In this document: positions 1-64,000 of the stretch, piece after piece | How the letters are laid out: each line of letters begins with the position of its first letter | Numbering within the stretch: position 1 is the stretch's first letter | Source of the DNA: a virus | Lineage: Duplodnaviria > Heunggongvirae > Uroviricota > Caudoviricetes | Virus record (IMG/VR): IMGVR_UViG_3300025133_006513 | Span: 53,289 to 117,288 of that record | Reading direction: 5' to 3' (one strand) | DNA: 64,000 nt | Made by a program: the position numbers and the translations under genes | The notes under the pieces: model-generated | The model's database searches: none | Seen by the model: only the letters and a program-made list of their open reading frames with translations | Told to the model about the DNA's origin: nothing

Positions 1-309
1 CTCGAAGAACGGGTTAAGAATCCGCAACCAACGGCTAAAGCATCGCCAGGGTTTCCGCGATGTGTGTTCGATAGCGAGGGGAAGCGACGCCGTAAAACGT
101 GCGACCTTTGTGGTAGCACAGGGCGTTATACCGTTCGCGTCGAGAACGCGGTGCTCGCGAAAGGCGAAGCACCACAGACACTAAACGTATGCACAGGGAG
201 GACAGATAAGTTGTCCCCGTGTGAACGGGAAGTGGCTGCTCTCTCGGAAACCGCGCCGGCAGATGGAGCCAGCAATACCACAACAGAAGCCATGACGGCT
301 TCGACCTAG
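1..309 (+). CDS. hypothetical protein, 5'-truncated at the window edge (Cys-x2-Cys zinc-ribbon-like motifs)
   Basis: This frame is open from nt 1 to the stop at 307-309. The peptide contains CDLCGSTG and VC/PC pairs. Confidence 0.35.
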   Translation, partial: LEERVKNPQPTAKASPGFPRCVFDSEGKRRRKTCDLCGSTGRYTVRVENAVLAKGEAPQTLNVCTGRTDKLSPCEREVAALSETAPADGASNTTTEAMTAST

Positions 310-316
310 CCTTGCA

Positions 317-368
317 CAGATCTTGGGATCTAGCGATGCATTTTTTGCATTACTAGTCCAAGATCTGC
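317..368. repeat. imperfect ~52-bp palindrome (CAGATCTTGG ... CCAAGATCTG) around an inner ATGCA-T6-TGCAT
   Basis: The outer 10-bp arms are perfect reverse complements. The inner ATGCATTTTTTGCAT is also palindromic. The element is intergenic. Confidence 0.5.
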
Positions 369-488
369 GCGAAAAGTTAAGGTGGGCCATTCGGTCTACC
401 TTTTCTTACCTATTGAAAACAATCACCTATGGGACTACCATAGATCACGATACTCGCTATTCATTTACCACACTCTGGAACACGTTAA

Positions 489-776
489 ATGCACATCAAT
501 ACAGAAAAAAGCGGTGTCATCTCTGGCATCGGGATGAACAAACTCAAGGTAGCAGTCGATGGCGACACTGTTGAAGAGGTCAACGGCCCAGACGCCAAGC
601 GGCTCGCTACAGAGGAAGCAGGCAGGCAAGGATTCGCTGGTGGGGGTTTCTGCGAAGTCCCACAAGCAGGTCCAGTCGGCCCAGATGGTGCCATGCTCGA
701 TGGTGCTGATGCCCTTGACCCTAACCTCGGCGTCCGAGGCTATCGCGTAGAATTTGTCTTCGCTCAACGCGCATGA
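489..776 (+). CDS. hypothetical protein
   Basis: Codon first positions are strongly G-rich (GNN codons). The stop overlaps the next start in an ATGA junction at 773-776. I prefer it over the overlapping minus-strand ORF. Confidence 0.4.
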   Translation: MHINTEKSGVISGIGMNKLKVAVDGDTVEEVNGPDAKRLATEEAGRQGFAGGGFCEVPQAGPVGPDGAMLDGADALDPNLGVRGYRVEFVFAQRA

Positions 777-1471
777 TCAAACTAACGCTCGAACAGGCCG
801 TCAGACAGAACCAGTTCCTCAGTCAGAGGATGCTGGTAGTGCAATCACTTCTGAGCTCGCTCGGGAGTGAAGGTACTAACGCAAAAGGGTTATCCCCGGA
901 CATGCTGTTATCTTTTCCAAGAGCTGCCATACTCTGGGAGTTTGCCGCTGTTGTGGCTCGCGGGATTATACCGCAAGATGCTATGATAGTAGTGATTCAG
1001 ATGTTCCAGAAGGAGCTGATAGATAAAGCAATGTACTGGGAGAAGACGATCGAGGAGCATCCTGAGGATCCCAAACTAGTGCCTCAGGTCCTCGCGGTAC
1101 ATGATCGGAAGCTCATACACATCGCCGGTGAGACGAAGTTCTACGACGTGCAGCACTGCAACCTCATCGAAGAGTCGCCAAAGGTTTTTGAAGGTGTGTC
1201 TTACAATCTGGCAGTTCCGGTACAGCTGGAATGGCTGAAGATTCAACAGGAGAGCAAGGATGCCGCTGACCGCCAAAGTCCGAGAAACACTCCTGGATCC
1301 CCACACCCCAGCGACAGTGCTGCTGGTATTAGCCGTCGACCTGCTGGGGCCGGAGGTGCTGGAGTGGGACCCCCAAACAATCCGTATGGAGCTCGAGGAG
1401 GTCGCAGCCTCAAAGATCTCCAGCAGCACCTTAAACAGAACGATGGCAGCGATCGAGTTGGTGACAACTAA
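773..1471 (+). CDS. hypothetical protein; 3' end uncertain because the last ~70 codons are G/P/R-rich and look out of frame
   Basis: ATG at 773 is coupled to the upstream stop. The N-terminal 160 aa look protein-like. The ORF overlaps 1260..1982 in another frame. Confidence 0.4.
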   Translation: MIKLTLEQAVRQNQFLSQRMLVVQSLLSSLGSEGTNAKGLSPDMLLSFPRAAILWEFAAVVARGIIPQDAMIVVIQMFQKELIDKAMYWEKTIEEHPEDPKLVPQVLAVHDRKLIHIAGETKFYDVQHCNLIEESPKVFEGVSYNLAVPVQLEWLKIQQESKDAADRQSPRNTPGSPHPSDSAAGISRRPAGAGGAGVGPPNNPYGARGGRSLKDLQQHLKQNDGSDRVGDN

Positions 1472-1982
1472 CGGCTTCTATCGTGACCTACCTACCTTCA
1501 TCCGTCTGTGCAACGTGCTCTACAACGGCACGATGGACTTGGAAACGTTTGATCCCGCCGACGCTGGCGAGATCGCGTGGGGCGTAACGGAATCGCTCCT
1601 CATATGGCCGCCTGATCCTCAGGACGAGGAACCTTTTGACCAGAAGATCGCTACATATATCGGATACGCCCTCAAGGATGAAGGTATAATGCAGCCACCT
1701 GATGTGCTGCAGCTCGGTATCTTACCCAGCGATGTATGGGCTAAAGTTCAGGCGGCATTTTCTGATGATCCTCAAATGTTTCGCATGATCCACGATGTGG
1801 AGAAGGCCAAGACAGATGAGATCAATGCGATGGTAAAGCAAAGGCTTGCCGTCATTCTTCACACACTGGACGAGATACCTCTCGATACCGGTGATGCCAA
1901 GGATTCAGTTCGGACGATGCTTGGCGCTCTCAAGAGGACCGAACAGAAAAGTGATGAACTCAAACCAGTAAATCATGCCTAG
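1260..1982 (+). CDS. hypothetical protein
   Basis: 240-aa ORF with balanced composition. This frame opens at 1239. Confidence 0.55.
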   Translation: MPLTAKVRETLLDPHTPATVLLVLAVDLLGPEVLEWDPQTIRMELEEVAASKISSSTLNRTMAAIELVTTNGFYRDLPTFIRLCNVLYNGTMDLETFDPADAGEIAWGVTESLLIWPPDPQDEEPFDQKIATYIGYALKDEGIMQPPDVLQLGILPSDVWAKVQAAFSDDPQMFRMIHDVEKAKTDEINAMVKQRLAVILHTLDEIPLDTGDAKDSVRTMLGALKRTEQKSDELKPVNHA

Positions 1983-3192
1983 AACTTTACGAGGCACTGG
2001 AAGAGACTACACGTCAACCCCTCCGTATCCACACTCTGCGGCAAGTTATGCACAGCAGGTACAGGCGTCACAACCGCTAGAGACACGCGAATATCGGGAT
2101 ACAGCGTTTGTGGAGGAGGATATACCGTTGCCTTTCCAGATCGTACAACGAATTACACCGCCGCTGCTTAGCGTGGTGTGGATACGGCGAGTTGACCGTA
2201 TCAATACACACATCTCGAACATACGTATGTTCGAAGGTGATTACCATGACTTACGTGATGGTTACATCGGGGGCCGCGCTGGCTCAATCTTTCTCGTATG
2301 TACGCAACCAAGCGCAGCACCAGATCTGGTGCACGCGTACATACTGCTCCCTGATGGTTTATGGTGCAACACAGGTATGCTGCCAATCGCGAGGCAGCCA
2401 GGATGGCACCAGCTAGTACGCCCGCACATCGCCAGTTGGACATGCTTATCGCGTGTCCAGCGGGTGGTTCAAGCAGGCACACTTATGCAGAACGTCCTCA
2501 CCAACGAGCTACACGCCCTAGGTGAAGACGCTGATCGAGAACACACAGAACCTGTCGAGGCCGCGCTCGATCATGTGCGTCGTGTCATTAACGTGGTTAC
2601 CAATCAAACTGTAGATCTGACGCCAAGTGCTATTAGGCGGTCATTTAATAACTGGGTAACAGAGACGATGCGTGCGACAGACTCGACCAGTGACCAGGTG
2701 AATATCGCTCTGGAGCATATGCTTAACGTCCCACAACCGACAGTAGCTAAAGATCTGACTGACGGTATATGGGCGTTACAGCGACTGCACCGCGATACCG
2801 CAAAGCAACCAGTTGAAGGCATCAATGACTTCCCGCAATTGCGTGCAGCGTTGCGGCGTATCCAGGCTGCAATGGAGCGAGAAGAATTCCTACGAGAGTG
2901 GCAATACACCGCAGTCCGACGCATCGGAATGCGAAAGAAAGCCCGACAGGCTTCTACCGACAGAACACTTACAGAGCTTTTAGCTGACTATAAGTGTGAC
3001 AAGGTGGAGCCTTACTTAAGAGCTAACTACGCATGGCACTGCACCAACAGAGGTGCAATGGAACGCGTAGTTCAGCAAGCGATATCACTTGCAAATTTGC
3101 ATATGACTCGAGACGAAGGTGAAGCCCTTCGCAGTACAGACAATCGTCAGAAACGACATATAAAACTTGGAAGGAAGCGAGATGGCAACTAG
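1975..3192 (+). CDS. hypothetical protein with C-terminal RQKRHIKLGRKRDGN tail
   Basis: 405-aa ORF overlapping its neighbours by a few nucleotides. It ends in the recurring basic tail motif. Confidence 0.6.
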   Translation: MPRTLRGTGRDYTSTPPYPHSAASYAQQVQASQPLETREYRDTAFVEEDIPLPFQIVQRITPPLLSVVWIRRVDRINTHISNIRMFEGDYHDLRDGYIGGRAGSIFLVCTQPSAAPDLVHAYILLPDGLWCNTGMLPIARQPGWHQLVRPHIASWTCLSRVQRVVQAGTLMQNVLTNELHALGEDADREHTEPVEAALDHVRRVINVVTNQTVDLTPSAIRRSFNNWVTETMRATDSTSDQVNIALEHMLNVPQPTVAKDLTDGIWALQRLHRDTAKQPVEGINDFPQLRAALRRIQAAMEREEFLREWQYTAVRRIGMRKKARQASTDRTLTELLADYKCDKVEPYLRANYAWHCTNRGAMERVVQQAISLANLHMTRDEGEALRSTDNRQKRHIKLGRKRDGN

Positions 3193-4225
3193 CTTTTCTC
3201 AACGTCTTATGGACAAGATTGACTCAGGTTCAAGCATAATCTGGATCTATCTCACCGGCGATGAAGGCCGGGCGGAACGACAGCTCAAAGAAATCACCAA
3301 ACAATACGCCATAGCATCAGACACCCCAATCGGGTTCGAGCATTGGAACTGTGTTGCAGGTGCCAGCTGGCAAGCAAAGCTCAAGGATCCTGCAGCAGCG
3401 ATGCTGGAGATCAGAGATAAGCTCGCAGGTAATGTGCTCGTCCTGATGAAGGACCTGGCCACATACCTTAACGGCCAAGGTGCAAAGAACCTTGAGCTAC
3501 GACGATGCCTGGCAGAGCTCTGCTGTGCCAACGCACTGTCGAATAACTCGCGAACACGACCAATCGTGATCCTCGCGACAACACCTACGCCACACCCAGA
3601 CATCGCGGAATACTGCGACGTCATCGACTTCGACCTGCCTAAGTACCCAGAAATGCGTGAAGACGTGGTTGACTTCATCGTCAACTCGGCCCAAACGAAC
3701 AATAAAGGGAACACAAAGGCCAGTGCTGAAGACGACGAGCTGCTTGAGCGTATTACTCGAGCACTCCTGGGAACCACGGCAGAAGAAGCACAACGCATCT
3801 TCGCCTTCGCCATCACTACGGTGGGGGAGATCTCGGAAGACGTATTGGAAATCATCGCGGCTGAAAAGGCCAAGGTCATCCGTAAGGTTGAAGGGCTGCG
3901 GTTCATCCCGCACTCCAAGATCCCTGAGGAGACAGCGATTGGCGGTTTCTCGTATTTCTTACCTTGGTTGAAGAAGCGAGCAAGAGCGTATTCGCGGCAC
4001 GCACAGTCTGTCGGCTTGGAGCTACCTCGTGGTTCTGTGCTAATCGGGCCTCCGGGCACGGGTAAGACAATGGTAGCTAAGTCTGCGGCGAAGATGCTCG
4101 GGCTGGACTTGATCATCATGGATATCGGTAGCATGTTCGACAAATACGTCGGCGGCTCCGAAGCCAAGATCAGAACAGCCCTGCAAACCGTAGCGGCTAT
4201 GCCCAACGCCCTGCTGATGGTGGAT
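3182..4225 (+). CDS. AAA+ ATPase, exon 1 (N-terminal domain, Walker A GPPGTGKT, ends ...LLMVD)
   Basis: RBS GGAAGGAAG lies upstream of ATG 3182. Walker A is present. Exon 1 stops at the Walker B aspartate; the DE-IDKAF continuation is found at 5081. Confidence 0.7.
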
Positions 4226-5080
4226 AGATTCTGTCCCACAGGTCGGTGACGGCCTGTAGCAAAGCCCTTTAATTGCAAGAAACTCCTATTCGTAATACCA
4301 ATACGAAGGACAATTTGCAGCCAAACCGCAGTATGCCCTGCGGAAGGTTCAGAGACTAGGCGAAAGCCGTAGGACCCAAGCGGGTTCGAAACAGGGGCCT
4401 TGTCAAACGTACGATTGTGATGTAGGTTAGAAAAGGTTTTTCTAACGTATATCAGGAGGTTAGTTTATGTGGAGTCGCAAATTTGATCGTTGTATCGAGT
4501 GCAAGCGTGACGAAATTCCACACATGGCCAAAGGGCTGTGTGGTCGCTGCTATATGCAACAGTACGTGGCTGATAACCGCGAAACTGTTGCGAAATATAA
4601 GCGAGATTGGTATTTTGCGCATCACGAAGAGCAACTAGCTGCTCGTAAGATCACCAGAGAGCAAATACACTTTTCTGGTATGCGGGAAGCAGCTATACGT
4701 GTTGCGTATCGTAAATGTCAACGATGCGGCAGCGATCAACAACTATGTGTGCACCATAAAGATCGGAACGGTCGCGGATGCGATCAGCCCGATAACACAC
4801 TTGATAACCTGGAAGTACTATGCCGACGGTGCCATATCAATGAGCATCGTGCAGAATTAGTAGCAAGCAGGCGGCAAAGTGACACACCTAAACTAAACAA
4901 GCACGGTACGTGGAGTATCAAACATGACGCATGCACAGAGTGTGCGTCTAATTGCTACGCCCATGCAGCCAAAGGGCTGTGTACTCGATGCTATCAGCGT
5001 GCTAAGACAAGATGACATAGTCCGGACTTGCAGGTAACTGTAAGAGTGCCACCGGAAGCGGGTGGTGCGTAACATATTCG
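4226..5080 (+). mobile_element. group-I-like self-splicing intron carrying an HNH homing endonuclease ORF
   Basis: The intron interrupts the AAA+ Walker B motif. The 5' exon ends in U (..GAU) and the intron ends in G (5080), as expected for a group I intron. The 5' part (4226-4466) is ORF-free with GNRA-type hairpins (GGCGAAAGCC). Splicing restores LLMVD|EIDKAF. Confidence 0.6.
4467..5015 (+). CDS. HNH homing endonuclease (intron-encoded)
   Basis: HNH motif CVHHKDRNGRGCDQPDNTLDNLEVLCRRCHINEH. There are N- and C-terminal CxxC...CxxC zinc-finger repeats. RBS AGGAGG precedes the ATG. Confidence 0.75.
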   Translation: MWSRKFDRCIECKRDEIPHMAKGLCGRCYMQQYVADNRETVAKYKRDWYFAHHEEQLAARKITREQIHFSGMREAAIRVAYRKCQRCGSDQQLCVHHKDRNGRGCDQPDNTLDNLEVLCRRCHINEHRAELVASRRQSDTPKLNKHGTWSIKHDACTECASNCYAHAAKGLCTRCYQRAKTR

Positions 5081-5746
5081 GAAATTGACAAAGCGTTCGC
5101 GGGTGCTCACGAAGGCCAGTCCACCGACTCTGGTGTGGCTTCTCGCGTCCTGAGTTACTTCCTGAACTGGCTCAGTGAGCGAGACATGGGCAGTGAAACA
5201 GATAACCGTGTGTTCGTCATGGTGACGATGAACCGCACAGCAGGTGTCGACTCGGCTATGCTACGTAGTGGCCGATTTGATCGGGTATGGTCTACTGACC
5301 TCCCAGACAAGGATGAACGTATGCAGATCCTCAAGATCCACATGACCAAACGTGGACTGGATGCCGAGAGTTATGGCAAGACGCTCGGGAAGGTAGTCAG
5401 CGCTACCGATACGTTCACTGGTGCAGAGCTTGAAGAGATCGTTATCTCTGCACGTAACGACGCCTACGACGAGCGTATGACACGCTATGAAGAAGGCGGT
5501 AAGAAAGGCGAGGCACCTGGTGTCGAAGCCATCCGTCCTACTATTGAAGAGCTCTTGAGTGCAGCAGGTGAAATCACCCCTGTGGCTCAGCTCGATCAAG
5601 AGGACATTGCTGCTATCAGAAAGTTCTGCCAGGAAAACACATACCCTGTTAACGGGGAACGTGTGCAGAGTACCAAACGTAGTCGGTCCCCCCGCAAGGT
5701 CGCAACTGGGCGAGCCAAGACGGGCTCCGACGTTTCAAACAACTAG
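5081..5746 (+). CDS. AAA+ ATPase, exon 2 (EIDKAF..., sensor 1, arginine finger SGRFDR, sensor 2/lid)
   Basis: The frame is open from 5021. It reads EIDKAFAG...NRVFVMVTMNR...RSGRFDR...TGAELEEI and has no start or RBS of its own. Confidence 0.7.
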   Translation, partial: EIDKAFAGAHEGQSTDSGVASRVLSYFLNWLSERDMGSETDNRVFVMVTMNRTAGVDSAMLRSGRFDRVWSTDLPDKDERMQILKIHMTKRGLDAESYGKTLGKVVSATDTFTGAELEEIVISARNDAYDERMTRYEEGGKKGEAPGVEAIRPTIEELLSAAGEITPVAQLDQEDIAAIRKFCQENTYPVNGERVQSTKRSRSPRKVATGRAKTGSDVSNN

Positions 5747-5755
5747 GAGAGTCAC

Positions 5756-6172
5756 GTGAGTCATATCACAAAACGTAAGTCGTCGATGAAGAACGAAGAG
5801 ACCATCAAGAAGGCCGTAGCGCGAATCAAGGGGGCTTCGTACGAAGGCCTTGGTTCGACTCGGACCTACAACAATGGTTCGATTCGTGGTCACCTTGTAC
5901 AGCTACCCGGCTGGAAATACAAACTCGCCATTGACCCCGCCACAGGGGAATGCGTGTTTGACAACTACAACGGGAGCTGGGGCAAGGACGAGCACCTCGA
6001 CGCATTGAAGCAGGGCTACGCTGTGGAAGCAGCCAAGGCTAAGGCCGAAGAAGAAGGCCACGAGTTCATCGAAGAGATGCAGGAAAACGGCTCGATCAAG
6101 TGTGTCATCCCCTTGGGCGGTGGCGGTTACGAAATGGGTGGCGACGGTGGCGGAGACGGCTACGACGTCTAA
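5756..6172 (+). CDS. hypothetical protein with Gly-rich C-terminus
   Basis: GTG start preceded by GGAGAG. The C-terminus reads PLGGGGYEMGGDGGGDGYDV. Confidence 0.5.
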   Translation: MSHITKRKSSMKNEETIKKAVARIKGASYEGLGSTRTYNNGSIRGHLVQLPGWKYKLAIDPATGECVFDNYNGSWGKDEHLDALKQGYAVEAAKAKAEEEGHEFIEEMQENGSIKCVIPLGGGGYEMGGDGGGDGYDV

Positions 6173-6220
6173 GTTCCTCGTCAATTTTGTTCAGCGAAAC
6201 AAGTTTGGAGTAAGAAAACC

Positions 6221-6439
6221 ATGAGCACTGCTCAACACACAGGCCCTCGCATTGAGATCCTGGTCGACAAGAAGGGCAATCCCACCGTAAGCGCACCAGG
6301 CGTCGGTGGTGGAGATTGTAAGATCAAATCAGCGGGCTATGAGTCGCTGTTTGGCGATGTTATCGAGACCCAGGCCACGTCGGAAGCATTTGAAGACGAG
6401 CCCGAGATCGAAATCAAGATGGAGCAAGACAATAGCTAA
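6221..6439 (+). CDS. hypothetical small protein
   Basis: ATG with GGAGTAAGAAAACC upstream. 72 aa. Confidence 0.5.
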   Translation: MSTAQHTGPRIEILVDKKGNPTVSAPGVGGGDCKIKSAGYESLFGDVIETQATSEAFEDEPEIEIKMEQDNS

Positions 6440-6764
6440 GTCAGTTGCTATCGTCATAGACGCAGACGGAACCGCTCGGAGCCTCGTAGATGAGGCCTCC
6501 GAGCGGATCTGCTCTGAGATTGGCCCGAAGATTAGTACGCGACGGGCCTCTCATGTAGAGAGTTGGTGGGACCTAACACCTAACGTCAGACGGTGGATTA
6601 AAGACAATCTACTCGACGGCGACTGCAGTAAGGTCGATACCAACGCATTCTGGGCAGACATGCTGCCCGTCGGCGGACCCGTTCTCGGGCCGTATGTTAA
6701 TTACAAAGAGGCCATCGACGCTGAGGTCGCATGGCTGCACGAGCACAATATCCCCGGAGCCTAG
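6438..6764 (+). CDS. hypothetical protein (start uncertain, no ATG near the 5' end)
   Basis: The protein-like part of ORF 6306..6764 begins around 6438. The upstream part is R-rich and out-of-frame-looking. Confidence 0.35.
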   Translation, partial: KSVAIVIDADGTARSLVDEASERICSEIGPKISTRRASHVESWWDLTPNVRRWIKDNLLDGDCSKVDTNAFWADMLPVGGPVLGPYVNYKEAIDAEVAWLHEHNIPGA

Positions 6765-6766
6765 TC

Positions 6767-6862
6767 ATGGATCCGGACGGTATCAGTAATGACTTCAGTT
6801 GGTTCGCCATCGCAGTCGTTGGAGTGCTGATCGCTAAGTTCCTGACAACACTACCCATGTAA
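6767..6862 (+). CDS. putative 31-aa membrane peptide
   Basis: ATG follows GGAGCC and overlaps the upstream stop. The hydrophobic core reads [15 protein letters not shown]. Confidence 0.3.
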
Positions 6863-7009
6863 CTTCAGATAATCGACGGCGCGGCTGAGGGTGTCGGCAT
6901 TGTCTTTGGCGTAGCCGAGTACCAAATTACAGGCACGGCAAAGCAGTCCTCGCACTTCGTTACGGTCGTGGCAGTGGTCAACAGCTAGGAGTGTAGTCTG
7001 GATTTTTGG

Positions 7010-7198
7010 CTAACCAGTTAGCCGTGGCTTGCTTACTTTCTGCCCGTTTTTTGCGGGGGATAGTCTATCCCGGCGACGCCGGTGGGCTTTACTCGCACAC
7101 TCACGACAAGGACTATACGGCTTGCCGGTAGTTTTACGAGTATAGAAATCTGCGATCGGTTTATCCGTGTCGCATTTACTGCAGTATTTAGTAGCCAT
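7010..7198 (-). CDS. small zinc-finger protein resembling the N-terminal domain of the phage HNH endonuclease at 58815..59216
   Basis: CSKCDTDKPIADF...CREC parallels CSKCNKNKPLAEF...CALC in the HNH protein. No HNH catalytic motif is present. Confidence 0.45.
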   Translation of the reverse strand: MATKYCSKCDTDKPIADFYTRKTTGKPYSPCRECASKAHRRRRDRLSPAKNGQKVSKPRLTG

Positions 7199-7252
7199 GG
7201 GATCTCCTTATGGTTACATTCCAATTAACCAAGTAAATCAGGCAGAGGCAGT

Positions 7253-8399
7253 AATGTCAAGTAATATACCGCCAGAAGAAGACTTGCTGGATGCTATCAC
7301 GAAGAACGTGTTCCTCGTGATGTTACGGTGCAGTTGGCCCAAGATGTCTTATCAAATCGCTGATGCGATTGTGGAGATCAAGGTCGACGGCGAGGAGAAG
7401 AAAGAAGTTGATGCAGAGTTCCGCACCAAACCCCAATGGCAGTTGATGCCGGCGGCGTGGCGGAGCAAACTGACCAACCTTGAAGGACGTGCACGGTCAT
7501 TACTGTCCGCTGCGTCCATCCAGTTCGCTGCGAGGGGCATGTCTGTATTGCCCATCGCGAGAGCTGGAGAGATCTTCGCAGGCCTTCGGGCCTTACGTAC
7601 GGAGCTTGAAGGCTACCGTGACGAGTTTGTCCAAGACTATGAGGGCATCCTCGTGAGGCTTGAAGAGAGCCTGGATGGTGATCTGTTCGAGAAGGTACAG
7701 GGCAAGCTCCCTGCCGTCGAGACGGTTGCCAGTAAGTTCAGCCTGGTTTGGGCTATCATCCCAGCAGGTGGCAAGCAGAGCGTCTCTGAAACTGAGCTGG
7801 GCCAACTGCAGGATGTACTCAACCACGCTATCCAAATGGATCTGCAGCTTGACGACACCGATCCCGCTGTCAGTCACTCAATAGCGAGGGCTGGGCAGGT
7901 ATTGGATAACATGCGAGCACGTAGCGAGCAACAGTCCAGGACGATCGATGACGATGAGGCTTCTGAGCTCGTACAGGAGGCCCAGCAGCAGATGCGTTCC
8001 TTTACGAACGACATGCTGGAAGACATGGCTCGCGAACCTCGCAGGGTCCTTGTCGATGCAGCTGATAACCTGCTGGAAGCATTGAAGAATCCCGATCGGA
8101 TCATCCGAAGCGGCACTATCAACCAAGTACGTGATGCATTTCAGATGCTTGAGGGCTTTAAGTTCCTCGCTGGCGATCAACTGCTTGCACGTATGCGTGA
8201 GTGCCGCGCAAGTCTTGAAGATATGACGCCTCGCACGCTGAACTCCAACGCTGAGATCGGGGCCCAACTGGCTGCCGGGCTCACAGGGGTCAGAGAAGAG
8301 GCTGCTGATACGCGTGCTGCAGCGACAGCTATGCGACAATTCCGAGGCATCAAGCTGCGGGACAAGTCAAAAACCAAACGGCAGCCCACGGCTGTCTAA
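7253..8399 (+). CDS. hypothetical protein ending in ...RQFRGIKLRDK... (variant of the recurring tail); alternative starts at 7167 and 7196
   Basis: AGAGG RBS lies 6 nt before ATG 7253. The ORF runs to 8399. Confidence 0.55.
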
Positions 8400-8409
8400 G
8401 GAGGTAACG

Positions 8410-8604
8410 ATGGGTGATTACCACCAGAATAAGCGATTAAAGGCGGATCGCGATGCGGCGGCAGCACTACACGAACAACAGTACCAAGAGATGTGGCAGT
8501 TTGTTCTGTGGTGTGCAGAAGGGGAACAACCCCGTGACGTGGTTGAGCAGGCAGATCGACTTATACGCAAGATAAAGGCGAAAACCAATGAGTCGGCAAA
8601 GTGA
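8410..8604 (+). CDS. hypothetical small protein
   Basis: AGGAGG RBS precedes ATG 8410. Confidence 0.5.
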   Translation: MGDYHQNKRLKADRDAAAALHEQQYQEMWQFVLWCAEGEQPRDVVEQADRLIRKIKAKTNESAK

Positions 8605-9061
8605 TGGAATCTCGTGGACATTCAAAAACGGGAAGAAGTTTCCTGCAGGAAGTTCACGCTCACGCGGGGTATCGCCCCGCAAGGTCATGGAGTCTACGAG
8701 CTCCAATGGCCTTACTAAGTATCTGACGATTCTTTGGAACGATGGCGTCATCACCTGCGACAGTCGCGGGCTAAGCAGACTGATCACTGGGTGTACGTTG
8801 CAGCCAGGGTCATTGCCTATAACACAATGGGAGGTACCGATGCCGGGACCAGTATGTGTACCGTGTAAACAAGAGATGCGATGCGCCAACAGTGACGCTA
8901 TGGTGAATGACCCTGCAGCGGGTGACGCCCCGAGTACGTACTGGTTTAGCGTCACATGGCACTGCACACAGTGCGGTAACGAAATCTCCATACCGAGCGG
9001 ATGTGCTGTTGTACCATCTGCGATGGGTCGCGATGCATCTGTGGAGTTTAACTACTCGTAA
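8588..9061 (+). CDS. hypothetical protein with CxxC pairs
   Basis: 157-aa ORF containing CVPC and CTQC motifs. It overlaps the upstream stop. Confidence 0.5.
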   Translation: MSRQSDGISWTFKNGKKFPAGSSRSRGVSPRKVMESTSSNGLTKYLTILWNDGVITCDSRGLSRLITGCTLQPGSLPITQWEVPMPGPVCVPCKQEMRCANSDAMVNDPAAGDAPSTYWFSVTWHCTQCGNEISIPSGCAVVPSAMGRDASVEFNYS

Positions 9062-9150
9062 TAGCCTCGTCCCCACATGCCTGATCTTTTACGTGGTGCT
9101 GCCTGAAGAAGGCGGTACTGCAACTAGATCTAGTATGCAGGAGACATCGA

Positions 9151-9870
9151 TTGAAAGCGAAAGCCAAGGTCAAACTGATTCGCCCAGGTAATACTAAGCT
9201 GGGCGAGGTTGCGTGTTTCTCTATCCTTGCGGGCAACACGTGCCCAGGTAAGACAGAGACGTGCGCAGAAAACTGCTATGCCATGAAGCAATTCTTCAAG
9301 ATGGAGAACGTCCGTAAAGCGCATAGGCGTAACTGGGCGGCATCTGAAGAACCAGACTTCGAGGACAGAATGATCGACGAGATCAGGCAAGAGGACATAG
9401 AGCTATTAAGAGTACATGTAGCAGGTGATTTCTATAATGCGGGTTACATCCGCAAATGGATAAGAATCGCCGAGAGCTGCCCTGAGTCAGAGTTTTTTGC
9501 TTACACTCACTCGTGGCATATAGAAGAGCTACAAGATCCTTTGAAGCGGCTAGCTGAGCTGCCTAATTTACAGCTGTGGTGGTCCTGTGATAAGGACACG
9601 CACGTTGAACATGGTGAGCCGCACAGACTAGACGGCGTCAAAGTTGCGTATCTACAAAGTGAGCCCGGGGAACCAATCCCTGAGTACACTGACCTTGTAT
9701 TTCGAGTGAAACGGAAAACCGTCGAGAAGTATGTCGACGGACGTCTCGTATGTCCTGCTGAGCAAGGGATCAAACCTAAGCCCAGCTGCGAGAAGTGCCG
9801 TTTATGCTTCAGTGGGAAGGATATCCCGAAGAAGCTGCACTCACCGAGCATACCGCTTTTTTCTCCATAG
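9151..9870 (+). CDS. hypothetical Cys-rich protein (C-x6-C-x3-C near the N-terminus, CEKCRLC near the C-terminus)
   Basis: TTG start after AGGAGA. 239 aa with conserved-looking Cys clusters. Confidence 0.55.
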   Translation: MKAKAKVKLIRPGNTKLGEVACFSILAGNTCPGKTETCAENCYAMKQFFKMENVRKAHRRNWAASEEPDFEDRMIDEIRQEDIELLRVHVAGDFYNAGYIRKWIRIAESCPESEFFAYTHSWHIEELQDPLKRLAELPNLQLWWSCDKDTHVEHGEPHRLDGVKVAYLQSEPGEPIPEYTDLVFRVKRKTVEKYVDGRLVCPAEQGIKPKPSCEKCRLCFSGKDIPKKLHSPSIPLFSP

Positions 9871-9887
9871 TGGTAGTTTGTGAACCG

Positions 9888-9925
9888 GGACGGCGCTCCT
9901 CGCGGGGCGTCGTCCTTTTCTCTTT
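9888..9925 (+). terminator. rho-independent terminator
   Basis: GGACGGCG / CGTCGTCC stem with a 12-nt loop, followed by TTTTCTCTTT. Confidence 0.55.
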
Positions 9926-9964
9926 AACTGCAGTCGTATCCGGCTGCAGCAAGGAACCAATGGA

Positions 9965-10813
9965 ATGACTATTCGATTTGCTGAGACCCTCAAGCAGGCA
10001 TTGCCTGGTTTGAAAACACATCCTGAGGTGACACAACTCTGTCGCGAGGCGATGGCGGCTGTCACATTGCAGACCTTCAATAACTGGATCTTCACTCGCT
10101 ATATGCGAGAAGTGGAGTTCACCACGTGCACGCACCGCTACACAGGTGTCGCGCTCAACTCACCAGGCATGTCCGGACAACGCACAGCTGTCGGCGTGGC
10201 CATGTTTGATAAGGGCGAGTTGGGTAACATCCTTGTGGGCGGAGCAGCCAGCCACCCTTCAGACCCGTGGAATCGTCATCTAGGGCGTACCGTGGCGACG
10301 CTGCGTGTATATCGTGTCCCTATTGAGCTGGCGGCTATATGGTCAGTATGCCAATCACCGTGGGACCTGGACAACATCATCGACCCACGCTCGCTGATGC
10401 CTACGAAATGGCGAGAACCATGGCGGCAGCTGGAGAAGAACCACATCCCTACTTCTGCAATCCCTGCAGTAGTGGACGCGGCCCGCCAAGCATTTCATCA
10501 CGTATTGATGAGTGTGGGCAACGCCCGTATCGCGATCCAAGGCTCTGACCGCTACCGTTCGATCGTACCCCCAGACTCGTTGGGCCATAACGCAGTCATT
10601 GCATCGCAGCTAGTCGATGCTGCCTGCAAGCTGCCCGGTTCGTTACCGCTGACTGCTGAGCAGCGTACGAACCTCGCTGAGAAGGGTCGCGCAAAGTGGT
10701 TGGCGATGCCTTCACACATGCGAGAAGAGCATCGAGAACCTGACGCAGGTGCCCCAGCAGCCCCTGCAGCCCCCACTATCAAAATGGAGCCTTACGTCCG
10801 TGGAAATACTTAA
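9965..10813 (+). CDS. hypothetical protein
   Basis: 282-aa ORF. Confidence 0.55.
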   Translation: MTIRFAETLKQALPGLKTHPEVTQLCREAMAAVTLQTFNNWIFTRYMREVEFTTCTHRYTGVALNSPGMSGQRTAVGVAMFDKGELGNILVGGAASHPSDPWNRHLGRTVATLRVYRVPIELAAIWSVCQSPWDLDNIIDPRSLMPTKWREPWRQLEKNHIPTSAIPAVVDAARQAFHHVLMSVGNARIAIQGSDRYRSIVPPDSLGHNAVIASQLVDAACKLPGSLPLTAEQRTNLAEKGRAKWLAMPSHMREEHREPDAGAPAAPAAPTIKMEPYVRGNT

Positions 10814-11192
10814 AAGACTTTGCAAAGCGGTACGCACACCAGTGTACCAGTCGTTGTTTCTAATCGTGACTACCGTGTTTATTCTCGGTGCCACCGATAC
10901 TGCTGCGAATCCAACGTGGACACACACAGCTACTCTGGTCCTTTTGGTGTGTTATCTGCTTAAGACAGGTAAGACGTTCATGCAAGAGATCAGAGACACA
11001 CCACCGGAGATCGTTAAATCCGCAGACGACTGCTACACGCGTGAAGACCCTCCAGGGTGTCACTCGTTTACAATCAAGGAGGGTAAGCACGGCCACGTCG
11101 AGGTTGTCGACGAGGCCGAACATACGCACCCACCTGAGCTGGATGACGACTTTGGCCGTACGCCGTACCCTGATGACGAGTCTACTACTTAA
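10749..11192 (+). CDS. hypothetical membrane protein (2 predicted TM helices)
   Basis: Hydrophobic stretches LFLIVTTVFILGA and TATLVLLVCYLL. The start is uncertain. Confidence 0.45.
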   Translation: MPQQPLQPPLSKWSLTSVEILKRLCKAVRTPVYQSLFLIVTTVFILGATDTAANPTWTHTATLVLLVCYLLKTGKTFMQEIRDTPPEIVKSADDCYTREDPPGCHSFTIKEGKHGHVEVVDEAEHTHPPELDDDFGRTPYPDDESTT

Positions 11193-12399
11193 GCTTGTCC
11201 CAGAGGCTCCCAGGCTTCGGCTTGTGCTGTTCTGCCATGGAGACCTGCTCAGCTGCGGAGATCGATCTTCCGACTGATGCAGACTTCGTGGCGAACGGTG
11301 CAATGCCAGCCTCGGATACAACCTCGTCAAACAACTCGGCATCGCCAAGCGGCAATGTCGGGACAATGTTGGCGAGCTTTTCAATATCAACCCAGGCACC
11401 TGCCGTGCAGACTTCGTCAGTGAAGTCATCACCCAGGTTATCGGCAAGCGACTGGACGGCCACCTTCTGGAGGTCGTCACGCTTGTAATACTTACCGGTA
11501 AGCGGGCTCCCGATCACGCTGTCACCAGCGTCTCGGGCAGCTTTGCCTGTTACCGCGAACAGCACATCCTCAGGACGCTCGATGACGTCATCGTACCGGC
11601 CGCGAAGATTGTGCTCACCGTCGAACGCGTCGACGATGCTTGCGATATCCCCAAGAGAGGAGATGTACCCGCCAGGACTGTTCTCACAGATCCCTGCAAG
11701 CTTTTCCATCTCTTGTTGGATTTCAGAGGGCTGGTGGGTATTGCCAGCAGCGCGGATACGTGTGCGAAGCATCGCAGCGACATCCTTGCCAGCACAGGCA
11801 CCCATGCAAGCTGTCTTCTCAAGCATGTAGCGATGCTCGGGTAAGCCTGCACCAAACTCGGAGGCCTTCTCCAGCACCTTTTCAGCAACCTTGCGTCGAT
11901 CGGCGAAGGGGAGCTCATCACGGTGATCTTGCAGCCAAGCCGCTGCAGTCTTCACTTCCTTTGCATTTCGCATAGGGTAGTGACGCTCATTGGTGCCGTC
12001 GCCTGCGTCGAATACAATGGCGAATACGTTATCAGGTAACGCGGTCTCGTCGTACTCAGACGCGGCAGCTACCTTCTCAGTGAGCCGACGCATGTAGCCT
12101 GTGACTTTGAAGTACTCAGCAGCTTTCTCGAGCTTACTCTCGATCAAAGATGCGTGGTGCTTGTTCAACTCAGCCTTCTTCTCTTGAAAGAAAATTGAAG
12201 AAATGACTGTCGCCGGACCCGAATGGATGGGATAATGCCGACGCGTCATGTCTGCATACAGGTGTGGGGGAAGGTCCCCGCCGCCGCAGACATCCTGCTG
12301 ACTTGCGTTCTTCACGAAGTCAGGCAGTGGGTAGACCGAAAGAATGCGATGAAGCTCTTGGCCGTTGAGGTCGGTTGTTTGGTCGTTTACCTTAGACAT
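11185..12399 (-). CDS. hypothetical protein (lone minus-strand gene in a plus-strand block)
   Basis: 404-aa ORF. AGGAG RBS on the minus strand. Divergent from 12429 with only a 29-nt spacer. Confidence 0.55.
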   Translation of the reverse strand: MSKVNDQTTDLNGQELHRILSVYPLPDFVKNASQQDVCGGGDLPPHLYADMTRRHYPIHSGPATVISSIFFQEKKAELNKHHASLIESKLEKAAEYFKVTGYMRRLTEKVAAASEYDETALPDNVFAIVFDAGDGTNERHYPMRNAKEVKTAAAWLQDHRDELPFADRRKVAEKVLEKASEFGAGLPEHRYMLEKTACMGACAGKDVAAMLRTRIRAAGNTHQPSEIQQEMEKLAGICENSPGGYISSLGDIASIVDAFDGEHNLRGRYDDVIERPEDVLFAVTGKAARDAGDSVIGSPLTGKYYKRDDLQKVAVQSLADNLGDDFTDEVCTAGAWVDIEKLANIVPTLPLGDAELFDEVVSEAGIAPFATKSASVGRSISAAEQVSMAEQHKPKPGSLWDKLK

Positions 12400-12428
12400 G
12401 TGTAGTAACTCCTGTACCGGAGAGTAAA

Positions 12429-15197
12429 ATGACAGAACTATCGATCAACAGCTTGATTGATTGGCGACAAGTGTTGCCAATGCTGGGTATTGACGCTGAG
12501 GAAAAACCTCTGCCGATGGTAGTAACATGCCCGCTGTGCCGCGGACCTCGTCTGACAATTTTTGATGATACCAGATTTGGGGGTAACTGGCACCACTGTC
12601 TTGATTGTAACACCACAGGGGGCATGATAGCACTAGCAGCAAAGGCCTGGAAATACACAATCCCAGAAACAATCAGGAAACTGGCTGACTGTGGCGCCAC
12701 GATAGATGAGAAGTACACGCACGACAAAGCCATCGCGAAGTATGAGAAGTACTTCTCCGGGATGCAGGACGAGGCGGACCGCCTGGCTGTTGACTCGCGG
12801 AAGCTCTTACACAGCGGCAAAGTAAACGTACAGTACGTGCTCCAGCAATCAGGGTTCGGTGCTGACCAGAAGACGCTCTACTGGCCCAAGCGTATGGGTC
12901 GATTCATGGGAGCGGCAGGGCGGCTACGTATCTACCAGTCGATCTTCAACAAGCCAGACGAGACCAACTTCGATAAGATGCACCGGCAGCGGCTACTCAG
13001 CGGCAAGGGCTGGCGGGACGTAGTTACGATCCCATTCCACTCACTGCCTGGGCAGACATCTGGCTGGTTGTTCATCGGGAAACGTGGTGCCGGCACGGCT
13101 GACCATGCGTTCCATATCTTTGATGGCGGCTATGCGAGGCCTACTGCTGAGTCAGGGCTGTGCATGTACGATGTGCTGGACACACCCACAGCGTACAAAG
13201 ATAAGTTTGGCGATAACGTCTTCGTGTTCAACAATCCCCTGACTGCACTGCAGCTGCAGGGGCGACACATGCGAGACTCCGAGCTACCGCTACCGCTGGT
13301 CGCGTCATACAACGCCAAGCAGAAGCGGATACGTAATGTTGTGTCGCTGGTAGTCCACGACCTGTGGAAGACCCGCCCAGATAAGAAGTTCATCTTCTGG
13401 GGCCCAGCACTGTCGGCTGACGTGTTTAACATGGCAGCCAGGGCTGATGGCCAAGTGTTTATCGGCGCAGGCCCTACCCATGTGCGTAACTACTCACCAC
13501 ACGGATGCCTGTCGCACATCCAAAAGCACGCACGGTATTGGATGGTAGCACTAGAAGAACACATGGCGAGGCTGCCAGAGGATACAGCTGTTACGTTCTT
13601 GAACAGCCTGAACCTCGGAGCTGAACGCTTAAAGCGGTTCCGCGCGGGGTGCTCCGACGGGATGCAACGCTTACTGGACCGTAACCGCGGTCGCGTCAAG
13701 CTGATGGGCAGCATCACAGTGAAGGGCAAAGACATAATTGAAACACCGCTGGGCTGGGCAATCAGCGGCAAGATGGATGAATGCATATCCAACGCTGTCA
13801 TACGTATCGACAAGGTGCTGTGCTCCACAGACGAGTCTATTGAGCCCATCTATGCGGGACGTATCCTGCTGGACGGAGAGGAGTATGAGTTCCAGGAGAC
13901 GATGGACGTCATCGAGAAGAACCCCGCGAACTGGCTCAAGAAGAAGATGCTCGCTGTTGCCAGTAAGCTTGTTGTCGTCAAGCAAAACTGGAGCTTACAG
14001 CTGTTGGACATTGCCCGGCAATTCCACGAACCACAAATCATTAGGGAGGATGGAAAGTTTGGCTGGAAACCACGAGACGGTTGTTTCGTGTTACCCCAAT
14101 TTTCCGTACGTCTGGGTGGTGAAGTTAATGCAGAGTCCGCTTACGTCGTAGACGAGTGGACTCCGGGGCGGGAGCTTGTACCTCCTGCCCAGGTGCCAGA
14201 TATGGCAGCGTTACTTGCCGACACACCATCCAACCGTCTGTTCTGGGCGACCATGACCTGTATCGTAGCTAATATAACCGCCCCCGCAGTTGGCCAGGTG
14301 CCATGCGGTGTGGGCGTGATTGGACACGGTGCGCTGATGCTAGGTCGTGCGTCTGCCCGGGCAGCGGGTTGCTGTGAGTACAAGCCTGGAGGTAGCAAAC
14401 CAGGCCATACAGATAAGGTTACCCGACAAATGGAGATGATTACCAGGAGGCACGGCTGGCCACTGATTGTCATGCCGACGTACGGCGGATCATCTAAGAG
14501 CCTGCTGCATCCGTGGTTCAACGGCGATAACAATCGTAATGTTGTGCTACACATGCGTACCGAGTACGAGGCGGCTATGGCTGCGGTACTCGGCCCCTGG
14601 CGGTTCATCCGTGAAGCCACACCCATCGAAGCTGGCCCCGAGGTCCGCATGTACGGCCGTTATGTCATCTCCGCCTGGCTTCAATGGATTTGTCAGCGAA
14701 AGCTAGATGTATCTGGCGATCAGTCATACATCGGCAACGTCAATCACCACCTGGCTACGATGATGGCCAGCTACGGTGCTCCTGATGTAGTCTGGGAGGG
14801 TGGTCGCCTTATCGACGAAGGTTCTGACCATGAATCACAGCACGCCCCGCACTACGCCTACCTGTTATGGCAGATGATCGAAGCGGGTGATTTGAAGTTC
14901 GTGCATGCGGATGACATGGCGAAAACCCCTGTCCCCAAGATCATTTTAATCAGCGACGAGGACACACCACCTAGTGTTTTTGTCGGACGCGATACAGTTA
15001 ATAGCTTGCTAGTAAAGCGTGGTATCACGCTACCAGATAATGTAAAGGTCACCGAGGCACTACGGATTGGCAATGCTCTGGATAGGGAATGTGAATATAA
15101 TGGTGAAATAGGCTGGTTACTCTACGGATCGTGGTGGGATCAGCAGATTGAGCACTTTCGTTCTTCCCGACGCCTACAGGTGATAGGAGGTACATGA
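12429..15197 (+). CDS. large (922 aa) protein with N-terminal CHC2-type primase-like zinc finger; possible primase-like protein
   Basis: CPLCRGPRLTIFDDTRFGGNWHHCLDCNTTGGMIALA matches the DnaG-type zinc-binding pattern CP..x..P.F.....HCFGC..G..I.F. The remainder is unassigned. Confidence 0.45.
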   Translation: MTELSINSLIDWRQVLPMLGIDAEEKPLPMVVTCPLCRGPRLTIFDDTRFGGNWHHCLDCNTTGGMIALAAKAWKYTIPETIRKLADCGATIDEKYTHDKAIAKYEKYFSGMQDEADRLAVDSRKLLHSGKVNVQYVLQQSGFGADQKTLYWPKRMGRFMGAAGRLRIYQSIFNKPDETNFDKMHRQRLLSGKGWRDVVTIPFHSLPGQTSGWLFIGKRGAGTADHAFHIFDGGYARPTAESGLCMYDVLDTPTAYKDKFGDNVFVFNNPLTALQLQGRHMRDSELPLPLVASYNAKQKRIRNVVSLVVHDLWKTRPDKKFIFWGPALSADVFNMAARADGQVFIGAGPTHVRNYSPHGCLSHIQKHARYWMVALEEHMARLPEDTAVTFLNSLNLGAERLKRFRAGCSDGMQRLLDRNRGRVKLMGSITVKGKDIIETPLGWAISGKMDECISNAVIRIDKVLCSTDESIEPIYAGRILLDGEEYEFQETMDVIEKNPANWLKKKMLAVASKLVVVKQNWSLQLLDIARQFHEPQIIREDGKFGWKPRDGCFVLPQFSVRLGGEVNAESAYVVDEWTPGRELVPPAQVPDMAALLADTPSNRLFWATMTCIVANITAPAVGQVPCGVGVIGHGALMLGRASARAAGCCEYKPGGSKPGHTDKVTRQMEMITRRHGWPLIVMPTYGGSSKSLLHPWFNGDNNRNVVLHMRTEYEAAMAAVLGPWRFIREATPIEAGPEVRMYGRYVISAWLQWICQRKLDVSGDQSYIGNVNHHLATMMASYGAPDVVWEGGRLIDEGSDHESQHAPHYAYLLWQMIEAGDLKFVHADDMAKTPVPKIILISDEDTPPSVFVGRDTVNSLLVKRGITLPDNVKVTEALRIGNALDRECEYNGEIGWLLYGSWWDQQIEHFRSSRRLQVIGGT

Positions 15198-15484
15198 TGA
15201 ACGCGAAGAAAATGATCAAGCTCTGCAAAACAGCACGGGCAAGCCTCGACGACCTCGAAGGGTTGTCACCATATATCCCTGAAGACCAAAACGCTACCAA
15301 GTTCATTTACCAGTCCCTGATTGCTGTGGATGAGCTTCAAAATATCGCGAAGTGGGAGACAATCACCAACGTGACTGTCCCGCAAGCAGCAGACATACAC
15401 CGGATCCTGGTGAAGATCGAGTACCTCATGGGTTTGATCCCTGATAGCATCAAAAACCCCTCAGATCCTACAGATGGCGAATGA
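15194..15484 (+). CDS. hypothetical protein
   Basis: ATGA overlap with the upstream gene. 96 aa. Confidence 0.5.
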   Translation: MMNAKKMIKLCKTARASLDDLEGLSPYIPEDQNATKFIYQSLIAVDELQNIAKWETITNVTVPQAADIHRILVKIEYLMGLIPDSIKNPSDPTDGE

Positions 15485-15797
15485 TGCTGTAGCCAGGTAC
15501 GTCAAGAAACTGGCGTGGCTGAAGGCCTATAAGCTGGCAAACCCCTGCCCTTGCGGCGAGACAGAGCCGGTGTGTCTATCCTTCCACCACCGCGACCCGG
15601 CGACAAAATTATTCAACGTGGGCAAGGCCCGTAAATCGATCGGTATGGATAAGTTGGAGGAAGAGGCTGCAAAGTGTGACGTGTTATGCTTAAACTGTCA
15701 TGCAAAGCTTCACCTTAAGCTAAAGAATACTATGGCCGCTTTGGAGAAATCTCAGGCAACCCAAGCATCTGGTGGCGGTGGCAGCAGTCGCCGGTAG
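15474..15797 (+). CDS. free-standing HNH endonuclease
   Basis: CPCGETEPVCLSFHHRDPATKLFNVG...CDVLCLNCHAKLH is an HNH motif with flanking Cys pairs. Confidence 0.7.
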   Translation: MANDAVARYVKKLAWLKAYKLANPCPCGETEPVCLSFHHRDPATKLFNVGKARKSIGMDKLEEEAAKCDVLCLNCHAKLHLKLKNTMAALEKSQATQASGGGGSSRR

Positions 15798-15839
15798 CAC
15801 TGGACAGCTTTAAGCTATTCACGCAGAATAGAATGTTAG

Positions 15840-15874
15840 CACCGGGGTCCACGCGGGCCCCGGTGTTCTTTTGG
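15840..15874 (+). terminator. rho-independent terminator
   Basis: CACCGGGG / CCCCGGTG 8-bp stem with a 10-nt loop, followed by TTCTTTTGG. Confidence 0.6.
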
Positions 15875-15898
15875 ACAAGTAACCTTTAGAAGGAGTGA

Positions 15899-16273
15899 GT
15901 GATGACAAAGGAAAAGCGTAAAATCAAACGAGCAGCAGCAAGGGACGAAAAAGCAAAGGCCGACGCACTACAAGCCAAAGCCGACAAGAAGAAGCGAAAC
16001 ATGGAAGCATACAAGGCCAAGCAGCACGCAGAACACGCAAGGCAAGAGCGACAGTTCCAGAAAGAGCGTAAAGTGATGAAGGCCCGTTTTGCCGATCAAA
16101 AGAAGACACACAATCGGCTCGTACGTATAGAGGGGGCTGGGGCGTTCATGGTGACGAAGAAAGAAAAAGAACCGGATAACCCAGAACGGCAACAAGCTCT
16201 GGCGGAACTTAAAACACTGACGGACGAATTTCATCAGTTAACGGGTACGCGGATTGAGATAAGCGAACCATAG
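15899..16273 (+). CDS. hypothetical Lys/Glu-rich coiled-coil protein
   Basis: AAGGAG RBS. 124 aa, highly charged. Confidence 0.55.
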   Translation: MMTKEKRKIKRAAARDEKAKADALQAKADKKKRNMEAYKAKQHAEHARQERQFQKERKVMKARFADQKKTHNRLVRIEGAGAFMVTKKEKEPDNPERQQALAELKTLTDEFHQLTGTRIEISEP

Positions 16274-16369
16274 CATCTGTCAATACAGGAGACCAATTGA
16301 AGAGTGAGTAGCCGCCTGTGACGCTCCCGCTAAGCCTAGCGGTGGGACCTTCGGGTCGGGAGCGCACAT

Positions 16370-16441
16370 GCCGCATTAGTCTAGTGGTTATGACTTCGGA
16401 TTTTCTATCCGACAACGGGAGTTCGATTCTCCCATGCGGTA
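16370..16441 (+). tRNA. tRNA, anticodon loop UUUUCUA (UUC-Glu by the canonical 7-nt loop; UCU-Arg not excluded)
   Basis: Hand-folded cloverleaf. The acceptor is GCCGCAT/ATGCGGT with a G1-U72 wobble. The D loop is AGTGGTTA. The anticodon stem is TCGGA/TCCGA. The T arm is GGGAG-TTCGATT-CTCCC. The discriminator is A. Confidence 0.6.
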
Positions 16442-16446
16442 CTTGA

Positions 16447-16517
16447 TGCCTGGAAGTGTACTGGCTGCACACTAAGTTTTGGTCTTAGGAGACTGGGTTC
16501 GATTCCCGGCCGGGCTG
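16447..16517 (+). tRNA. tRNA-Gln-like (anticodon UUG)
   Basis: D stem GTGT/GCAC. Anticodon arm CTAAG-TTTTGGT-CTTAG. T arm CTGGG-TTCGATT-CCCGG. Six of seven acceptor pairs form, with a 1:72 mismatch. Confidence 0.5.
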
Positions 16518-16536
16518 CTTGAAAGGAGAGTGATAA

Positions 16537-16973
16537 TGAATGTTCTCATTTATGCTATCGCGATACTTACAACAGCTTCCGTAGTCCCTGAGACTGCGGT
16601 GAACGACCAAGTTGAGCTCATCGAGATCAACCACTTCTATGACGATCAGGGCCGCCTCGTCTTTGACCAGGTCATCTTCTACGACTGGTGCACCTACGAT
16701 AATCGCTACCAGGTGCGGGCGTGGCGGTTGCTCAAACACAACGCACAAATACCCCGCTACAACTGGCGTAGCAGCGACTACACGACTATCTGGCACGATG
16801 GAGATGTGCTACGTCGCGTGCGGTGTAAGGTCCTCCGTGAGACCTGGACGCAGTTCGACCCGGAGATCCTGGAGCGGGATTTCCTGCCTAAGGAGTACCG
16901 GCGGGAGCTGCGTAAGATAAGGAAACGCAAACAGGAGACTCCGGATATTCATCCGGGCGACCTTGACCCATAA
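16537..16973 (+). CDS. hypothetical protein with N-terminal signal/TM segment; C-terminus contains ...RRELRKIRKRKQ...
   Basis: AAAGGAG RBS precedes ATG 16537. The tracked ORF start at 16479 lies inside the tRNA and was trimmed. Confidence 0.55.
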
Positions 16974-17005
16974 ATTTGATCACATGAACAAAAAGGAGTG
17001 TATCT

Positions 17006-17188
17006 GTGGTATACGCAGATAGTGAACACACACATGGCTGCTTGTGGGTGATGGTTATTATCCTGGTACTCGCAGGAGGCGCGACCTACACGACACTGCA
17101 GTACTTCGAAGGCAGGCTGCGAGAGATTGAACTACGACTAGATATTAAACCAAAGCAGCGGCTACCGCTGCCAGGAGACGAAGAATGA
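17006..17188 (+). CDS. small membrane protein
   Basis: GTG start after AAAAGGAG. One TM helix (WVMVIILVLAGGA). Confidence 0.45.
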   Translation: MVYADSEHTHGCLWVMVIILVLAGGATYTTLQYFEGRLREIELRLDIKPKQRLPLPGDEE

Positions 17189-17287
17189 ATAGAAGTGGCC
17201 CAGACGTGGCCCCCTTTCATTTTTTAGATATCTGAATGTAAGAGTTTCTCTGGGTGTCAGCTTGTAGCTGGTGCCCTGTTCCATTGA

Positions 17288-17325
17288 CCCCAGCCGGGAC
17301 TGCAAGCTCGGCTGGGGTTTTCTTT
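17288..17325 (+). terminator. rho-independent terminator
   Basis: CCCCAGCCG / CGGCTGGGG 9-bp stem, followed by TTTTCTTT. Confidence 0.7.
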
Positions 17326-17364
17326 AGGAGTACCACAATGAAAATAGCAAAGGAGGACTAACGG

Positions 17365-17847
17365 ATGATTATCGATGCAGCTGCTATTGCGGATATGGAC
17401 CTTTCTTTGCGAGCAGCATGTGAGGACCGTATATTGTACGACAGAATGCAATGGATCACGCTAAGTGATGCAGATTTTAGCAAGATGATCGCTACAGGCC
17501 ATGACCGGCACATAATAAGTACCAGGAGAGAAGTTGTCTCGCGTAGTCGCCTACACGGGATGGTAGGCGGGCCGATATGGCTCAGGCGTATAGCGGGCAA
17601 TATGGGCGAGTCGCTCGCGAACACGGTTAGAATCTGGGAAGGCAGACGACTGCAAGTGTTCAGCCATCCCCCTCGCATAGCTGTCTTCAGTAGTGGTGCA
17701 GAAGGCCATTACGAGATATACGCGCAGCTGGTGTACACCACAATTGCTTACCCGATACTCGGCGTTGAACTTGTTAGTAGTGTTACCAAAATACCTAGCG
17801 TTCCAACCGAACGCCAACCAAGAAAGATAAGGCTGAAAGATGCTTGA
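17365..17847 (+). CDS. hypothetical protein ending ...ERQPRKIRLKDA
   Basis: AAGGAGG RBS. 160 aa. Carries the recurring C-terminal tail. Confidence 0.55.
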   Translation: MIIDAAAIADMDLSLRAACEDRILYDRMQWITLSDADFSKMIATGHDRHIISTRREVVSRSRLHGMVGGPIWLRRIAGNMGESLANTVRIWEGRRLQVFSHPPRIAVFSSGAEGHYEIYAQLVYTTIAYPILGVELVSSVTKIPSVPTERQPRKIRLKDA

Positions 17848-18154
17848 ACTGAAGGAGATCGATCTATCAAAATGTTTCGGCTGCGATCATCCTGATGTTC
17901 GCACTGATGGTACGCAGTACTTGGCGTACCATCAAACTTGGGGCCACGTGGGCCCGAAATGGCACGTGGGTACGTTTAGCCGCCAGTGGTGGGGCCTATC
18001 CATGAATTTTGGCGACTACCGCAAGCAGCTCGACGACGCTGAGTACCCAGATAAAACTAACGAATGGCTACTCCTGTTCGAAATGGGTGGCCCTATCAAA
18101 GACAACTCCCGACCCCCGGATGAGCGACAGCTCAGAAAGATACGACTCAAATGA
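17840..18154 (+). CDS. hypothetical protein ending ...ERQLRKIRLK
   Basis: 104 aa. Carries the recurring C-terminal tail. Confidence 0.55.
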   Translation: MLELKEIDLSKCFGCDHPDVRTDGTQYLAYHQTWGHVGPKWHVGTFSRQWWGLSMNFGDYRKQLDDAEYPDKTNEWLLLFEMGGPIKDNSRPPDERQLRKIRLK

Positions 18155-18540
18155 CACCAGAAAAAGAAGAAGCGTTAATCGCCAAGTACCCGAGCATCTT
18201 TCGGGACTGCAATGGCGAGGATGAAACGGTTACCTGCATGGCCGCTGGGCTATGCGTAGGTGACGGGTGGTGCGACCTTATCGACGAGCTTTGTGCTGAG
18301 ATCATGAAGCTTGAAGATATCCCCGACTTCAAGGCCTCGCAGGTCAAAGAGAAGTTCGGCGGGCTGCGGTTCTATACGAGCGGCGGCGACGATAAGTCTT
18401 ATAAGCTAGTCTGTGCAGCAGAGACGTTTTCGTTCTGTGTCTGTGAAGCCTGCGGCAGCAAAGAGAACGTAACAACCTCAGGCGGCTGGCTGGCTACTCG
18501 GTGCCACGCCTGCCGGAACCCGCCACGAGACAGTAAGTAA
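18151..18540 (+). CDS. hypothetical Cys-rich protein
   Basis: ATGA overlap with the upstream gene. 129 aa with CEACGS...CHAC motifs. Confidence 0.55.
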   Translation: MTPEKEEALIAKYPSIFRDCNGEDETVTCMAAGLCVGDGWCDLIDELCAEIMKLEDIPDFKASQVKEKFGGLRFYTSGGDDKSYKLVCAAETFSFCVCEACGSKENVTTSGGWLATRCHACRNPPRDSK

Positions 18541-18666
18541 TTGGACTCCCGAACGTACCCCCCAGTAGCGGACAGCGTGCATAAGTTATGTATGCGGCAG
18601 CACTTATAACGCCGCACACCAGAAATTCAGTACTAAAAACCGCACACTTCTTATTACCGGAGTCCA

Positions 18667-18837
18667 ATGGCAAACACATTCACGGCGTACAAGATCATGC
18701 ATCGGCCGACCGGTAGATTCTCGTCAGGCGGTAGCTACGCGTGCTGGTCTGACGAGGGAAAGACGTGGTCGAAACTGTCGCACGTCAGGGGTGAGTTACT
18801 TCTCCTTGTGCGTAAATCCAGAGTTGAGCTTTATTGA
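18667..18837 (+). CDS. possible small protein (56 aa)
   Basis: GGAG lies 7 nt before the ATG. Below the 60-aa cutoff of the ORF track. Confidence 0.3.
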   Translation: MANTFTAYKIMHRPTGRFSSGGSYACWSDEGKTWSKLSHVRGELLLLVRKSRVELY

Positions 18838-18924
18838 CATGAACGTGAAGCTGGGGCTGCAAGACAGATTGCTTGAAGCCTTGGATCACACTAACTAGTG
18901 CGTTTCTAACGAAGGAGTCGAAGG

Positions 18925-19677
18925 ATGAAAGACAGTAAACTATTAGTGCGTTGTGATCCAAAACAGGTGGTCACAGCAGTTCCCGACACTAGCGGCGTGG
19001 ACGACACGCTAGCACGCGAGGCTGAGCATCTCCTCGGGTACTCGCTCGCCCGCTCTGCATCACAAGGGCGGCTTACGCGGAAGCAAGAGAAGAATACTGA
19101 GATGATTACAATGCTGGAAGCGCTGGACCTCCGACCTTTCGATCCGCGGTCGGTCGCGAAGTACCAACAGAAGCAGATCCTGAACGCCACCGGCGGCAGC
19201 GAAGTGATGTTCCGTGTTGCACAGCTGGGGGCGATTGTTGGTGCCTTAGGGGTCGCTGCCAGCGCTATTTGCTTGGTGGGAGCTGTCATCGCAACGATCG
19301 CGGGCGCAGGCCCCGCGGCCTTGTTGTGGCTTATTGGTTGTCTTGGTTTGATAGGCTTCGCTGGGTTGTTATTCTGGGGCGACGCGAAGGAGCGTAAAGC
19401 ACAGCGACAAGCTGATTGGCGGGAGGTATCGATTAACAGGTATGAGTTCGCTATCCCAGAGTACGCCTTGCAAACCGCTATAGATATCAAAAAGCAGTAC
19501 AGCAATGCGAACCTAGTGGTACACTACTTGCACATCTCGCAAAATCCGCGACCGTACCCAGACCCTTTCCTGGTGCTGCGTTTCGAGGGTACACAAGAGT
19601 ATGAGTTGTATCTGGAAGTTTGGGATGAACCTGACTTCAAAGCAAAGCGTCTTGAAGTACGTGACGCTATTAAATAG
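18925..19677 (+). CDS. hypothetical membrane protein (3 predicted TM helices, Gly/Ala-rich)
   Basis: AAGGAG RBS. Hydrophobic core AQLGAIVGALGVAASAICLVGAVIATIAGAGPAALLWLIGCLGLIGFAGLLFW. Confidence 0.55.
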   Translation: MKDSKLLVRCDPKQVVTAVPDTSGVDDTLAREAEHLLGYSLARSASQGRLTRKQEKNTEMITMLEALDLRPFDPRSVAKYQQKQILNATGGSEVMFRVAQLGAIVGALGVAASAICLVGAVIATIAGAGPAALLWLIGCLGLIGFAGLLFWGDAKERKAQRQADWREVSINRYEFAIPEYALQTAIDIKKQYSNANLVVHYLHISQNPRPYPDPFLVLRFEGTQEYELYLEVWDEPDFKAKRLEVRDAIK

Positions 19678-19825
19678 TGAAACTGAGGGGCACTGGGCAG
19701 GAACATCCCGGTGCTAGGTTGTGTGTAGGATAGGTGGGAGGCTATGAGCTACTGGCACAAGTCAGGAGTTAGCCGTTGGTGAAATACCACCCGCAACCTT
19801 TCCTCTTTTTAGAAGGAGGTGAAAC

Positions 19826-20092
19826 ATGGGGACAACGCTAGTACCCGTGCCGTGGAAGTTTCAGAATAGAAAGTGCTGCCATCACTGTAAGCTGGTTTTC
19901 CCTGTGAAGGCGACAGCCGGGTACTGCCCGCACTGCTGGCCTCGCAAATGTTTTGTTGACGTCGGCCAGTTCAGATGGATTCGTACAAGCAAGTGGTGGG
20001 AGTTTTGGGTTCGCGGTAAAGGTTACTGGCTACCCATGATGGCGCCATTCACCCGGTACGCAGATGCACCGCCGCGGCCGCCTAGTCGGTAA
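19826..20092 (+). CDS. small zinc-ribbon protein
   Basis: Strong RBS AGAAGGAGGTGAAAC. CCHHC...CPHC motifs. Confidence 0.55.
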   Translation: MGTTLVPVPWKFQNRKCCHHCKLVFPVKATAGYCPHCWPRKCFVDVGQFRWIRTSKWWEFWVRGKGYWLPMMAPFTRYADAPPRPPSR

Positions 20093-21965
20093 GTACCTCG
20101 TCGTCCCAGTCAGAGTCTTTCTGCATTGTTGCAGCCTTGAGCTGCTCCTGCGTGATCTCGTACTGGGCCATCTCTGCGAGGTTCGGCCACCGCTTACTGC
20201 GGTACCAGATGGCTGTGGCGCCAAGGTTAACCGCCTGGGCAAAGTCATCAGAGAACCCGTCCTGCCGTGTGATCCGATAGATCTCCCCGGCAGACATGGT
20301 TGTAACCTTGTCTTCTACAAGGGCCAGGAAGTCGCGGATTAATCCAGCATCCTCTTGGCTCTTGTAATCAGCGTCGAAGAACCTCATCATCCCCGTCTTG
20401 ATCATCGCACAACATAACAAGAGCGTACGGCTCTTATCCACGCGATAGTGAGACCTGGGGTGCTGCTGTGTCGGCGCGACGTGGTAACAGGGCTGCTGCG
20501 AGGCAGACCGCACGTACTGACAAGGCATACTCTCACGGGCTTTAAGCCCTGCCTGAATAAGGAATGTCTCACGCAGAGCACCGGCACCAGTGTAATCGTG
20601 AGCGAGGATCGTCGGACGGAATATGTCCCACATCTTCTTAATCTCACGAGCCTCCAACAGGTGATCGTGCGGAGTCAGCAATCGACGACCATAGATCACT
20701 TCGATCGAACCGTCTAGGCGGAGGCCAAGCAGTGCGGCAGTTGTAAAGCTGACCTTCTTCTCGCCACCACCACCCCAGTCAACACCCAACACAGTCATGC
20801 GGTACTTACCGCGGCGTGCTTTGGCATGCTTTATCGTATTAGGGCCTAGATTCGACACCTTGTCGAGTTCTGTAAGGGTAACGAGTTTGGCAGCCGTATC
20901 GTACGACTCACCAAGCACTTCGTTAAAGAACACGTTCGCCGGCGTGTTACCCTTACCGGCCTGCTTCGATAACAGTTCAGCCCACTTGTCGGGCTTGCCG
21001 TAGTGCAGAGGCATAATCACCTGCGGGACGTGGTAGCCAGCCTGCCACCAGACCCTGGCAGGGAATCGGTGGATCCAGCGGCCCATGCGAGGGCTGATGG
21101 CTTGACCGCACTTGTAACAAAGAGTCGCAGGGTGTTTCTCAGAGATATCGTCGTGGTAGGGTCCAATCATCTTCTCAAGATGGAACTCCATTGTGGGTAT
21201 ATTCCACGTGGGGTGCCCGCCCGTGGTGCAATGTAAGCACGGGATGAACCACTCAGCCTGTGAGGACTCCTGCCACAACGCTTCAAGCGTGTTGTCCAGG
21301 GTCTTAGGCGTGCCCGTGAACTGGCGGAGCGCCAGGTCAGAGGCAGACATTGTTTCACGAATGATCGGGATATGCTCATGGTTCATATCCTGGACTTCAT
21401 CGATCGCTACCTTGTCGGCCGAGATGCCGCGACAGCGATCTGCGTTGAGGAACGCGAAAGAGAACAACATTTTTGAGTTGTTGCGGAAGCTCCGATGCAG
21501 CACGGAGTTTACCGTATCTGTGCCGATCCACATGTCTTTGACAGGGGATTGGTCGATAAAGGGCTGCACAAACATGGAACTGAAGCGGCGTACCTGTTCG
21601 AACAGCGGCATCACGTAGAGCGTGGTGCGGTTAGGTAAGGCCTGTGACAGTACAACCCCGTGAGCTGCCAGCGACGTACTCTTGGATACTTGGCGACCTG
21701 TCTTGTAAACTAGAGCTGACGGCATACGAAACCGGAAGACCTCCTCAAATGGGAAGTGATCGATTAACGAATACGGTTCCCCTTTGAGGTTGAGCAAGAG
21801 AGGCAACGAATGGGCCATCGTATCTAGATTGCCCGATCGTATCATCTTGTTGTAGGCATTAATGCTATCAGATGGCGATGCGTGCTGGGCACTTCCCCGC
21901 ACAGTATTGGTAGCTGCTAGCATTGCCTCCACTAACGCCGGTTCCACTAAGACGGGATTAAGCAT
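20082..21965 (-). CDS. terminase large subunit (ATPase plus RNase-H-like nuclease); alternative GTG start at 22040
   Basis: Walker A KTGRQVSKST. Walker B VAIDEVQD. Nuclease-domain motif MTVLGVDWGGGG. GGAG RBS lies before ATG 21965. Confidence 0.8.
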   Translation of the reverse strand: MLNPVLVEPALVEAMLAATNTVRGSAQHASPSDSINAYNKMIRSGNLDTMAHSLPLLLNLKGEPYSLIDHFPFEEVFRFRMPSALVYKTGRQVSKSTSLAAHGVVLSQALPNRTTLYVMPLFEQVRRFSSMFVQPFIDQSPVKDMWIGTDTVNSVLHRSFRNNSKMLFSFAFLNADRCRGISADKVAIDEVQDMNHEHIPIIRETMSASDLALRQFTGTPKTLDNTLEALWQESSQAEWFIPCLHCTTGGHPTWNIPTMEFHLEKMIGPYHDDISEKHPATLCYKCGQAISPRMGRWIHRFPARVWWQAGYHVPQVIMPLHYGKPDKWAELLSKQAGKGNTPANVFFNEVLGESYDTAAKLVTLTELDKVSNLGPNTIKHAKARRGKYRMTVLGVDWGGGGEKKVSFTTAALLGLRLDGSIEVIYGRRLLTPHDHLLEAREIKKMWDIFRPTILAHDYTGAGALRETFLIQAGLKARESMPCQYVRSASQQPCYHVAPTQQHPRSHYRVDKSRTLLLCCAMIKTGMMRFFDADYKSQEDAGLIRDFLALVEDKVTTMSAGEIYRITRQDGFSDDFAQAVNLGATAIWYRSKRWPNLAEMAQYEITQEQLKAATMQKDSDWDDEVLTD

Positions 21966-22123
21966 GTATAACTCCGATGAGGATGAAGACTTGCAAAAGT
22001 TCGACTGGGTCGAACAACAGTGCAAGCAATTTTGGCCCACACCGGGTCATTTCTGGGCCACCGTAGTGCTAGTATGGCTAGCATATATGGTAGTCTGCTG
22101 TCTGTAGCAAGATAGCACAGGTC

Positions 22124-22399
22124 ATGCGAAAAAGCGAAGACCAATACACTCCAGCCCGAGGAGGGGCTGCTACTATGGCAGTAACAAAAAACGCCCGGTT
22201 GTTTCTTGAGCGCGAGGGGTTTAGGCCGACATACAGACGGCCTGCCTCCACCTTTATTCCGGGGGATAGCGAGATTCACTCCTACCCTGTCAGCACCCCG
22301 CTACCGCGGCCTGATGGGGTTAAGAATGGCTACCCCGCTCCGGACAAAGCTGTAACGAGTAACGACCCGTGGCCGCACGGAAATGAAGAAAGTAGTTAG
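22124..22399 (+). CDS. hypothetical protein (weak call)
   Basis: ORF only. The region also contains hairpins. Confidence 0.3.
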   Translation: MRKSEDQYTPARGGAATMAVTKNARLFLEREGFRPTYRRPASTFIPGDSEIHSYPVSTPLPRPDGVKNGYPAPDKAVTSNDPWPHGNEESS

Positions 22400-22402
22400 C
22401 TC

Positions 22403-22612
22403 ATGTTCGATGAGTTTCTCAAGGTTAGTTGTGGGATTGTGTTCCCACTGATTGTCGTGATGTTTGTCATGAAATCGTGGGTGGCGATATTCCCGCTGCT
22501 TGTAATCATTGGTGTTGTTGTCGCAACGTTCGGCACTGCTAAGGGCTTTGCCCAGGCAGACGCTGCCCGTACGCGACGCTCGCGAAATAGAAATAGACGA
22601 AGAAGGAGATAA
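22403..22612 (+). CDS. small membrane protein with 2 TM helices and an Arg-rich C-terminus (holin-like topology)
   Basis: VFPLIVVMFVMKSWVAIFPLLVIIGVVVATF followed by RTRRSRNRNRRRRR. Confidence 0.45.
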   Translation: MFDEFLKVSCGIVFPLIVVMFVMKSWVAIFPLLVIIGVVVATFGTAKGFAQADAARTRRSRNRNRRRRR

Positions 22613-22615
22613 GAT

Positions 22616-23008
22616 ATGATGTTGCTAGACTTCGTGATGCTCTTCCTTGCGGTTGGCGCTCTCGTCAACGCTTGGATGATGCAGGGTGGTTTATTCCACG
22701 CAACTCGGACGCGGATATGGCTTAGGTGGGGTTATCCCGGCCTAGGAGAGGAACCCGCAAATAAGGGTGAGATACTCCGCTGGGCGTTTGCTAAGCTGCT
22801 CAACTGCCGGATATGCCTGACGTATCACGTATCGTTCTGGCTCATCATCATCTTCTGGCTTCCCGGCCTATGGCTCGATCCGCTATGGGCGAAGGCTTGG
22901 TTCATCCCAGTCTACGCCCTGGCGGCTACTCGTTTGTCTCTACTGATAGGGACAGCTGTTACATACATGGATATCGAAGGCGACCCGGAGGTTGACCCCG
23001 ATGAGTGA
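22616..23008 (+). CDS. membrane protein (3-4 predicted TM helices)
   Basis: Hydrophobic segments. Adjacent to the previous small membrane protein. Confidence 0.5.
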   Translation: MMLLDFVMLFLAVGALVNAWMMQGGLFHATRTRIWLRWGYPGLGEEPANKGEILRWAFAKLLNCRICLTYHVSFWLIIIFWLPGLWLDPLWAKAWFIPVYALAATRLSLLIGTAVTYMDIEGDPEVDPDE

Positions 23009-23171
23009 GAAGTGTTATAGAGTGCCAGTGGTGATACAGATCGACGCAGAGATCGTTGTCGACGCGGAGGCACCACAAGACGCGAAGCGACAAGCTGCGA
23101 AGACGTCTGTGGATGATTTCGATCATCTCAACACGGCGATCGACGTATTGGAACCCCTACTAGACAAGTAA
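23001..23171 (+). CDS. possible small acidic protein (56 aa)
   Basis: ATGA overlap with the 22616..23008 gene. Confidence 0.3.
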   Translation: MSEKCYRVPVVIQIDAEIVVDAEAPQDAKRQAAKTSVDDFDHLNTAIDVLEPLLDK

Positions 23172-23190
23172 TCTTGTTCACAGGAACAAA

Positions 23191-23526
23191 ATGGCAGACG
23201 AACCAAAGAAGAAGTTCTACGATGACATCAATGAGCAGCTCCACACTGTTGTGAAGGAGCTTATGGCTGAACACCCAGAGTTAGAGGGGGTGGCTATGGC
23301 CGTTGTATATGACCCAGCACTTGGCGATCTACCGCCGGGGTTGGTATTTGGTAATCTGCAGAAACCTGAATACCTATGCCAAGTTGGCGTACAAGTAGCA
23401 AAGTTACAAGCAATGATTGCTGGCGGGGTGTCTATGCATTTCGCAGAGGCAGGAGCTGCAATCCAACAAGAGAAGAAGGATATTGATGGCGAAGAAGGCG
23501 ACAACGGGAATCAAGGCTCCGCGTAA
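23191..23526 (+). CDS. hypothetical protein
   Basis: 111-aa ORF. Confidence 0.5.
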   Translation: MADEPKKKFYDDINEQLHTVVKELMAEHPELEGVAMAVVYDPALGDLPPGLVFGNLQKPEYLCQVGVQVAKLQAMIAGGVSMHFAEAGAAIQQEKKDIDGEEGDNGNQGSA

Positions 23527-24127
23527 GCGGAAGATAGTCCAAGCAGGGTTAGGCAGTCTAACCGCGCTGATATCTCACCTAAAGATAAACACCTGGGATG
23601 CCATAATCGTCGGTGACGGTTCTGGTACTGGGTGGAAGATGGGAGCAGGCTGGTCCTCAGTGCTTATCGATAAGTACAGTGGCTCCAGGAAGCTATTCTA
23701 TGGTGCCCTCAACTGTGGCACGATCACTTTAGGTGAACTCTTTCCCTATCTGCACGCTATGTCTTGGTACACCAGCAAGGACGGCCCTGGACGGGCCCGC
23801 CGTCGTGAACTCCAAAACATACAGAAGCAGATGCAGATCCATGTTGTGACAGACAGCCAGGCTATCGCTACGGCTGGTAATAACCCGGGCTCCCGGCGGT
23901 CACATCAAGAGTTCTGGGCAGCTTTCGACGAATACAGAAAACGTGGCTTTATCATCACGTTCCATTACGTGGCGCGTGATCGTGTTGACTTGAACGTCTT
24001 AACAGACGCAGTATCCCGACAAGCGAGGCTTGATGTCCAAGAAACGTACTCCCGAGCAACAGAAACGCTCACCAAAAAGTACCCAGGAATCCCCGACGAC
24101 GTCACCATCTACGATTTCTCCCAGTAG
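23486..24127 (+). CDS. RNase H-like (type 1) protein
   Basis: AGAAGGA RBS. IIVGDGSGTGWKMGAGWSSVLID and HVVTDSQAIA resemble the RNase HI DGS and TDSQY motifs. Confidence 0.5.
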   Translation: MAKKATTGIKAPRKRKIVQAGLGSLTALISHLKINTWDAIIVGDGSGTGWKMGAGWSSVLIDKYSGSRKLFYGALNCGTITLGELFPYLHAMSWYTSKDGPGRARRRELQNIQKQMQIHVVTDSQAIATAGNNPGSRRSHQEFWAAFDEYRKRGFIITFHYVARDRVDLNVLTDAVSRQARLDVQETYSRATETLTKKYPGIPDDVTIYDFSQ

Positions 24128-24185
24128 GCGACGTAAGCTGCAGGTGCGAGAGTACCACCCAAAGCTTTATGATAATCACACCCCT

Positions 24186-24566
24186 ATGCAGGTCGTTAGG
24201 TTCTTCGAGCAAGAGCTCGGTATTGTTGCGAAAAAGATATATCGCAGCATGAAGATGGAACGCTTCCGCATTTACTACGGCAACCCGGTGACCGGGCGGG
24301 CGTGGGACGAGTGCGATGAAGGCCATATATCTCTAAGTCTTGGGGACAATCCTGTCCTCATAGTTCAGCATAATGTTGACTCCCCAGAGGCCAGCGTCAT
24401 CTTGATGAATAACATCGTCAAGATAAAGGCTTGTCTCGGCGGGCGTGTAATCTATCGCCACCCGCGGTTCCATACTCACGAAGAGAGGGCACCACAGGTG
24501 GAGGATGATGCAGTAATGCAACGCACCCCGCGTAAAATCTCCTTAGGAAGGAAGCGCGATGGCTAA
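24186..24566 (+). CDS. hypothetical protein ending ...RTPRKISLGRKRDG
   Basis: ORF frame of 24030..24566. The first ATG after the upstream stop is at 24186. Confidence 0.45.
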   Translation: MQVVRFFEQELGIVAKKIYRSMKMERFRIYYGNPVTGRAWDECDEGHISLSLGDNPVLIVQHNVDSPEASVILMNNIVKIKACLGGRVIYRHPRFHTHEERAPQVEDDAVMQRTPRKISLGRKRDG

Positions 24567-25185
24567 GTCAGATCAACCATCTGTCCCAGATATGATTAGT
24601 GAGTTTCGTTTGAGTAGGATGGGGCAGCACTGGGTGCGGCTATACGCCCCACTTACTCTGCAAGTGGGTGCAGTCTTGCATTACTACGCTAAGATGGTCG
24701 AGAAGCATGGCCTGGTGCCGCGATGGCGAGTTACTGTTCGCTACATTCACGGCTATTGGCATTCTGGCTACGTGATGCGACAAGAATGGCCCGGGCCAGG
24801 GGGTCAGCTGATGGCCAAGTTAGTGCTGCAGGAGTCCAGTCGTAGCGGCTTCCGCCCCGCCATACAAACGGAATACATCGATCGAATCTTGCATAGCAAT
24901 GCCAAGTATGGCGGAGCAATTGCAGGTAATCGGGTGTCACCGGTACTAGCAAGGGATAAAGCCAACGCGTACCTACAAGACCATGGGTATCCCACTACAT
25001 TTGCGATAGATGATCGCAGGAGTCGTTCTGCCATGAAGGGCGTACGTACACGTAGAAGAAATGCAAAGGCCGCTACTGTTGTTGAAACACACGGCCGACA
25101 ATTTCGTAAGATTAGACTGGATGCAGATGACAAAGTTACAGCAGGAGCGACGAAGCTTTCAAATGGACAAGCAGCTACTGATTGA
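24559..25185 (+). CDS. hypothetical protein with ...GRQFRKIRLDADDK... near the C-terminus
   Basis: The start context GGAAGGAAGCGCGATGGC is near-identical to that of the AAA+ gene at 3182. Confidence 0.55.
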   Translation: MAKSDQPSVPDMISEFRLSRMGQHWVRLYAPLTLQVGAVLHYYAKMVEKHGLVPRWRVTVRYIHGYWHSGYVMRQEWPGPGGQLMAKLVLQESSRSGFRPAIQTEYIDRILHSNAKYGGAIAGNRVSPVLARDKANAYLQDHGYPTTFAIDDRRSRSAMKGVRTRRRNAKAATVVETHGRQFRKIRLDADDKVTAGATKLSNGQAATD

Positions 25186-26980
25186 CGTTATTAAGCGTCA
25201 AGCAGGTAGCTTATGGAAGGCCATCAGCGAGGCGATTATGAACGCCGTTGATGCTGGTGCGACCACGTGCGATATTGAGTTGACTCGAGAGATGCTCATC
25301 ATCAAGGACAACGGCAAAGGTTTCCGTTCCCGTGCTGATGTTGAGAACTTCTTTGAGATATTTGGCAAGCCACACGACGCCGCAGAGGATAAGACGTTTG
25401 GCCGGTTCCGTATGGGTCGAGGACAACTATTTGCCTTTGGTGCAAATACATGGAGATCCAACACGTTCCAGATGAGCGTGAATATCAATGAGGAGGGGTT
25501 AGACTACCACCTCACAGAGAACCTGGAGAAAGAGCACGGCTGTGCTATCAACGTACGGCTGTACAAGACGCTTAGTCACACGCACTACGCGAACATCTTG
25601 GAAGAGATCGCCAACAACGGTAAGTATATTGGGATCCCTGTCACGCTCAACGGCAAAGCCTTCCCTACCGATCGATCGCAAGTGCGATGGGATATCGAGA
25701 TGGAGGAGGCAGATATCAAGCTCAGGTCCAATCAGGATCTGCGGATCTACAATCAGGGCATCCTGGTTAAGTCGTTCTACCGGCACATACACGGTGTCGG
25801 TGGTGATGTTGTGACAAAGGTGCCTATTCAAGTCAACTTTGCACGTAACGACATCATGGAGGATTGTCCTGTCTGGGGCAAGATCTTGCGTAAGCTGCGA
25901 CGTCACGCCAACGGCCAAGCAACAACCACGCGGGAGTCGCAGGGGAGGGCTACGCGAACTTCAAATTACGAGCGGCGGGCTACGGTAAAGCTAACAGAAG
26001 AAGATCGTCGGCGGTTGGTCAATCAGACCAAGGACGGCATACTCACACATAACCAGTACAAAGGTGCGAGGATCTGGCAGCGGTGCACCAAGCCTGGCGA
26101 TGTGACTGTGCGTACAATCTGGAATGAGTGTGAAGGTCGTGTGACCATGACACCCGCAGCAGACACACGTGGGCATCGTTACTCGGAAAGACGGTGGCGA
26201 CAAGAGATCGCACAGATTGAAAACAACAAGCTTGCTGTGGTACTTCCACGACTATTGCTTGATCGTTTTAATCTTAGTGACCTCGGCAAGATGGTCGCGC
26301 TATCGAATACTAATATCTACGCGCATGATAAATACCATCTGCAGTACATCCCCTGGGCAAAGTTAATGAAGACGCTGCAATCTGACTCGCAGGTGATAGA
26401 CACAGAAGAGCTTAATCAGCTTGAATTAACTGTGTTGTGCGTGTTACGAGAAGCCAAAGAGTATTTATTCGCTGACTGCCCCTTACCCGAGGGAACCACC
26501 GGTGCAGACGTTGAAGACCGAGTGTTGCAGGTCGGGCGATCACCACTCGAATCGTGGACAGACGGTGAGTCGATGATTGGGTTCTCTCGCGATTACATAC
26601 AGCGTGTAGGTATCGGGTTTGGTGCCTGGTACCAGTATGGTTATCGAATTATGCACGAGTCGCTACACAACGAGCGAAGCGATAGCAGACACGGACATGG
26701 CCCAAAATTCTACGCGAATTACCACCAGTGGTGTGCGGGCGGCACGAGCCTGCCGGCGTTCTTACACCGCTGCATGTCGATTACATCACGCGTAGCTCAC
26801 GATGTGGGTCTCACGCTAACGCAGCAGGAGTTTGCACGCCTGGATAAGTTTGAAGAGATGCAGGAAGAAGCAGCAGCACAGGCAGCACGTACGTCGCAAC
26901 CGGCTCCCGAGCCAGAAGCATCGCAGCCTGCGGACGTTTTACAACCAGTACCATTTCTTTTACCTAGAGACGGAGACTAA
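25163..26980 (+). CDS. GHKL-family ATPase (MutL/MORC-like Bergerat fold) fused to a C-terminal SprT/WLM-like HExxH domain; alternative start at 25121
   Basis: N box EAIMNAVDAGA. G1 box IKDNGKGF. G2 box FGRFRMGRGQLFAFGA. C-terminal MHESLHNERSDSRHGHGPKFYANYHQW fits the HExxH-x(n)-HG-xxF/Y pattern. Confidence 0.6.
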   Translation: MDKQLLIDVIKRQAGSLWKAISEAIMNAVDAGATTCDIELTREMLIIKDNGKGFRSRADVENFFEIFGKPHDAAEDKTFGRFRMGRGQLFAFGANTWRSNTFQMSVNINEEGLDYHLTENLEKEHGCAINVRLYKTLSHTHYANILEEIANNGKYIGIPVTLNGKAFPTDRSQVRWDIEMEEADIKLRSNQDLRIYNQGILVKSFYRHIHGVGGDVVTKVPIQVNFARNDIMEDCPVWGKILRKLRRHANGQATTTRESQGRATRTSNYERRATVKLTEEDRRRLVNQTKDGILTHNQYKGARIWQRCTKPGDVTVRTIWNECEGRVTMTPAADTRGHRYSERRWRQEIAQIENNKLAVVLPRLLLDRFNLSDLGKMVALSNTNIYAHDKYHLQYIPWAKLMKTLQSDSQVIDTEELNQLELTVLCVLREAKEYLFADCPLPEGTTGADVEDRVLQVGRSPLESWTDGESMIGFSRDYIQRVGIGFGAWYQYGYRIMHESLHNERSDSRHGHGPKFYANYHQWCAGGTSLPAFLHRCMSITSRVAHDVGLTLTQQEFARLDKFEEMQEEAAAQAARTSQPAPEPEASQPADVLQPVPFLLPRDGD

Positions 26981-27023
26981 TTACAATGCAACATAGCATA
27001 CGTCGCGGCCCGCGGGGGTCGTC

Positions 27024-27287
27024 GTGATCCACCTTCCCTGGTACGTACAAAACGCATTGGACAATAGGGTCATGATTGACGACAACGCTGCGAAGGAGTA
27101 CTGGGAAAAGCGGATGAGTGATCATCAGAAGAATGCTGCGGATGTTTGGATTATGAAACAACGCAGAGATATCTGGGACACCCACAAACACAGCCCACAA
27201 ATCTGGCGATTTTGTCGTCTAATTGAGGTGTTATATGAAGAGCACAAAGAAAGCAAAGCCCGTAAAAGAGCCAGCTCTTCGCCCTGA
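27024..27287 (+). CDS. hypothetical protein (weak)
   Basis: GTG start. Overlaps the next ORF. Confidence 0.3.
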   Translation: MIHLPWYVQNALDNRVMIDDNAAKEYWEKRMSDHQKNAADVWIMKQRRDIWDTHKHSPQIWRFCRLIEVLYEEHKESKARKRASSSP

Positions 27288-27468
27288 AAAAGTCTGTACA
27301 CGGTGCCAAAAGAAGACAAGAGATTGGTACCCGACCACCGGCGGTACTCGCTTACTCCACATTCGCTGTGTGCAGTGTTATGAGGAGGAGTACAGTCGGA
27401 TCATGCGTGACGAAGAGTCATTCTACCATCTACGTAAACGTGAACAGAAGGAGACCATACTGAAGTGA
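27235..27468 (+). CDS. small zinc-finger protein
   Basis: GAGGTG RBS. CTRC...CVQC motifs. Confidence 0.45.
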   Translation: MKSTKKAKPVKEPALRPEKVCTRCQKKTRDWYPTTGGTRLLHIRCVQCYEEEYSRIMRDEESFYHLRKREQKETILK

Positions 27469-27818
27469 CAGCAACACACTATGTAGCGTATGTGCAGATG
27501 GTTGTTCGTCTGCACAACGATACACTTGAGGTTGTTGAGGCACCTATCACATTCCCGATATTTTACCGTCCTCGTATGGGAGATTACTTAAACCATACAG
27601 TAGTAAGCGGAGTAATGCCGGTAGGGCCCACGTTCTTCGATGAAGAGCGTGATACAGTTGTACTGTCTATTGCCGGTTTGGCATATGATAAAACCACAAC
27701 CCTGGACGAGTGGCTGAAGGATCGGCCGAGCTGGCGCAAGGCGGTGACACCGTTCATAGATCTAGTTCAGGAGAAACCACATGATACCGAGGATAGCACT
27801 GACAGCGAGATCGACTAA
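27465..27818 (+). CDS. hypothetical protein
   Basis: GTGA overlap with the upstream gene. 117 aa. Confidence 0.5.
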   Translation: MTATHYVAYVQMVVRLHNDTLEVVEAPITFPIFYRPRMGDYLNHTVVSGVMPVGPTFFDEERDTVVLSIAGLAYDKTTTLDEWLKDRPSWRKAVTPFIDLVQEKPHDTEDSTDSEID

Positions 27819-28353
27819 CGAGAACGCTCCTTTCAAAATTGCAGTACTAGAGTTGGACAATGATTTCATGAAGCTGCTGTCGCAGTTAGCGGCAGATGCA
27901 ATAACTGCTCACGAGGCGTACAGAGCGATACGTGAGCTTCAGTACACAAGTCCCAAGGTCATCCAACTTCATGGCCCGGACCTGTCCGAGTGGGTTACAC
28001 ACACCACAGGCGTGTGGGGCAGTAATTGGCATAGCGAGCTCGTCTCTCAAGGCGCCACGCTAATGCCGCTGCAGTACGCATACACACGTGCGGTATGGTC
28101 GCAAGACACCTCAAACTGCCGACTCATCGTATCTATCGCTGAGCTGCAGGACCCACAGATAAACTGGCGATTCTACTCAGAAGCCAGTGAAGAGTTTTTC
28201 ACCCAGCCACTGCCGTTGTCGAAGTATAAATTCTTCAGCAAACTGCAGATGGAAGACACCACGTTTAAGAGGGAACATGTCCTTACCCGAAGCAATCGAG
28301 AAACTACGGGACCAGATTCGCCACCACGACAAACAGTACTATGTACTGGGTGA
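27781..28353 (+). CDS. hypothetical protein (3' end overlaps the ligase start by ~77 nt)
   Basis: 190-aa ORF. Confidence 0.4.
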   Translation: MIPRIALTARSTNENAPFKIAVLELDNDFMKLLSQLAADAITAHEAYRAIRELQYTSPKVIQLHGPDLSEWVTHTTGVWGSNWHSELVSQGATLMPLQYAYTRAVWSQDTSNCRLIVSIAELQDPQINWRFYSEASEEFFTQPLPLSKYKFFSKLQMEDTTFKREHVLTRSNRETTGPDSPPRQTVLCTG

Positions 28354-30358
28354 GTCCGATATCCCCGACGTTGAGTACGACAAGTTATTCCAGCGGCTAG
28401 TGCTGATGGAAATTAATAACCCCGAGCTGGTGACGGACGACAGTCCCACCCAGCGAGTCGGGGGAGCTCCTATTGAGGGGCTAGAGTCTGTTGCACACCT
28501 GGTTCCAATGATGTCCGTCGATAACGGTTTTGATATGACCGTCCTGGACAAATTCCATGAGAGAGTTACCAAAGTACTAGGTCACGAACCGCTGTACGCT
28601 CTGGACTGGAAGATCGACGGCTGCGCAATCAGTCTCATTTATGAGGACGGTAAGCTGATACGTGCTGTATCTCGTGGTGACGGTATTATCGGGGATGACA
28701 TCACGCATAACGCTGTGTCCATCCGCGGTATTCCGTCAGAGATACTCAACCCCGTCTCTGGCGGGAAGCACGCTGGCTACAACCTGTCTGTTGACGGAAT
28801 CATCGAGGTACGCGGCGAAGCGTACATCCCTAACTCCGTCTTTCGTTCTTTGGTGGCTGCACAGGAGGCAGCTGGCGAAGAGCCTTTCAAGAATTCACGC
28901 AATGCCGCGGCGGGAGCCTTACGGCAGCGAGACCCCAAAGCATGTTACGAACGCAAGTTGTACTTCGTTGCACATGGCCTCGGGGCCTGGGCGCCAGACC
29001 TGGCGTGCACCTCTTGGCAGTGGGCCATGCTCATGCTGAATGAGCTCGGCATCCCCATGATCACCGATAGTCAGGGGGCCATGACCTACGAGCAGGCCAA
29101 ACACTCATTAAGCCTTCTCACTAAGCAGGTAGACGAGATCGACTACCCGGTGGATGGGCTCGTGCTTAAGGTTGATAACCTAGCCGATCGTGAGGCCTTA
29201 GGGTCAGCATCGTCTAAGTACGTGTCGTGGGCAATTGCCTACAAGTGGGAACGATACGAAGCTGAGACGAAGATCATACGGCTCGAGACGCAGGTGGGCA
29301 AACAGGGAACCCTGACGCCAGTTGCATACTACGAGCCCGTTGAGATAGCGGAGACAACCGTCCAGAAGTCCACGCTGTTCAACTTCGACGAGGTCAAGCG
29401 GTTGGATCCTCGCGTAGGTGACACCGTCACGCTGGAGAAGGCAGGGAAGATCATTCCTCACCTTGTCCGTGTACACAAACTCAAACGCCCCGAGAAGACA
29501 AAGAAGTTCACCCCTCCGAAGAAGTGTCCTGTCTGCAAGGGGGACACGGCTAAGGAAGGTCCGCTGGTAGTCTGCACTAACACTGCAGGGTGTCCAGCAC
29601 AGCTGGCTGCTGTTATCCGTTCGGCAGCCGATCGTACCAGAATGGATATCGATGGACTCGGGCCGTCTGCCATTGAGGCGATGATGGATGCGGGTGCTAT
29701 CACTGACTTCTCGTCGCTATGGGCTCTGGAGGCCACAGTGGGCCCGCAGGGCTGCATCCCCGGGATGACGGCTGGGAAGTCAAAGAAACTGCTGAAGGCC
29801 CTAGAAGAGGCCAAGACGCGGCCCTCGTGGCGGCTCCTGGCCTCACTCAACATCAAACACTGCGGAAGAACCGTCTCAGAGCTCGTGTGCAAGGCTGTAC
29901 ACGAGCACGCGAGGAAGGGTGAAAACAACGTGCTTGGGATGTTGGGCAACCGCTGGACGATGCAGAAGCTCCAATCCATTGAGGGTGTCGGAGCTGAGAC
30001 TGCGATCAGTATTCGAACCTGGTTCGATCGAGAGCGTAATCTCAAGTTGGTTAATAAGCTATGGAAAGCTGGCGTCAACTGCGGGCCCGCTGACCCGAAG
30101 CCAGAGGCGGCACCTACGGGCGCCCAGCCCTTCGCTGGGATGGCCATATGTGCAACCGGGAAGTTCGAGTCTTACACCCGTGAGAGTATCAGGCAAGCGA
30201 TTGTCGAACGCGGAGGTAAGGCACAGAGTAGTCTATCCAAGGGCACCAACATATTGGTGGCTGGAGACAAGGCAGGCGGGAAGTTAGATAAAGCACATCA
30301 ACTCGGCATTAAGGTCGTTGATGAGGCAGAGTTTAAGGAGTTGGCGGGTTCCGCGTGA
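28277..30358 (+). CDS. ligA: NAD-dependent DNA ligase
   Basis: GAGGG RBS. N-terminal Ia domain (YYVLGESDIPDVEYDKL). Adenylation motif WKIDG. Zinc finger CPVC...C..C. C-terminal BRCT domain. Confidence 0.85.
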   Translation: MSLPEAIEKLRDQIRHHDKQYYVLGESDIPDVEYDKLFQRLVLMEINNPELVTDDSPTQRVGGAPIEGLESVAHLVPMMSVDNGFDMTVLDKFHERVTKVLGHEPLYALDWKIDGCAISLIYEDGKLIRAVSRGDGIIGDDITHNAVSIRGIPSEILNPVSGGKHAGYNLSVDGIIEVRGEAYIPNSVFRSLVAAQEAAGEEPFKNSRNAAAGALRQRDPKACYERKLYFVAHGLGAWAPDLACTSWQWAMLMLNELGIPMITDSQGAMTYEQAKHSLSLLTKQVDEIDYPVDGLVLKVDNLADREALGSASSKYVSWAIAYKWERYEAETKIIRLETQVGKQGTLTPVAYYEPVEIAETTVQKSTLFNFDEVKRLDPRVGDTVTLEKAGKIIPHLVRVHKLKRPEKTKKFTPPKKCPVCKGDTAKEGPLVVCTNTAGCPAQLAAVIRSAADRTRMDIDGLGPSAIEAMMDAGAITDFSSLWALEATVGPQGCIPGMTAGKSKKLLKALEEAKTRPSWRLLASLNIKHCGRTVSELVCKAVHEHARKGENNVLGMLGNRWTMQKLQSIEGVGAETAISIRTWFDRERNLKLVNKLWKAGVNCGPADPKPEAAPTGAQPFAGMAICATGKFESYTRESIRQAIVERGGKAQSSLSKGTNILVAGDKAGGKLDKAHQLGIKVVDEAEFKELAGSA

Positions 30359-30545
30359 TGCATTTGCACATGAATCCGCCACCAGACGCGTACATACAGG
30401 GGCGCACATGCCGTGTGCCCCTGTATACGTACCAGGCCCCGGGTTTCGCCATGGGGCCGCTATCAGATGTTATTCACGCTGAATTTTCAGACAGGAAGAA
30501 ATATATCATGGATCTTAAATCTACTGGCGAGGCTAAAGGGCTGTA

Positions 30546-31487
30546 GTGGCACTTCCTGAGCCATCACAGAACGCACAGCTCGCTGTCGAGGAGCCTGAGG
30601 CTTCTGATTTTTTCAAGCTCCCTGCTGAGGCGGAGGATAACAACCTACGCGAGGCGACTATAAAATCTGCTGCGCAGGACAAGTACGGGCCAAGGCCTGT
30701 CTTGCTCCTGCGTATGAGCAGTGACGGCCGCACCACCATCGACGGGTTTGTGGTGCCTGGTACTAATAATTTCTGGGGGGTGTACGCCTCTGACGAAAAC
30801 AAGGACCGCTGGGTGCCAATCCACCTACCTACAGGATTGTCGCTGCGTGAGAACTGTGCCAATCGTGATATGGCGGAGGCGCTCGCGTGCTGGTGTTACT
30901 GCCAGGGGCGTAACCACCCGGATCACGGGAGTAGTAGCTCTAACAAGGTCGTAGAGTCGATGGGCGCGAGAGGGCGTTCTGCGTTCCGTAAAGGCCAACC
31001 ATTCATGGTAAAAGGCCGGCAGCTTACACAGCGAATAGGTAAAAATGAAACTGTGCAAGCCGCAGGCGAAGCGATGTGGGCCGCGAGGCTTGAATCGCTA
31101 GAGGGTGAGCGGCGACTTGAGCTCACCCACTTATCAGCCAAGCTTGAGGATATCAAAGCGAGGGAGAAGGCTGTGCAACAGCGTGCAGACGTAGTTGCGG
31201 AGGCAGACCTGAAAGCCCAGCGACATTGGGAACAACGGCACGCAGTGCTGGAGACCCAGAGCGCTACGCTCACGTCGCGGGAGGAGGCTATCCGTGAGTC
31301 GAATGCCGCGGCGGTGGACGACACGTTAGCGGCGGCTCGTCAACTGGCGAACGCTCGTGACGCAGAGACCGAGCTACAGGCTATGCGTGAGCAGTTAATC
31401 AGCGCAATCACGACGATCGATCCAGCGGGTGCTGAGGATACGCGAGTAGGAAGGCAGCTCAGAAAGATCCGCCTTACTTCTGATTAA
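30546..31487 (+). CDS. hypothetical protein with coiled-coil C-terminal half ending ...GRQLRKIRLTSD
   Basis: GTG start overlaps the stop of a 12-codon mini-ORF (30509-30547). 313 aa. Confidence 0.5.
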   Translation: MALPEPSQNAQLAVEEPEASDFFKLPAEAEDNNLREATIKSAAQDKYGPRPVLLLRMSSDGRTTIDGFVVPGTNNFWGVYASDENKDRWVPIHLPTGLSLRENCANRDMAEALACWCYCQGRNHPDHGSSSSNKVVESMGARGRSAFRKGQPFMVKGRQLTQRIGKNETVQAAGEAMWAARLESLEGERRLELTHLSAKLEDIKAREKAVQQRADVVAEADLKAQRHWEQRHAVLETQSATLTSREEAIRESNAAAVDDTLAAARQLANARDAETELQAMREQLISAITTIDPAGAEDTRVGRQLRKIRLTSD

Positions 31488-31704
31488 GTAACTCTCCGCG
31501 AAAGCAACTGAGGGAGCAGTTAAGGCCGCAGTGCTGTTTAGCCCATGCGTAGAGTGCTGACATAGATAGTCCAGCGAACTCACCATTGTGGTACCTTTTA
31601 ACGAATTGATCCCAGATCTCCCGCTTCTTCCCCTTGAGGATCTTAGGAGTGATACGTCGATCTTGGGTCTTCAATTCAGCGAACGGGTCGGTGGCCTTTG
31701 CCAT
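31474..31704 (-). CDS. small hypothetical protein (possible DNA-binding protein)
   Basis: 76 aa, basic. Tail-to-tail overlap with 30546..31487. Confidence 0.45.
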   Translation of the reverse strand: MAKATDPFAELKTQDRRITPKILKGKKREIWDQFVKRYHNGEFAGLSMSALYAWAKQHCGLNCSLSCFRGELLNQK

Positions 31705-32276
31705 TATTCTTCTTCCTCCTCGGGCTCTGCGGCGACTGGCATGACTGTCGTGCCGCCGTGGATTCTGTGCATGTTAGTTAGATGAAAATCTGACATGAAT
31801 GCTTCTTCAACATTCACGCCAAACGGTGCGAGTGCTTTGCGTATCTTACGAGTTAATGCTGCGTTGACGCGTTGGTGTCTAATCGTGAGTTCCTCTAGCG
31901 TCTTACCGACGCATGCTTCGATCACGCCTGCTTGGGCGCGATCGACGATGGTTGTTTCGAAGTCCCTCGTCTCAACTAGGGCTTTCATGATATCATCGAT
32001 CGTGTAAACTACAATAACTGCAATCGTGATTCCGAGAGGTTTAGTATCGCTCCCTGGTAATGTCTGGGGCTCGAGACTAATGGTGTCACGTTTAACCGGA
32101 TGGATCATCGGCCTTTGGATTGGTGGCCAGTAGAGATGAAAGCCGGGCCCGACTTGCTTTGCTCTACCGAGTGTAAACATCACACCCTCCTGCGTGGCGT
32201 CCACGTGTATGCCTCGCGGGAAGACTCTTGATGCCCACCGTAACAGATCAGAAAGCCATCCAAGGCCGATGTCCAC
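31704..32276 (-). CDS. SPFH/band-7-like domain protein
   Basis: VIVVYTIDDIMKALVETRDFETTIVDRAQAGVIEACVGKTLEELT...RKIRKALAPFGVNVEEAFMSDF resembles the stomatin/HflC core. Confidence 0.45.
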   Translation of the reverse strand: MDIGLGWLSDLLRWASRVFPRGIHVDATQEGVMFTLGRAKQVGPGFHLYWPPIQRPMIHPVKRDTISLEPQTLPGSDTKPLGITIAVIVVYTIDDIMKALVETRDFETTIVDRAQAGVIEACVGKTLEELTIRHQRVNAALTRKIRKALAPFGVNVEEAFMSDFHLTNMHRIHGGTTVMPVAAEPEEEEE

Positions 32277-32281
32277 CGGAG

Positions 32282-32770
32282 TTACCTCACGATCTTAAGC
32301 ACCTCTGAGAGCCTTTCCAGCTTTTGGTAAAACTCTTCCACGGTGCCATTATTTTGAATAGTGATGTCTGCGTCCGCTTCAGTCACTTCCATTGATGCCT
32401 CGATAGGCACATCACGTGCAATCCAGATGACCAGGTCGATCATGCCAGCATCACGTAGGGCTTGCAGTTCGCTGGCCCTGCGGACACCATTCAGGATGTC
32501 TGCTGTCTGTAGCATACCACGGTACAGGGTGAGCCCATCAGGCTCGTTATACTGCCAAATGATCTCAGCCCACTCCTTTCGGTGGTTGGCTCTGTCTGCG
32601 AAGGCCTCCTCCACGCTGGTATAGCTATATTTGTCGCGAAGCTCGCGATAGCACAGCTGTGCTGCCGCCTCAGAAGTGCTTTCATGATAGCACAGAGGTG
32701 TGTGCTCACTGAGCCAATCTGCGGCGGTGTCCTTGCCCGATCGGCCGTGGCCGATAATCACTAATTCCAT
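32282..32770 (-). CDS. deoxynucleoside monophosphate kinase-like P-loop kinase
   Basis: IIGHGRSGKDTAADW resembles the T4 gp1 N-terminus LSGVKRSGKDTTADF. Confidence 0.55.
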   Translation of the reverse strand: MELVIIGHGRSGKDTAADWLSEHTPLCYHESTSEAAAQLCYRELRDKYSYTSVEEAFADRANHRKEWAEIIWQYNEPDGLTLYRGMLQTADILNGVRRASELQALRDAGMIDLVIWIARDVPIEASMEVTEADADITIQNNGTVEEFYQKLERLSEVLKIVR

Positions 32771-33384
32771 CGGTGCTTCTCCAGCAAAATCTCAAACTGC
32801 TGTTTAACGTACGTCAGTGGATCAGCAGCGTGTTCGCACGCGCTGTTGTATGGTTGAGGGAACGTAATCACACGACCGCTGTTCTCCGTGAACGCATCCA
32901 CGTAGATATCGTCATCGTCGATCAAGACGACGCCGGGCTGGGCCACTAAGTGCTTTCGTCGGGTGTACACGATCTCCTCAAAGTCATCACCAAACTGTCC
33001 GCGTAACCAGGCTTGCTTGCCTCTTACGCAGTTACCCGTACACTCGTCGGGAAAGTCCCGGCCAGCTAGTGGGCGGGAGCATATAGTTACAGGTGCTTGT
33101 TCATTGGCCCATTGCCATAACTCAGGCACCCAAGGAAACGGTTCAAGGTCGGCCCAAAACTCCCAACCTTCTGCCATCGCGGGCTCCCAGTACTCAGGTC
33201 CGCGGTCATTGAACAGCTGGTGAAGCTTGTCCAAAGGCATGAGCAGCGACAAGTTCGACTCGCCTCGTAACCCAAAGAACGATTCATACAGGTTACACAG
33301 CACGCCGTCCATGTCGAGGAAGATGTGTTTAACGTCCAATTTCGGGGGTACTCCATGTCCTAGCGGTGTCTGTACGGTCTTCAC
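32761..33384 (-). CDS. HAD-superfamily 5'(3')-deoxyribonucleotidase-like phosphatase
   Basis: Motif I IFLDMDGVLCN and the acidic VLIDDDD motif. Confidence 0.55.
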   Translation of the reverse strand: MKTVQTPLGHGVPPKLDVKHIFLDMDGVLCNLYESFFGLRGESNLSLLMPLDKLHQLFNDRGPEYWEPAMAEGWEFWADLEPFPWVPELWQWANEQAPVTICSRPLAGRDFPDECTGNCVRGKQAWLRGQFGDDFEEIVYTRRKHLVAQPGVVLIDDDDIYVDAFTENSGRVITFPQPYNSACEHAADPLTYVKQQFEILLEKHRWN

Positions 33385-34479
33385 AGAAGATTTGCAACGT
33401 CATGATCTTACCGTAGTCTTGATCCATGACAATCATAGTTTGCGATGGCAGCTCTGCCTTGCAGCGGATACTCGCGGCATACGCGTCGTAACCGCATAAA
33501 CAACCACACGCCACAAATGACGGCGTCGTGATGAACTGGTGGAAGTGACCGATAACATCCAACTCTGCGACACCATGAGTATGGTTCCACGCAGCGACGG
33601 CTTTGTTAACTGGTGTCATCAACCCACCAACGCCTCCGCTATAGCGGAGCTGATCGCCATGATGAAAACGGCAGCGGTGTCCTTGGATATCCTGCTTAAG
33701 CGTGGCACCGCGTTCGATCGAGTGTGAGAACTTCTTGCCCAGCGATCGATCAGATTCCATGATGCGGGCAGCATTGCAGTACATCGTGTATTCCCACGAG
33801 TGTGTGCATGCAGTTTGAATCCGCTTGTTTGGATTCACACGACCATGGTTACCGTAGTTAGCAAGGAGCTGGAGATGGGCACACTTCGTTTCCTTCATGA
33901 GATACTTGATGCCCGAAACCAAGTGGTCTTGAACGTGGAGAATAGCATCTCCAGGTCCCAAGCCATTGGATTGCTGCAACTCCTCGTGAATCATACCATT
34001 GATTAGATCACCGCCGGCCCATACGGCAACCTCATCGATAGGTACGATCTTACGAGCGAAGTCGATCAAATACGCTGACTTTTCCCATGTACGCTTGATC
34101 CGTCGATCAGCAATCTCCAAATTGAATTCGTTGACTCCGCCAATAGTGTCGGGGTCGATTGTTGATTCAGTGTGCCAATCGTTGACACAGATGATTGCTG
34201 TCGCCTTACTCTTCGTACGACGCTTCTTAACGCTTTCGTACTTGCGTATGGAGGCGTTATCCTGGGCATAAAGCATACGCTCTAAATTAGATGCTGTGAC
34301 AATCAGCTCTTTTTCAGAGTGCTTGTACTTCTTCTCTGCTTCCCGGCGCTTGGCTCTCTCCTTTGTGAAGTCACGTTCAAGCCTGCGGATTTGTTGGAGC
34401 TGTTCGTCGTCGCTAAGAACAGCGAGGCGTTCGAGATCTGCGAGTTCACGAAGGGCGTCCTCTGGTTTCTTTTTGGCCA
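33329..34479 (-). CDS. calcineurin-like metallophosphoesterase with N-terminal coiled-coil region
   Basis: Motifs ICVNDWH, GGDLING, GNHG and GHFH. GAGG RBS precedes ATG(MAKKKPE). Confidence 0.65.
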
Positions 34480-34523
34480 TTACCAATCCTCGGAGGTTGG
34501 AGGTCTAGAAATCAGTTGTGCGA

Positions 34524-34538
34524 GATATCACTGATATC
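34524..34538. promoter_or_regulatory. perfect 7-1-7 palindrome GATATCAcTGATATC in a divergent intergenic region (candidate operator)
   Basis: Lies between the minus-strand block ending 34479 and the plus-strand block starting ~34633. Confidence 0.4.
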
Positions 34539-34632
34539 ACAATCCTACCACGAGTGCGAGAAGTCAACAAGGTGTATTTATTAAATTTAGATGTTTGATA
34601 CAAGGTATGCTAGCAATAAAGGCAATTCAAAG

Positions 34633-35292
34633 ATGGCCAAGAAGAAACCAGAAACAACGACTGCAGTGGCACTTCCAAGCGACATCGTCAACGTCGCCGT
34701 GAATCTTGACAAAGATGACGTAGCCGCAATCTTGATGTCCCGCGCAGAGGAACACCTCAAAGGGCAAATCAAAGAGCACGTCAAGATTGACAAGCAGTGT
34801 GACAAAGCCCGGAACGCGTTAACCAAGAAACTAGACACGCAATGCCGTGCAGTTCTTGACGCGTACTTCGAAGACACGATAGACCTGCTTAAGACTGCCG
34901 CGTCGCAACTCAAAGCGAAGTCGATCGACACCAGTATCCAGTGCCACGGCCACGATCCCAACCAAGGACGTAAGCAAGGTAGCGTGCGAGGTACATTACA
35001 AATCGCCGGACGCAAACCAAACATCCGTTGGACTGTCGACGCAGCGGCGCCAGCTGGTGCTGCAGTAGCCGGGATCGTAGCTGAGATCGCTGCCAACGAG
35101 ACCGAGCAGCAGAACAACAGCACAGAGTGGTACGCCGTGCGTAAGAAGTTGGCGGACCTTCCGTCGCTAGAACGTCGTGCGAAGGCCGCAGTGGCTGAGC
35201 AGCGGCTCATGGCGACGACAGAGGGTGCTGAGCTCGTTGATATGCTTGGCGGGCAACTGGAAGAGAGCATCAAGCTGCTGGGCGTCAGTTGA
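34633..35292 (+). CDS. hypothetical protein
   Basis: ATG at MAKKKPETT. 220 aa. Confidence 0.5.
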   Translation: MAKKKPETTTAVALPSDIVNVAVNLDKDDVAAILMSRAEEHLKGQIKEHVKIDKQCDKARNALTKKLDTQCRAVLDAYFEDTIDLLKTAASQLKAKSIDTSIQCHGHDPNQGRKQGSVRGTLQIAGRKPNIRWTVDAAAPAGAAVAGIVAEIAANETEQQNNSTEWYAVRKKLADLPSLERRAKAAVAEQRLMATTEGAELVDMLGGQLEESIKLLGVS

Positions 35293-36350
35293 GCGAGCCG
35301 TTCTTAGGCGTCATCAGGGCGAAAGACGACGAAGCGAGGTGGGAGGTGCTGGAGGACAAACAAACCGCACTTCACGCTGATATCGAGGACGTCATCCTGG
35401 CAACGACGCTAGCCGAGTGCGTCGGGCAGCTGGAGACTAGGTTTCCAGCGTCCGACTCGCGGCTTAGCCGCTTAGCCGTTGTACACGGCTATTATGATCA
35501 CGAGCGAAGCCAGTATCAACGCCGTGACGCGATTATAGTTGGGACCCCTGACCGGCAAAGATATGCTGGCGGGAGCGTCCCGGAAGCGATGCAACTGGCC
35601 AAAGAGTTTGGCAGCATCATGTGTAGTAGCTTGAGTTACTACCGTATCAAAAAGGAAGCAACGGCAGAGGGGTCACTGGAAGCAATCCATAAAGAAGGCT
35701 TCAAGTTGCTTGGGCAGCATACTGTGCTCGTGCAACTGGTGTACTGCCCAAAAGCTATCCAGCGTGCCGCCAAAGCACGCGCGACCCGGGAGGCGAGACG
35801 CACTGTCCGCTGTCGGGATATCTCTGGCGCCACATGGCCAATGTTTCAGCTTGTACGAGAACACCTACCAAACCTGGTGCTACATACAGGTAACTATTCA
35901 CGGCAGTCTGTCTGCAGTGACCTCATCCTCACGATAAAGTACTTCACGTTCGTGTTTGGCCACCACGCCTATCGACGGCACCCGGCGTTCCGGGAGCTCA
36001 AGATGCTGTGGCGGGCAGCCCCAGAGCGTGCGCGTGTTGCCTGGTGGCCTAAAGAAGACCAGGACTGGGGTAAGCCACAACAGCAGCAGGTTTGTAATTT
36101 CATGGATTCAGAAATAAGGATCAAGAATGGCAAGCTCATCGAAGAAAACGACAACTGGCAAGCCAAAAGGACAAGCCAGCCGTGGGAAACGTACGGTGAA
36201 AAAGAATACAGGCGAACCTTCGCAGCCAACTGCAAGCAAGACGCCAAAGAAGCCCGTGAAAAAGAAAAAGCCAGGAAGGCCCGCGACAAAGCCAAAGCCA
36301 AAGAAAAGGGCAGTAAAGCAAAGCCCAGGGCCAAAGCCAAAAGCAGGTAA
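35289..36350 (+). CDS. hypothetical protein with Lys/Ala-rich C-terminus (3' end uncertain)
   Basis: TTG start in a TTGA overlap. The last 224 nt overlap 36127..36603 in another frame. Confidence 0.45.
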   Translation: MSEPFLGVIRAKDDEARWEVLEDKQTALHADIEDVILATTLAECVGQLETRFPASDSRLSRLAVVHGYYDHERSQYQRRDAIIVGTPDRQRYAGGSVPEAMQLAKEFGSIMCSSLSYYRIKKEATAEGSLEAIHKEGFKLLGQHTVLVQLVYCPKAIQRAAKARATREARRTVRCRDISGATWPMFQLVREHLPNLVLHTGNYSRQSVCSDLILTIKYFTFVFGHHAYRRHPAFRELKMLWRAAPERARVAWWPKEDQDWGKPQQQQVCNFMDSEIRIKNGKLIEENDNWQAKRTSQPWETYGEKEYRRTFAANCKQDAKEAREKEKARKARDKAKAKEKGSKAKPRAKAKSR

Positions 36351-36603
36351 GTCAGGTATCGTCATCTGGCTCGGGACAGGGCACATGCAAATGTTCGCCA
36401 AGTTCCAAGCAGTGTTCGATCGCAGTTTGCATGACTACTGGATTAATAACATACGGGGCCTGGATACAGAGAAGTTGGATCGTGATGTTGTACGGTCAGG
36501 TAGTCAGTCATTTATCCACGCTGTTAGGGATAAGTTCGGCAAGGAAGGACTGACTGTCGTCAAACGACTAACACTGGGCACGGCAGCCCGCAAGAAATCC
36601 TAG
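36127..36603 (+). CDS. protein with a histone-H1-like Lys/Pro-rich N-terminal tail and a globular C-terminal domain
   Basis: AGGA RBS. The tail reads KKTTTGKPKG...TKPKPKKRAVK. Confidence 0.5.
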   Translation: MASSSKKTTTGKPKGQASRGKRTVKKNTGEPSQPTASKTPKKPVKKKKPGRPATKPKPKKRAVKQSPGPKPKAGKSGIVIWLGTGHMQMFAKFQAVFDRSLHDYWINNIRGLDTEKLDRDVVRSGSQSFIHAVRDKFGKEGLTVVKRLTLGTAARKKS

Positions 36604-36699
36604 GCATCGAAGGATCCGCACACGCAGCCGCTCAATGAGCAAGGTCCGCAGGGACCGAATGAGCTGACGATGTGACTGACAACTATCGATGCTCTGAAC

Positions 36700-36742
36700 G
36701 GGCAGGGTGTTTATGAGAGGCACCCTGCCCTTTTCCATTTTT
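36700..36742 (+). promoter_or_regulatory. 10-bp perfect hairpin (GGGCAGGGTG/CACCCTGCCC) plus U-tract, enclosing ATG 36713 in its loop
   Basis: The stem is followed by TTTTCCATTTTT. The start codon of the next ORF lies in the 11-nt loop. Confidence 0.5.
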
Positions 36743-37147
36743 GATCAGGAGAACAAGATTACTGAAAACTCCGCCCCCGGCACTGTGGTCTACAAAATCG
36801 TAGATCTCATCGAGGGCAACATCAAGACGCTCTTCCACGGCATCAATGGCTCAAAGGTCATGCCGCGGGGAAAATGGATCACATCCGAACGTAAACGCGT
36901 GCGTGATGGGACCTCTACAACATGGTACGAGTCAGGTTGGCACGTATTTGAGAACTTGGAAGATGCCAAGCACTATGTAAAGAAGTTTGCGAACCTAAAC
37001 CCTAAGGTGATCGTGCGAGGAAGAGCACGTGACCTCTGGCCTAAGGCGCACAGCCCATCACCAGTAATGCTGGCCACTGACCTGCTCATCGAGCGGATCG
37101 TCTGGCGAGCGAATAGCGAGGCGCTGCAATCCGCGGCACCGGCATAA
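36713..37147 (+). CDS. hypothetical protein
   Basis: 144-aa ORF. The start sits in the hairpin loop. Confidence 0.45.
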   Translation: MRGTLPFSIFDQENKITENSAPGTVVYKIVDLIEGNIKTLFHGINGSKVMPRGKWITSERKRVRDGTSTTWYESGWHVFENLEDAKHYVKKFANLNPKVIVRGRARDLWPKAHSPSPVMLATDLLIERIVWRANSEALQSAAPA

Positions 37148-37227
37148 ACAATATCCTGTTTGCAGTGCTGGTAGGTCTGGTAGGCCTACTAGTACTCGCA
37201 AACATTCTTTTGATGTAAGGAGACACA

Positions 37228-37383
37228 ATGGTTAAGATACTACGTGACCCGGTATGGCAGACCGTCATCATGGCAGTAGCCGCAGCGATCGCTACGGCAG
37301 CCGTGCTCGTGCTGTTGCTAACCGAAACACAAGGAAGTGGAAACATACCGATCGATTGTATCGACAGGTTGTCTGTGCGATGA
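37228..37383 (+). CDS. small membrane protein (51 aa)
   Basis: AAGGAG RBS. One TM helix (VIMAVAAAIATAAVLVLLL). Confidence 0.4.
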   Translation: MVKILRDPVWQTVIMAVAAAIATAAVLVLLLTETQGSGNIPIDCIDRLSVR

Positions 37384-37860
37384 TCTTCGGAAACAGGTTA
37401 TGATCGATCAGATTATCTTATACCTCAAAGGTACTAGTGATGCTAAACAGAGATGGTATCGATATGACTGACCTGAAGTCCTGTATAAAAAGAAAACGTA
37501 ACAACGAGAATGATGCATGTCCGCTAGGACATGCGGAGTAATCGCGATTAAGTATTCCGAATGGAATGAGGGATACTTAATATACGGTTTGAGATTTTCG
37601 ACCCCAACCGGGGGCCCTCCCAAAGGTACTACCATCGATAACTCCTTACAGTATAACGGGTTATCATCGATAAACTACCTATCTTGACCGAAACCTACGG
37701 TATTTAGTCGATCTAAACATCCTGGGTTATCTAGTTAATAAGCGTCCGATAAGTGCCCATGATTTTGTTCAGCTGAACAAAGATTACCCCCGCCACCGGG
37801 GGTAAAAACGGGGTCAGATAATCTGAAAGCGTATGGGCAAGTTAAATCCACCCCCTACTT
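37384..37860. repeat. ~480-bp non-coding region with iteron-like repeats (GGGTTATCATCGATAA, GGTTATGATCGAT, CCATCGATAAC, GGGTTATCTAG) and several hairpins; candidate replication origin or regulatory hub
   Basis: No ORF of 60 codons or more. AT-richer than its flanks. Repeated TTATC/GATAA/ATCGAT cores and GATC sites. Hairpins GCATGTCC-GCTA-GGACATGC and ACCCCCG-CCAC-CGGGGGT. Confidence 0.4.
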
Positions 37861-37878
37861 GGCTTGAGGAGAATGAAA

Positions 37879-38100
37879 GTGAATGACAAGTCGCCGCTGC
37901 CCGCAGGGTCCCCTATCCCTGGGTCTCGCATGTTTCGTGAGTATTGCTCGTGGTGTCACGAGCCTATGCGTACACGGGCTCCCCTCTCAGATGAGAAGCG
38001 AGAGTCTGCTGTCTGTACTGACTGCGAGGACGGCTGTCCGCCGTTGCACAAGGGGCTCACGCCGCGCCAGCGGGCCAAACTGGGTAAGACCACGCAATAA
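37879..38100 (+). CDS. small zinc-ribbon protein
   Basis: GAGGAG RBS lies 7 nt before GTG. CSWC...CTDC motifs. The other frame (37883) is R-rich and was rejected. Confidence 0.45.
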   Translation: MNDKSPLPAGSPIPGSRMFREYCSWCHEPMRTRAPLSDEKRESAVCTDCEDGCPPLHKGLTPRQRAKLGKTTQ

Positions 38101-38203
38101 GGCGGGTGTCTGAACGTAGATCGCGAACGCGGCATTATAAGGTATTAAGCGGTGCTATCTATTGTGGATGCACCTTACATTTCTTTTTTGAAGGAGTCGT
38201 GCC

Positions 38204-38896
38204 ATGAAACGACGAACTAATCTTTGTGCAGTCTTACGCGAGTATTGGACTGCGAACCCTGGCGGAAGCCATACTGACGCCAAGGCGTATGTGCGGCAGT
38301 ATAAGAAGTTCAACCGTACGAAGGACGTACGCATCAAGCGATCGAGCTATGGTGTGAAAGACACCATGAAGCGTAACGGAAAGCTCACGGTCGCGAAGCG
38401 TAACCTGACCCGTGTTGCAAACGGTAAGCCGACTGGCGGGCCGCTGCAGGACGAGATGCAGCTGATGCGTAAGTGGTGGGCAAACAACATGGACGGCGGT
38501 CACGATGACTGCGTACTCGCTGCAAAGGCTGCCGGGCATGGTGGTGACATCAGTAAGTCTTACAATGCGAAGAGCTGGGCGAAGCAGCAACCTGCTGCGA
38601 CGATCGCCATGCTTCTCGATAAGACTAACGGCAAGCCTGTCTCGAAGGCCAAGCTCACGCTGTCTGTAGAAGGACCTGTTGATGCAGCTACGCTTGATGC
38701 GATGGAGGCGCAGCTCGGCGACAAGGAAACGCTGACCTACGACGGACATCTGGAAGCAGCGCAGCAGCTGCTGACGGCTGCTCGTGCCGCTAAGAAACGA
38801 CCCGACCCACTTCAGTCGATGATTCTGGCACAGCAGGCCCAGAACCACATGGTTCAAGCCGAGAAGCGTTTAACCGACGCGCTTGCCAACGCGTAA
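38204..38896 (+). CDS. hypothetical protein
   Basis: GAAGGAG RBS. 230 aa. Confidence 0.55.
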   Translation: MKRRTNLCAVLREYWTANPGGSHTDAKAYVRQYKKFNRTKDVRIKRSSYGVKDTMKRNGKLTVAKRNLTRVANGKPTGGPLQDEMQLMRKWWANNMDGGHDDCVLAAKAAGHGGDISKSYNAKSWAKQQPAATIAMLLDKTNGKPVSKAKLTLSVEGPVDAATLDAMEAQLGDKETLTYDGHLEAAQQLLTAARAAKKRPDPLQSMILAQQAQNHMVQAEKRLTDALANA

Positions 38897-38915
38897 GTGA
38901 GATGGTAGGAAGTAT

Positions 38916-38958
38916 AGCCCAGGGTGACAAAGGTTTGATCACCCTGGGCTAGTTTTAC
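38916..38958 (+). terminator. rho-independent terminator
   Basis: 12-bp perfect stem AGCCCAGGGTGA/TCACCCTGGGCT with an 11-nt loop, followed by AGTTTTA. Confidence 0.65.
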
Positions 38959-38964
38959 AAGGAA

Positions 38965-39852
38965 GTGGCAGGGATGGTTAAGTTTAAGATGACGGTGCCG
39001 CGGCGTAGTCCAACAATGCGGGCCCAGTACATGGCGATGCATGTGCCTATTCTCGGGTATTTACCGAAGTACCCTCTAGGCTTGGTTAAGAGTTTGCGGA
39101 AGATACGGCAGCTGTACCAGATTCGAAACAAGAAACTACGGGCAGCGGGCTGTGAGGGACTCAAAGGGCGGAAATACACGTATGCGTATAACTGCCCTCC
39201 CTGTTCTGTTAAATTGGAACCGTGGTCACAACCGTGTGGTTGGTCGTGGTGCCCATTTTGTTACGCGAGGCGTGTCCAAGATCTCTATCTGCAGGTGCGA
39301 GCGCTAACACAGCAGGGCAGTTACACCATAGCAACGGTGCGACATAAACGCGGATACCACGCTGACAGCCGTCGATCGATTAACTTCGATGCTGAGGGTA
39401 CACTGGCCAGCAGTGTTGCTGATATTGTTGCAGAGCAGAGGCCTTTTGCGAAAGGGTTACGCAATGGGTTATTTGCCGACGCGATTGGTGGCTACCATTG
39501 GCATACCATTTCACCTGATACACGACGCAAAGAGCATAAAGATGCCCCCGGCGTTGAGAAGAAGTTCCAATATCTGTACGACACGGATGATGGGACGTCT
39601 GGTCGTTGGCTAACAATTCACGGTACGCTTGCTGTGATGCCGCTGCGATGGACAACAGACGCTGAGCATGTGTACACAATAGATAATCCGAGTGCACACG
39701 CACTCGCTACCGTAGTCGGCCAAACGTTCCGCTACCCGTTGGGGTGGTTGTACAGCGACCCTGTCGTGATGGCTGAGTACCTAAATAATGTAAAACGAAC
39801 ACGATTCTTAAACCCGTGGGGGCGCTTCAGCCGTGCCATTGACACCAACTGA
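38965..39852 (+). CDS. hypothetical protein with Cys cluster (CPPC...CGWSWCPFC)
   Basis: 295-aa ORF. Confidence 0.55.
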   Translation: MAGMVKFKMTVPRRSPTMRAQYMAMHVPILGYLPKYPLGLVKSLRKIRQLYQIRNKKLRAAGCEGLKGRKYTYAYNCPPCSVKLEPWSQPCGWSWCPFCYARRVQDLYLQVRALTQQGSYTIATVRHKRGYHADSRRSINFDAEGTLASSVADIVAEQRPFAKGLRNGLFADAIGGYHWHTISPDTRRKEHKDAPGVEKKFQYLYDTDDGTSGRWLTIHGTLAVMPLRWTTDAEHVYTIDNPSAHALATVVGQTFRYPLGWLYSDPVVMAEYLNNVKRTRFLNPWGRFSRAIDTN

Positions 39853-40525
39853 ACAACTCTTAGACCTGGCCATCAAGCACAAGCTTGACCCGGAAGGTCA
39901 AATTGAAATCATCAGATGTTTTGATGATGGAATACAAACAGCGGACCAATTCACTGATCTGGCTGCATGCCTCGACGAGGAACTAACTGCCGCTGCCGCA
40001 CCTGAGGCTGCCGCGCAAGCACAGTACGCTGCAAGCGTTGCTGGCACATTACCACAAACTACATCCGAGCCGCCGCCCGTTGAGGGCACGGCTGAAATGA
40101 ACGCGTTCTTCGATCGCTCTTTGGCCATGCACAGTCTTAAAGGGCTCGTGCAGCTTCCTTCAGATGGGGCTGTTTTCGAACGGCCTGGATACGATACCGC
40201 AAGGATCGTTGTCCCAAAGATAGAATACACAAGCATCGATGCACTACTCGACGGCGCCGCACAACGCGATGATCCGCCGGGTACGATCTTTGCTGGCTGG
40301 TATCACATCTTTGCAGATGGAAGCATTGGTGCCATAGCGATCGTGAACGCGTCCAGAAATGATGGCGGGCCTTATGTGGACGCTTTTCTTATCATTCAGG
40401 GGGGAGTGCACATTACTGTGCCTAATCCTTCCCTGCCGCCACGTAGAGCACTGGACGAAGATTTCGTATTCCCTTATCCTGATGGCACGTACAAACTTCT
40501 GAAGCTAGTGCCGAGCCTGGTTTAA
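39833..40525 (+). CDS. hypothetical protein
   Basis: 230-aa ORF. Confidence 0.5.
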   Translation: MPLTPTEQLLDLAIKHKLDPEGQIEIIRCFDDGIQTADQFTDLAACLDEELTAAAAPEAAAQAQYAASVAGTLPQTTSEPPPVEGTAEMNAFFDRSLAMHSLKGLVQLPSDGAVFERPGYDTARIVVPKIEYTSIDALLDGAAQRDDPPGTIFAGWYHIFADGSIGAIAIVNASRNDGGPYVDAFLIIQGGVHITVPNPSLPPRRALDEDFVFPYPDGTYKLLKLVPSLV

Positions 40526-40535
40526 GGAGCCACAC

Positions 40536-40742
40536 ATGTCGCATGACAAGGACGATAGAAGTACGTTGAAGAATCGACGGTGTTTAAGATGCCAAGAATC
40601 ATTCGAATCACTTCACGCGGGAAACCGTATTTGTCCTGTATGTGCGGCTAAGCCTGTTATGCAGGCAGGGCTACAACGTACCTACCTAGATTTTTTCTCA
40701 AGTCCATCGGAGTCGTTTTCAGATGACGAGTTTGACAGATAA
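40536..40742 (+). CDS. small zinc-ribbon protein
   Basis: CLRC...CPVC motifs. Confidence 0.5.
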   Translation: MSHDKDDRSTLKNRRCLRCQESFESLHAGNRICPVCAAKPVMQAGLQRTYLDFFSSPSESFSDDEFDR

Positions 40743-42180
40743 GGGCCCAACAGCAGAGCGTGTAGTTGTTGTTGGCCCTGTTATTACAGATAGATACTAC
40801 CTTGGTAAATCAGACCGTGTTGACCAGACGGCTGCTGTACCTATTGTGGACGTAGCCCCAGATGGCTCGTTCGCGTCCCTTGGCGGGGCTGCTAATGCTG
40901 CACGGTGCCTGGCGAGTTTAGCCATGCCTGTCGCCTTCATCAGTGCCGTTGGCGACGACCCTGCCGGGCGTGCGTTCATGGATACAGAGCTGCCAATGAT
41001 CACACGGTATGTCAAAGTGGCACCAGGCTATCAAACGCCTGTCAAGAACCGCGTGTACTCTACCGGCAACCTTGTTGCCCGGTTTGATATAGACGAGAGC
41101 CCGAAGGTCAATGTCGAAGACTACATCATCGATATGTTTCAACGATGTGTCGACGACAGCAAGCCACTGGCTATTCTTATCTCAGATTATGCCAAGGGTA
41201 TCTGCACTGAGCGGACCCTGACGCATATCATGGCGTATGCTAAGGCGAATGACGTCAAGGTGGTTGTAGATCCTACGCCGCTGCACATGCAGTTCTACCG
41301 CGGTGCCCACATTGTGACGCCTAACGCGGCTGAGTGCATGGTGGCCACAGGGCTCGAGACTGTCGGGCGTAGTGCTGCTGTTATCTGTACTGAGCTTGAG
41401 GTTGCCAGTGTTGTGGTTACCTGTGGTGCTGATGGCTTGTTTATCTCTACGGGTCCCGATGATCCACCCGAGACCATGCCTGCGGTTCCGGCTCTGCCAG
41501 TAGATACTTGTGGTGCAGGTGATGTTATCGCCGCAACACTAGCCTACGGCACAGCTGTAGATATCCCTCCTACTGCGATGTATCACATGGCGGTGGCTGC
41601 TGGGGCTATCTGTGTGGAGTTTGGCGGTGCAGGGCCTGTGTCGCTGCATCAGATCCATAAGCGTATTGCTACGGTGTTCGGTGCAGAGCGTAAACTCGTC
41701 AACGCTGATTTTACGACGTTGTTGCGTATGTCAGTCGCCATAGACGGCACTAAGTTTGGTGTAACCAACGGCATCTTCGATGTACTGCATCCTGGCCACG
41801 TGTCTATGTTACGGCAAGCCCGTGAGGCTTGTGACTTCCTTGTGGTGCTGCTCAACACAGACAGCTCTGCAGAAGGTATCGGCCGTAAGCCTGTCATGCC
41901 CCTTACGTCGCGTGCTTCACAACTGGCGGCACTTCCGTGTGTCGACGCTGTTATGGCGTTTGATGGCGCGACACCCGAGCCTGAGATCGCAAGGCTACTG
42001 CCTGACGTGCTGATTAAAGGCCCGGAGCTGAAGGGTAAAGAGAAAGAGATCCCTGGGTATGATGTTGTAGTGGATAACGGTGGCACGATTGTCATCGCAA
42101 CACTCGAGCACGATACACACGGGACCACCATCAAAGAGAAGGTAATTGAGTCGGAAGCTAGGCAAGAAGGCGAAGCGTAA
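40723..42180 (+). CDS. hldE: bifunctional D-beta-D-heptose 7-phosphate kinase / D-beta-D-heptose 1-phosphate adenylyltransferase (HldE/RfaE) homolog
   Basis: Domain I: VVVVGPVITDRYYLG...GGAANAA, ILISDYAKG, DTCGAGD (ribokinase family). Domain II: GVTNGIFDVLHPGHVSMLRQA (HxGH nucleotidyltransferase). It is collinear with E. coli HldE across both domains. Confidence 0.8.
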   Translation: MTSLTDKGPTAERVVVVGPVITDRYYLGKSDRVDQTAAVPIVDVAPDGSFASLGGAANAARCLASLAMPVAFISAVGDDPAGRAFMDTELPMITRYVKVAPGYQTPVKNRVYSTGNLVARFDIDESPKVNVEDYIIDMFQRCVDDSKPLAILISDYAKGICTERTLTHIMAYAKANDVKVVVDPTPLHMQFYRGAHIVTPNAAECMVATGLETVGRSAAVICTELEVASVVVTCGADGLFISTGPDDPPETMPAVPALPVDTCGAGDVIAATLAYGTAVDIPPTAMYHMAVAAGAICVEFGGAGPVSLHQIHKRIATVFGAERKLVNADFTTLLRMSVAIDGTKFGVTNGIFDVLHPGHVSMLRQAREACDFLVVLLNTDSSAEGIGRKPVMPLTSRASQLAALPCVDAVMAFDGATPEPEIARLLPDVLIKGPELKGKEKEIPGYDVVVDNGGTIVIATLEHDTHGTTIKEKVIESEARQEGEA

Positions 42181-42673
42181 GCTTCGGCTATCTACGGCCC
42201 GGCTCTCACTCACTACGTTCAGGGAGGAGTTGTCGTTTGAACAACTCCACCTCTCACTTAGTGATGGTGACTTGCACTGGAAGATTGGTTTCGGTGCACA
42301 GCATATCGCAGACTACTGGCCAGCCTCAGGCAGGGCCCAGATTGCAGGACAGACTGAATCTATCTTATGCAGTAGTCCGGCTCAGGCGCTGAAGCTGGCA
42401 GTAGGTGCTAAGCGACAGTTGTTTGAAGAGATCGCTAGTGCGTTTCAGCCGCCTTGGGGGGAGTTGCCAGCAACTCCTCGCGGACTATCTTAACATCCTT
42501 GGGGGCATCAATGCCCACACGGACTGCGTCGCCACCGGTACGTACGATCGTGATGACTACGTCATCGCCGAGGTGTATGCGTTGGCCAACTTTTCGGGAA
42601 AGAACTAGCATCGGAACACTCCTTTGTTAGGGATATACTCAACTTACTCTTTCTGCCCAAGGAGGGCAACCCT

Positions 42674-43057
42674 ATGGGAGATAAACATTTTGACCAGATG
42701 TATGCTGATGCCCTGGAGTACGACTGCCGGGCGATGGTGCTAATGCTCCACCTGGTGGACGCAAAACCGCGAGAGACAGGGCGGCGGGATGATTACTGGC
42801 ACCATTATACGGCTGACCACATCATGGAGCATGCTAGAAATCTGCTACTGCTCGAGGATGATTTCAATGACGACATGAAGGTGCTGCTGTTGGACCGTGC
42901 TGTGACTGTGCACGGCCATACGCAGGACGGGAAATTTGTTAAAATCAATGATCCTCACGTCATGGACTACGACGATCCTCGTATGGGCCCTGATGACTTC
43001 TTTGCTGCCATGATGGCATTACCCGACGAACTTTGTTCAGGAGAACAAAATGAGTAA
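42674..43057 (+). CDS. hypothetical protein
   Basis: AAGGAGGG RBS. 127 aa. Confidence 0.5.
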   Translation: MGDKHFDQMYADALEYDCRAMVLMLHLVDAKPRETGRRDDYWHHYTADHIMEHARNLLLLEDDFNDDMKVLLLDRAVTVHGHTQDGKFVKINDPHVMDYDDPRMGPDDFFAAMMALPDELCSGEQNE

Positions 43058-44192
43058 CGATCCTATCGCCCTGGTGACTGCTGATTGGCACGTACGCAAG
43101 GTCGATCGAGCGTGGTACCGCCGCGCCAACCTCTGCGGAGATAGTGCCTTCGGTATTAAGCAGGTCAACAGCCTAGCCGAGACGTACGGTGTGCCTGATG
43201 TGCTGCTGCTGGGCGACTTGTTCGATGTGAAGATGCAGATGTCATCAGCGTTGATGCATATGCGGGAGTCACTCGATCGGTTCCAGCAGAATAAGCAGCG
43301 TGTGTTGTATGTGCAGGGCCAGCACGAGAAGTCTGATCCCCCGATTATGCATGCGATGCATAGCTGGCCGTTGCATCTAGATGGGTATTCAGTGCAGTTA
43401 AAAAATGAACTGCGGCTCACAGGGTTGGACTACAAGCCGCCCAACGAGGTGGAGGCAGCCCTCAAGGCAGTCAAAGACTGTGATATCCTTGCCACCCATC
43501 AGGTGTGGAAGGACTTCATGGGTGACGATCGCGGCGATGCTTGGTTCAGCTGGGCTAACGTGCCGTACATCTTCACTGGTGACTTCCACCAGACTATCTG
43601 GGAGGAGCGCGGTACTCAGCACATCATGTCCCCAGGGACGCTGAACATGCAGTCGATCGGCGAGCCTGCTGATAAGTATGTGTTCATCCTTCGGGAGGAC
43701 ATGTCGGCCGAGAAGATACGCCTGCACTCGCGGGGTTACTTCGAAGCCCGGATAAATACCCAGGATGACCTGGATAACTTCCTGGATACCTGGTCGCAAC
43801 ACCCAGCGGGTATGCCACAAGCTGGCGTGTCCCCTGAGATTGCTACCAATATCATCCGCGTCTGGTATCGTCAGGATCTGCCTGACGCCCGTGACCGGAT
43901 ACACGCACGTATCGGTGAGACTGCCCACTTGTTTACCAAGGTGATCCCTGTAGAGGATACCCAGGTGAGTGTGGATGCAGATCGCCGCGTGCAGGCAGTC
44001 CTTCAAGGCGGACTTGAAGGCTGTATCAGAGAGTTCTACGGCGATAACCAAGACGTCTGCCATGACGCCACCCGGTTAGCCAGGAGCCTCGATGTTTCTG
44101 ATGAACTATTACACATTTTTAAGGATAGATTGTATGGGACTGACAATAACGGAGAAGGACCACTTCAAGCAGCGACTAACGGCGAGAGTTGA
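43050..44192 (+). CDS. Mre11/SbcD-like metallophosphoesterase nuclease
   Basis: Motifs TADWH, LLLGDLFD, GQHE and TGDFHQ. AGGAGA RBS. Lies in the same region as a Rad50-like gene. Confidence 0.7.
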   Translation: MSNDPIALVTADWHVRKVDRAWYRRANLCGDSAFGIKQVNSLAETYGVPDVLLLGDLFDVKMQMSSALMHMRESLDRFQQNKQRVLYVQGQHEKSDPPIMHAMHSWPLHLDGYSVQLKNELRLTGLDYKPPNEVEAALKAVKDCDILATHQVWKDFMGDDRGDAWFSWANVPYIFTGDFHQTIWEERGTQHIMSPGTLNMQSIGEPADKYVFILREDMSAEKIRLHSRGYFEARINTQDDLDNFLDTWSQHPAGMPQAGVSPEIATNIIRVWYRQDLPDARDRIHARIGETAHLFTKVIPVEDTQVSVDADRRVQAVLQGGLEGCIREFYGDNQDVCHDATRLARSLDVSDELLHIFKDRLYGTDNNGEGPLQAATNGES

Positions 44193-44790
44193 GGAGCTCA
44201 GCGATATACTTAAGTCGCAAGATCCTGCGTGGCGTCGTGACGTGCAAGCAGCTGCTATAAAGCTGGTTGAAGAGCGATTTGACGTGCAGGGCGATATGGA
44301 AGACTTGATGAATCTCCGCCAGGTGGCATCAGAGCTCCGCACAGAGATCGCTGAGAAGGAGCAACTAATCGTATCGAAGATGCGAGGTATTGCGCAGGAA
44401 GATCTGCCTGCCATGTCTGACCAGGAGGGCACCAATAGTCGGCGTCAGCGGTATGACAGTTATGCCAATGATGATAACGACAATGACTTCCAACGCTACC
44501 CTGGGCAAGCTAAGAAGTACATGCAGGCCCTTGTAAAGAGGCGGTCCTCAGAGATGGTCGCCGCGCATGCGACAGGTGGTAAACTCCAAAAGCTGAAGAA
44601 GATGTGCTTCGAGTTTGAGGATCAAATCGCTACGGCCGGAACTCACAACCAGCTAGCTGCTGTGTGGGAGAATATCAAAACTAAGCTCGATATCTTCGAC
44701 AAAGACACCCCGCGTACGCCACGAAAGGTGACCACAACACGTGCCAAAGCAGCCAAAGCAGCCAAAGCAGCCAAAGCAGAAACCTCCTAA
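44134..44790 (+). CDS. hypothetical coiled-coil protein with C-terminal (AAK)n repeat
   Basis: AGGA RBS. The C-terminus TRAKAAKAAKAAKAETS is encoded by a 9-bp tandem repeat. Confidence 0.5.
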   Translation: MGLTITEKDHFKQRLTARVEELSDILKSQDPAWRRDVQAAAIKLVEERFDVQGDMEDLMNLRQVASELRTEIAEKEQLIVSKMRGIAQEDLPAMSDQEGTNSRRQRYDSYANDDNDNDFQRYPGQAKKYMQALVKRRSSEMVAAHATGGKLQKLKKMCFEFEDQIATAGTHNQLAAVWENIKTKLDIFDKDTPRTPRKVTTTRAKAAKAAKAAKAETS

Positions 44791-45691
44791 GAAGAAAGCG
44801 CCCAAGCGTAAGCACCGTGAGCCTAAGGTCGGACCCTTAGGTAAGATTCATGGAGGGAAGGGAGACGGCAAAGCGAGAATGCTCGCCGAGCTGCATCCTG
44901 ACTTGGACAGTTTTGATAAACACGTTGAGCCCTGTGGGGGTTTGGCGTCAGTGAAGATGAATCTGGACATACCGGCAGCAGGACGTATTGATATCTACAA
45001 CGATATCAACGAGCGTCTGGTCAACATGTTCAGGCAGATTCGAAATAACCCAGAAGCGATGTGTATCGCACTGCAGACTACCCTCTACAGCGAGGCTGAC
45101 TTCGCGTTGGCTAATAACCCGCAGCACTACGAGGAATCCAACCCTATCGAGCAGGCGAGGCTCACGTACATTCAGTACGCCATGAGCTTCAGCGGCCGTA
45201 TGGATCAGTTCTCTCGTACCACAAAGCGTATCCGCCGCGGCATGGCCAGTGAGGTCTCCGCGCACCTAACCAAGATCGACGAGACACTGCCCATGATCGT
45301 TGAGATCGTGCGACGGTGGTCGATCGAGAACTGGGATATCGCCACGTGCATTAAGAAGCACGATGGCCCCAAGACCATGTTCTACATCGATCCGCCGTAC
45401 ATGTTGGGTACCCGTTCAAAGGGCGCCCGTGCCGTGTATGACTACGAGATGACAGATGAACAGCACGAGGAGCTGTTGAAGGTATTGCAGGATGTGAAGG
45501 GTAAGGTGCTGCTGAGCGGTTACTACTCGGAGCTCTATCAATCCAAGCTGAAAGCTCCGCAGTGGCACTCCTACGGGTTTGCTGTGAATAATCAGGCCAC
45601 GGGGCCTGGACAGCCACGCCCGGTCATCACCGAGCATGTCTGGACTAACTACGTAATTAAACCTAAGCCAAAGTGGCTGGTTAAGCTCTAA
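44741..45691 (+). CDS. dam: DNA N6-adenine methyltransferase (Dam-like, D12 class) with basic KQP-repeat N-terminal extension
   Basis: GTG start. Motifs HGGKG...MLAELHP, EPCGGLASV (SAM-binding) and FYIDPPY (catalytic DPPY). Confidence 0.7.
   Translation: MPKQPKQPKQPKQKPPKKKAPKRKHREPKVGPLGKIHGGKGDGKARMLAELHPDLDSFDKHVEPCGGLASVKMNLDIPAAGRIDIYNDINERLVNMFRQIRNNPEAMCIALQTTLYSEADFALANNPQHYEESNPIEQARLTYIQYAMSFSGRMDQFSRTTKRIRRGMASEVSAHLTKIDETLPMIVEIVRRWSIENWDIATCIKKHDGPKTMFYIDPPYMLGTRSKGARAVYDYEMTDEQHEELLKVLQDVKGKVLLSGYYSELYQSKLKAPQWHSYGFAVNNQATGPGQPRPVITEHVWTNYVIKPKPKWLVKL
44744..44779 (+). repeat. tandem repeat (CCAAAGCAG)x4 translated in two overlapping frames
   Basis: Encodes AKAAKAAKAAKA in the upstream gene and PKQPKQPKQPKQ in the Dam-like gene. 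Confidence 0.7.
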
Positions 45692-45700
45692 GGAGCAGAT

Positions 45701-47830
45701 ATGCTTATAACTCGTTTAACGCTGAAGAATTTCTGCCAGCACAGAGACCTTACACTCGACTTCCAGGCAGGGTTGAACATGTTGGCAGGGCCGAACGGTG
45801 CGGGTAAGACTAACATCTTACGCGGACTGCAGTTGGCCCTTATTGGTGACGCAGGTGGCGATCGGAAGAAGTCGGAAGACGTCTCCCAGGGAAAGCCGAA
45901 TGACGAACCATCGTATGTTGAGGCAGAGCTGTCGCACGGGGGCGCCACGATAGTGGTCCGCCGCGGATTGTCGCCTACAGGTAACAAGCTCACCATCGGT
46001 GGTGAGGAGTGGACGTCAGTGACGGAGATCAACGCTGAGTTGTGTCGTCGTCTTGGTGCCACGAAGAAGCAGATCGCTGATTACATCTTTGTGCGACAGC
46101 GTAAGATCGATGAGATGTTTGATCAGAAGCCTGCAGAGCGAGCTGCGTCACTTGCTGCACTCTTCGGTGTTGAGCATGCTGACAAGGTGTACAAGAAGAT
46201 GGGTGAGTTCCTCAGCTCGGTCGAAGTCCCAACGACAGCGATCGACGAGGATACCCTGATTCATGAACTGTCTTCGAAGCAGGCCATACTGTTGGGCGTG
46301 CAGGCTAAGCTTGAGGAGCTGGACATGCCTGATGACCTGCAGGCCGCGTTGGCGCAATCGCAACAGTTTATTAACGAGTACGAGCAGAAGGCGGCAGCTA
46401 GCGACGAGTACGCGCGTATCGCTGATTTGCATAACGCTAAGCAGATGGAGTTGAAGACTGCAGAGGTGCCGTTGGCAGAGTTAGATGCATCTATCGCTGA
46501 TGTAGAGTCTGCTGCGGAGCTGTTAAAGCCACTATGCGATGCCGCTGCGAAGCAGCAAGAGCAGTGGCGTGCCTATCATACGTCTGTGCAGTCACGTAAC
46601 GCTCTTGAGCGAGATCGTATTGCCCTTAAGGCTGACGTGGATGCGTTGGTGGTGCCAACTAAACCTGTGACGGTGTACACCGAAGCAGACGAATATCGAT
46701 ATGATCATTTGGTTACTCGTCGGCGTACAATCGGTACCACGTTACGTCAGCTGGAGGGTGGGCATGACTGTCACGCTTGTGGGCAGACGTTACCTGGCGC
46801 CAGTGAGCGTATTAAGCGAACTGCAGAGTTGAACGCTGAGGACGTAGAGATCGGCAGCGAGTTACCCAATCTGGTTGCACGTAGAACTGCGGCTGAGCTG
46901 TATGCAGAGGCTGACACCGCTTATAAGCTGGCGTTAGATGTATGTGATGCCACCGCAAAGCAGCTGGGTATTCGTGGTTCCGCGTTGCAATCCTTCGACG
47001 CACCAGGCACACCTGAGGAAGAACTCCAAGCCACTCTCGATGAACGGCAGGAGTTTCTCAGTGTGTTCAATGTGTTAGCTGCACGTAAGCTGGATTTAAC
47101 GGTTAAGCTCAGTGCGTTGGGTGGCGAGGTCAAGCAATTGGCCCAGTCGCGATCAGACGCCTGTGGTGTAATGAACAGCCTTGCGGATTGCGATCGGGAG
47201 GAGTACCTGGATGCACAAGAGCGTTACAGGGTGCTAACGCTGAAAGGTAAACAGCAGCAGCACATGCAGCAGCAGATAGCGATCGCTGAGGCACAGGCTA
47301 ATGCTACGCAGCGGCAGCTGGAAGACGTATGTAAAGTCAAACAGCAGGGGCAGCAGACGCGTGACGTCGTGGCACACCTGACTGAAGTACGTAACGTCTT
47401 CCACCGCACTGAAGCTCCAAAGATGGTATCGTATACCTACGTGGAGACAATGCTTGGCGAGGTCAACGAGGCACTCGACTTATTCGACGCCCCGTTCCGT
47501 GTCGAGATGGATGAGAACTTGGGCTTTACTGCTCGGTTCTTGGATGGTGTGCGGGTACAGCCCGACAGCAACCTGTCCGTTGGCGAGCGTATCTTGCTCG
47601 CGATGGCATTTAGGATCACTGTCAACTCAACCTTTGCAGGTCAAGTTGGTGTGCTGATCATGGACGAACCCACGGCAGGTTTGGACGAGAGTAACCTCGG
47701 CAACCTACCGCGGGCAATCGAACGCCTTCGTGACTTATCACACGAACGCGGACTGCAAGTACTATTTGTAACCCACGAGCCGCGAATAGCTCATCACTTC
47801 GACAACGTCATAGAACTACCCGCAGCATGA
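45701..47830 (+). CDS. Rad50/SbcC-like SMC ATPase
   Basis: Walker A GPNGAGKTN. Coiled-coil middle with CHACGQ (CxxC zinc hook). Signature/Walker B LLAMAF...LIMDEPTAGLD. Confidence 0.8.
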   Translation: MLITRLTLKNFCQHRDLTLDFQAGLNMLAGPNGAGKTNILRGLQLALIGDAGGDRKKSEDVSQGKPNDEPSYVEAELSHGGATIVVRRGLSPTGNKLTIGGEEWTSVTEINAELCRRLGATKKQIADYIFVRQRKIDEMFDQKPAERAASLAALFGVEHADKVYKKMGEFLSSVEVPTTAIDEDTLIHELSSKQAILLGVQAKLEELDMPDDLQAALAQSQQFINEYEQKAAASDEYARIADLHNAKQMELKTAEVPLAELDASIADVESAAELLKPLCDAAAKQQEQWRAYHTSVQSRNALERDRIALKADVDALVVPTKPVTVYTEADEYRYDHLVTRRRTIGTTLRQLEGGHDCHACGQTLPGASERIKRTAELNAEDVEIGSELPNLVARRTAAELYAEADTAYKLALDVCDATAKQLGIRGSALQSFDAPGTPEEELQATLDERQEFLSVFNVLAARKLDLTVKLSALGGEVKQLAQSRSDACGVMNSLADCDREEYLDAQERYRVLTLKGKQQQHMQQQIAIAEAQANATQRQLEDVCKVKQQGQQTRDVVAHLTEVRNVFHRTEAPKMVSYTYVETMLGEVNEALDLFDAPFRVEMDENLGFTARFLDGVRVQPDSNLSVGERILLAMAFRITVNSTFAGQVGVLIMDEPTAGLDESNLGNLPRAIERLRDLSHERGLQVLFVTHEPRIAHHFDNVIELPAA

Positions 47831-48867
47831 AATCATCAACTGACACACAAGCGATTAAGCTACAAGTTAGTCAGGGAAGGATTTGGTATCTTGATCGTGA
47901 TTTTGAATATCCTCGCAACTCTGGTATGTCACCAGAGGCATTCCTCGCAAGCGAACTGATCGCGCCGGACGCGTTCATCAGAACTGTTGGCAGCCCTGTC
48001 AACGTTAGTCTGATCATGCGTCTGTACGATCTCAAGCAGAAGGGAAGAATAGGGAAGGTGGAGGTATGCTCACCTTTAGTGTGTCGTGTTGCTAAACATC
48101 GACGAGACCCGGAGGCTGTGTTGATGGCGATGCGTCGCTTTAGCAGAGCTGCAAGTTTGGGTGGCTTCCACGAAGTAGGGGAGCATGACTATCGCTCGTA
48201 TGCGTTAGCCAATGCACTGCATCAGGGCGCCCAGGAAGGGCAGCCTGTTAACAGTCACGTGTTAGGGCTGTTGCGTGCGCACCCTGCGTGGCGACCGCTG
48301 TCTTTCATCACAAGCCTTAATCAGGTCGCCACGGCGGGACTCCTCGGGTATATCCTGGACCCACGGTGGTATGTTGATGAGTGTAGTCCTGATAGCATAG
48401 GCAAGCTCTACGAGTGGCTGGGCCTTACGCCCAGAACTCAGGCGGGTGTGTCGGGTAACCGATCACCAGGTCGGCACCATAAGCGGTGTCAACTGGTGTT
48501 GCAGTGCTGGAAGAACAGTCAGCTGGAACTGGCGATACGTGATCGATTTGAACTGTGTCTGCCGCAACCTGTTAATGATTGTGACCTGCCCGGCTGGGCT
48601 CCGTCGGATATTATCTGGCGGCAGTGGGGACAGAAGCTGAAATTGGGGGTGCCAGACGCTAAGCCTGGAGACCCTGTTATGGCGGACCTACGGGCTTCGC
48701 AGCGGTTTATTGCATTCCTACGTTTGACGTGGATCAGCGAGATTTATCGGGACTCACCGGCGACACCAGATGATGGTGCACCGTTGTTCCGCCCCTCTGA
48801 TTTCTTCAAGAACGAACTAGAGTCTGCAGCCTACGAGCAGCATCAACTTGAGAATGGGATGATATAA
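47827..48867 (+). CDS. hypothetical protein
   Basis: 346-aa ORF. ATGA overlap with the upstream gene. Confidence 0.55.
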   Translation: MKSSTDTQAIKLQVSQGRIWYLDRDFEYPRNSGMSPEAFLASELIAPDAFIRTVGSPVNVSLIMRLYDLKQKGRIGKVEVCSPLVCRVAKHRRDPEAVLMAMRRFSRAASLGGFHEVGEHDYRSYALANALHQGAQEGQPVNSHVLGLLRAHPAWRPLSFITSLNQVATAGLLGYILDPRWYVDECSPDSIGKLYEWLGLTPRTQAGVSGNRSPGRHHKRCQLVLQCWKNSQLELAIRDRFELCLPQPVNDCDLPGWAPSDIIWRQWGQKLKLGVPDAKPGDPVMADLRASQRFIAFLRLTWISEIYRDSPATPDDGAPLFRPSDFFKNELESAAYEQHQLENGMI

Positions 48868-49002
48868 AGCACCATATGTGGTACCATGCATCGTCGCAGA
48901 CCACAAAATACAGGTAACGTGGTAGCCCCTCGTGACAGCCATTGACTGGCGTCACAGGGGTAGCTACGATTACCAGAACCGAATGGGGACAAGGACGCTC
49001 CC

Positions 49003-49443
49003 ATGCAGGAGATAGATATCAAAATCAAGTTCGACCAGCACTCGCTGGGGGACTGCCGGCAGAAGCGAGTTAGCCGGATGGTGCATGCGCCCGACGGGCG
49101 TGTGATGTTTTTGCCTGCATGGTGGCAGGCATTAATGCGGTACGCTGCTGAGGTAGCTAACCGACATCATGATGTGGTTAAGGGAATAGACTGGGATCCA
49201 GTGATCGAGGGAACGCCACGTGAGTATAAACGATTCTACGCACAGGGCAGATTCACCGTTCACGAAGCCTTCTTTCCAGGGGACACCATCTGTGTCCACG
49301 CTGTCATCCCGGCAGCATTACCATTGCTTGATTTCCATGAGCTGCTGCGCATTGCTGGGCGGTATCAAGGAATCAGCCCCTACAGAAAAGGAGAGTACGG
49401 CACCTTCGAGGTGATAAGTGTAGTCCCCCGAACTAGGGACTAG
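49003..49443 (+). CDS. hypothetical protein
   Basis: 146-aa ORF. Confidence 0.5.
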   Translation: MQEIDIKIKFDQHSLGDCRQKRVSRMVHAPDGRVMFLPAWWQALMRYAAEVANRHHDVVKGIDWDPVIEGTPREYKRFYAQGRFTVHEAFFPGDTICVHAVIPAALPLLDFHELLRIAGRYQGISPYRKGEYGTFEVISVVPRTRD

Positions 49444-49480
49444 CGACATCGGCTGGCACTGATGTCTACCAAATAAAAAA

Positions 49481-49514
49481 GGAGCTCCACTGGCATGGAG
49501 CCCCTTTGTGATTC
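49481..49514 (+). terminator. possible rho-independent terminator (weak U-tract)
   Basis: GGAGCTCCA / TGGAGCCCC stem with one mismatch, followed by TTTGTGATT. Confidence 0.4.
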
Positions 49515-49614
49515 GCGACCACGGGGAAATGGTCAATCGGACGGTCAATACGTCCGATGGTAGCTCTCCGTACGTTCGCTGTCAACACCAGCATTTCACG
49601 GAGACCCCCAGAAA

Positions 49615-51159
49615 ATGGGCAAACGGGCGATAATTAAGCAAGGTAGCCCCTTCATAGAGGTATCTGCAGACGGCGAGATTCCGCTATCTGCGATAGCATA
49701 CGCACCACTCGAAGCTGCGTTAACTTACACGCACATCACATTCGAGTTTGGGCAGAAGTATAAAGGTGATACTGGTCGCGGGAACCAGATGAAGCCTAAG
49801 GAACGCCGGCTGTTCCAATATGACGCGCAAGGCCGTCTTGTCTGCCAAAAAGGCTTCTATTCTAAGGTTCGCGGCCTGTTAGAGGCCGCTGGCTTCGAAG
49901 TAATCTTCATCAACAAGGATGCTCCGAAGGCTGATGAGATCTACACGGCAGACTGGGATCGCATCTTTGAAAAGTTCCAGCTACGCCCTCAGCAGGATAC
50001 ATGTTTGGCGCAGATTGACATGCATGATGGTGGCTTGATCGACGCCCCGCCGGCGTTCGGTAAGACACATGTGATGGCAATGATTGCATGTATGTACCCT
50101 CACGCCAAAATTGATGTCGTGACTAAGCGAAAAGACGTGGTCGGACGGATCAAGAACCTCATGACCCGGTGGGTCCCGAGCATCGGCCAGATCGGCGGCG
50201 GTAAGAAAGATCGTGATCGCAGGGTTACGGTCTACACGGCGGACAGTCTGCATCACAGTGACTTCAACGCTGATATTCTCTTGGCTGACGAAGCCCACGA
50301 GCTAATGACCGATCGGCTCGCTGAGCAGCTTAGTCGCTACTGGCATTCCCGCAATTTCTGCTTCACAGCCACCCCAGATACCCGTCTCGATAATGCACAC
50401 TTCCGCTTGGAAGGTATCTTCGGGCCGCGTATCTTCCGGATGACACAGCAGGAGGCGGAAGCTGCAGGCCTCGTATCGCACATCTACGTGCAGTGGATCG
50501 ATGTGGACTGTGAAGGGCACGACCCCGTCGGCCAGTTGCAACAATCTACAGCCCAGAAGCGTGCGGGTATCTGGCGGAACATTTGGCGAAATCAAGCTGT
50601 CGTTGAAGCAGCTCGCTCGTTCCTCGCTGATAAGCTGCAAGTACTGATCATGGTCGACACAGTCGATCACGCTATGCATCTGCGCGAGCTAATGCCCGAG
50701 GCCACGTTGGTCTACGGTGAAGGCTCTGTGGATGCTGCTAAGCATACGAGTTACGTCAGAGCGGGTATCGTCACTGAGGAAGAGTTCATGACGCCTCAGC
50801 GGCGTGTTGAGCTAGGACAGCAGTTCGAGCGGCGGGAGTTGATGTGTGTCATTGCCACGGGCGTCTGGTCAACAGGTGTCAGTTTTGACTCGCTCAACGT
50901 AATGATCCGCGCAGACGCTGGCGATAGTGACACCGCGAACGTTCAGGTTCCTGGGCGTGTGTGTCGTATTCACCCTGAGTCAGGGAAGCAAGCTGGGATA
51001 CTTGTCGACTTCAATGACAAGTGGAACACCAAATTTCATGGACGCTCTGTTAATCGGCGTCGGACATATCATAAACGTGGTTGGACGCAGCTCTCGCAAA
51101 ATGGCGATGTCTGGGATCCTGGAAAGAGAGGTAAGCGTGTCGGAACGAGCAGGCACTAG
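49615..51159 (+). CDS. SF2 DEAH-box DNA helicase (UvsW/RecG-like)
   Basis: Motif I APPAFGKTH. Motif II LLADEAHE. Motif III FTATPD. Motif VI QVPGRVCRIHP. Confidence 0.6.
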   Translation: MGKRAIIKQGSPFIEVSADGEIPLSAIAYAPLEAALTYTHITFEFGQKYKGDTGRGNQMKPKERRLFQYDAQGRLVCQKGFYSKVRGLLEAAGFEVIFINKDAPKADEIYTADWDRIFEKFQLRPQQDTCLAQIDMHDGGLIDAPPAFGKTHVMAMIACMYPHAKIDVVTKRKDVVGRIKNLMTRWVPSIGQIGGGKKDRDRRVTVYTADSLHHSDFNADILLADEAHELMTDRLAEQLSRYWHSRNFCFTATPDTRLDNAHFRLEGIFGPRIFRMTQQEAEAAGLVSHIYVQWIDVDCEGHDPVGQLQQSTAQKRAGIWRNIWRNQAVVEAARSFLADKLQVLIMVDTVDHAMHLRELMPEATLVYGEGSVDAAKHTSYVRAGIVTEEEFMTPQRRVELGQQFERRELMCVIATGVWSTGVSFDSLNVMIRADAGDSDTANVQVPGRVCRIHPESGKQAGILVDFNDKWNTKFHGRSVNRRRTYHKRGWTQLSQNGDVWDPGKRGKRVGTSRH

Positions 51160-51856
51160 GGCTGGGCAAATGCAGACGCCGCCACCGGAGGAGGCGTCTG
51201 CAGCACCTGCACCACCCATGCATGAGACGCAGCGGGCAGCTTATAGGCTGGCGATGGCCTATAGGCGATCTAGTCGTTCTCGTGATGTGCAGAACCATGG
51301 TATGGCGAGTTACATCGGTGATACGATCGGAGAGCTCAAACCAATCTATCTTGATGTGGCTCGGTGGGCTATACGCCAAGATATTCATAATTTTGAAGGG
51401 TATGTCACGTCGCAGTTTGCATACACCAAGCAAGGCGTAGTTGGTGACGATACGCTGCACGACGCCGTGAATATGGGTGGTGCTTACAAGACGAAGGCGG
51501 CATTGCAGCGGTACCATGTGTACAGCAGGCATACCCCGCGGGCTATGAAACAAGAGCTAGAATCAGGTAGTGAGCATTTCAAGGCACGTGCCCTGGCTGC
51601 GACCTACGCATTCCCCGAGTACACCGACAAGCAGAAGTGGAACTTTGTTCTTATGAACAACTTTAGTGACCTAACGGCACTGTTCCGCTACTGCATAGCT
51701 GTTGGTGAGGGTTTACAGGCTCCGCAGGATGAGTTTCATCTCGCGGCGTTGCAGCAGTTGTTGACAGACCCAATCAACTATACCGCAGCGTGGGGTGGTG
51801 CTATTCCTGCGTCATTAAAGAAGCAGGCCGAAGACATAATTCTAATCAAGCTGTAG
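51137..51856 (+). CDS. hypothetical protein (start uncertain)
   Basis: Frame of ORF 50927..51856. GTG at 51137 lies after AGAGAGG. The part upstream overlaps the helicase. Confidence 0.4.
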   Translation: MSERAGTRAGQMQTPPPEEASAAPAPPMHETQRAAYRLAMAYRRSSRSRDVQNHGMASYIGDTIGELKPIYLDVARWAIRQDIHNFEGYVTSQFAYTKQGVVGDDTLHDAVNMGGAYKTKAALQRYHVYSRHTPRAMKQELESGSEHFKARALAATYAFPEYTDKQKWNFVLMNNFSDLTALFRYCIAVGEGLQAPQDEFHLAALQQLLTDPINYTAAWGGAIPASLKKQAEDIILIKL

Positions 51857-51864
51857 GAGCCAGG

Positions 51865-53514
51865 ATGAATCCTATGATCCCGGCCACCGAGGCCAACCCG
51901 ATGGCGGCGAGCCCAATGGTGTCGCATATACCGCCAGAGGCAGACCAGGCTGCGATGAGGCTTGATTTCCTGTTTATGCATATCGTGCAGCATCAGGGTA
52001 CGTTTGATCTTGCATATTCGCAGTTAGAGCCAGACATGCTGGCTAATAATCGTGAGATGCATTACCGGCATGTCTGGCGATGCATCAAGGCACACTGGGA
52101 TGAGTTCGGTCGCATACCTGCGTACGAATCCCTGTGCACAGCGGCACTCCCCGCCGTTGCTGAGGATAGCATCGCTAAGATGAGCAAAGCGGTCAAAGAC
52201 ATGATCATCGAGCAAACGGAGACGTTGCTTGCTTTCATGTACGCCCCTGAGCATAACGCAGAGAATCTTGAGGTAGAATTTGCTACGGCCATCTTACGCG
52301 AGCTCTTGATCGACAGAGGTCCTGAGCTTGAGATTCGTCGTGCCGTGGCGAGCGCAGCTACCAGCATGATTACTAACCTGCCAGATATTGTGCAGCGAGC
52401 CCAGAAGCGTATCGAGGACATCACGTCACTGGGTACGATACAGGAAGAGACCACTACCGTACCTAAGGTATGGGAACAGGTAGCTGTTCCTCGTGTACCT
52501 TGTGGTGTTGAATGGGTCGATACAATCATGGGCGGAGGTGCGGAGCCTGGTAACTGTATGGTCATCATGGGGCCGACAGGTGGCGGTAAAACCACAACCT
52601 CTATGCAAATCGCCGTCACAGCAGCAGCACTACAACCGATCGACCCGAACCCTGGGCTGGTTGTGTTCATTAGTTACGAAGATGACATGCGTATGATTCA
52701 GATTCGAGCCACATCGTGTGGTGCGAATGTGTTGAAGGACTCACTTCGTGATGCTAAATCAGGCGTGAGTTTCAGTTCTGTTGGGAATTTGAAGCCATAC
52801 GAACAGAGCTTGTATGGTGCAGGTATCCCGAAGCACGAGCGGCTTGGTGAGATAGAACGCATCAAGATGGCCGAGCCGTGGTTGGATAAGTACCTGCATC
52901 TGGTTGACTTTCATGATCCCGCTAAAGGTGGTCGTGGTGGTATTCCAGAGGTCAGGGCACGCCTTATGGCCCTCCAAGAGAAACATGGCCTGCCAATCAA
53001 AACAGTTGTCTTAGACTGGGCGGGTACGCTGGTAACCAACTACCTGCAAGGTATCGGTATCTCGGCGGACGGCTCCAGGATGTCGCTCGAGCTGCAAGAC
53101 CTTGTACGGAAGTGTAAGCATGAGCTGGGTATCCCTTTCGGGTGTACTGTATGGATACCGCACCAGTTGACAGGTAAGTGCAATAAAGCATCACCGTCGA
53201 CATTCCCGCATCACGCAGATGCTCAATGGTGTAGCACGTTCTCCGATCACGCGACGTATGCGTTTGTACTGGGGACTAAAGACAAAGAGCATAGTATCGT
53301 GCAATTCGGGGCCACTAAGACCCGACACGGTGAGACACCTGGCCCAATCATCCTTAAGGTGGACGGGGCATTCTGTCGTATGGTCGACGTTACCAAACAA
53401 TTCTCTGTTGATCGTATCTCTGGACGCTTGGTGCCCCAGAAAGACGCAGCAAAATTCCATGTTAGCGATGCGGCTATTGAGGCTGTATCGTCGGATGTAA
53501 ATAGTGATAGATGA
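51865..53514 (+). CDS. DnaB-like replicative helicase
   Basis: GGAGCC RBS. Walker A VIMGPTGGGKTTTSMQIA. RecA-like C-terminal domain. The primase lies immediately downstream. Confidence 0.7.
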   Translation: MNPMIPATEANPMAASPMVSHIPPEADQAAMRLDFLFMHIVQHQGTFDLAYSQLEPDMLANNREMHYRHVWRCIKAHWDEFGRIPAYESLCTAALPAVAEDSIAKMSKAVKDMIIEQTETLLAFMYAPEHNAENLEVEFATAILRELLIDRGPELEIRRAVASAATSMITNLPDIVQRAQKRIEDITSLGTIQEETTTVPKVWEQVAVPRVPCGVEWVDTIMGGGAEPGNCMVIMGPTGGGKTTTSMQIAVTAAALQPIDPNPGLVVFISYEDDMRMIQIRATSCGANVLKDSLRDAKSGVSFSSVGNLKPYEQSLYGAGIPKHERLGEIERIKMAEPWLDKYLHLVDFHDPAKGGRGGIPEVRARLMALQEKHGLPIKTVVLDWAGTLVTNYLQGIGISADGSRMSLELQDLVRKCKHELGIPFGCTVWIPHQLTGKCNKASPSTFPHHADAQWCSTFSDHATYAFVLGTKDKEHSIVQFGATKTRHGETPGPIILKVDGAFCRMVDVTKQFSVDRISGRLVPQKDAAKFHVSDAAIEAVSSDVNSDR

Positions 53515-55622
53515 ATAGCTCACAACTAACTATGGCGTCTTTGGATAATCTCGCACCGTCGCCGGTGTTGAACCCAACGCTGTACGATCGCATGGTCAAA
53601 ATGTATGGCAGCGTGATCGTAGCTAAGCAGGGTGAGGCCATGTACGGCGGTGGACTGGACTTCGATGGTATGCGTACAAGCTACAAACCGTTGACGTCTG
53701 GGGAGTACTACAGAATAAATTGTTTTGCTGGTGAAACGCTAGTAGCAACAAAGTATGGCGATAAGCCTATTTCTGCGTTAGTAGGGACGGCTGAGCTACT
53801 GGTGCCTAATGCGAAGGGGCTCGGGAGCTGGCGATCCGTAGAGGTTCGTAGTTTCGGTAAGCAGCGGCTGTTACGCTTAACTATTAAGAGACATGGTACT
53901 GTTCGAAACATTCGCGTGACTGCAGATCATCGTTGGCTGTTAAGTGGCGGTAATGGTTGTTATCAAGAAGCGACTACATCCTCACTTGTGCAGGGGGATA
54001 AGTTAGCCTCTTGTTTTGCACGCAAGCTTGTTAGTTATGGGTCACATATGCCAGCCGTGTCGCCATTTGGCGTCGCACGTGGTTTTGTGTTTGGTGACGG
54101 GAGCACCGCTACCGCTAGGCCGCAGCGCCCTGCTTGGGTGGATCTACATGGCGAGAAGGATAAAGCATTGCTACCGTTTTTCTCAATGTGTTGTGCGGTT
54201 GACGTAGGTCCGGCTGTTGTGCGTATAGGCGGGCTACCTCGACAGTGGAAATCGGTACCGTATGAAGTTGTGGATCTTACTACGCTGTGCGGCTGGCTGG
54301 CTGGTTACTTCGCTGCTGACGGGTCCGTCTCGAAGCCGGGTACGCAAGCGGTCCTCGGTTCGGCTAATCTAGAGGGATTGCAGTTTGCTCGCGGAGTGTG
54401 TTATCAGTTAGGAATTCGCATTTCTCCAGTGCGAAAGATAAAACGATCATCTAATGGCTGTGTACCTAATGCGTGTGATTTCCCGTATTACGAGTTCTCT
54501 TTTCCGGCGTCTGATGTCCCTATTGATTTTTGGATCATCGCGGAACATAGACGGCGAGTGCAAGCAGCCGTCGACCGCAATGTAAGTACGGTGCGGGCTT
54601 GGTGGACAGTTGAAGCCGTTGAGGACGACGGAGACGAGGATGAGGTGTTTTGTGCTATAGTGCCGGGTGATGAGAAATTTACACTGGCTAATAACTTACT
54701 AACACGTAACTGCCCATTCTGCCTTAAGCGGGGCGCGGTGGATACTAAGCATCGTCTGTGGATCAATCACAGGTGGGGTGTCGGGCTTGACCCCGACAAT
54801 GAGTTCTACGATCCGAACGATAAGTTCTGGTGGATGGCTGTGTGCTACAACGAGAACTGTCTGGATAACCCGGAGTATCGCAGGACGTTACGTACGTCGC
54901 TGTACGCAGGTGTTGGGCGTGAGAATCACGGGGAGGTTGTTAAAATTCTTCCCGGTAAGACAGACTCAGGAGCTCTCGGGGTGGTTGACTACCCGGGGAA
55001 CTGCCAACTGCTTAATACGCTGCCGCATGACCACAAGGCCTACCAGTACATGCTGGGCCGCGGGTTATCGCCGGAGATGCTTGGCGAGGAGTACGGTGTG
55101 GCGTATTGCCACGAGTCGCTTATGACACCGGTAGCCGCGGCTAAGATCATCATCCCCATCCACATGGACGGCAAGATGGTGAGCTGGCAGGCCCGACCGC
55201 CGTACGACATCGATTGGAAGGCTGCTCGTCAGCCAAAGTATTACAACTGCCCGGGGACCAACAAGCGACTGATGCTATACGGGGCCCAGCAGTCAATGGA
55301 TATGAAGTTCTGCATTGTTGTAGAGGGCGTGACAGATGTTTGGGCTATTGGCGCCGGTGCGGTGTCTGTGCTCGGTAAGGTCATGTCAATGCAACAAGCA
55401 GTCGTCATTAATAAGCTATGGCCTGTAGCCATACTAGTGCTCGACGCCGGCACGGCTGTCGAGAGTAATAAGATGCGTGACCTACTCACGCACGGGGGTA
55501 CACGTGTCGTCACGGTGGAGATGCCAGAGGGCTTAGACCCGGCATCCATCGATCGTGACTATCTGTTTGATTTGCTCTACGGGGCAGCTTCGACGCAAGG
55601 AGTTGATTTACTTACTTTATGA
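53511..55622 (+). CDS. DNA primase (zinc ribbon plus TOPRIM) interrupted by an intein; exteins 53511-53720 and 54711-55622
   Basis: C-extein zinc ribbon CPFC...C..C. TOPRIM motifs CIVVEGVTDVWAIG and LVLDAGTA. ATGA overlap with the DnaB-like gene. Confidence 0.7.
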   Translation: MNSSQLTMASLDNLAPSPVLNPTLYDRMVKMYGSVIVAKQGEAMYGGGLDFDGMRTSYKPLTSGEYYRINCFAGETLVATKYGDKPISALVGTAELLVPNAKGLGSWRSVEVRSFGKQRLLRLTIKRHGTVRNIRVTADHRWLLSGGNGCYQEATTSSLVQGDKLASCFARKLVSYGSHMPAVSPFGVARGFVFGDGSTATARPQRPAWVDLHGEKDKALLPFFSMCCAVDVGPAVVRIGGLPRQWKSVPYEVVDLTTLCGWLAGYFAADGSVSKPGTQAVLGSANLEGLQFARGVCYQLGIRISPVRKIKRSSNGCVPNACDFPYYEFSFPASDVPIDFWIIAEHRRRVQAAVDRNVSTVRAWWTVEAVEDDGDEDEVFCAIVPGDEKFTLANNLLTRNCPFCLKRGAVDTKHRLWINHRWGVGLDPDNEFYDPNDKFWWMAVCYNENCLDNPEYRRTLRTSLYAGVGRENHGEVVKILPGKTDSGALGVVDYPGNCQLLNTLPHDHKAYQYMLGRGLSPEMLGEEYGVAYCHESLMTPVAAAKIIIPIHMDGKMVSWQARPPYDIDWKAARQPKYYNCPGTNKRLMLYGAQQSMDMKFCIVVEGVTDVWAIGAGAVSVLGKVMSMQQAVVINKLWPVAILVLDAGTAVESNKMRDLLTHGGTRVVTVEMPEGLDPASIDRDYLFDLLYGAASTQGVDLLTL
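53721..54710 (+). mobile_element. intein (330 aa) with LAGLIDADG homing endonuclease domain
   Basis: Block A CFAGETLV. Block B TADHRWLL. LAGLIDADG-type LAGYFAADGS. Blocks F/G VFCAIVPGDEKFTLANNLLTRN followed by the +1 Cys of CPFC. Confidence 0.7.
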
Positions 55623-58600
55623 TTACTGACCTCAACCGCGATGACCTGGAGGCAATCTTCCGGGGCGATGAGAAGAACTCGCATACGGAAACGTATCCGA
55701 TGTATCCGCTGACGGCTCCCGGTATGCCGCCAGCTGGTGTGAACTTTATTGCACACGCTCGCCACCTTGGAGACGAGGAGCCGTATTTAATTGAAGGCAA
55801 AGGTAAAGATAAGAAGGTGCTTTCTGCGGGCTTTCATTTGCAGTGCTTATACTTGCGATGCCTGTACAGTAGTGATTTTGATCTGCCCATTAAACTAAAG
55901 GGTAAGACGGAGGTGGTACGTATCGTACCTGGTCGTTTGTGGGGTATGCCGCCTGAGGGCCCTAAACATCTAAGCGACAAGTATTGTGCAGAGTTCAACG
56001 CTAAGCGTGTTATGGTTGTGGGCAAGATACCTACGACGGAGGAGGTCGCGACAGGACGTACGTTGTCGGGCCCTGCGGGACGGCAGCTACGTGAGACGCT
56101 TGAGTCCCTCGGGATGACAGACTCTGAGTTGAATGACTGGTATGTGTGTAATCTGGTGCGATGGCAGAACCTCAACCCCAACAGCTCTGCGTTAGCGCAG
56201 GCGTGGGTTAAGGATTGTCTGCCACTGCTTCACCAAGAGATGCGGCTCTGTGCCCCTGACTTCATTCTGTGTCTGGGTGCTGAGGCTACAAAGGCTGTCT
56301 GTGGGCCTGCTAATTCGGTCAACAACATGATCGGCAGGTACATCGAGAAAGAGATACCGCTCCAGTTGAATGCCGACGAGGAGCCGGAGATACACACAGC
56401 CAAGGTTATGGCTGTCATGAATCCTAGTGCAGTCCTTCGAACTACTGAGCTCTACCCCCAGTTTGAAGCCACACTTCGCAACTTCGTGAAGCTGGTTAAT
56501 GGGGAAGAGTTTGCGACAAGCTCGGACGAGACGATTACGATTCAGTACATATACAAAGAAAGGGACTTGGCAGAGCTGGTGGATCACATCATCGCGCAGC
56601 CAGGCCTCAAGAAGATCGGCGTTGATGGTGAGTGGCATGGTCAGCATCCTGGTGAGCCAGGGTCATACTTACGGACTATCCAGATCAGCCATCACGGCGA
56701 GTTTGCTGCTGTCATTGTGTTGACGGCACAAGGGGGCGAGACAGCATTCGCACCTAACAAAGAACGAGCCATCCACCATCTCAATCGATTACTCGATCGG
56801 GATGATGTGCAGATTGGCGGTAGCTTCTTTTCCGCAGATCTCCCTTGGTTGGAGTACAACGGTTTGCATATTGCACACCGGTTCTGTGTTCCACCGAACG
56901 TGGAGGATATCCGCGGCGGTAACTACGCTGGCGGGTTTGATGTGGCTCTGGCCCATCACGCCTACAATGAGACCGGTGACTTCAAGCTGGAGGTCATGGG
57001 TACCCGCCTATGCGGTGCTGACCGCTGGGACGTTAAGCTGCAGGAGTGGAAGCGAGATTACCTGCATAAGCATAAGATGAAGGATGAAGAGCTTGAGGGC
57101 TACGGAGAGTGCCCAGAGGAAGTTCTTCTACCCTATGGCGGTAAGGATGCCGCGTATACGCGACAGCTCATGGACAAACACTGTGAGCTACTCGACGCGG
57201 ATAAGCATGGTAACGATTGCTGGGTTCCGTTCCACCTGTCCATGATGGCCTTCCCGGCTTTCAATGAGATGGGTACGACAGGGGTCAAGATCGACCTGGA
57301 ACGTATCGATACGTTGACCGACTTATTCCAAGAGATACGTGAAGAACGACTCGCTGAGCTACGTCAAGCGATCAACTGGCCAGGGTTCAACCCTCGCAGT
57401 AGTCAGCAGTGCGTGGAGTTCCTATTTGGAGCCCAGTACTCGACAAAGATCGATAAAGACGGCGAGCGAGTCAGCGTGGCACCTGAGGGAGCGACAACGC
57501 TCGACTTACAGCCAATTAAATCCACGGGTAAAGGAAAGCCCTGGGGTTGGGTACTGTCCCGCAACGAGCAGGATAAGTACTCACCGTCTACTGACAAGGA
57601 AGTTTGTGGGATCTTAGGAGCCCGCCACCCACTAGCACGTTCATTGCGAGACGTACGGCTAATTGACCAAGTCCTTAAGTCTGTATTCCGCCCACCAGTC
57701 ATGACCAAAACAGAAGGTCCTGAGCTGACAAAGGATGGTTACAGAATATACAAGGGCGGCATAGCCAAGTACTGTTGCTATGACTTCAGAGTCCGAAGTA
57801 CCTTCCAGCAAGTGAAGGAGACCGGCCGTGCTTCATCAGCTCGCCCACCGTTGCAGAATATCAGCAAACGTCGCGAAGACGACTACGCTAGAATTCTGGG
57901 CAGCAGATACATGTGCCCCATCAGATCTTTTATCGTGAGTAATACCGACACCGAATACGGCGAACCGACTGTGCTACTTGAAGCAGATTATAAAGGTGCT
58001 GAGCTACTCGGTATGGCTGTTATGTCACGTGACGAGACTATGTTGGATCACTGTACGCGAGCTAACTTATCGGATGATGATCCGAACCAATATGACATCC
58101 ACTCAAACATAGCTGTACAAGCTTTTCGCCTGGACTGTGCTCCCAACAAGAAGGGGCTCAGTGCCATCGGAAAGAAAGGCATGAGAGTGGCTGCAAAGAA
58201 TATTATCTTTGGTGTGGGTTACGGTCGCACAGCAGAAGCATGTGCCCGTCAATGCCAAGAAGAAGGAGCCCATATTTCAGAGGCAGAGGCGCAGGTGATT
58301 ATCAATACGATTTTCGCTACGTACCCAGGGATCCCAGCGCTTCAAGAAGCGTTGAGGGCCCGGGTGCATTCGCCTGGGTGGATTCGAAATTGTTTTGGAC
58401 GACTACGACGCTGTATTCGTACGGCGGATAGGGCTGCGATGGGAGAGCTGGAGCGACAGTTCCTGAACTTCCCTTTCCAGTCCATGGTGGCAGACGCGGT
58501 GAGTATCGCGTTGTTCCACCTATATAATCATCCTCGGAAAGCAGAACTGGGGTATCGCATAGTGTTGCAAATTCATGACGCTGTAGTCCTCGAGGTACCC

Positions 58601-58846
58601 TTGCGGAGCGTGGCGGAGGTAGCGGATATTGTACTTCCAAGTTGTATGGTTCAAAAAGTGTCTTTCAGGTCATGCGATTGGGACGGGGTTCCGTATAGTG
58701 ACTCACCCACGTACCGATTTGGTATCGACATGGACCTAGCGACCAGGTGGGGTGTGACCCCTACCTGGGATGAATGTGACGAGATGGGTATCGACAGGAA
58801 GTTCGGGAAGCCACCTAAGGCTGCGAAGATTCTTGTAAGTAGTTAG
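55619..58846 (+). CDS. family A DNA polymerase with N-terminal UDG family-4-like domain and 3'-5' exonuclease domain
   Basis: UDG-like VVGKIPTTEEVATGRTLSGPAGRQL...YVCNLVRW. Pol motif A DYKGAELLGMA. Motif B RVAAKNIIFGVGYG. Motif C QIHDAVVLEV. Confidence 0.85.
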   Translation: MITDLNRDDLEAIFRGDEKNSHTETYPMYPLTAPGMPPAGVNFIAHARHLGDEEPYLIEGKGKDKKVLSAGFHLQCLYLRCLYSSDFDLPIKLKGKTEVVRIVPGRLWGMPPEGPKHLSDKYCAEFNAKRVMVVGKIPTTEEVATGRTLSGPAGRQLRETLESLGMTDSELNDWYVCNLVRWQNLNPNSSALAQAWVKDCLPLLHQEMRLCAPDFILCLGAEATKAVCGPANSVNNMIGRYIEKEIPLQLNADEEPEIHTAKVMAVMNPSAVLRTTELYPQFEATLRNFVKLVNGEEFATSSDETITIQYIYKERDLAELVDHIIAQPGLKKIGVDGEWHGQHPGEPGSYLRTIQISHHGEFAAVIVLTAQGGETAFAPNKERAIHHLNRLLDRDDVQIGGSFFSADLPWLEYNGLHIAHRFCVPPNVEDIRGGNYAGGFDVALAHHAYNETGDFKLEVMGTRLCGADRWDVKLQEWKRDYLHKHKMKDEELEGYGECPEEVLLPYGGKDAAYTRQLMDKHCELLDADKHGNDCWVPFHLSMMAFPAFNEMGTTGVKIDLERIDTLTDLFQEIREERLAELRQAINWPGFNPRSSQQCVEFLFGAQYSTKIDKDGERVSVAPEGATTLDLQPIKSTGKGKPWGWVLSRNEQDKYSPSTDKEVCGILGARHPLARSLRDVRLIDQVLKSVFRPPVMTKTEGPELTKDGYRIYKGGIAKYCCYDFRVRSTFQQVKETGRASSARPPLQNISKRREDDYARILGSRYMCPIRSFIVSNTDTEYGEPTVLLEADYKGAELLGMAVMSRDETMLDHCTRANLSDDDPNQYDIHSNIAVQAFRLDCAPNKKGLSAIGKKGMRVAAKNIIFGVGYGRTAEACARQCQEEGAHISEAEAQVIINTIFATYPGIPALQEALRARVHSPGWIRNCFGRLRRCIRTADRAAMGELERQFLNFPFQSMVADAVSIALFHLYNHPRKAELGYRIVLQIHDAVVLEVPLRSVAEVADIVLPSCMVQKVSFRSCDWDGVPYSDSPTYRFGIDMDLATRWGVTPTWDECDEMGIDRKFGKPPKAAKILVSS

Positions 58847-59216
58847 CAGCTGTTAGGCATAACTCTGCTGAGTCTTTTAGTCCGCCTATTGCCCGGTTGC
58901 ACGGGTCGCACAGCAGGCCGCGAACGCGTCCAGTGTCGTGGTTGTGGTCTACACACAGCCTTCGCCGTAGTGGCGGGGCCTTGCATATTGCACATGCCCC
59001 GTTTTGGCGTGATAGCTGTTGATCGTATTCATCCATTGTGATGCCGTATCGTCGATGCATTCTTGTGGCAGCTCTTTGAGCTTTATTTCGACCGCGGGAG
59101 CGAGTATTACGGCAAAGAGCACATGCTACCGTTCGGCCACTTTTGCGGCTTTTATCTTTATGGAATTCAGCCAGTGGCTTGTTTTTATTGCACTTGCTAC
59201 ACTGTTTGGTAGTCAT
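58815..59216 (-). CDS. free-standing HNH endonuclease (alternative GTG start at 59228)
   Basis: CVDHNHDTGRVRGLLCDPCNRAIG HNH motif. N-terminal CSKC...CALC zinc finger. GGAGG RBS lies before ATG 59216. Overlaps the polymerase 3' end. Confidence 0.7.
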   Translation of the reverse strand: MTTKQCSKCNKNKPLAEFHKDKSRKSGRTVACALCRNTRSRGRNKAQRAATRMHRRYGITMDEYDQQLSRQNGACAICKAPPLRRRLCVDHNHDTGRVRGLLCDPCNRAIGGLKDSAELCLTAANYLQESSQP

Positions 59217-59318
59217 GAGAGCCTCCACGAAGGTTTGACTGATTAGAGCTGGAGGACAGGTTACAGCCTGCCTTCAGTTCGCTTATTTTAACCGACAAGA
59301 TCGGCCGCTGAAAAGAGC

Positions 59319-59358
59319 ATTATCGCAGCTTGACTTCGGTCAAGAAGCTGCGATAATT
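59319..59358 (+). promoter_or_regulatory. sigma70-like promoter (TTGACT-17-ATAATT) embedded in a 39-bp near-perfect palindrome
   Basis: ATTATCGCAGC-TTGAC-ttcg-GTCAA-gaa-GCTGCGATAAT. The -35 is at 59330-35 and the -10 at 59353-58. Lies ~55 nt upstream of ATG 59413 in a divergent intergenic region. Confidence 0.5.
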
Positions 59359-59412
59359 ACTGAGTCGACACACGACTAACAGTAACCATTTTATTTTTTT
59401 GGAGGCATTTTC

Positions 59413-60786
59413 ATGCCACGACAAGGCGCGACCGGCGGTGGTCGCTATCGTATGGCCACAGAAGGCCAACCTACGCAACGAGGAAACTTTGGGATGTATG
59501 TCCTGGAGGATAATGCTGGGTGCCAAGTGTACCGGCCCTCGTGGAATGCCACGCGGACGATCTTTCGTCCGTTCCCTGGCAAGAACCCAGAGAACCACGC
59601 TGAATGGGACCCCTTCCGTCTGAGCGACGAAGAGCGGGACTATGGCGACTGGATTCGACGCTATGATATGGCGATGAGTTTTGGCGAGCCTGGGATTACC
59701 TTCATCATGAAGAATCCTGCGGACGATACGCTGAACGACCAGCAGAATCCTGTGTGGATGCTGCACCGTGCGATCACGGCAGCGGTTAAGGCAGGTCAGG
59801 GCCAGCAAAGCTGGAACCCTTTGATCTTTGGTGCTGCAGGTCGCGGCGCTCCTATCAGTGCCCCTAAGGACGGTTACGTCATGCAGGGTATCTTGATGGA
59901 GCACAAGAGTAAGCCAGAGAACCCGCCTCGCGGGTGCCTGATGGAGCATAAGCCTGTTGTGTTGCTGATGAGCCAGTCCGCTGGTGCTGCACTTCTCGAG
60001 CGATTGAACGAGAAGGACGTCGATGGTAACTGGGCACATCCAGACATTACTGACCTAACGGCTGGTATGTTCGTGCAGTTTCATCAGGCGGGTACGCAGA
60101 ACCAGGCACAGGGCGCTGGTGCTCCGCAGATGATGGGCCAATCGGCTGCCGGTGGCGGCGATATTGGTGCTAAGAATAGTTACGAGGTGGTATTTAACCC
60201 GATGTACAATGGCATCGCTCCAAGCTTCCCCGACATCCAAGAGTTGGCTGCCGCGCATACGAAGCCTTGGGATGAGATCATCCGGGTACCTACCATCGAG
60301 GACCAGGTGAAGATGCTTTGTGGGTGTATTCCTGCAAGTGCGATCACTTACGCGTTAGGGGATGTGTATCGGGATATGATTCCGCAGCACATCTGGGACC
60401 AGTCTCGTGCACAGACACAGACTAACTCCACACCGTTTGCAAATGCCCAGGCGTCAGCACCCGCTGCTGCTAATCCTATGGCACAGTCGCAACCGGCTAA
60501 TCCAATGGGACAGGCACCGGCTAATCCGGTGGCCTATGAGCCCCCAGCAGCACCGCCGCAGGCAGCGGCTCCTGCTGCTAATCCGATGGCTGCACCACCA
60601 CAGGCAGCCCCACCTGCGGAGCCTGTCCAGACGACAGTGGCACCACCGCAGGCAGCAGCTCCCGCGGCACCACCGCAGGAGTTTGATCCGCAGCCTACAA
60701 CCGCAGAACCCAGTCGTGCCGCTGACACGATGGGTGCGATTGAGCGAGCCCGGCAGCGGGTGGCTAAGGCGGCTGGCGGTAGTTAG
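59413..60786 (+). CDS. hypothetical protein with Pro/Ala/Gln-rich repetitive C-terminal third
   Basis: GGAGG RBS. The C-terminus contains ANPMA and PPQAAAP repeats. Confidence 0.55.
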   Translation: MPRQGATGGGRYRMATEGQPTQRGNFGMYVLEDNAGCQVYRPSWNATRTIFRPFPGKNPENHAEWDPFRLSDEERDYGDWIRRYDMAMSFGEPGITFIMKNPADDTLNDQQNPVWMLHRAITAAVKAGQGQQSWNPLIFGAAGRGAPISAPKDGYVMQGILMEHKSKPENPPRGCLMEHKPVVLLMSQSAGAALLERLNEKDVDGNWAHPDITDLTAGMFVQFHQAGTQNQAQGAGAPQMMGQSAAGGGDIGAKNSYEVVFNPMYNGIAPSFPDIQELAAAHTKPWDEIIRVPTIEDQVKMLCGCIPASAITYALGDVYRDMIPQHIWDQSRAQTQTNSTPFANAQASAPAAANPMAQSQPANPMGQAPANPVAYEPPAAPPQAAAPAANPMAAPPQAAPPAEPVQTTVAPPQAAAPAAPPQEFDPQPTTAEPSRAADTMGAIERARQRVAKAAGGS

Positions 60787-60818
60787 TTAAAGTAGTGAGG
60801 TTGTACCTTTCTACCCAT

Positions 60819-60860
60819 CTCCCACCCAGGCACCGCACGCTTGGGTGGGAGTATTTTTCT
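60819..60860 (+). terminator. rho-independent terminator
   Basis: CTCCCACCCA / TGGGTGGGAG 10-bp perfect stem, followed by TATTTTTCT. Confidence 0.7.
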
Positions 60861-60874
60861 ATAAGGGTTAACTA

Positions 60875-62272
60875 ATGGCTAAAAAGCGTGCCAAGAAGAA
60901 GAAAGTCACGGACGCCATCGGCGATCCGATCGATCGTGACGCACTGTTTGACAGTATGGTCAATGATGTGCAAGCAAAGATGCTGAAGAAAGACATGCTG
61001 GTTGGACATAATGACCAGCTGATCTGTTTACCTGTGCCCGCGTTCATCATTCGATATTTGTTTCAGAACTCGGGTTTACCCATGAGTTGCATTTATCAAG
61101 TGGTAGGTCCGCAGGGCTGTTACAAGTCTACCTTTGCTATGGAGATGCTTCGTTGGCATCGTATCTGTGGTGGTGGCGGTATGTTGGCGGAGGCGGAGAC
61201 GAAGCCTACACCAGAGTTGCGTAATAGCGTGCTCAATTGGGATATCAAGGCTGTCAAAGTCGAGGACTGTGCTACGTTTGAGGACTGGCAGCGTAAGATT
61301 GTCTTCTACACCGCACAGTTCAAGAAGACTATGGAGAAGGCTGGCGGTCCTGGCCGTACGATACCGTATTGCACAGTGGTCGACTCCCTAACCGGTAAGG
61401 CTAGTGAGCAGACCCTTAAGAAGATCCAGCAGGAGGGGCATGCCAGCATGCACTTCCCCGTGGAAGCTAAGCAGATGGCTGACTTCATGCGAGCTCACCC
61501 GCAGAACCTGTTGGGCTGGCCGCTAACCTTTGTGGGCGTCAATCACTTGAAGATGGCGACTGATGCACAAACCGGGCAGGTCGATCTCAACATTCCTGGC
61601 GGCTGGGCTCTCAAGTTCCAGTGTGCTGCCATCGTTCAGATGGAGCGAATGGGTAAGGTCAAGGAGTACTCCAACTACAAGGCCGCGAACGTGCGGTTCA
61701 ACACCATCAAGAACTCGTACGGTGTGGACAACATCCGCGCGATGGTACGGTTCAAGACGTGGTACCAGGAGGACGCACCGGGCGTACAGCGGCTTCACAG
61801 TCGATTCGAGTGGTGGGAGGCAGGTATTCTGTTCCTGGCCACTGGCGCTGGTCTGACGCAGGCTAACCAGAAGATCATGGTGCCTAAGATGCGTGAGGTC
61901 TGTGATATCCGTGAGAAGAGTGGTGGCAGTGCTGGTAAGCTTTACTGGTCTAAGCGACTGGGCGTGTCAGCGAATGATGCTATGCCTGCACATGATCTTG
62001 GGGTGCTATTGGAGCGTCGCCCAGATGTGCTGACAGATATCTACGCTGTGTTGAATATCACACAGCAGCCTTACTTCAAGCCGGGCGTTGACTTCCTGGC
62101 GCAGCAGGCGGGTAATGAGCACGTGCGTGCGCAGTCTGACGCTGCGGATATCGCCGTGGCTCAACTGCAGCTCCTGTTCGAGCAGCAGGAGGATCTGGGC
62201 GTGACATACGACCCAGATGTCCAGCCGGCTACTGAGTGGCCTACAGCAATCACTGACGCCGAGGAGGACTAG
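60875..62272 (+). CDS. RecA/UvsX-like ATPase (recombinase candidate)
   Basis: Walker A VVGPQGCYKSTFAMEM. Walker-B-like CTVVDSLTG. 465 aa. Confidence 0.5.
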   Translation: MAKKRAKKKKVTDAIGDPIDRDALFDSMVNDVQAKMLKKDMLVGHNDQLICLPVPAFIIRYLFQNSGLPMSCIYQVVGPQGCYKSTFAMEMLRWHRICGGGGMLAEAETKPTPELRNSVLNWDIKAVKVEDCATFEDWQRKIVFYTAQFKKTMEKAGGPGRTIPYCTVVDSLTGKASEQTLKKIQQEGHASMHFPVEAKQMADFMRAHPQNLLGWPLTFVGVNHLKMATDAQTGQVDLNIPGGWALKFQCAAIVQMERMGKVKEYSNYKAANVRFNTIKNSYGVDNIRAMVRFKTWYQEDAPGVQRLHSRFEWWEAGILFLATGAGLTQANQKIMVPKMREVCDIREKSGGSAGKLYWSKRLGVSANDAMPAHDLGVLLERRPDVLTDIYAVLNITQQPYFKPGVDFLAQQAGNEHVRAQSDAADIAVAQLQLLFEQQEDLGVTYDPDVQPATEWPTAITDAEED

Positions 62273-62742
62273 TGCCTAATAATCCTAACTTCTACCATAA
62301 GCCAGACGCCTCCCGTGAGGGGACCGAGGCTATGCTTGAGCAGGAGGCGGTTCGCCGTATCATAACCAAGTCTAAACTGAAGTGCTTGTCCGCACGTACA
62401 TTCAGCGATCTGGTTATGGAGGCGGGGTTCCCGTACCAATTGACAGCACAGAAGTTCTCAACACATGATTTGAGTAACCTGTTGATGGGCATGCGGAAGT
62501 GGCCGACTAAGACAGCCCCCATGATGGCGTTTGACGAAATCCAAGGGGATACGTATGAGACAGATGTGGGCATCGTTTTTCCCTGGCAGGGGTTCGGTGG
62601 CCTACACGTGTTTACTATGGACAGTATGCTTCCATTCGAGCCAGGCACCAGCGGTATGTACTGGTGTGTGGCGGGGAAGTATTACTTACTGCAGCACATC
62701 GACAGCTTTATCGCTCGCATAGGGCCTCCAGCTGATTGGTAG
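62272..62742 (+). CDS. hypothetical protein
   Basis: ATGA/GTG overlap with the upstream gene. 156 aa. Confidence 0.5.
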   Translation: MPNNPNFYHKPDASREGTEAMLEQEAVRRIITKSKLKCLSARTFSDLVMEAGFPYQLTAQKFSTHDLSNLLMGMRKWPTKTAPMMAFDEIQGDTYETDVGIVFPWQGFGGLHVFTMDSMLPFEPGTSGMYWCVAGKYYLLQHIDSFIARIGPPADW

Positions 62743-62754
62743 GAATTTGTTCAT

Positions 62755-63867
62755 ATGATCAAAAACATGTTAGCTGTCCCGGAGCCGCAGGAGTTCCTTG
62801 CGGCACAGTTTGATGAGATGATCACATACCTACGTGATATCGATCAACAGACTGTACGGGTATCGATTAATAGTGCGGCTGATCTTGAGATGGGTGCTGA
62901 CGGGCGGTTGTTGAGTAATTCATTCGCACTCTCCCCGTTGGCTTTCCATCAAATTTGTAGACATGTCTCTAAAGGGTTGTGGTCACTGGCAACAGATATT
63001 GCCGGGAACAACAGTGGTGTTAGAGGCTTCGATAGTGCTGTATCCATCCCGTTGGCTGTCAAGATAGTCAATGAGTGCATCGCGCTACGCTTCCGTGCCC
63101 GTGAGGGCCTTATCGGTCGCGATATGATTCAAGACCATGACGCAGGCGTTATTGTTGGTGTCGTTGGTCCACGCTATCAGCTGCTACCTAACCACCAGTT
63201 ACTGGAGGTAGCGAATGACATGATGGCGTGTCACGAGGTTAAGATGGCCTTCCACGGGGGTACCCTGGTTGGTCGCCGTATGTCAGTGTCTTATCTGACA
63301 GCGGAGCCACTAGTAACTACTACTGATGGTCCGATGTATGGTGGGGTTTATTTCACCAACAGCGAGGCCGGCGAGTGTGCCGTTAGCGGGGCCACTCTTT
63401 TGCAGCTTGGACATACACGGCGGTGCATTAATAAGCCCCGCCACCTCAAACACGCCGGTAAAGACTTCTTCAAGCGGCTGAGCCATATGCTTGGCGGTGC
63501 CCTACATACGTGGGAGAAGACGGTTGCGGTTGCCCATGACTATGAGAATGTGGTGGCAGGGGAGGCTAACTTCCTCACACCCAGTAACACCATAGCCAAA
63601 GCACCCAGAGCGAAGTTAGAGGCAGCGTTTGCTGAGTACGTCGATAAGAGTGTTGCAAATGATGTTGTACGGAAGGTGATCTTCATGGGAGCTGATGGCA
63701 CACATGTGCCTAAAAACATCAGCCACAAGGATATTGCCACACGTCGTGTTCGTGATATCGTTCTCGTAGCGATGTCGATAGCCAACGGACACTATCCCGA
63801 AGTTCGTGAAGGACTCGAGCGTGCAGCGTTCGATATCCTCGCAAGAAAGGTCAAGCTTAGGAGCTAA
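62755..63867 (+). CDS. hypothetical protein
   Basis: 370-aa ORF. Confidence 0.5.
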   Translation: MIKNMLAVPEPQEFLAAQFDEMITYLRDIDQQTVRVSINSAADLEMGADGRLLSNSFALSPLAFHQICRHVSKGLWSLATDIAGNNSGVRGFDSAVSIPLAVKIVNECIALRFRAREGLIGRDMIQDHDAGVIVGVVGPRYQLLPNHQLLEVANDMMACHEVKMAFHGGTLVGRRMSVSYLTAEPLVTTTDGPMYGGVYFTNSEAGECAVSGATLLQLGHTRRCINKPRHLKHAGKDFFKRLSHMLGGALHTWEKTVAVAHDYENVVAGEANFLTPSNTIAKAPRAKLEAAFAEYVDKSVANDVVRKVIFMGADGTHVPKNISHKDIATRRVRDIVLVAMSIANGHYPEVREGLERAAFDILARKVKLRS

Positions 63868-63868
63868 T

Positions 63869-64000
63869 ATGACCAAAAATTTACCCGCAAGGGTTGAAGA
63901 GTATACCCCTCTTCAAGCCCAGTCCACGTTTACCGATACCGAGCAGAACGCCTTTGACGTACTCTCGAAGTACATCACAGACCACGAAAAGATCACATCT
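63869..64000 (+). CDS. hypothetical protein, 3'-truncated at the window edge
   Basis: AGGAGC RBS. ATG at 63869. Open to the end of the window. Confidence 0.4.
   Translation, partial: MTKNLPARVEEYTPLQAQSTFTDTEQNAFDVLSKYITDHEKITS

Follow-up and report, generated by a model that had tools for sequence, protein, structure and literature searches.

What interrupts the AAA ATPase gene of this phage exactly where the two catalytic codons of Walker B meet? The window (the whole stretch of 64,000 nucleotides that was analysed) belongs to a large dsDNA phage with a GC content of 0.53, and its genes include a terminase, an NAD-dependent ligase, an SbcC-like protein, helicases, a family A polymerase and two tRNAs. 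GenBank contains no close relative of this phage, which occurs in marine samples such as JGI 3300008050 and 3300006789. The two parts of the ATPase gene are separated by 855 nt. We believe, with a probability of about 0.93, that this insert (4226-5080, plus strand) is a mobile intron of group I, subgroup IA, which lies between the Walker B Asp and Glu codons, carries an HNH ORF, would be removed from the transcript by splicing and would spread by homing through an endonuclease of predicted activity and specificity. The insert has the anatomy and the covarying fold of such an intron, the protein product is continuous across it, it is present in some alleles and absent from others, and the HNH residues and zinc ligands of its ORF are conserved.

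The first part of the gene, exon 1 (3182-4225, plus strand), has 348 codons. Its start at ATG 3182 agrees with the N-termini of homologues (MSFSQSFMDKIDSG), it contains the Walker A motif GPPGTGKT, and it ends with LLMVD, where the Walker B Asp codon GAT occupies 4223-4225 and supplies a U as the last base of the exon. A tblastn alignment of the uninterrupted homologue P0001 to exon 1 also ends at 4225. Past this point the frame continues for seven codons (RFCPTGR) and then meets TGA at 4247-4249. Exon 2 (5081-5746, plus strand; 221 codons plus the stop at 5744-5746) begins with GAA ATT GAC, the EID of EIDKAF, reads EIDKAFAGAHEGQSTDSG and contains sensor 1, the arginine fingers and the lid. 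Its frame is open only from 5021, and there is no ATG, GTG or TTG before 5135. Thus, the first 18 conserved codons of exon 2 could not be translated without splicing. The initial annotation had ended exon 1 with LLMVD at 4225 and resumed a start-less frame with EIDKAF at 5081, and all of these coordinates are correct.

Joining the exons was claimed to yield a canonical Walker B motif, and it does. The joined protein has 569 amino acids and reads LLMVDEIDKAF at the junction; the predicted ligated RNA would read GGUGGAU/GAAAUUGAC, or in a longer form GCTGATGGTGGAT/GAAATTGACAAAGC (the slash marks the junction). Residues 286-417 of the joined protein give one unbroken match to the Pfam AAA family (PF00004, E 5e-26), and PHROG 8638, a phage family of unassigned function, matches the protein from end to end (4.6e-93). 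Against solved structures, it aligns to VAT, p97 and Cdc48 without a gap at the junction (best E 5e-52). In these alignments the Walker B strand corresponds to LLMVDEID, the sensor-1 Asn falls within VTMNRT and the arginine-finger region corresponds to AMLRSGRFDR, which agrees with the sensor-1 and arginine-finger motifs that had been assigned to exon 2. The hallmarks of a classical-clade AAA protein (Walker A, Walker B hhhhDE, the sensor-1 Asn and the SRH arginines) are continuous only after the exons are joined.

A comparison with intron-less homologues had been proposed as a check, and such homologues exist. A large protein database holds 19 of them in full length (P0001-P0019; 558-572 amino acids, 62-78% identity), and seven IMG/VR loci (L001-L007) carry the gene as one continuous ORF of 1.7 kb. 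We conclude from these homologues and loci that there are intron-less alleles of the AAA gene. The homologues align across the junction without a gap, and neither exon contains a frameshift or a stop, both being 75-80% identical to uninterrupted homologues. Distant uninterrupted homologues (Agrobacterium JP1, Rhizobium L338C and cluster-O-like mycobacteriophages) also align in one piece over the junction; the nearest AAA ATPases of deposited phages are only about 30% identical. Many database homologues end at the same place as exon 1, with ...LMVD followed by a few junk residues, and the contigs that encode them have an Rfam group I intron there, with 63-89 bits each. The public gene call P0020 consists of the truncated ATPase product only. 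The AAA/intron locus is not an assembly artefact, because the identical locus recurs in independent metagenome assemblies; one of them (L029) is 100% identical to positions 1467-8015 of the window.

What kind of intron is the insert? The initial annotation had described it as a group-I-type intron that follows a U, ends with a G, has an ORF-free 5' segment with GNRA hairpins and carries an HNH ORF, and had suggested folding and a covariance search to check this. Each of these features was found. The insert is preceded by U4225 and its last base is G5080. The Rfam group I model (RF00028, Intron_gpI) matches 4215-5044 over model positions 1-253 of 253, with 55.1 bits, where the gathering score is 50 (the E-value, calculated for the whole window, is 2.9e-11), and places the ORF as a 590-nt insertion in the P8 loop. 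The score is just 5 bits above the threshold because this insertion in L8 depresses it; ORF-less relatives of the intron score 70-89 bits with the same model. The four classic conserved elements P, Q, R and S are visible in the Rfam alignment as AAUUGCAAGAAA, AAUUUGCAGCC, GGUUCAGAGACUA and AAGAUGACAUAGUCC. When the ORF is left out, the remaining core of 282 nt has a minimum free energy (MFE) fold of -100.1 kcal/mol (z = -4.45 compared with shuffles), and this fold yields P1, P2, P3, P4, P5, P6/6a, P7.1, P7.2, P8, P9 and P9.1. The Rfam E-value and the z-score of the fold both lie far outside what chance would give.

The 5' segment that lacks an ORF is 241 nt long (4226-4466). The P1 hairpin (4222-4236), which pairs 4222-4227 with 4231-4236 in both the MFE and the centroid folds, spans the 5' splice site and puts U4225 in a U.G wobble with G4233; the internal guide sequence extends to 4239 (GUCCCAC). 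In the P2 hairpin (4239-4256, CAGGUCG-GUGA-CGGCCUG) all 8 pairs have compensatory changes, and the in-frame stop that ends exon 1 (TGA, 4247-4249) falls within its loop. The stretch 4264-4353 contains the 5' strand of P3 (4264-4269), P4 (4274-4279 with 4314-4319), P5 (4284-4294 with 4302-4310), P6/P6a (4320-4348) and J6/7, with the P, Q and R elements. The 5' strand of P7, GACUA (4354-4358), pairs with UAGUC at 5018-5022, and P7 and P3 together make the usual pseudoknot with its predicted guanosine-binding site. P7.1 (GGC-GAAA-GCC, 4359-4368) and P7.2 (GGACCC-AAGC-GGGUUC, 4372-4387), together 4359-4387, were recovered by RNAalifold with compensatory changes in 4/4 and 3/6 of their pairs. The presence of P7.1 and P7.2 between P7 and P3' is the criterion for subgroup IA (PMC3984707), and we therefore assign the intron to this subgroup.

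The 3' strand of P3 (AGGGGC, 4393-4398) is followed directly by the 5' strand of P8 (CUUGUC, 4399-4404). Downstream of the P8 loop comes the S element (5006-5022), which is made of P8' (GACAAG, 5006-5011), J8/7 (AUGACA, 5012-5017) and P7' (UAGUC, 5018-5022). The last part of the intron (5027-5080) contains P9 (CUUGCAG-GUAA-CUGUAAG, 5027-5044), P9.1 (5046-5068), a 3' tail and the terminal omega G at 5080; compensatory changes affect five of the seven pairs in P9 and seven of the eight in P9.1. There are three GNRA loops: GUGA in L2 (4246-4249) and GAAA in L7.1 (4362-4365), both in the 5' segment, and GUAA in L9 (5034-5037), in the 3' segment. P10 is weak, with about 3 bp (UUC with GAA).

Introns related to this one lie at the corresponding position of ten further AAA ATPase genes (L008, L009, L011, L012, L013, L014, L026, L027, L033 and the second of two introns in L036) and score 52-89 bits with the Rfam group I model; the Rfam intron is absent from the three uninterrupted AAA loci that were scanned. 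Of the introns in the contigs of the truncated homologues, four have no ORF and are 257-264 nt long (L009, L011, L012 and L014), and two have a homologous ORF and a length of about 850 nt (L008 and L013). More distant carriers (L016-L019, L026, L027 and L028) were found with a pattern derived from P4/P5. The aligned parts of their AAA ATPases share 25-35% identity with P0001, and here, too, the insertion point is GTGGAT/GAA.

The intron fold is backed by evolution as well as by energy. From an alignment of 11 intron cores (A1), RNAalifold recovered P2-P9.1 unaided, with compensatory changes in 41 of 70 pairs. When the full structure was considered, including P1 and P7, standard pairs were present in 96.9% of cells and both sides changed in 43 of 73 pairs. 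Sliding the 3' partners by 1-3 columns lowered the paired cells to 35-43%, and none of 500 shuffles matched any of the observed pairing measures. P7 was paired in 100% of cells, and in L013 two of its pairs change on both sides (GACUA/UAGUC to GAUCA/UGAUC). The GGAU/GUCC pairing of P1 is kept in 8-10 of the 11 introns. The splice-site pair in P1 is U.G in nine of the 11, the remaining two being out of register in the alignment. All ten related introns end with G when their boundaries are set by the exon reading frame.

The intron ORF (4467-5015, plus strand) is looped out of P8 and encodes 182 amino acids in a frame that differs from that of the exons. It is preceded by a hairpin, GUUAGAAAA-GG-UUUUUCUAAC (4426-4446), and then by a Shine-Dalgarno sequence, AGGAGG (4454-4459), 7 nt before its start. 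The hairpin is found upstream of the ORF in four of the five ORF-bearing members, with similar ones in L008, L013 and L027. Positions 3000-6000 were scanned for promoters and terminators, and the one match obtained was terminator-like, on the minus strand and at chance level; as no promoter was found in this region, there is no sign that the ORF is transcribed separately.

The protein has the order zinc ribbon, HNH nuclease, zinc ribbon. The match to the Pfam HNH family (PF01844) is marginal, with 22.2 bits compared with a cut-off of 21.4, and PHROG HNH families match at 1e-6. Among 5.8 billion clustered proteins we found only 16 relatives, all of 173-227 amino acids. An alignment of 14 relatives shows invariant H96, H97, N110, N114, H123 and H127, together with three invariant Cys4 sets (C9/12/25/28, C84/87/119/122 and C156/159/172/175). 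The nuclease is under purifying selection. The N-terminal zinc-ribbon module (WSxK...CxxC...KGxCxxCY) recurs at the C terminus. The AlphaFold model has a pLDDT of 91, and its best Foldseek matches in the PDB are all HNH nucleases (Cas5-HNH, Cap5, ZRANB3, McrA and Gme) at E >= 0.06; no solved structure in the PDB matched at E <= 0.001. A sequence search of solved structures gave at best the HNH domain of IscB (E 0.039), and a tblastn search of GenBank phages with the protein gave no match. As no structure match is significant, no specific characterised homing enzyme can be named as a relative. Every HNH relative that could be located lies at a split AAA gene, and the intron family was confirmed at each of these loci except L034. 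In L034 the gene is broken elsewhere than at Walker B, no intron was confirmed, and the HNH gene lies upstream of a fragment with Walker A.

Based on these results, we propose a model for how the intron is removed and how it spreads. In the P1-P9.1 fold of the transcribed RNA, P7 would bind an external guanosine for an attack after U4225, which would be held in P1 by its wobble with G4233. The terminal G5080 would then occupy the G site and the exons would be ligated, giving an mRNA that would encode the 569-aa classical-clade AAA ATPase. The second part of the model involves the ORF in the P8 loop, which would give rise to an HNH endonuclease with two zinc-ribbon DNA-binding modules. In a mixed infection, this enzyme may cleave or nick alleles that lack the intron, close to their Walker B codons, and repair from an intron-bearing copy would then copy the intron into them. 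Standard group I self-splicing followed by endonuclease-driven homing during mixed infection is, in our view, the most likely course of events.

It may also be that the insert is a true group I intron that is helped by a protein in vivo, either by the HNH protein as a maturase or by a host or phage factor, and that translation of the ORF into P8' and J8/7 gates splicing and so times expression of the ATPase. The position of the ORF suggests this idea. Its last codons overlap P8' and J8/7, and all ORF-bearing introns have the end of the ORF inside the ribozyme core: the TGA stop lies in J8/7 in the window (5013-5015) and in L016, and inside P7' in L008 and L013. Given this overlap, translation of the ORF and folding of the core could interfere with one another. 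ORFs that reach into the core are usually tightly controlled to spare folding (PMC3984707), and the hairpin just upstream of the Shine-Dalgarno sequence, present in four of the five ORF-bearing members, would suit such control. However, the core is complete and stable in silico without a helper, and ORF-less introns occupy the same site without such a protein. To our knowledge, the subgroup IA phage introns studied so far (T4 td, nrdB and nrdD, SPO1 and Twort) self-splice in vitro, which also speaks against a need for help. We consider protein-assisted or translation-gated splicing unlikely.

The main rival, that the group I intron is decayed and no longer splices, is less probable still. The AAA gene would then be a pseudogene, and it could produce at most a truncated N-terminal protein of 355 amino acids ending in RFCPTGR. 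In its favour, the Rfam score is barely over its threshold, P10 is weak, and public gene callers annotate the truncated product alone (P0020). Nevertheless, every core helix is intact with standard pairs, the intron has kept its terminal G and the U that precedes it at -1, the exons have neither frameshifts nor stops and remain 75-80% identical to uninterrupted homologues, the HNH ORF is intact with all of its catalytic residues and zinc ligands, and the locus recurs unchanged in independent assemblies. The low Rfam score is accounted for by the ORF insertion, as the 70-89 bits of the ORF-less relatives indicate.

That the halves are two genes on either side of a free-standing HNH homing endonuclease gene and are translated into separate polypeptides with no RNA splicing is hardly credible: free-standing HNH genes are common between phage genes (PMC3984707) and L034, where the HNH gene lies upstream of a fragment containing Walker A, may be such a case, but in the window the break is within the Walker B strand between the two catalytic residues, exon 2 has neither a start codon nor a ribosome-binding site for its first 18 conserved codons, the ORF is flanked by a complete group I core with covariation, and ORF-less inserts of 257-264 nt lie at the same site.

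As a mobile group I intron, the insert resembles the introns of SPO1 and SP82 (I-HmuI, I-HmuII) and of Bastille (I-BasI). These are likewise phage group I introns in the conserved catalytic codons of an essential-looking enzyme, with an HNH ORF in a peripheral loop, and they too are missing from some relatives. Their host gene encodes a DNA polymerase, whereas the host gene here encodes an AAA ATPase. The endonucleases also differ. The protein described here has no detectable sequence similarity to solved HNH homing enzymes, and its build, a zinc-containing HNH domain flanked by two homologous Cys4 zinc ribbons, is unlike that of I-HmuI, I-HmuII and I-BasI.

With the IA2 introns of T4 (td, nrdB and nrdD/sunY) and Twort, the intron shares P7.1 and P7.2 between P7 and P3', our own assignment being at the level of IA. 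It also shares the P, Q, R and S elements, the U.G pair at the splice site, the terminal G and a conserved, enzyme-coding target. The T4 endonucleases are different, being of the GIY-YIG type (I-TevI, I-TevII) or a defunct HNH type (I-TevIII), and T4 intron endonuclease ORFs loop out of helices other than P8. The locus has no DNA similarity to any GenBank phage; a search with 3100-5800 gave no match.

Inteins cluster in the ATP-binding motifs of ATPases (Novikova et al., 2016; PMC4760082). The intron is similar to these ATPase inteins in that a selfish element with a homing nuclease sits at the most conserved nucleotide-binding codons, but inteins splice at the protein level and the element in the window would splice at the RNA level. 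The possibility that the insert is itself an intein is ruled out by the in-frame stops at 4247 and 5018.

Homing introns at catalytic codons are textbook behaviour, and the intron is an ordinary kind of mobile element in an unreported host gene; it changes no concept. It has long been known from T4, SPO1/SP82, Bastille and Twort that conserved enzyme genes of phages can contain group I introns with HNH genes (PMC3984707). In the literature, which we covered incompletely, we came across no phage AAA ATPase gene described as containing a group I intron, and this absence is weak evidence for novelty. The practical consequence concerns annotation. In the public calls for this phage and at least ten relatives, the ATPase is truncated, the HNH gene stands by itself and the C-terminal fragment is an orphan, and recognising the intron restores one enzyme of 569 amino acids. 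The host gene and the small HNH family are both additions to the catalogue of phage homing introns.

The family also bears on how homing elements choose their targets. We distinguish two insertion sites in the Walker B codons. Site A, GAU/GAA, lies between the Asp and Glu codons and is used in the window, L008, L009/L010, L011, L012, L016-L019, L026, L027, L028, L033 and the second intron of L036. It is also occupied in AAA genes that are less than 35% identical to each other. Site B, GAU GAG AU/U, lies 5 nt downstream and is used in L013 and L014, where the boundaries follow from the U required at -1 and the G required at the 3' end of the intron. In Bacillus phage DNA polymerase genes, related HNH enzymes accompany introns at different nearby positions, and the two sites 5 nt apart parallel that arrangement. 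A third intron site is found upstream, after DIGS. L036 has two group I introns 96 nt apart, and L035 has an insert of about 240 nt after DIGSLFD that gave no Rfam call at the gathering score. Two further proteins of the family (P0047 and P0053) contain an intein inside Walker A (GPPG/C...HN/[CT]GKT). One ATPase family with three intron sites and an intein site in its nucleotide-binding codons constitutes a hot spot, and as a compact natural system it lends itself to the study of target choice and target change by homing elements. Within the 64-kb window, nhmmer profiles of the family and a permissive Rfam scan revealed neither a second copy of the intron nor another intron, and no uninterrupted homing site was found elsewhere in it.

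How are the introns at sites A and B related? They are homologous: their cores are 64-73% identical, and their HNH proteins are 42% identical (E 3e-49). The guide of the site-B introns, GUCCCC, is a better fit to the exon of site A (GGAU) than to that of site B (AGAU), and this suggests a recent shift of site. One hypothesis is that a single lineage of intron and HNH gene occupies both sites and that it shifted through reverse splicing guided by GAU/GUC, rather than through loose specificity of the endonuclease. A review states that there is no direct evidence for this RNA-level pathway of transposition (PMC3984707), and we regard the hypothesis as rather unlikely. If it were true, this family would let RNA-level transposition of phage group I introns be tested in a natural setting.

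The alleles also differ in the codon that precedes site A. The Asp codon is GAT in all six site-A intron alleles and GAC in all six readable intron-less loci, a small sample. This split fits the need for a U at -1, and it possibly fits co-conversion or target immunity as well.

The Asp codon that precedes the intron insertion site in the ATPase gene differs between occupied and empty alleles. All six alleles with the intron (the window, L008, L009, L011, L012 and L036) use GAT, and each of the six readable intron-less loci (L001, L002 and L004-L007), four of which have one identical 36-nt site sequence, uses GAC. This split could result from the requirement for a U.G wobble pair at the 5' splice site, from co-conversion, or from resistance of the GAC allele to the intron-encoded endonuclease.

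Homologues of this ATPase contain other selfish elements. In locus L036, the gene carries two group I introns (~4440-4675 and ~4772-5018) that lie 96 nt apart, one after the DIGS motif and the other at the Walker B site. The ATPases P0047 (locus L035) and P0053 have an intein in Walker A (GPPG/C...HN/[CT]GKT, with slashes at the intein boundaries), and L035 has an additional unclassified insert of ~240 nt after DIGSLFD. In the window itself, an intein appears to interrupt a different gene. The DnaG-like primase ORF (53511-55622, + strand), whose Toprim region matches TIGR01391 (2e-9), contains a putative 330-aa intein with a LAGLIDADG domain (nt 53721-54710, aa 71-400). Its insertion point is the zinc-finger motif (YYRIN/CFAGETLV ... 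LLTRN/CPFC). The Pfam LAGLIDADG_3 match scored 25.8 bits, above the cut-off; matches to Intein_splicing and Hint were weak.

One 84-nt element of the window (19716-19799, + strand) copies the L1-stalk region of bacterial 23S rRNA and may be more unusual than the group I intron of the AAA ATPase gene. This element matches positions 2129-2212 of the Rfam model LSU_rRNA_bacteria with 58 bits, above the gathering score, and stands alone in an intergenic setting. Immediately 3' of it come a Shine-Dalgarno sequence and then a small ORF rich in Cys codons (ATG at 19827), a layout similar to that of an L1-binding autoregulatory leader. Our literature search found no report of an isolated L1-stalk copy of this kind. 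Another phage-like contig, L038, carries a comparable element, likewise isolated and with non-rRNA flanks. The other two loci in this comparison were the same phage as the window (L037) and a genuine 23S gene (L039).

A 34-aa ORF on the - strand (6851-6955) appears to be the C-terminal portion of an endonuclease VII-type protein. In the related locus L013, a full Endonuclease_7 gene is found at a comparable place, beside the DUF2997 gene of that locus. Two fusion genes lie on the + strand. One (55619-58846) encodes a family A DNA polymerase whose exonuclease and polymerase domains are preceded by a fused N-terminal uracil-DNA-glycosylase-superfamily domain. The other (40723-42180) joins a PfkB-family sugar kinase to a cytidylyltransferase-like domain; it is like HldE of heptose nucleotide-sugar synthesis and is here phage-encoded. 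On the same strand, tRNA-Glu(UUC) (16370-16442) adjoins tRNA-Gln(UUG) (16447-16518).

Follow-up and report, generated by a model that had tools for sequence, protein, structure and literature searches.

A recurrent basic C-terminal tail with a probable docking role on otherwise unrelated proteins of a marine jumbo phage

In an uncultivated marine jumbo phage, eight open reading frames (ORFs) terminate with one common short peptide, R-[QET]-x-R-[KHG]-I-[RKS]-[LK]. All of them are located on the plus strand between 1 and 32 kb of the window, by which we mean the whole analyzed stretch of 64,000 nucleotides, and the motif is read in frame in each case, 1–21 residues before the stop codon. The tail is conserved at the peptide level and is kept by selection across a clade of related phages. 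A docking or targeting peptide had been proposed in an earlier note on this DNA; such a peptide is the best-supported explanation, as it fits a tail whose invariant core of basic and hydrophobic residues comes after a flexible linker, and is what we infer. In its most probable form, to which we assign a probability of roughly 0.6, the tail would serve as a short linear motif by which its carriers dock to a common receptor. The motif has not been described previously and is carried by at least nine proteins of this phage, all without known function.

The recurrence of the motif was evaluated with a PSSM (threshold 18 bits) against a null in which the residues of every ORF segment of 100 aa or more were shuffled 300 times. 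Eight matches were observed, whereas the shuffles averaged 0.003 and never exceeded 1, and all eight were positioned within the last 25 residues of an ORF (p about 5e-8 under random placement). Their scores ranged from 20.5 to 30.3 bits, and the runner-up anywhere in the window reached 11.9 bits in a non-coding frame. The exact string RQxRKIRL occurs four times in the six-frame translation of the window, and a degenerate DNA pattern obtained by back-translation had four matches versus none in 100 shuffles. Chance recurrence is ruled out by the shuffles, the out-of-frame scans and the degenerate-pattern search; a similar motif frequency in shuffled or out-of-frame translations, which the earlier note had named in advance as grounds for giving up its claim, was not found, as the motif was absent there. 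All eight instances listed in the note were present, in frame and C-terminal, but two of its ORF starts were out of frame and were corrected from 7253 to 7167 (GTG) or 7254 (ATG, the public gene call) and from 16537 to 16536. No ORF of the replication module at 33–64 kb carried the motif according to the motif and PSSM scan. The ORF at 8410–8604, which ends with ADRLIRKIKAK, was not counted as a further instance because it scored below 6 bits. A ninth carrier with the tail TRTPRKIRLPP was found just beyond the window end (L031, positions 15057–15554), and the family profile search returned only a sub-threshold GvpL/F match for this protein.

The eight carriers in the window, numbered c1 to c8, differ widely in size. 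The first, c1 (1975..3192; 405 aa), belongs to no known family and has the tail RQKRHIKL at 3145–3168; the end of its gene overlaps the start of an AAA+ ATPase gene. Orthologues of c1 (L009, L010, L012, L016 and L017) are 24–33% identical, with R391 and R394 among the 16 invariant columns. The DUF3150 family protein c2 (7167..8399, or 381 aa from 7254 in the public call) carries RQFRGIKL at 8334–8357. The ORFans c3 (16536..16973; 145 aa; RELRKIRK at 16902–16925), which has no orthologue among the relatives sampled, c4 (17365..17847; 160 aa; RQPRKIRL at 17812–17835, 30.3 bits) and c5 (17840..18154; 104 aa; RQLRKIRL at 18125–18148, 27.8 bits) follow. The similarity between c4 and c5 is limited to a stretch of 28 aa comprising linker and tail (BLASTP, E 0.006). 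In c5, which is the originally flagged locus and whose protein is present on 16 public marine metagenome contigs, one residue separates the motif from the stop codon. A protein of phrog_17487 (function unknown), c6 (24186..24566; 126 aa), ends with RTPRKISL at 24522–24545, and all six of its orthologues show R-x-[PF]-R-[RK]-I-[SV]-[LI] behind a PPEV-type linker. In the ORFan c7 (24559..25185; 208 aa), the motif RQFRKIRL at 25096–25119 lies 21 residues before the stop codon, and a GHKL-ATPase gene begins within the c7 gene. Finally, c8 (30546..31487; 313 aa), whose C-terminal half is coiled-coil-like, carries RQLRKIRL at 31452–31475 and has no plus-strand gene downstream (convergent arrangement). 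Its orthologues, at 27–30% overall identity, retain the tail as GRRFRKIRIKG (L019) and TRRLRKVRVRS (L028). Hidden homology among the carriers was considered and rejected, as BLASTP returned only the tails over 7–28 residues, in agreement with their earlier description as otherwise unrelated. Searches of Pfam, PHROGs and NCBIfam for carrier functions gave only the weak DUF3150 match of c2, phrog_17487 for c6 and the sub-threshold match of the ninth carrier. No functional theme supports a hub, because all carriers except c2 lack a known function.

The codons of the tail vary synonymously among the copies. At the invariant R, R and I codons, the entropy is 1.4 bits at third positions compared to 0–0.5 bits at positions 1 and 2, and synonymous switches occur between CGN and AGR for arginine and between CTN and TTA for leucine. 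Mean pairwise identity among the copies is 67% for amino acids and 54% for nucleotides, and a repeat search found no direct-repeat family linking the eight sites. Since the codons differ and no DNA repeat joins the sites, selection acts on the peptide, which confirms the earlier view that the conservation does not reside in a nucleotide element. A DNA repeat or mobile nucleotide element was rejected on the same grounds, namely near-random third positions, the CGN/AGR and CTN/TTA switches and the missing repeat family.

The anatomy of the tail was determined from 31 non-redundant tails. The consensus is [EN]-R-Q-[PFL]-R-[KGRN]-[IV]-R-[LI]-[RK], located 0–31 residues from the C-terminus. R1, R4 and I/V6 are present in all 31 tails and a hydrophobic residue (Φ) at position 8 in 30, and the net charge of a tail is +4 to +5. 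Position 3 is proline in 13 and position 5 glycine in 6 of the 31 tails, which argues against a helix, and the ten residues before the motif are rich in P, E, A, T and D. Together, the common Pro3 and Gly5 and this preceding stretch suggest that the peptide is extended and attached through a flexible linker. In an AF2 model of c2 (pLDDT 82), the last helix stops at F363, and a pLDDT of about 57–70 is assigned to the tail, which is modeled as coil; in the models of both c2 and the AAA ATPase, the tail has low pLDDT and is not docked in cis. The tail is retained in orthologues of c1, c2, c6 and c8 whose flanks diverge, and 2–5 tail-ending ORFs were counted per 21 kb around c2 in the relatives, which are represented by phage contigs of 57–226 kb. 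Missing conservation of the tails in relatives was the second outcome that the earlier note had named as counting against it, and strong conservation was found instead. In the distant phages L038–L041, the tail is present on DUF3150 only, and the picture of many clients thus holds only for the clade studied here.

The wider DUF3150 family points to the source of the tail. The match of c2 to the Pfam family PF11348 is weak (16.9 bits, below the cut-off of 24.9), PF11348 is precomputed on 27 of 33 close c2 homologues, and a profile of the clade retrieves 803 family members including the annotated DUF3150 proteins of L035 and L041. These matches place c2 in DUF3150 (PF11348), with the tail as the family's own conserved C-terminus. 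The pattern R-x-F-R-x-[IV]-x-Φ occurs in 31 of the 33 homologues, the two most distant ones having near-variants. Within the last 30 aa, R..R.Φ.Φ was found in 77 of 165 DUF3150 proteins, compared to 1.7% per 30 aa elsewhere in these proteins. Distant members end with FGRxxRxI[DE][LIV]-COOH, in which both arginines are invariant, and in the distant module of L035 the tail occurs on DUF3150 (RQLRSLDV*) and on a neighboring protein (RNSRALDV*). As judged from these alignments, the motif is the ancestral C-terminus of the DUF3150 family, which spread to other proteins in this clade. Compared to the wider family, the clade has a basic instead of an acidic position 7, residues after the motif, and carriers that are not DUF3150 proteins. 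Megablast and tblastn searches (c2 and distant DUF3150) of phage and plasmid collections retrieved no cultured relatives, and the distant DUF3150 alignment had no match in bacterial genomes and one short match in metagenome contigs. Literature searches found no description of the function of DUF3150 or of its C-terminal motif, and nothing relevant on the motif string, DUF3150, DUF1257/DUF2997, Ycf46 in phage, or phage short linear motifs.

Carriers c1 and c2 belong to a conserved gene module with the order acidic protein, c1, AAA+ ATPase, DUF1257, DUF2997, small protein, DUF3150 and GP88, whose synteny is maintained across about 45–75% TerL identity. The acidic protein (1260..1982, plus strand; 240 aa, pI 4.5, net charge −19) is encoded upstream of c1 and the AAA gene and is 47–74% identical in the clade and 35–39% identical in the distant L038–L040; it is a member of the module and, speculatively, a candidate receptor. 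The ATPase gene (3182..5746, plus strand) consists of two exons (3182 to about 4231 and about 5135 to 5746) with a group I intron between them. A sequence search of the PDB retrieved VAT/Cdc48 (E 1e-39), profiles identified PF00004 and AAA_lid_3, and the AF2 model of the intact orthologue P0182 (pLDDT 87) aligned at full length with p97, Cdc48 and Rix7 D1-D2 in Foldseek (E 2e-21). The product is accordingly a predicted p97/Cdc48-like type II AAA+ ATPase with tandem D1-D2 domains. We infer that D1 would lack Walker motifs, because no second PF00004 match was obtained. Residues 1–235 form a degenerate AAA-like domain and not an N-domain, and the alignment covers D1-D2 only. Near its C-terminus (5684–5707), the ATPase bears the tail variant RSPRKVAT, and about 35 orthologues share the conserved form R-x-x-R-[KR]-[VI]-x-T; docking of this tail in cis was rejected, as it is left disordered in the AF2 model. 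Cluster O mycobacteriophages were also reached by tblastn with the ATPase. The DUF1257/DUF2997/DUF3150 module is not recognizable in the member Catdawg, and its tails were for this reason not relied on; there, the gene upstream of the ATPase ends with VRTLRRIVLRNGVS and the ATPase with VRVLDL.

Directly downstream of the AAA gene and syntenic in all relatives are a DUF1257-like gene (5756–6172, plus strand) and a DUF2997-like gene (6221–6439, plus strand), whose Pfam scores both fall just below threshold (21.8 vs. 22.2 bits and 23.9 vs. 24.1 bits, respectively). DUF2997 is annotated beside DUF3150 in L035 and L041. A GP88 family gene (PF17338; 9151..9870, plus strand; E 2e-34) marks the downstream end of the module, and L035 has the same order of DUF3150, small protein and GP88. 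The linkage of the tail to the module amounts to guilt by association among related genomes. A fusion of c1 and the ATPase in L038 was considered as a Rosetta-stone link and rejected, since hhalign found no similarity.

If the tail is a docking motif, the residue pattern suggests that the peptide would bind in an extended form, with R1 and R4 anchoring it to an acidic patch, I/V6 and L/I8 (i, i+2) inserted into a groove, and positions 5 and 7 facing the solvent and free to vary. The motif began as the DUF3150 C-terminus and was then gained in this clade by several unrelated proteins, eight of which are in the window; a single receptor would thus recruit all of them. If docking is assumed, the leading candidate for this receptor, which we propose tentatively, is the p97/Cdc48-like AAA+ unfoldase. 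An N-domain such as the one to which cofactor motifs bind in p97 is missing from this unfoldase, and its own tail variant fits a fellow client as well as a receptor. Another protein of the module, such as the acidic product of 1260–1982, is a less probable candidate, and the remaining probability goes to a virion or host protein. It is also possible, albeit rather doubtful, that the unfoldase together with its DUF1257 and DUF2997 partners reads the R-x-x-R-x-Φ-x-Φ tail in a phage-encoded tag-and-engage system, by analogy with ubiquitin-independent p97 cofactor motifs and ssrA/ClpX tagging. The tail would first have been present on the DUF3150 partner and later have been acquired by about nine unrelated phage proteins, and such a system would constitute a virus-encoded client network for unfolding, remodeling or translocation.

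Several known systems share part of this logic. The T4 gp45-clamp-binding tails of gp43, gp55 and gp33, the beta-clamp motif QL[SD]LF and the SSB terminus DDDIPF are likewise short C-terminal peptides on unrelated proteins behind a flexible linker, and these replication motifs recruit many clients to one hub. In contrast, the tail described here is basic and unrelated in sequence, without a Q-L-x-L-F or acidic-aromatic signature; its carriers are not recognizable replication proteins, and no clamp was identified. None of the 31 tails, with the core R-x-x-R-x-[IV]-x-[LI], fits the beta-clamp motif (QL[SD]LF or QxxLxxF) or the PIP-box (Qxx[LIM]xx[FY][FY]), as had been stated before. The p97/Cdc48 cofactor motifs (VBM of the RRRRL type, VIM and SHP) and MuA RRKKAI may be analogues, being also Arg-rich linear peptides that are often C-terminal. 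Cofactor motifs and AAA+ tags let many proteins address one AAA+ unfoldase, and a p97-like tandem ATPase is encoded here beside the conserved carriers. Membership in the VBM or VIM classes was rejected, since these bind the p97 N-domain (a double-psi barrel), which is absent from the phage ATPase, and the MuA-type tag is the extreme C-terminus, whereas most tails have 1–31 residues after the motif. MAPK D-motifs also combine a basic anchor, a short spacer and Φ-x-Φ in an extended peptide, and the consensus fits [KR]-x(2-6)-Φ-x-Φ; they belong to a eukaryotic kinase system without a homologue here, and the likeness would be one of pattern only.

Short linear docking motifs that gather many proteins at a single hub are familiar from eukaryotes, and to our knowledge hub docking motifs in phages are known from only a few replication systems. 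The tail bears on several uncharacterized families as well as on a module found widely among environmental jumbo phages. With it, ORFans that are functionally linked can be picked out of related genomes by a simple sequence rule, and a peptide of 8–10 residues could be used as bait, which provides a concrete experimental handle. Should the receptor be the phage unfoldase, the tail would be part of a virus-encoded tagging system.

Among the alternatives, the one that survives best, improbable as we consider it, is that the tail sends proteins into the procapsid (scaffold, portal, capsid interior) or a phage-built compartment, where they are packaged or co-localized. T4 internal proteins carry capsid-targeting sequences, and the many unrelated small proteins of unknown function with one terminal tag, the jumbo-sized genomes (57–226 kb per contig) and the location of carriers near the terminase gene would be in line with such a role. 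However, no structural gene was recognized within the window, and the ancestral carrier DUF3150 is tied to the AAA/DUF1257/DUF2997 module and not to head genes. Targeting is a special case of docking, and the data thus speak neither for it nor against it. The T4-type capsid targeting sequence is an N-terminal peptide, which the prohead protease cuts at L/I-x-E; the motif is C-terminal and lacks L-x-E, and was not assigned to this type. A positively charged, Arg-rich C-terminus also serves as a type IV secretion signal recognized by a VirD4-type coupling protein. The tails do carry positive charge, and no coupling protein or T4SS gene was found among the proteins scanned from this incomplete genome.

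Similarly unlikely is a degron or remodeling tag read by an AAA+ unfoldase (host ClpX or Lon, or the phage p97-like ATPase), which would time the removal or remodeling of the carriers. Such a tag could well be C-terminal, basic and hydrophobic on a disordered linker, like the MuA tag RRKKAI recognized by ClpX, and the p97/Cdc48-like unfoldase gene adjoins the conserved carriers. The motif is nevertheless mostly not at the extreme C-terminus in the clade, and its fixed internal spacing with two invariant arginines is more specific than known C-terminal degrons. In addition, the ATPase bears a variant tail itself, and the window showed no protease partner. A ClpX C-motif 2 (MuA-like) degron in particular is a terminal tag with a free carboxylate, which the tails of the clade do not match, as 1–31 residues follow the motif.

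Still weaker is the explanation that the arginine-rich tail binds nucleic acid and so holds the carriers on phage DNA or on an RNA. The net charge of +4 to +5 and the alternating R-x-I-R-I-R, which is similar to the pattern of BIV Tat and other RNA-binding peptides rich in arginine, would be expected of such a tail. However, distant DUF3150 proteins with Asp or Glu at position 7 that end at a free carboxylate (FGRxxRxIDL*) are ill-suited to nucleic acid binding, and the invariant hydrophobic residues 6 and 8 together with the fixed spacing rather suggest a protein groove. Proteolytic processing, for example a cut after R-x-x-R that takes off a variable C-terminal stub, is very unlikely. R-x-x-R is a minimal dibasic-type protease site, an extended peptide would be a suitable substrate for a protease, and the sequence behind the motif varies, but several carriers have only 0–3 residues after the motif and distant members none, leaving nothing to remove. 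Moreover, no protease gene was recognized within the window, and conservation runs four residues beyond the putative scissile bond.

Least credible of all is a nascent-peptide effect, exerted in the ribosome tunnel close to termination, on coupling to the overlapping downstream gene, or a nucleotide element or chance, since the overlap or abutment of c1, c4, c5, c6 and c7 with the next start codon is set against a motif-to-stop distance that varies from 0 to 31 aa, the lack of a co-oriented gene downstream of c8, gaps after c2 and c3, retention of the motif in orthologues with other downstream arrangements, DNA conserved no further than codon constraints, and the exclusion of chance. An arrest or coupling peptide was rejected for the missing fixed register to the stop codon and the situation of c8. 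The residues LGRKRDG after the motif in c1 and c6, which speak for a translational role, are encoded where the next gene has its ribosome-binding site and start codon, GGAAGGAAGCGNGATGG, and this explains the post-motif similarity of the two proteins, which was not taken as part of the peptide motif.

A six-frame scan of the window with the pattern R-[QET]-x-R-[KHG]-I-[RKS]-[LK] returned eight matches, all on the plus strand and within long ORFs, with motif starts at 3145, 8334, 16902, 17812, 18125, 24522, 25096, and 31452 and 1–21 residues between motif and stop codon. This bears out the recurrent basic tail described in the earlier note on eight ORFs, here referred to as carriers c1 (1975–3192), c2 (7167–8399), c3 (16536–16973), c4 (17365–17847), c5 (17840–18154), c6 (24186–24566), c7 (24559–25185), and c8 (30546–31487). 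Two ORF starts had been placed out of frame and were corrected, from 7253 to 7167 (or 7254) for c2 and from 16537 to 16536 for c3. With a position-specific matrix applied to the whole window, the eight tails scored 20.5–30.3 bits, and the best score outside them was 11.9 bits, in a non-coding frame. At a threshold of 18 bits, eight hits were observed versus a mean of 0.003 in residue-shuffled ORFs, and all eight fell within the last 25 residues of their ORF; the back-translated degenerate DNA pattern gave four hits versus none expected. The recurrence is thus not reproduced by shuffled sequences or other reading frames.

The carriers align with each other over 7–28 tail residues only, in agreement with the claim that they are otherwise unrelated. 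In the codons of the invariant Arg, Arg, and Ile residues, the first and second positions are near-constant and the third has an entropy of 1.4 bits; moreover, Arg switches between CGN and AGR, and Leu between CTN and TTA. A repeat search found no direct-repeat family joining the tail sites. This synonymous variation and the lack of a shared repeat support conservation of the peptide and not of a nucleotide element. A DNA-level constraint does account for the likeness of c1 and c6 outside the peptide motif, where both continue with LGRKRDG: this stretch is encoded by GGAAGGAAGCGNGATGG (3169–3186 and 24546–24563), which serves the next, overlapping gene (the AAA ATPase after c1, c7 after c6) as Shine-Dalgarno sequence and ATG.

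The consensus of 31 non-redundant tails was [EN]-R-Q-[PFL]-R-[KGRN]-[IV]-R-[LI]-[RK]. Arg at motif positions 1 and 4 and Ile/Val at position 6 are invariant, position 8 is hydrophobic in 30 of the 31, position 3 is Pro in 13, and position 5 is Gly in six. The ten residues ahead of the motif are rich in P, E, A, T, and D, and 1–31 residues trail it. AF2 modelling of c2 (pLDDT 82) ends the final helix at the third motif residue and renders the remainder as low-confidence coil. We infer that the tail is an extended peptide carried on a flexible linker, in which R4 and the hydrophobic residues 6 and 8 would share a face, opposite the variable positions 5 and 7.

Tail conservation in related phages was found for four carriers. 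Among 33 homologues of c2 (37–63% identity), 31 keep [AM][VM]-R-x-F-R-[GRN]-[IV]-[RK]-[ILF]-R with a variable end after it, and near-variants occur in the two that are most distant. Orthologues of c1 are merely 24–33% identical, with both tail arginines among the 16 invariant columns, and the tail is kept in 6/6 orthologues of c6 and 2/2 of c8. Carriers c3, c4, c5, and c7 had no orthologue among the relatives sampled and are therefore regarded as lineage-specific ORFans. In each relative, the tail ends two to five ORFs in the 21 kb around c2 and zero to two (usually one or two) near the terminase gene. A ninth carrier, of 165 aa, lies about 4–4.5 kb beyond the 3′ end of the window (L031, 15057–15554), with TRTPRKIRLPP 31 aa ahead of the stop; it lies upstream of a peptide deformylase gene and has a sub-threshold Pfam match to GvpL/GvpF (22.8 versus a cut-off of 23.6 bits). 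Orthologues of the window ORF 8588–9061 (plus strand) end with the tail, as QLD[LF]S-[ET]-R-Q-x-R-x-IR[LIF] (L009, 11153–11527; L010, 11375–11872; L012, 11465–11998). The window copy matches them at the N-terminus, but its C-terminal part is different, rich in Cys, and tail-free; the tail was therefore lost or replaced.

Carrier c2 belongs to the DUF3150 family, of which a profile search over 1.84 billion representative proteins recovered 803 members; 77 of 165 full-length members have R..R.Φ.Φ (Φ, hydrophobic) within their last 30 residues, compared with a background of 1.7% per 30 residues in the rest of the same proteins. Distant members terminate in FG-R-x-x-R-x-[IL]-[DE]-[LIV]-COOH with both arginines invariant, and the tail is therefore the family's ancestral C-terminus; the clade of the window differs by a basic residue at position 7 and additional residues beyond the motif. 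On one distant fragment (L035), both the DUF3150 protein (RQLRSLDV*) and a neighbour (RNSRALDV*) are tailed, and the tail has therefore spread to other proteins more than once, with the greatest spread in the lineage of the window. Synteny is kept across the clade from the 773–1471 product through the strongly acidic, conserved 1260–1982 protein (pI 4.5), c1, the AAA+ ATPase, DUF1257-like and DUF2997-like proteins, the 6306–6764 product, DUF3150 (c2), and a small protein to GP88, beyond which follow the 11185–12399 product (minus strand), a 922-aa protein, and TerL. In more distant phages, whose TerL is about 49% identical, the core is retained with DUF3150 placed immediately after the ATPase, and DUF3150 alone has the tail.

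A group I intron (4215–5044, plus strand; Rfam RF00028, 55 bits) with an HNH endonuclease ORF (4467–5015) divides the ATPase gene (3182–4249 and 5135–5746) close to the Walker B motif; in relatives L009–L017 the gene is intact. Several database homologues are likewise truncated at the intron point. The ATPase sequence matches VAT and Cdc48, and the AF2 model of an intact orthologue (pLDDT 87, pTM 0.80) can be aligned from end to end with D1-D2 of p97, Cdc48, and Rix7, which points to a protein composed of a degenerate D1 and a predicted active D2, with no N-domain. The disordered C-terminal tail of the ATPase ends in DPxxN-COOH, preceded by R-x-x-R-[KR]-[VI]-x-T, a conserved variant of the motif. 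Cluster O mycobacteriophages have a related AAA ATPase; in Mycobacterium phage Catdawg (L036, 6235–8347) this protein, gp97, ends in VRVLDL, and the upstream-encoded gp98 (DUF7241) ends in VRTLRRIVLRNGVS. The two termini may reflect a remote version of the same tail principle, or chance, and no DUF1257/DUF2997/DUF3150 module could be recognised there.

The best-supported reading is that the tail is a docking motif that would draw unrelated proteins to one receptor. The docking or targeting peptide proposed in the earlier note thus stands as the preferred interpretation, in which both docking as such and the receptor's identity are inferred. Given the linkage to the AAA+/DUF1257/DUF2997/DUF3150 module, a module component is the most economical receptor candidate. 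The leading guess is the AAA+ unfoldase, because terminal peptides are common recognition signals for such enzymes (MuA and ClpX), short motifs serve the cofactors of p97, and archaeal Cdc48 and PAN rely on C-terminal HbYX motifs; this guess is weakened by the missing N-domain of the ATPase and by its own tail variant. The acidic 1260–1982 protein is an alternative candidate. The tail could possibly also act as a virion-targeting signal, a degron, or a processing site. Binding of nucleic acid is disfavoured by the ancestral motif, which is acidic and carboxy-terminal, and a translational role by the variable distance from motif to stop and by the lack of any gene downstream of c8. A literature search found no paper on the motif, the DUF3150 C-terminus, or the module; the principle of a shared terminal docking peptide is known, and neither the motif nor its carriers and module are known to have been described.

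The window comes from the genome of an uncultivated phage. Related IMG/VR contigs measure 57–226 kb, no near relative was found among deposited phages, and identical proteins occur on contigs of JGI and ENA metagenome samples, the former of which are probably marine. Besides a gpA-type large terminase (20082–22040, minus strand), the window encodes SbcC, a helicase, a UvsX-like recombinase, an NAD-dependent-type ligase-sized ORF, and a 1075-aa family A DNA polymerase with an N-terminal uracil-DNA-glycosylase-superfamily domain (PolA-UDG; 55619–58846, plus strand). Auxiliary-type genes encode an HldE-like bifunctional PfkB sugar kinase/cytidylyltransferase (heptose kinase/adenylyltransferase; 40723–42180, plus strand) and an SPFH/Band 7 protein (31704–32276, minus strand). 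Between the genes for a DnaB/KaiC-like ATPase and PolA lies a 703-aa ORF with a LAGLIDADG_3 domain (53511–55622, plus strand), which could represent either a homing endonuclease or a gene with an intein. An 84-nt intergenic stretch (19716–19799, plus strand) matches positions 2129–2212 of bacterial 23S rRNA, in the L1-stalk region (58 bits, E 1e-14), and may mimic an rRNA fragment or be a captured one; Rfam found nothing like it in seven related loci. Genes for tRNA-Glu(UUC) and tRNA-Gln(UUG) are located directly upstream of c3 (16370–16518, plus strand), and in relatives L019, L026, and L028 up to about 15 tRNA genes are arrayed close to the terminase gene.

Follow-up and report, generated by a model that had tools for sequence, protein, structure and literature searches.

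A mobile-element protein family fusing an Hsp90/MORC/MutL-type GHKL ATPase to a predicted Wss1/SprT-like zincin

The window analysed here, a 64,000-nucleotide stretch of the viral record IMGVR_UViG_3300025133_006513, which stems from a large phage, encodes a terminase, an NAD ligase, an exonuclease, an SbcC-like protein, a helicase, a primase and a polymerase, and its segment 25061-26980 is an uninterrupted ORF on the plus strand with in-frame alternative starts at 25061, 25121 and 25163 (Table 1). The sequence-only reading of this DNA had placed the gene at 25163-26980; the ORF holds, but the start was probably set 36 nt too far downstream. The start at 25127 is favoured by the public call of an identical database protein, P0001 (617 aa, beginning MTKLQQERRSFQM), and by the family alignment, in which ERRSF, in the extra residues upstream of 25163, represents the conserved N-terminal ExRxF motif of the family, paired by hhalign with the N-terminal strand of E. 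coli HtpG. Residue numbers below count from the Met at 25163, while the 'residues 480-639' named earlier follow the longest ORF (start 25061). The motif strings quoted earlier, EAIMNAVDAGA, DNGKGF, GRFRMGRGQLFAFG and HESLHNERSDSRHGHGPKF, do occur at the positions listed in Table 1. A promoter and terminator scan gave nothing informative, and 24 kb of the window, compared with GenBank phages by megablast, returned no match. For the ORF at 23417-24127, a suspected likeness to RNase H was not borne out.

Table 1. Features of the fusion gene in window coordinates, with residues numbered from the Met at 25163
Feature	Position	Strand	Basis or remark
Whole CDS	25127..26980	+	617 aa plus stop
N-terminal strand and first helix (ERRSFQMDKQLLIDVIKRQAG...), Hsp90-like 'strap'	25127..25252	+	hhalign, family profile versus E. 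coli HtpG
GHKL motif I (N box) EAIMNAVDAGA; catalytic Glu23, Mg-binding Asn27	25229..25261	+	conservation, hhalign
GHKL motif II (DxGxG) DNGKGF	25307..25324	+	D49 99%; G51, G53 100%
GHKL glycine-rich motif III / ATP lid GRFRMGRGQLFAFG	25400..25441	+	conservation
Second domain (transducer, S5-like) of the ATPase module, residues 136-254	25568..25924	+	
VNFARND loop with invariant Arg228, proposed gamma-phosphate sensor	25832..25852	+	conservation
Arg/Thr-rich low-confidence linker	25925..25996	+	pLDDT ~61-79; insertion confined to phage clade
Alpha/beta middle region, poorly conserved, residues 279-407	25997..26383	+	
Predicted minimal zincin (WLM/SprT/minigluzincin-like) metalloprotease domain	26384..26743	+	
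WTDG motif on the zincin beta-sheet	26555..26566	+	W465 100%, T466 99%, D467 91%, G468 92%
Metal/catalytic motif HESLH-x7-H-G-H-GPKF (HESLHNERSDSRHGHGPKF)	26654..26710	+	conservation
Two long C-terminal helices, residues 528-577, candidate dimerisation element	26744..26893	+	
Pro/Glu-rich disordered tail	26894..26977	+	pLDDT ~50; unconserved

The N-terminus is a GHKL ATPase, as had been proposed from the letters: Pfam HATPase_c_3 (PF13589) matched residues 16-87 above threshold (E 1e-8, 35.8 bits versus a cut-off of 25), the domain has the Bergerat alpha/beta sandwich fold, and its motifs are conserved in the homologues. Among 109 homologues with 28-53% identity, the ATP-binding residues E23, N27, D30, D49, G51, G53, G80, G85 and G87 were kept in 96-100%, with E23 of motif I at 98% and its N27 and D30 at 100%; in the ATP lid R83, G85, R86 and Q88 were invariant and G80, G87 and G93 reached 96-99%. 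Motif I paired with that of MutL (hhalign, E 4.8e-8), in an alignment covering motifs I-II only (36 columns), and the NCBIfam MutL models gave 12-19 bits versus cut-offs of 180-840. Unlike MutL, the protein has neither the MutL transducer (DNA_mis_repair) nor its C-terminal Pfam domain, and unlike in MutL and GyrB, where the sensor residue is Lys, the proposed sensor here is Arg.

In type, the ATPase module seems nearest to Hsp90 (HtpG, TRAP1, GRP94), with which it shares a Bergerat-fold N domain bearing a strand/helix 'strap' and a second domain bearing an N-x-[SA]-R-[EN] Arg loop. The family profile aligned with E. coli HtpG in the N-terminal strand region (E 5.9e-5), the alignment being limited to these 94 N-terminal columns, and PF00183 of the Hsp90 family proper gave no match. 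All of F226, A227, R228 and N229 in the VNFARND loop are 100% conserved in the 109 homologues; the loop resembles LNVSRE of HtpG (Arg336), and the P. syringae homologue has LNVSRTE at this position. R228 was set on HtpG R336 by a weak local hhalign alignment (E 0.04), from which alone we infer an ATP contact. By fold search, two-domain GHKL modules aligned over 232-252 residues of the protein, and TRAP1 and GRP94 over 329-362 residues. The middle region was modelled as folded with high confidence, with only R282 and A358 conserved, and may be the remainder of an Hsp90-like middle domain. It is preceded by a linker of 24 residues, six basic and two acidic, an insertion seen only in the closest homologues in the family alignment. 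In contrast to Hsp90, the fusion protein is much shorter, occurs on mobile elements only, and has a zincin in place of the C-terminal dimerisation/client domain.

The zincin domain comprises an N-terminal helix, a three-stranded sheet, the active-site helix and one further helix (AF2 model, pLDDT 94), with HExxH on the active-site helix after a mixed beta-sheet and a likely third metal ligand downstream. Its best solved-structure matches in the fold search were selecase, Wss1, Spartan and abylysin. This catalytic centre is conserved like that of the ATPase (H498 97%, E499 95%, H502 97%, H510 92%, H512 98%, F516 96% of the 109 homologues), and H498, H502 and H512 are likely the zinc ligands and E499 the general base. 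H512 is retained in the Acinetobacter, P. syringae and haloarchaeal versions, in which H510 is replaced by Glu, Cys or Ser. The matches to GHKL and protease motifs are not due to chance, because of the PF13589 score and the residue conservation of 96-100% and 92-98%. For the C-terminal domain, searches of Pfam, NCBIfam, PHROGs, PADLOC and PDB with the single sequence and with profiles returned nothing significant; WLM was the sole recurrent Pfam match, sub-threshold in 8 of 39 members (best E 0.002), with no WLM (PF08325) match above the gathering threshold and none of any kind for the window protein, and Wss1 was absent from the PDB profile search matches. Neither a SprT-like/Spartan (PF10263) profile match with the protease and zinc-binding subdomains nor strict E. 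coli SprT membership was found, hhalign versus SprT/YggI pairing HExxH alone (E 0.09). The earlier suggestion of a SprT/WLM-like HExxH protease is thus borne out for the zincin fold, but not for strict SprT or WLM membership by sequence, and the domain is placed by its modelled fold together with the sub-threshold WLM matches only.

Wss1 (WLM), Spartan/SprT and the minigluzincins (selecase, abylysin) share with the fusion protein an HExxH followed by a downstream His as likely third ligand. The Spartan sequence has GHGPEF, to which the G-H-G-x-x-F stretch of the fusion protein corresponds, and as with Wss1 and Spartan/SprT the gene lies in a DNA-metabolism context. Unlike those of Spartan and Wss1, however, its sequence shows in Pfam scans no zinc-binding subdomain, SHP/PIP/UBZ or SUMO/Cdc48 motifs, and it carries its own ATPase, so that its partner is built in and not a separate unfoldase like p97/Cdc48. 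Were the metal site that of a nuclease or another non-peptidase hydrolase (YbeY-like, the YbeY motif being HGxLH), the protein would be a MutL/topoisomerase-style ATPase-nuclease on DNA or RNA. Nucleases are the classical fusion partners of GHKL plus transducer modules, and paraMORC5, a GHKL plus S5 protein of restriction-modification-type operons whose C-terminal domain has an HxH motif, might be related, as compared by its description only (PMC2292703). The fusion family has H510-x-H512, but lacks a restriction-modification/helicase neighbourhood. The peptidase general-base Glu after the first His is kept in 95%, and both the best fold matches and the sole recurrent Pfam matches are peptidases, so that we hold a nuclease to be decidedly improbable.

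The fusion of an Hsp90/MORC/MutL-type ATPase with a Wss1/SprT-like zincin makes up an uncharacterised family, which comprises at least 1,150 clusters when grouped at 50% identity, with all members annotated in databases as 'ATP-binding protein' only. The sequence-only reading did not recognise the combination in a phage replication region, fairly so, and no description was found in the literature searched; it is not rare, however, but a sizeable phage and plasmid family. A profile of the zincin alone retrieved 1,154 representatives, the best 150 of which are mostly 530-690 aa long with the domain at ~390-570; the fusion is obligate in that the zincin almost never occurs without the ATPase. Hits over residues 1-245 alone were considered as other C-terminal fusions, which was rejected because WTDG and HExxH...H are present in each of the Acinetobacter, P. 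syringae, Armatimonadota and haloarchaeal proteins, and the divergent bacterial and haloarchaeal members retain every motif. About 3-5% of members (e.g. P0022, P0048) are without HExxH yet have the ATPase motifs; therefore, the protease is not always required. The family is confined to mobile elements. Among phages these are large and jumbo types, the jumbo-phage contigs measuring 335-385 kb; Acinetobacter (pAB3 type), Pseudomonas syringae and Xanthomonas have it on conjugative plasmids, and it is also present on haloarchaeal replicons. The gene was found in 198 plasmid records.

Overall, the fusion gene has genes of replication or establishment as its neighbours. Synteny around it extends to a related phage. 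Genes adjoining plasmid copies are those for SSB, topo III plus an LPD7 protein, for gyrase plus ERCC4, for DinG, or for primase plus ArdR; on P. syringae plasmids virB11 and virD4 flank the gene, and a type IA topoisomerase and SSB come next. All-against-all clustering of the ORFs of 108 loci revealed no conserved partner gene, the identity grouping of the loci being too coarse for a strict test; shared neighbours are limited to the syntenic phage clade and, separately, to the haloarchaeal copies, so the conservation in relatives asked for earlier applies there but to no fixed partner. A small ORF directly 3' was present in eight contexts, but these ORFs are mutually non-homologous, and an M48 peptidase gene, which the fusion gene follows on pAB3-type Acinetobacter plasmids, is a neighbour in the Acinetobacter lineage only. 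Putative roles in DNA-protein crosslink handling, DNA processing and anti-defence all fit these neighbourhoods.

Both the P. syringae copy within the T4SS gene row and the M48 gene preceding the fusion gene in pAB3-type plasmids could accord with a chaperone-protease for the element's own proteins, in which an Hsp90-like foldase and a processing protease would mature virions or the transfer apparatus with no relation to DNA, as could the best fold matches being Hsp90 family and the strap aligning with HtpG. However, no structural substrate is obviously common to phages, conjugative plasmids and haloarchaeal replicons, the gene is outside the structural module in the window and its relatives, and Pfam shows no Hsp90 domain or client-binding C-terminal domain, which leaves this reading with very little probability.

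GHKL modules fused to effectors are already known from MutL, paraMORC3 (PMC2292703) and VcSduA (PMC12137116), and in MutL, MORC, paraMORC and GHKL-Shedu (VcSduA) a catalytic C-terminal domain is coupled to an ATP-driven clamp, as proposed here (PMC2292703, PMC12137116). The effector of this family is a predicted zincin peptidase rather than an endonuclease or TIR domain, and the family is without a restriction-modification or helicase neighbourhood. Defence systems repeatedly use a GHKL plus effector architecture (PMC2292703, PMC12137116), and a GHKL sensor controlling a toxic protease might abort competitor infection as a defence or exclusion module, after the manner of MutL-like paraMORC and GHKL-Shedu; one homologue adjoins DUF262, WGR and ADP-ribosylglycohydrolase genes, and another a HipA toxin module. 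Yet PADLOC matches were weak only (E 0.0015-0.003) and over GHKL motifs alone, a self-targeting toxin would be unexpected on phage contigs, and the position inside the T4SS/Dtr operon of P. syringae plasmids and in phage replication modules is atypical for defence islands. A defence function thus appears improbable to us.

Among named structures of the viral structure library, rIIA proteins came nearest (E 2e-12 and weaker), matching the N-terminal third only at TM ~0.33. T4 rIIA is likewise phage-encoded with an N-terminal GHKL module, but no rIIB-like partner was noticed near the fusion gene, and to our knowledge no HExxH domain has been reported for rIIA. Membership in rIIA was rejected, the only PHROG match being phrog_6203 (function unannotated), with no rIIA PHROG and a non-significant hhalign result versus T4 rIIA (E 0.17). 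The phage rIIA proteins are GHKL ATPases with variable C-termini that are regarded as counter-defence factors (PMC7824862), and plasmid ArdC, which joins an ssDNA-binding domain to a Spartan-like protease with Glu229 as third ligand, overcomes restriction (PMC7213743). ArdC resembles the fusion protein in being mobile-element-encoded, in joining a partner domain to a C-terminal Spartan-like zincin and in its location in transfer/establishment regions (PMC7213743), but differs in having ArdC-N instead of a GHKL ATPase as N-terminal partner and Glu instead of His as third ligand; no ArdC-N Pfam match and no sequence similarity to ArdC were found in the fusion protein.

By analogy with ArdC, the fusion might be an anti-defence protein, made soon after entry, that specifically degrades host restriction enzymes or other immune proteins, its ATPase serving as a chaperone-like recognition or unfolding module and not as a DNA clamp. 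The plasmid copies in transfer/establishment regions near SSB, primase, ArdR and LPD-domain polyvalent proteins agree with this, as does rIIA being the closest named viral fold. On the other hand, phage copies lie among replication/repair genes with no obvious early or anti-defence cluster, no known anti-defence family was matched, and sequence conservation in the family is high (40-55% identity in the N-terminal module between phyla), unlike in fast-evolving anti-defence proteins. We regard this explanation as unlikely, though deserving some weight. It overlaps with the preferred one below, from which it differs in the client and in its independence from DNA.

The reading we prefer, at a probability of roughly 0.45, is that of a dimeric protease of mobile elements that is gated by ATP, associates with DNA and frees the element's DNA of bound or trapped proteins. 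For it we infer dimerisation, ATP gating, a protease rather than another activity, DNA association and substrates as follows. It would be a two-engine enzyme, consisting of a Bergerat fold with a transducer and arginine sensor, a middle region and a C-terminal zinc metalloprotease. By analogy with MutL, whose endonuclease site lies in the C-terminal dimerisation domain, the dimer may be held via the C-terminal part. ATP binding would shut the N-terminal domains as a clamp around the client, either DNA or a DNA-sitting protein, and this movement would either gate cleavage of the client by the zincin or bring the client into position for it. In replication or establishment, the enzyme would thereby clear the element's own DNA of proteins that are bound to it or covalently trapped there, candidate substrates being host restriction, defence or silencing proteins and trapped topoisomerase or relaxase adducts. 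Spartan and Wss1 are DNA-dependent proteases; in the fusion protein no DNA-binding domain was identified, the sole hint being the basic disordered linker of the phage clade only. The fusion probably cuts proteins on the element's DNA.

More tentatively, and with doubt prevailing, the family could represent a new class of energy-dependent protease, in which a GHKL ATPase and not an AAA+ ring gates a Wss1/SprT-like zincin that strips or destroys DNA-bound proteins for phages, conjugative plasmids and archaeal replicons. The ATP-dependent proteases known to us are all AAA+ or related ring ATPases, and a GHKL-clamp-coupled protease, if true, would be a different solution to ATP-dependent proteolysis; it would also be either a self-contained prokaryotic counterpart of eukaryotic Spartan/Wss1 plus p97 or a general anti-restriction/anti-silencing device. 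How prokaryotes handle DNA-protein crosslinks and proteins on incoming foreign DNA is poorly understood, and the family is a testable candidate for such handling. Its carriers include practically important replicons, i.e. pAB3-type Acinetobacter baumannii plasmids, Pseudomonas aeruginosa megaplasmids, pPT23A-type P. syringae plasmids and Xanthomonas plasmids; the fusion gene is inside the P. syringae transfer gene row and therefore could, like ArdC, influence the establishment of the plasmid or its host range. Occurrence of the family in haloarchaeal replicons as well as in jumbo phages suggests that its function for mobile elements is old and general.

The gene under study encodes a GHKL ATPase fused to a C-terminal metalloprotease-type (zincin) domain; this fusion is obligate and confined to mobile elements, and its neighbours are DNA metabolism or establishment genes. 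A single-sequence search retrieved 439 full-length relatives of 530–680 aa. A zincin-only profile scored against 1.84 billion representatives matched 1,154 proteins with an E cut-off of 0.001 and 976 with one of 1e-10. The best 150 were mostly 530–690 aa long and had the domain roughly between residues 390 and 570, the shorter ones being apparent fragments. BLAST matches spanning residues 1–245 only turned out to carry the whole architecture (the WTDG motif of the zincin sheet, HExxH and the downstream His); they comprised an Armatimonadota MAG protein (541 aa) and those of a haloarchaeal plasmid (572 aa), Acinetobacter (704 aa), Photobacterium (768 aa) and P. syringae (802 aa). Judged by these match lengths and by the full architecture of the BLAST-partial members, the zincin is essentially never seen apart from its ATPase. 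A few homologues (P0022, P0048) lack HExxH and retain the ATPase motifs.

The ORF is uninterrupted, and each motif string quoted by the sequence-only reading was located in its translation. The proposed span, 25163–26980, holds except probably for its start, which most likely lies at 25127, as P0001, a public protein of identical sequence, is 617 aa long (N-terminus MTKLQQERRSFQM) and the ERRSF residues are part of an N-terminal ExRxF motif kept among homologues in the alignment, which hhalign matched to the opening strand of E. coli HtpG. Residues are numbered here from the Met at 25163. The end of the preceding 208-aa ORF runs into the gene, by 59 nt from the probable start or by 23 nt from 25163, an overlap also present in the public gene call.

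Positions of features in the window and, where prefixed by L, in fetched homologue loci
Feature	Position	Strand	Remark
GpA-type large terminase	20082-22040	-	
236-aa ORF	23417-24127	+	
208-aa ORF	24559-25185		
Studied ORF	25061-26980	+	
EAIMNAVDAGA	25229-25261	+	
DNGKGF	25307-25324	+	
GRFRMGRGQLFAFG	25400-25441	+	
Cys127	25544		
Cys235	25868		
Arg/Thr-rich insertion	25925-25996		low confidence
HESLHNERSDSRHGHGPKF	26654-26710	+	
NAD-dependent ligase	28187-30358	+	full-length LigA-type with OB, HhH and BRCT domains; phage-encoded
Haloarchaeal version	L058 7890-9608		572 aa
M48-family metallopeptidase, pAB3-type Acinetobacter plasmids	L070 5009-5803; L071 8099-8839		directly upstream of 704-aa homologue, same strand
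P. syringae HS191 plasmid homologue	L072 8989-11397		802 aa

The GHKL assignment of the N-terminus was borne out by a Pfam HATPase_c_3 match above the curated threshold (residues 16–87); NCBIfam gave sub-threshold matches only (sacsin, MutL and a restriction enzyme), all across the same motifs. In an alignment of 109 homologues (28–53% identity), the catalytic Glu23, Mg-binding Asn27 and Asp30, the DxGxG box (D49, G51, G53) and the glycine-rich lid (G80, R83, G85–Q88) were 96–100% conserved. Fold comparison of the ATPase part matched TRAP1 (18.3, aligned length 362), MORC3 (16.2, 241), MORC2 (15.9, 246), GRP94 (15.8, 329), phage T6 topo II ATPase (15.6, 252) and MutL (15.6, 236), and these aligned lengths show that the module contains a transducer-type second domain as well as the Bergerat fold. 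The second domain carries an invariant V-N-F-A-R-N-D loop, with R228 100% conserved, which resembles the catalytic loop of Hsp90: E. coli HtpG has L-N-V-S-R-E around the catalytic arginine, Arg336 (Arg380 of yeast Hsp82), and local hhalign placed R228 on it, weakly (E 0.04). The P. syringae plasmid homologue has L-N-V-S-R-T-E, almost the Hsp90 loop. The module is thus classed as Hsp90/MORC/MutL-like, nearest the Hsp90 type, and as a member of none of these families. A rival explanation would be a chaperone-protease acting on the element's own proteins.

The ATPase module also has two cysteines conserved across the 109 aligned homologues, Cys127 (97%) and, just after the Arg loop, Cys235 (100%), the latter position being Asp in the Photobacterium homologue; one may speculate on a metal or redox role, e.g. 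a cysteine switch as in Wss1. The Arg/Thr-rich insertion is confined to the family's phage clade, some relatives having runs such as RRRPRRRSTTTS, and could be a candidate nucleic-acid binder.

Sequence methods, Pfam, NCBIfam and PDB sequence searches among them, left the C-terminal domain unplaced. Modelled separately, residues 408–585 gave a zincin core at pLDDT 94, comprising a helix, a three-stranded sheet, the HExxH helix and a following helix. In permissive Pfam scans of 39 members, run one by one, only WLM recurred (8 members, best E 0.002), with SprT-like, PhageMetallopep and M13 matched once each, and profile-based comparison to E. coli SprT/YggI aligned the HExxH helix alone (E 0.09). 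Hence the earlier SprT/WLM-like assignment stands for the predicted fold, by which the domain is a minimal zincin of the WLM/SprT/minigluzincin kind, while membership of Pfam WLM or SprT-like is not demonstrated. H498, E499, H502 and H512 are 95–98% conserved, and H512 is likely the third zinc ligand, since it persists in divergent members where H510 becomes Glu, Cys or Ser. A His third ligand would match Wss1 and Spartan and differ from the Glu of ArdC; an ArdC-like anti-defence protease working independently of DNA is a further rival. Both catalytic centres are apparently intact, and a YbeY-like nuclease in place of a peptidase is disfavoured by the conserved Glu499 and by match lists dominated by peptidases.

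The window belongs to a large phage that, besides terminase and ligase, encodes an exonuclease, an SbcC-like protein, a helicase, a primase and a DNA polymerase. The matching order of terminase, gene and ligase was found in another phage with a 38%-identical homologue, and further homologues lie on 335–385 kb jumbo-phage contigs and on 35 IMG/VR contigs measuring up to 479 kb. The large terminase gene is inverted within a long plus-strand gene run, 3 kb upstream of the studied gene; this arrangement recurs in a related phage, and the homologue on a 385 kb phage contig also has a GpA terminase gene on the minus strand, about 8 kb away. The 236-aa ORF accompanies the ATPase-protease gene in 21 of the fetched loci, two Pirellula-type MAG contigs included, and had no Pfam or PHROG match; its RNase H-like appearance by eye (DGSG ... 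GEL ... TDSQ) gained no confirmation from PDB sequence search.

In PLSDB, 198 plasmid records hold a relative (Acinetobacter 89, Pseudomonas 50, Xanthomonas 22), all labelled 'ATP-binding protein' or similar, and 91 of these records are typed conjugative. On the P. syringae plasmid the gene has virB11 on one side and, on the other, virD4, which encodes the coupling protein, then TrbM, a type IA topoisomerase and SSB; neighbours elsewhere are SSB, thermonuclease, topoisomerase III and an LPD7 protein (Photobacterium), gyrase and ERCC4 (Thioalkalivibrio), DinG (Xanthomonas), primase and ArdR (Stenotrophomonas), and, on a bacterial contig of 1.09 Mb, T4SS genes of the Dot/Icm type. The adjacent M48 metallopeptidase was seen in the pAB3-type lineage only, and a conserved partner gene, sought around the fetched homologue loci, was not found. 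One genome per species (185,579 species) yielded only 56 loci, many on plasmids or short contigs, with several copies per genome in haloarchaea. The haloarchaeal contigs and plasmids (L038–L063) encode a 572-aa version with all motifs, in several copies each in Natrinema, Natronorubrum, Natribaculum and Haloterrigena genomes and at eight loci in Natrinema hispanicum DSM 18328. Their shared flanking ORFs suggest a repeated mobile unit. A GHKL-effector-type defence or exclusion module would be another explanation, but the gene sits within rows of transfer and replication genes and has no PADLOC match.

No description of the fusion emerged from full-text literature searches in which GHKL or MORC was paired with metallopeptidase, SprT, Wss1, phage, plasmid and anti-defence terms. 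A jumbo-phage survey reports GHKL proteins of the rIIA type and, independently of these, peptidases resembling SprT and ArdC (PMC7824862), and GHKL is unmentioned in the polyvalent-protein paper. Iyer et al. 2008 described paraMORC families whose C-termini are nucleases, TIR domains or of unknown kind (PMC2292703), among them paraMORC5, which has an HxH motif and might be related to the fusion. Neither the components nor the 'GHKL clamp plus effector' logic is new. A protease as effector and the mobile-element association appear undescribed. Because Wss1, Spartan and ArdC are DNA-linked proteases, and in view of the gene contexts, we favour clients that would be located on the mobile element's own DNA; these may be host restriction, defence or silencing proteins or, alternatively, trapped topoisomerase or relaxase adducts.
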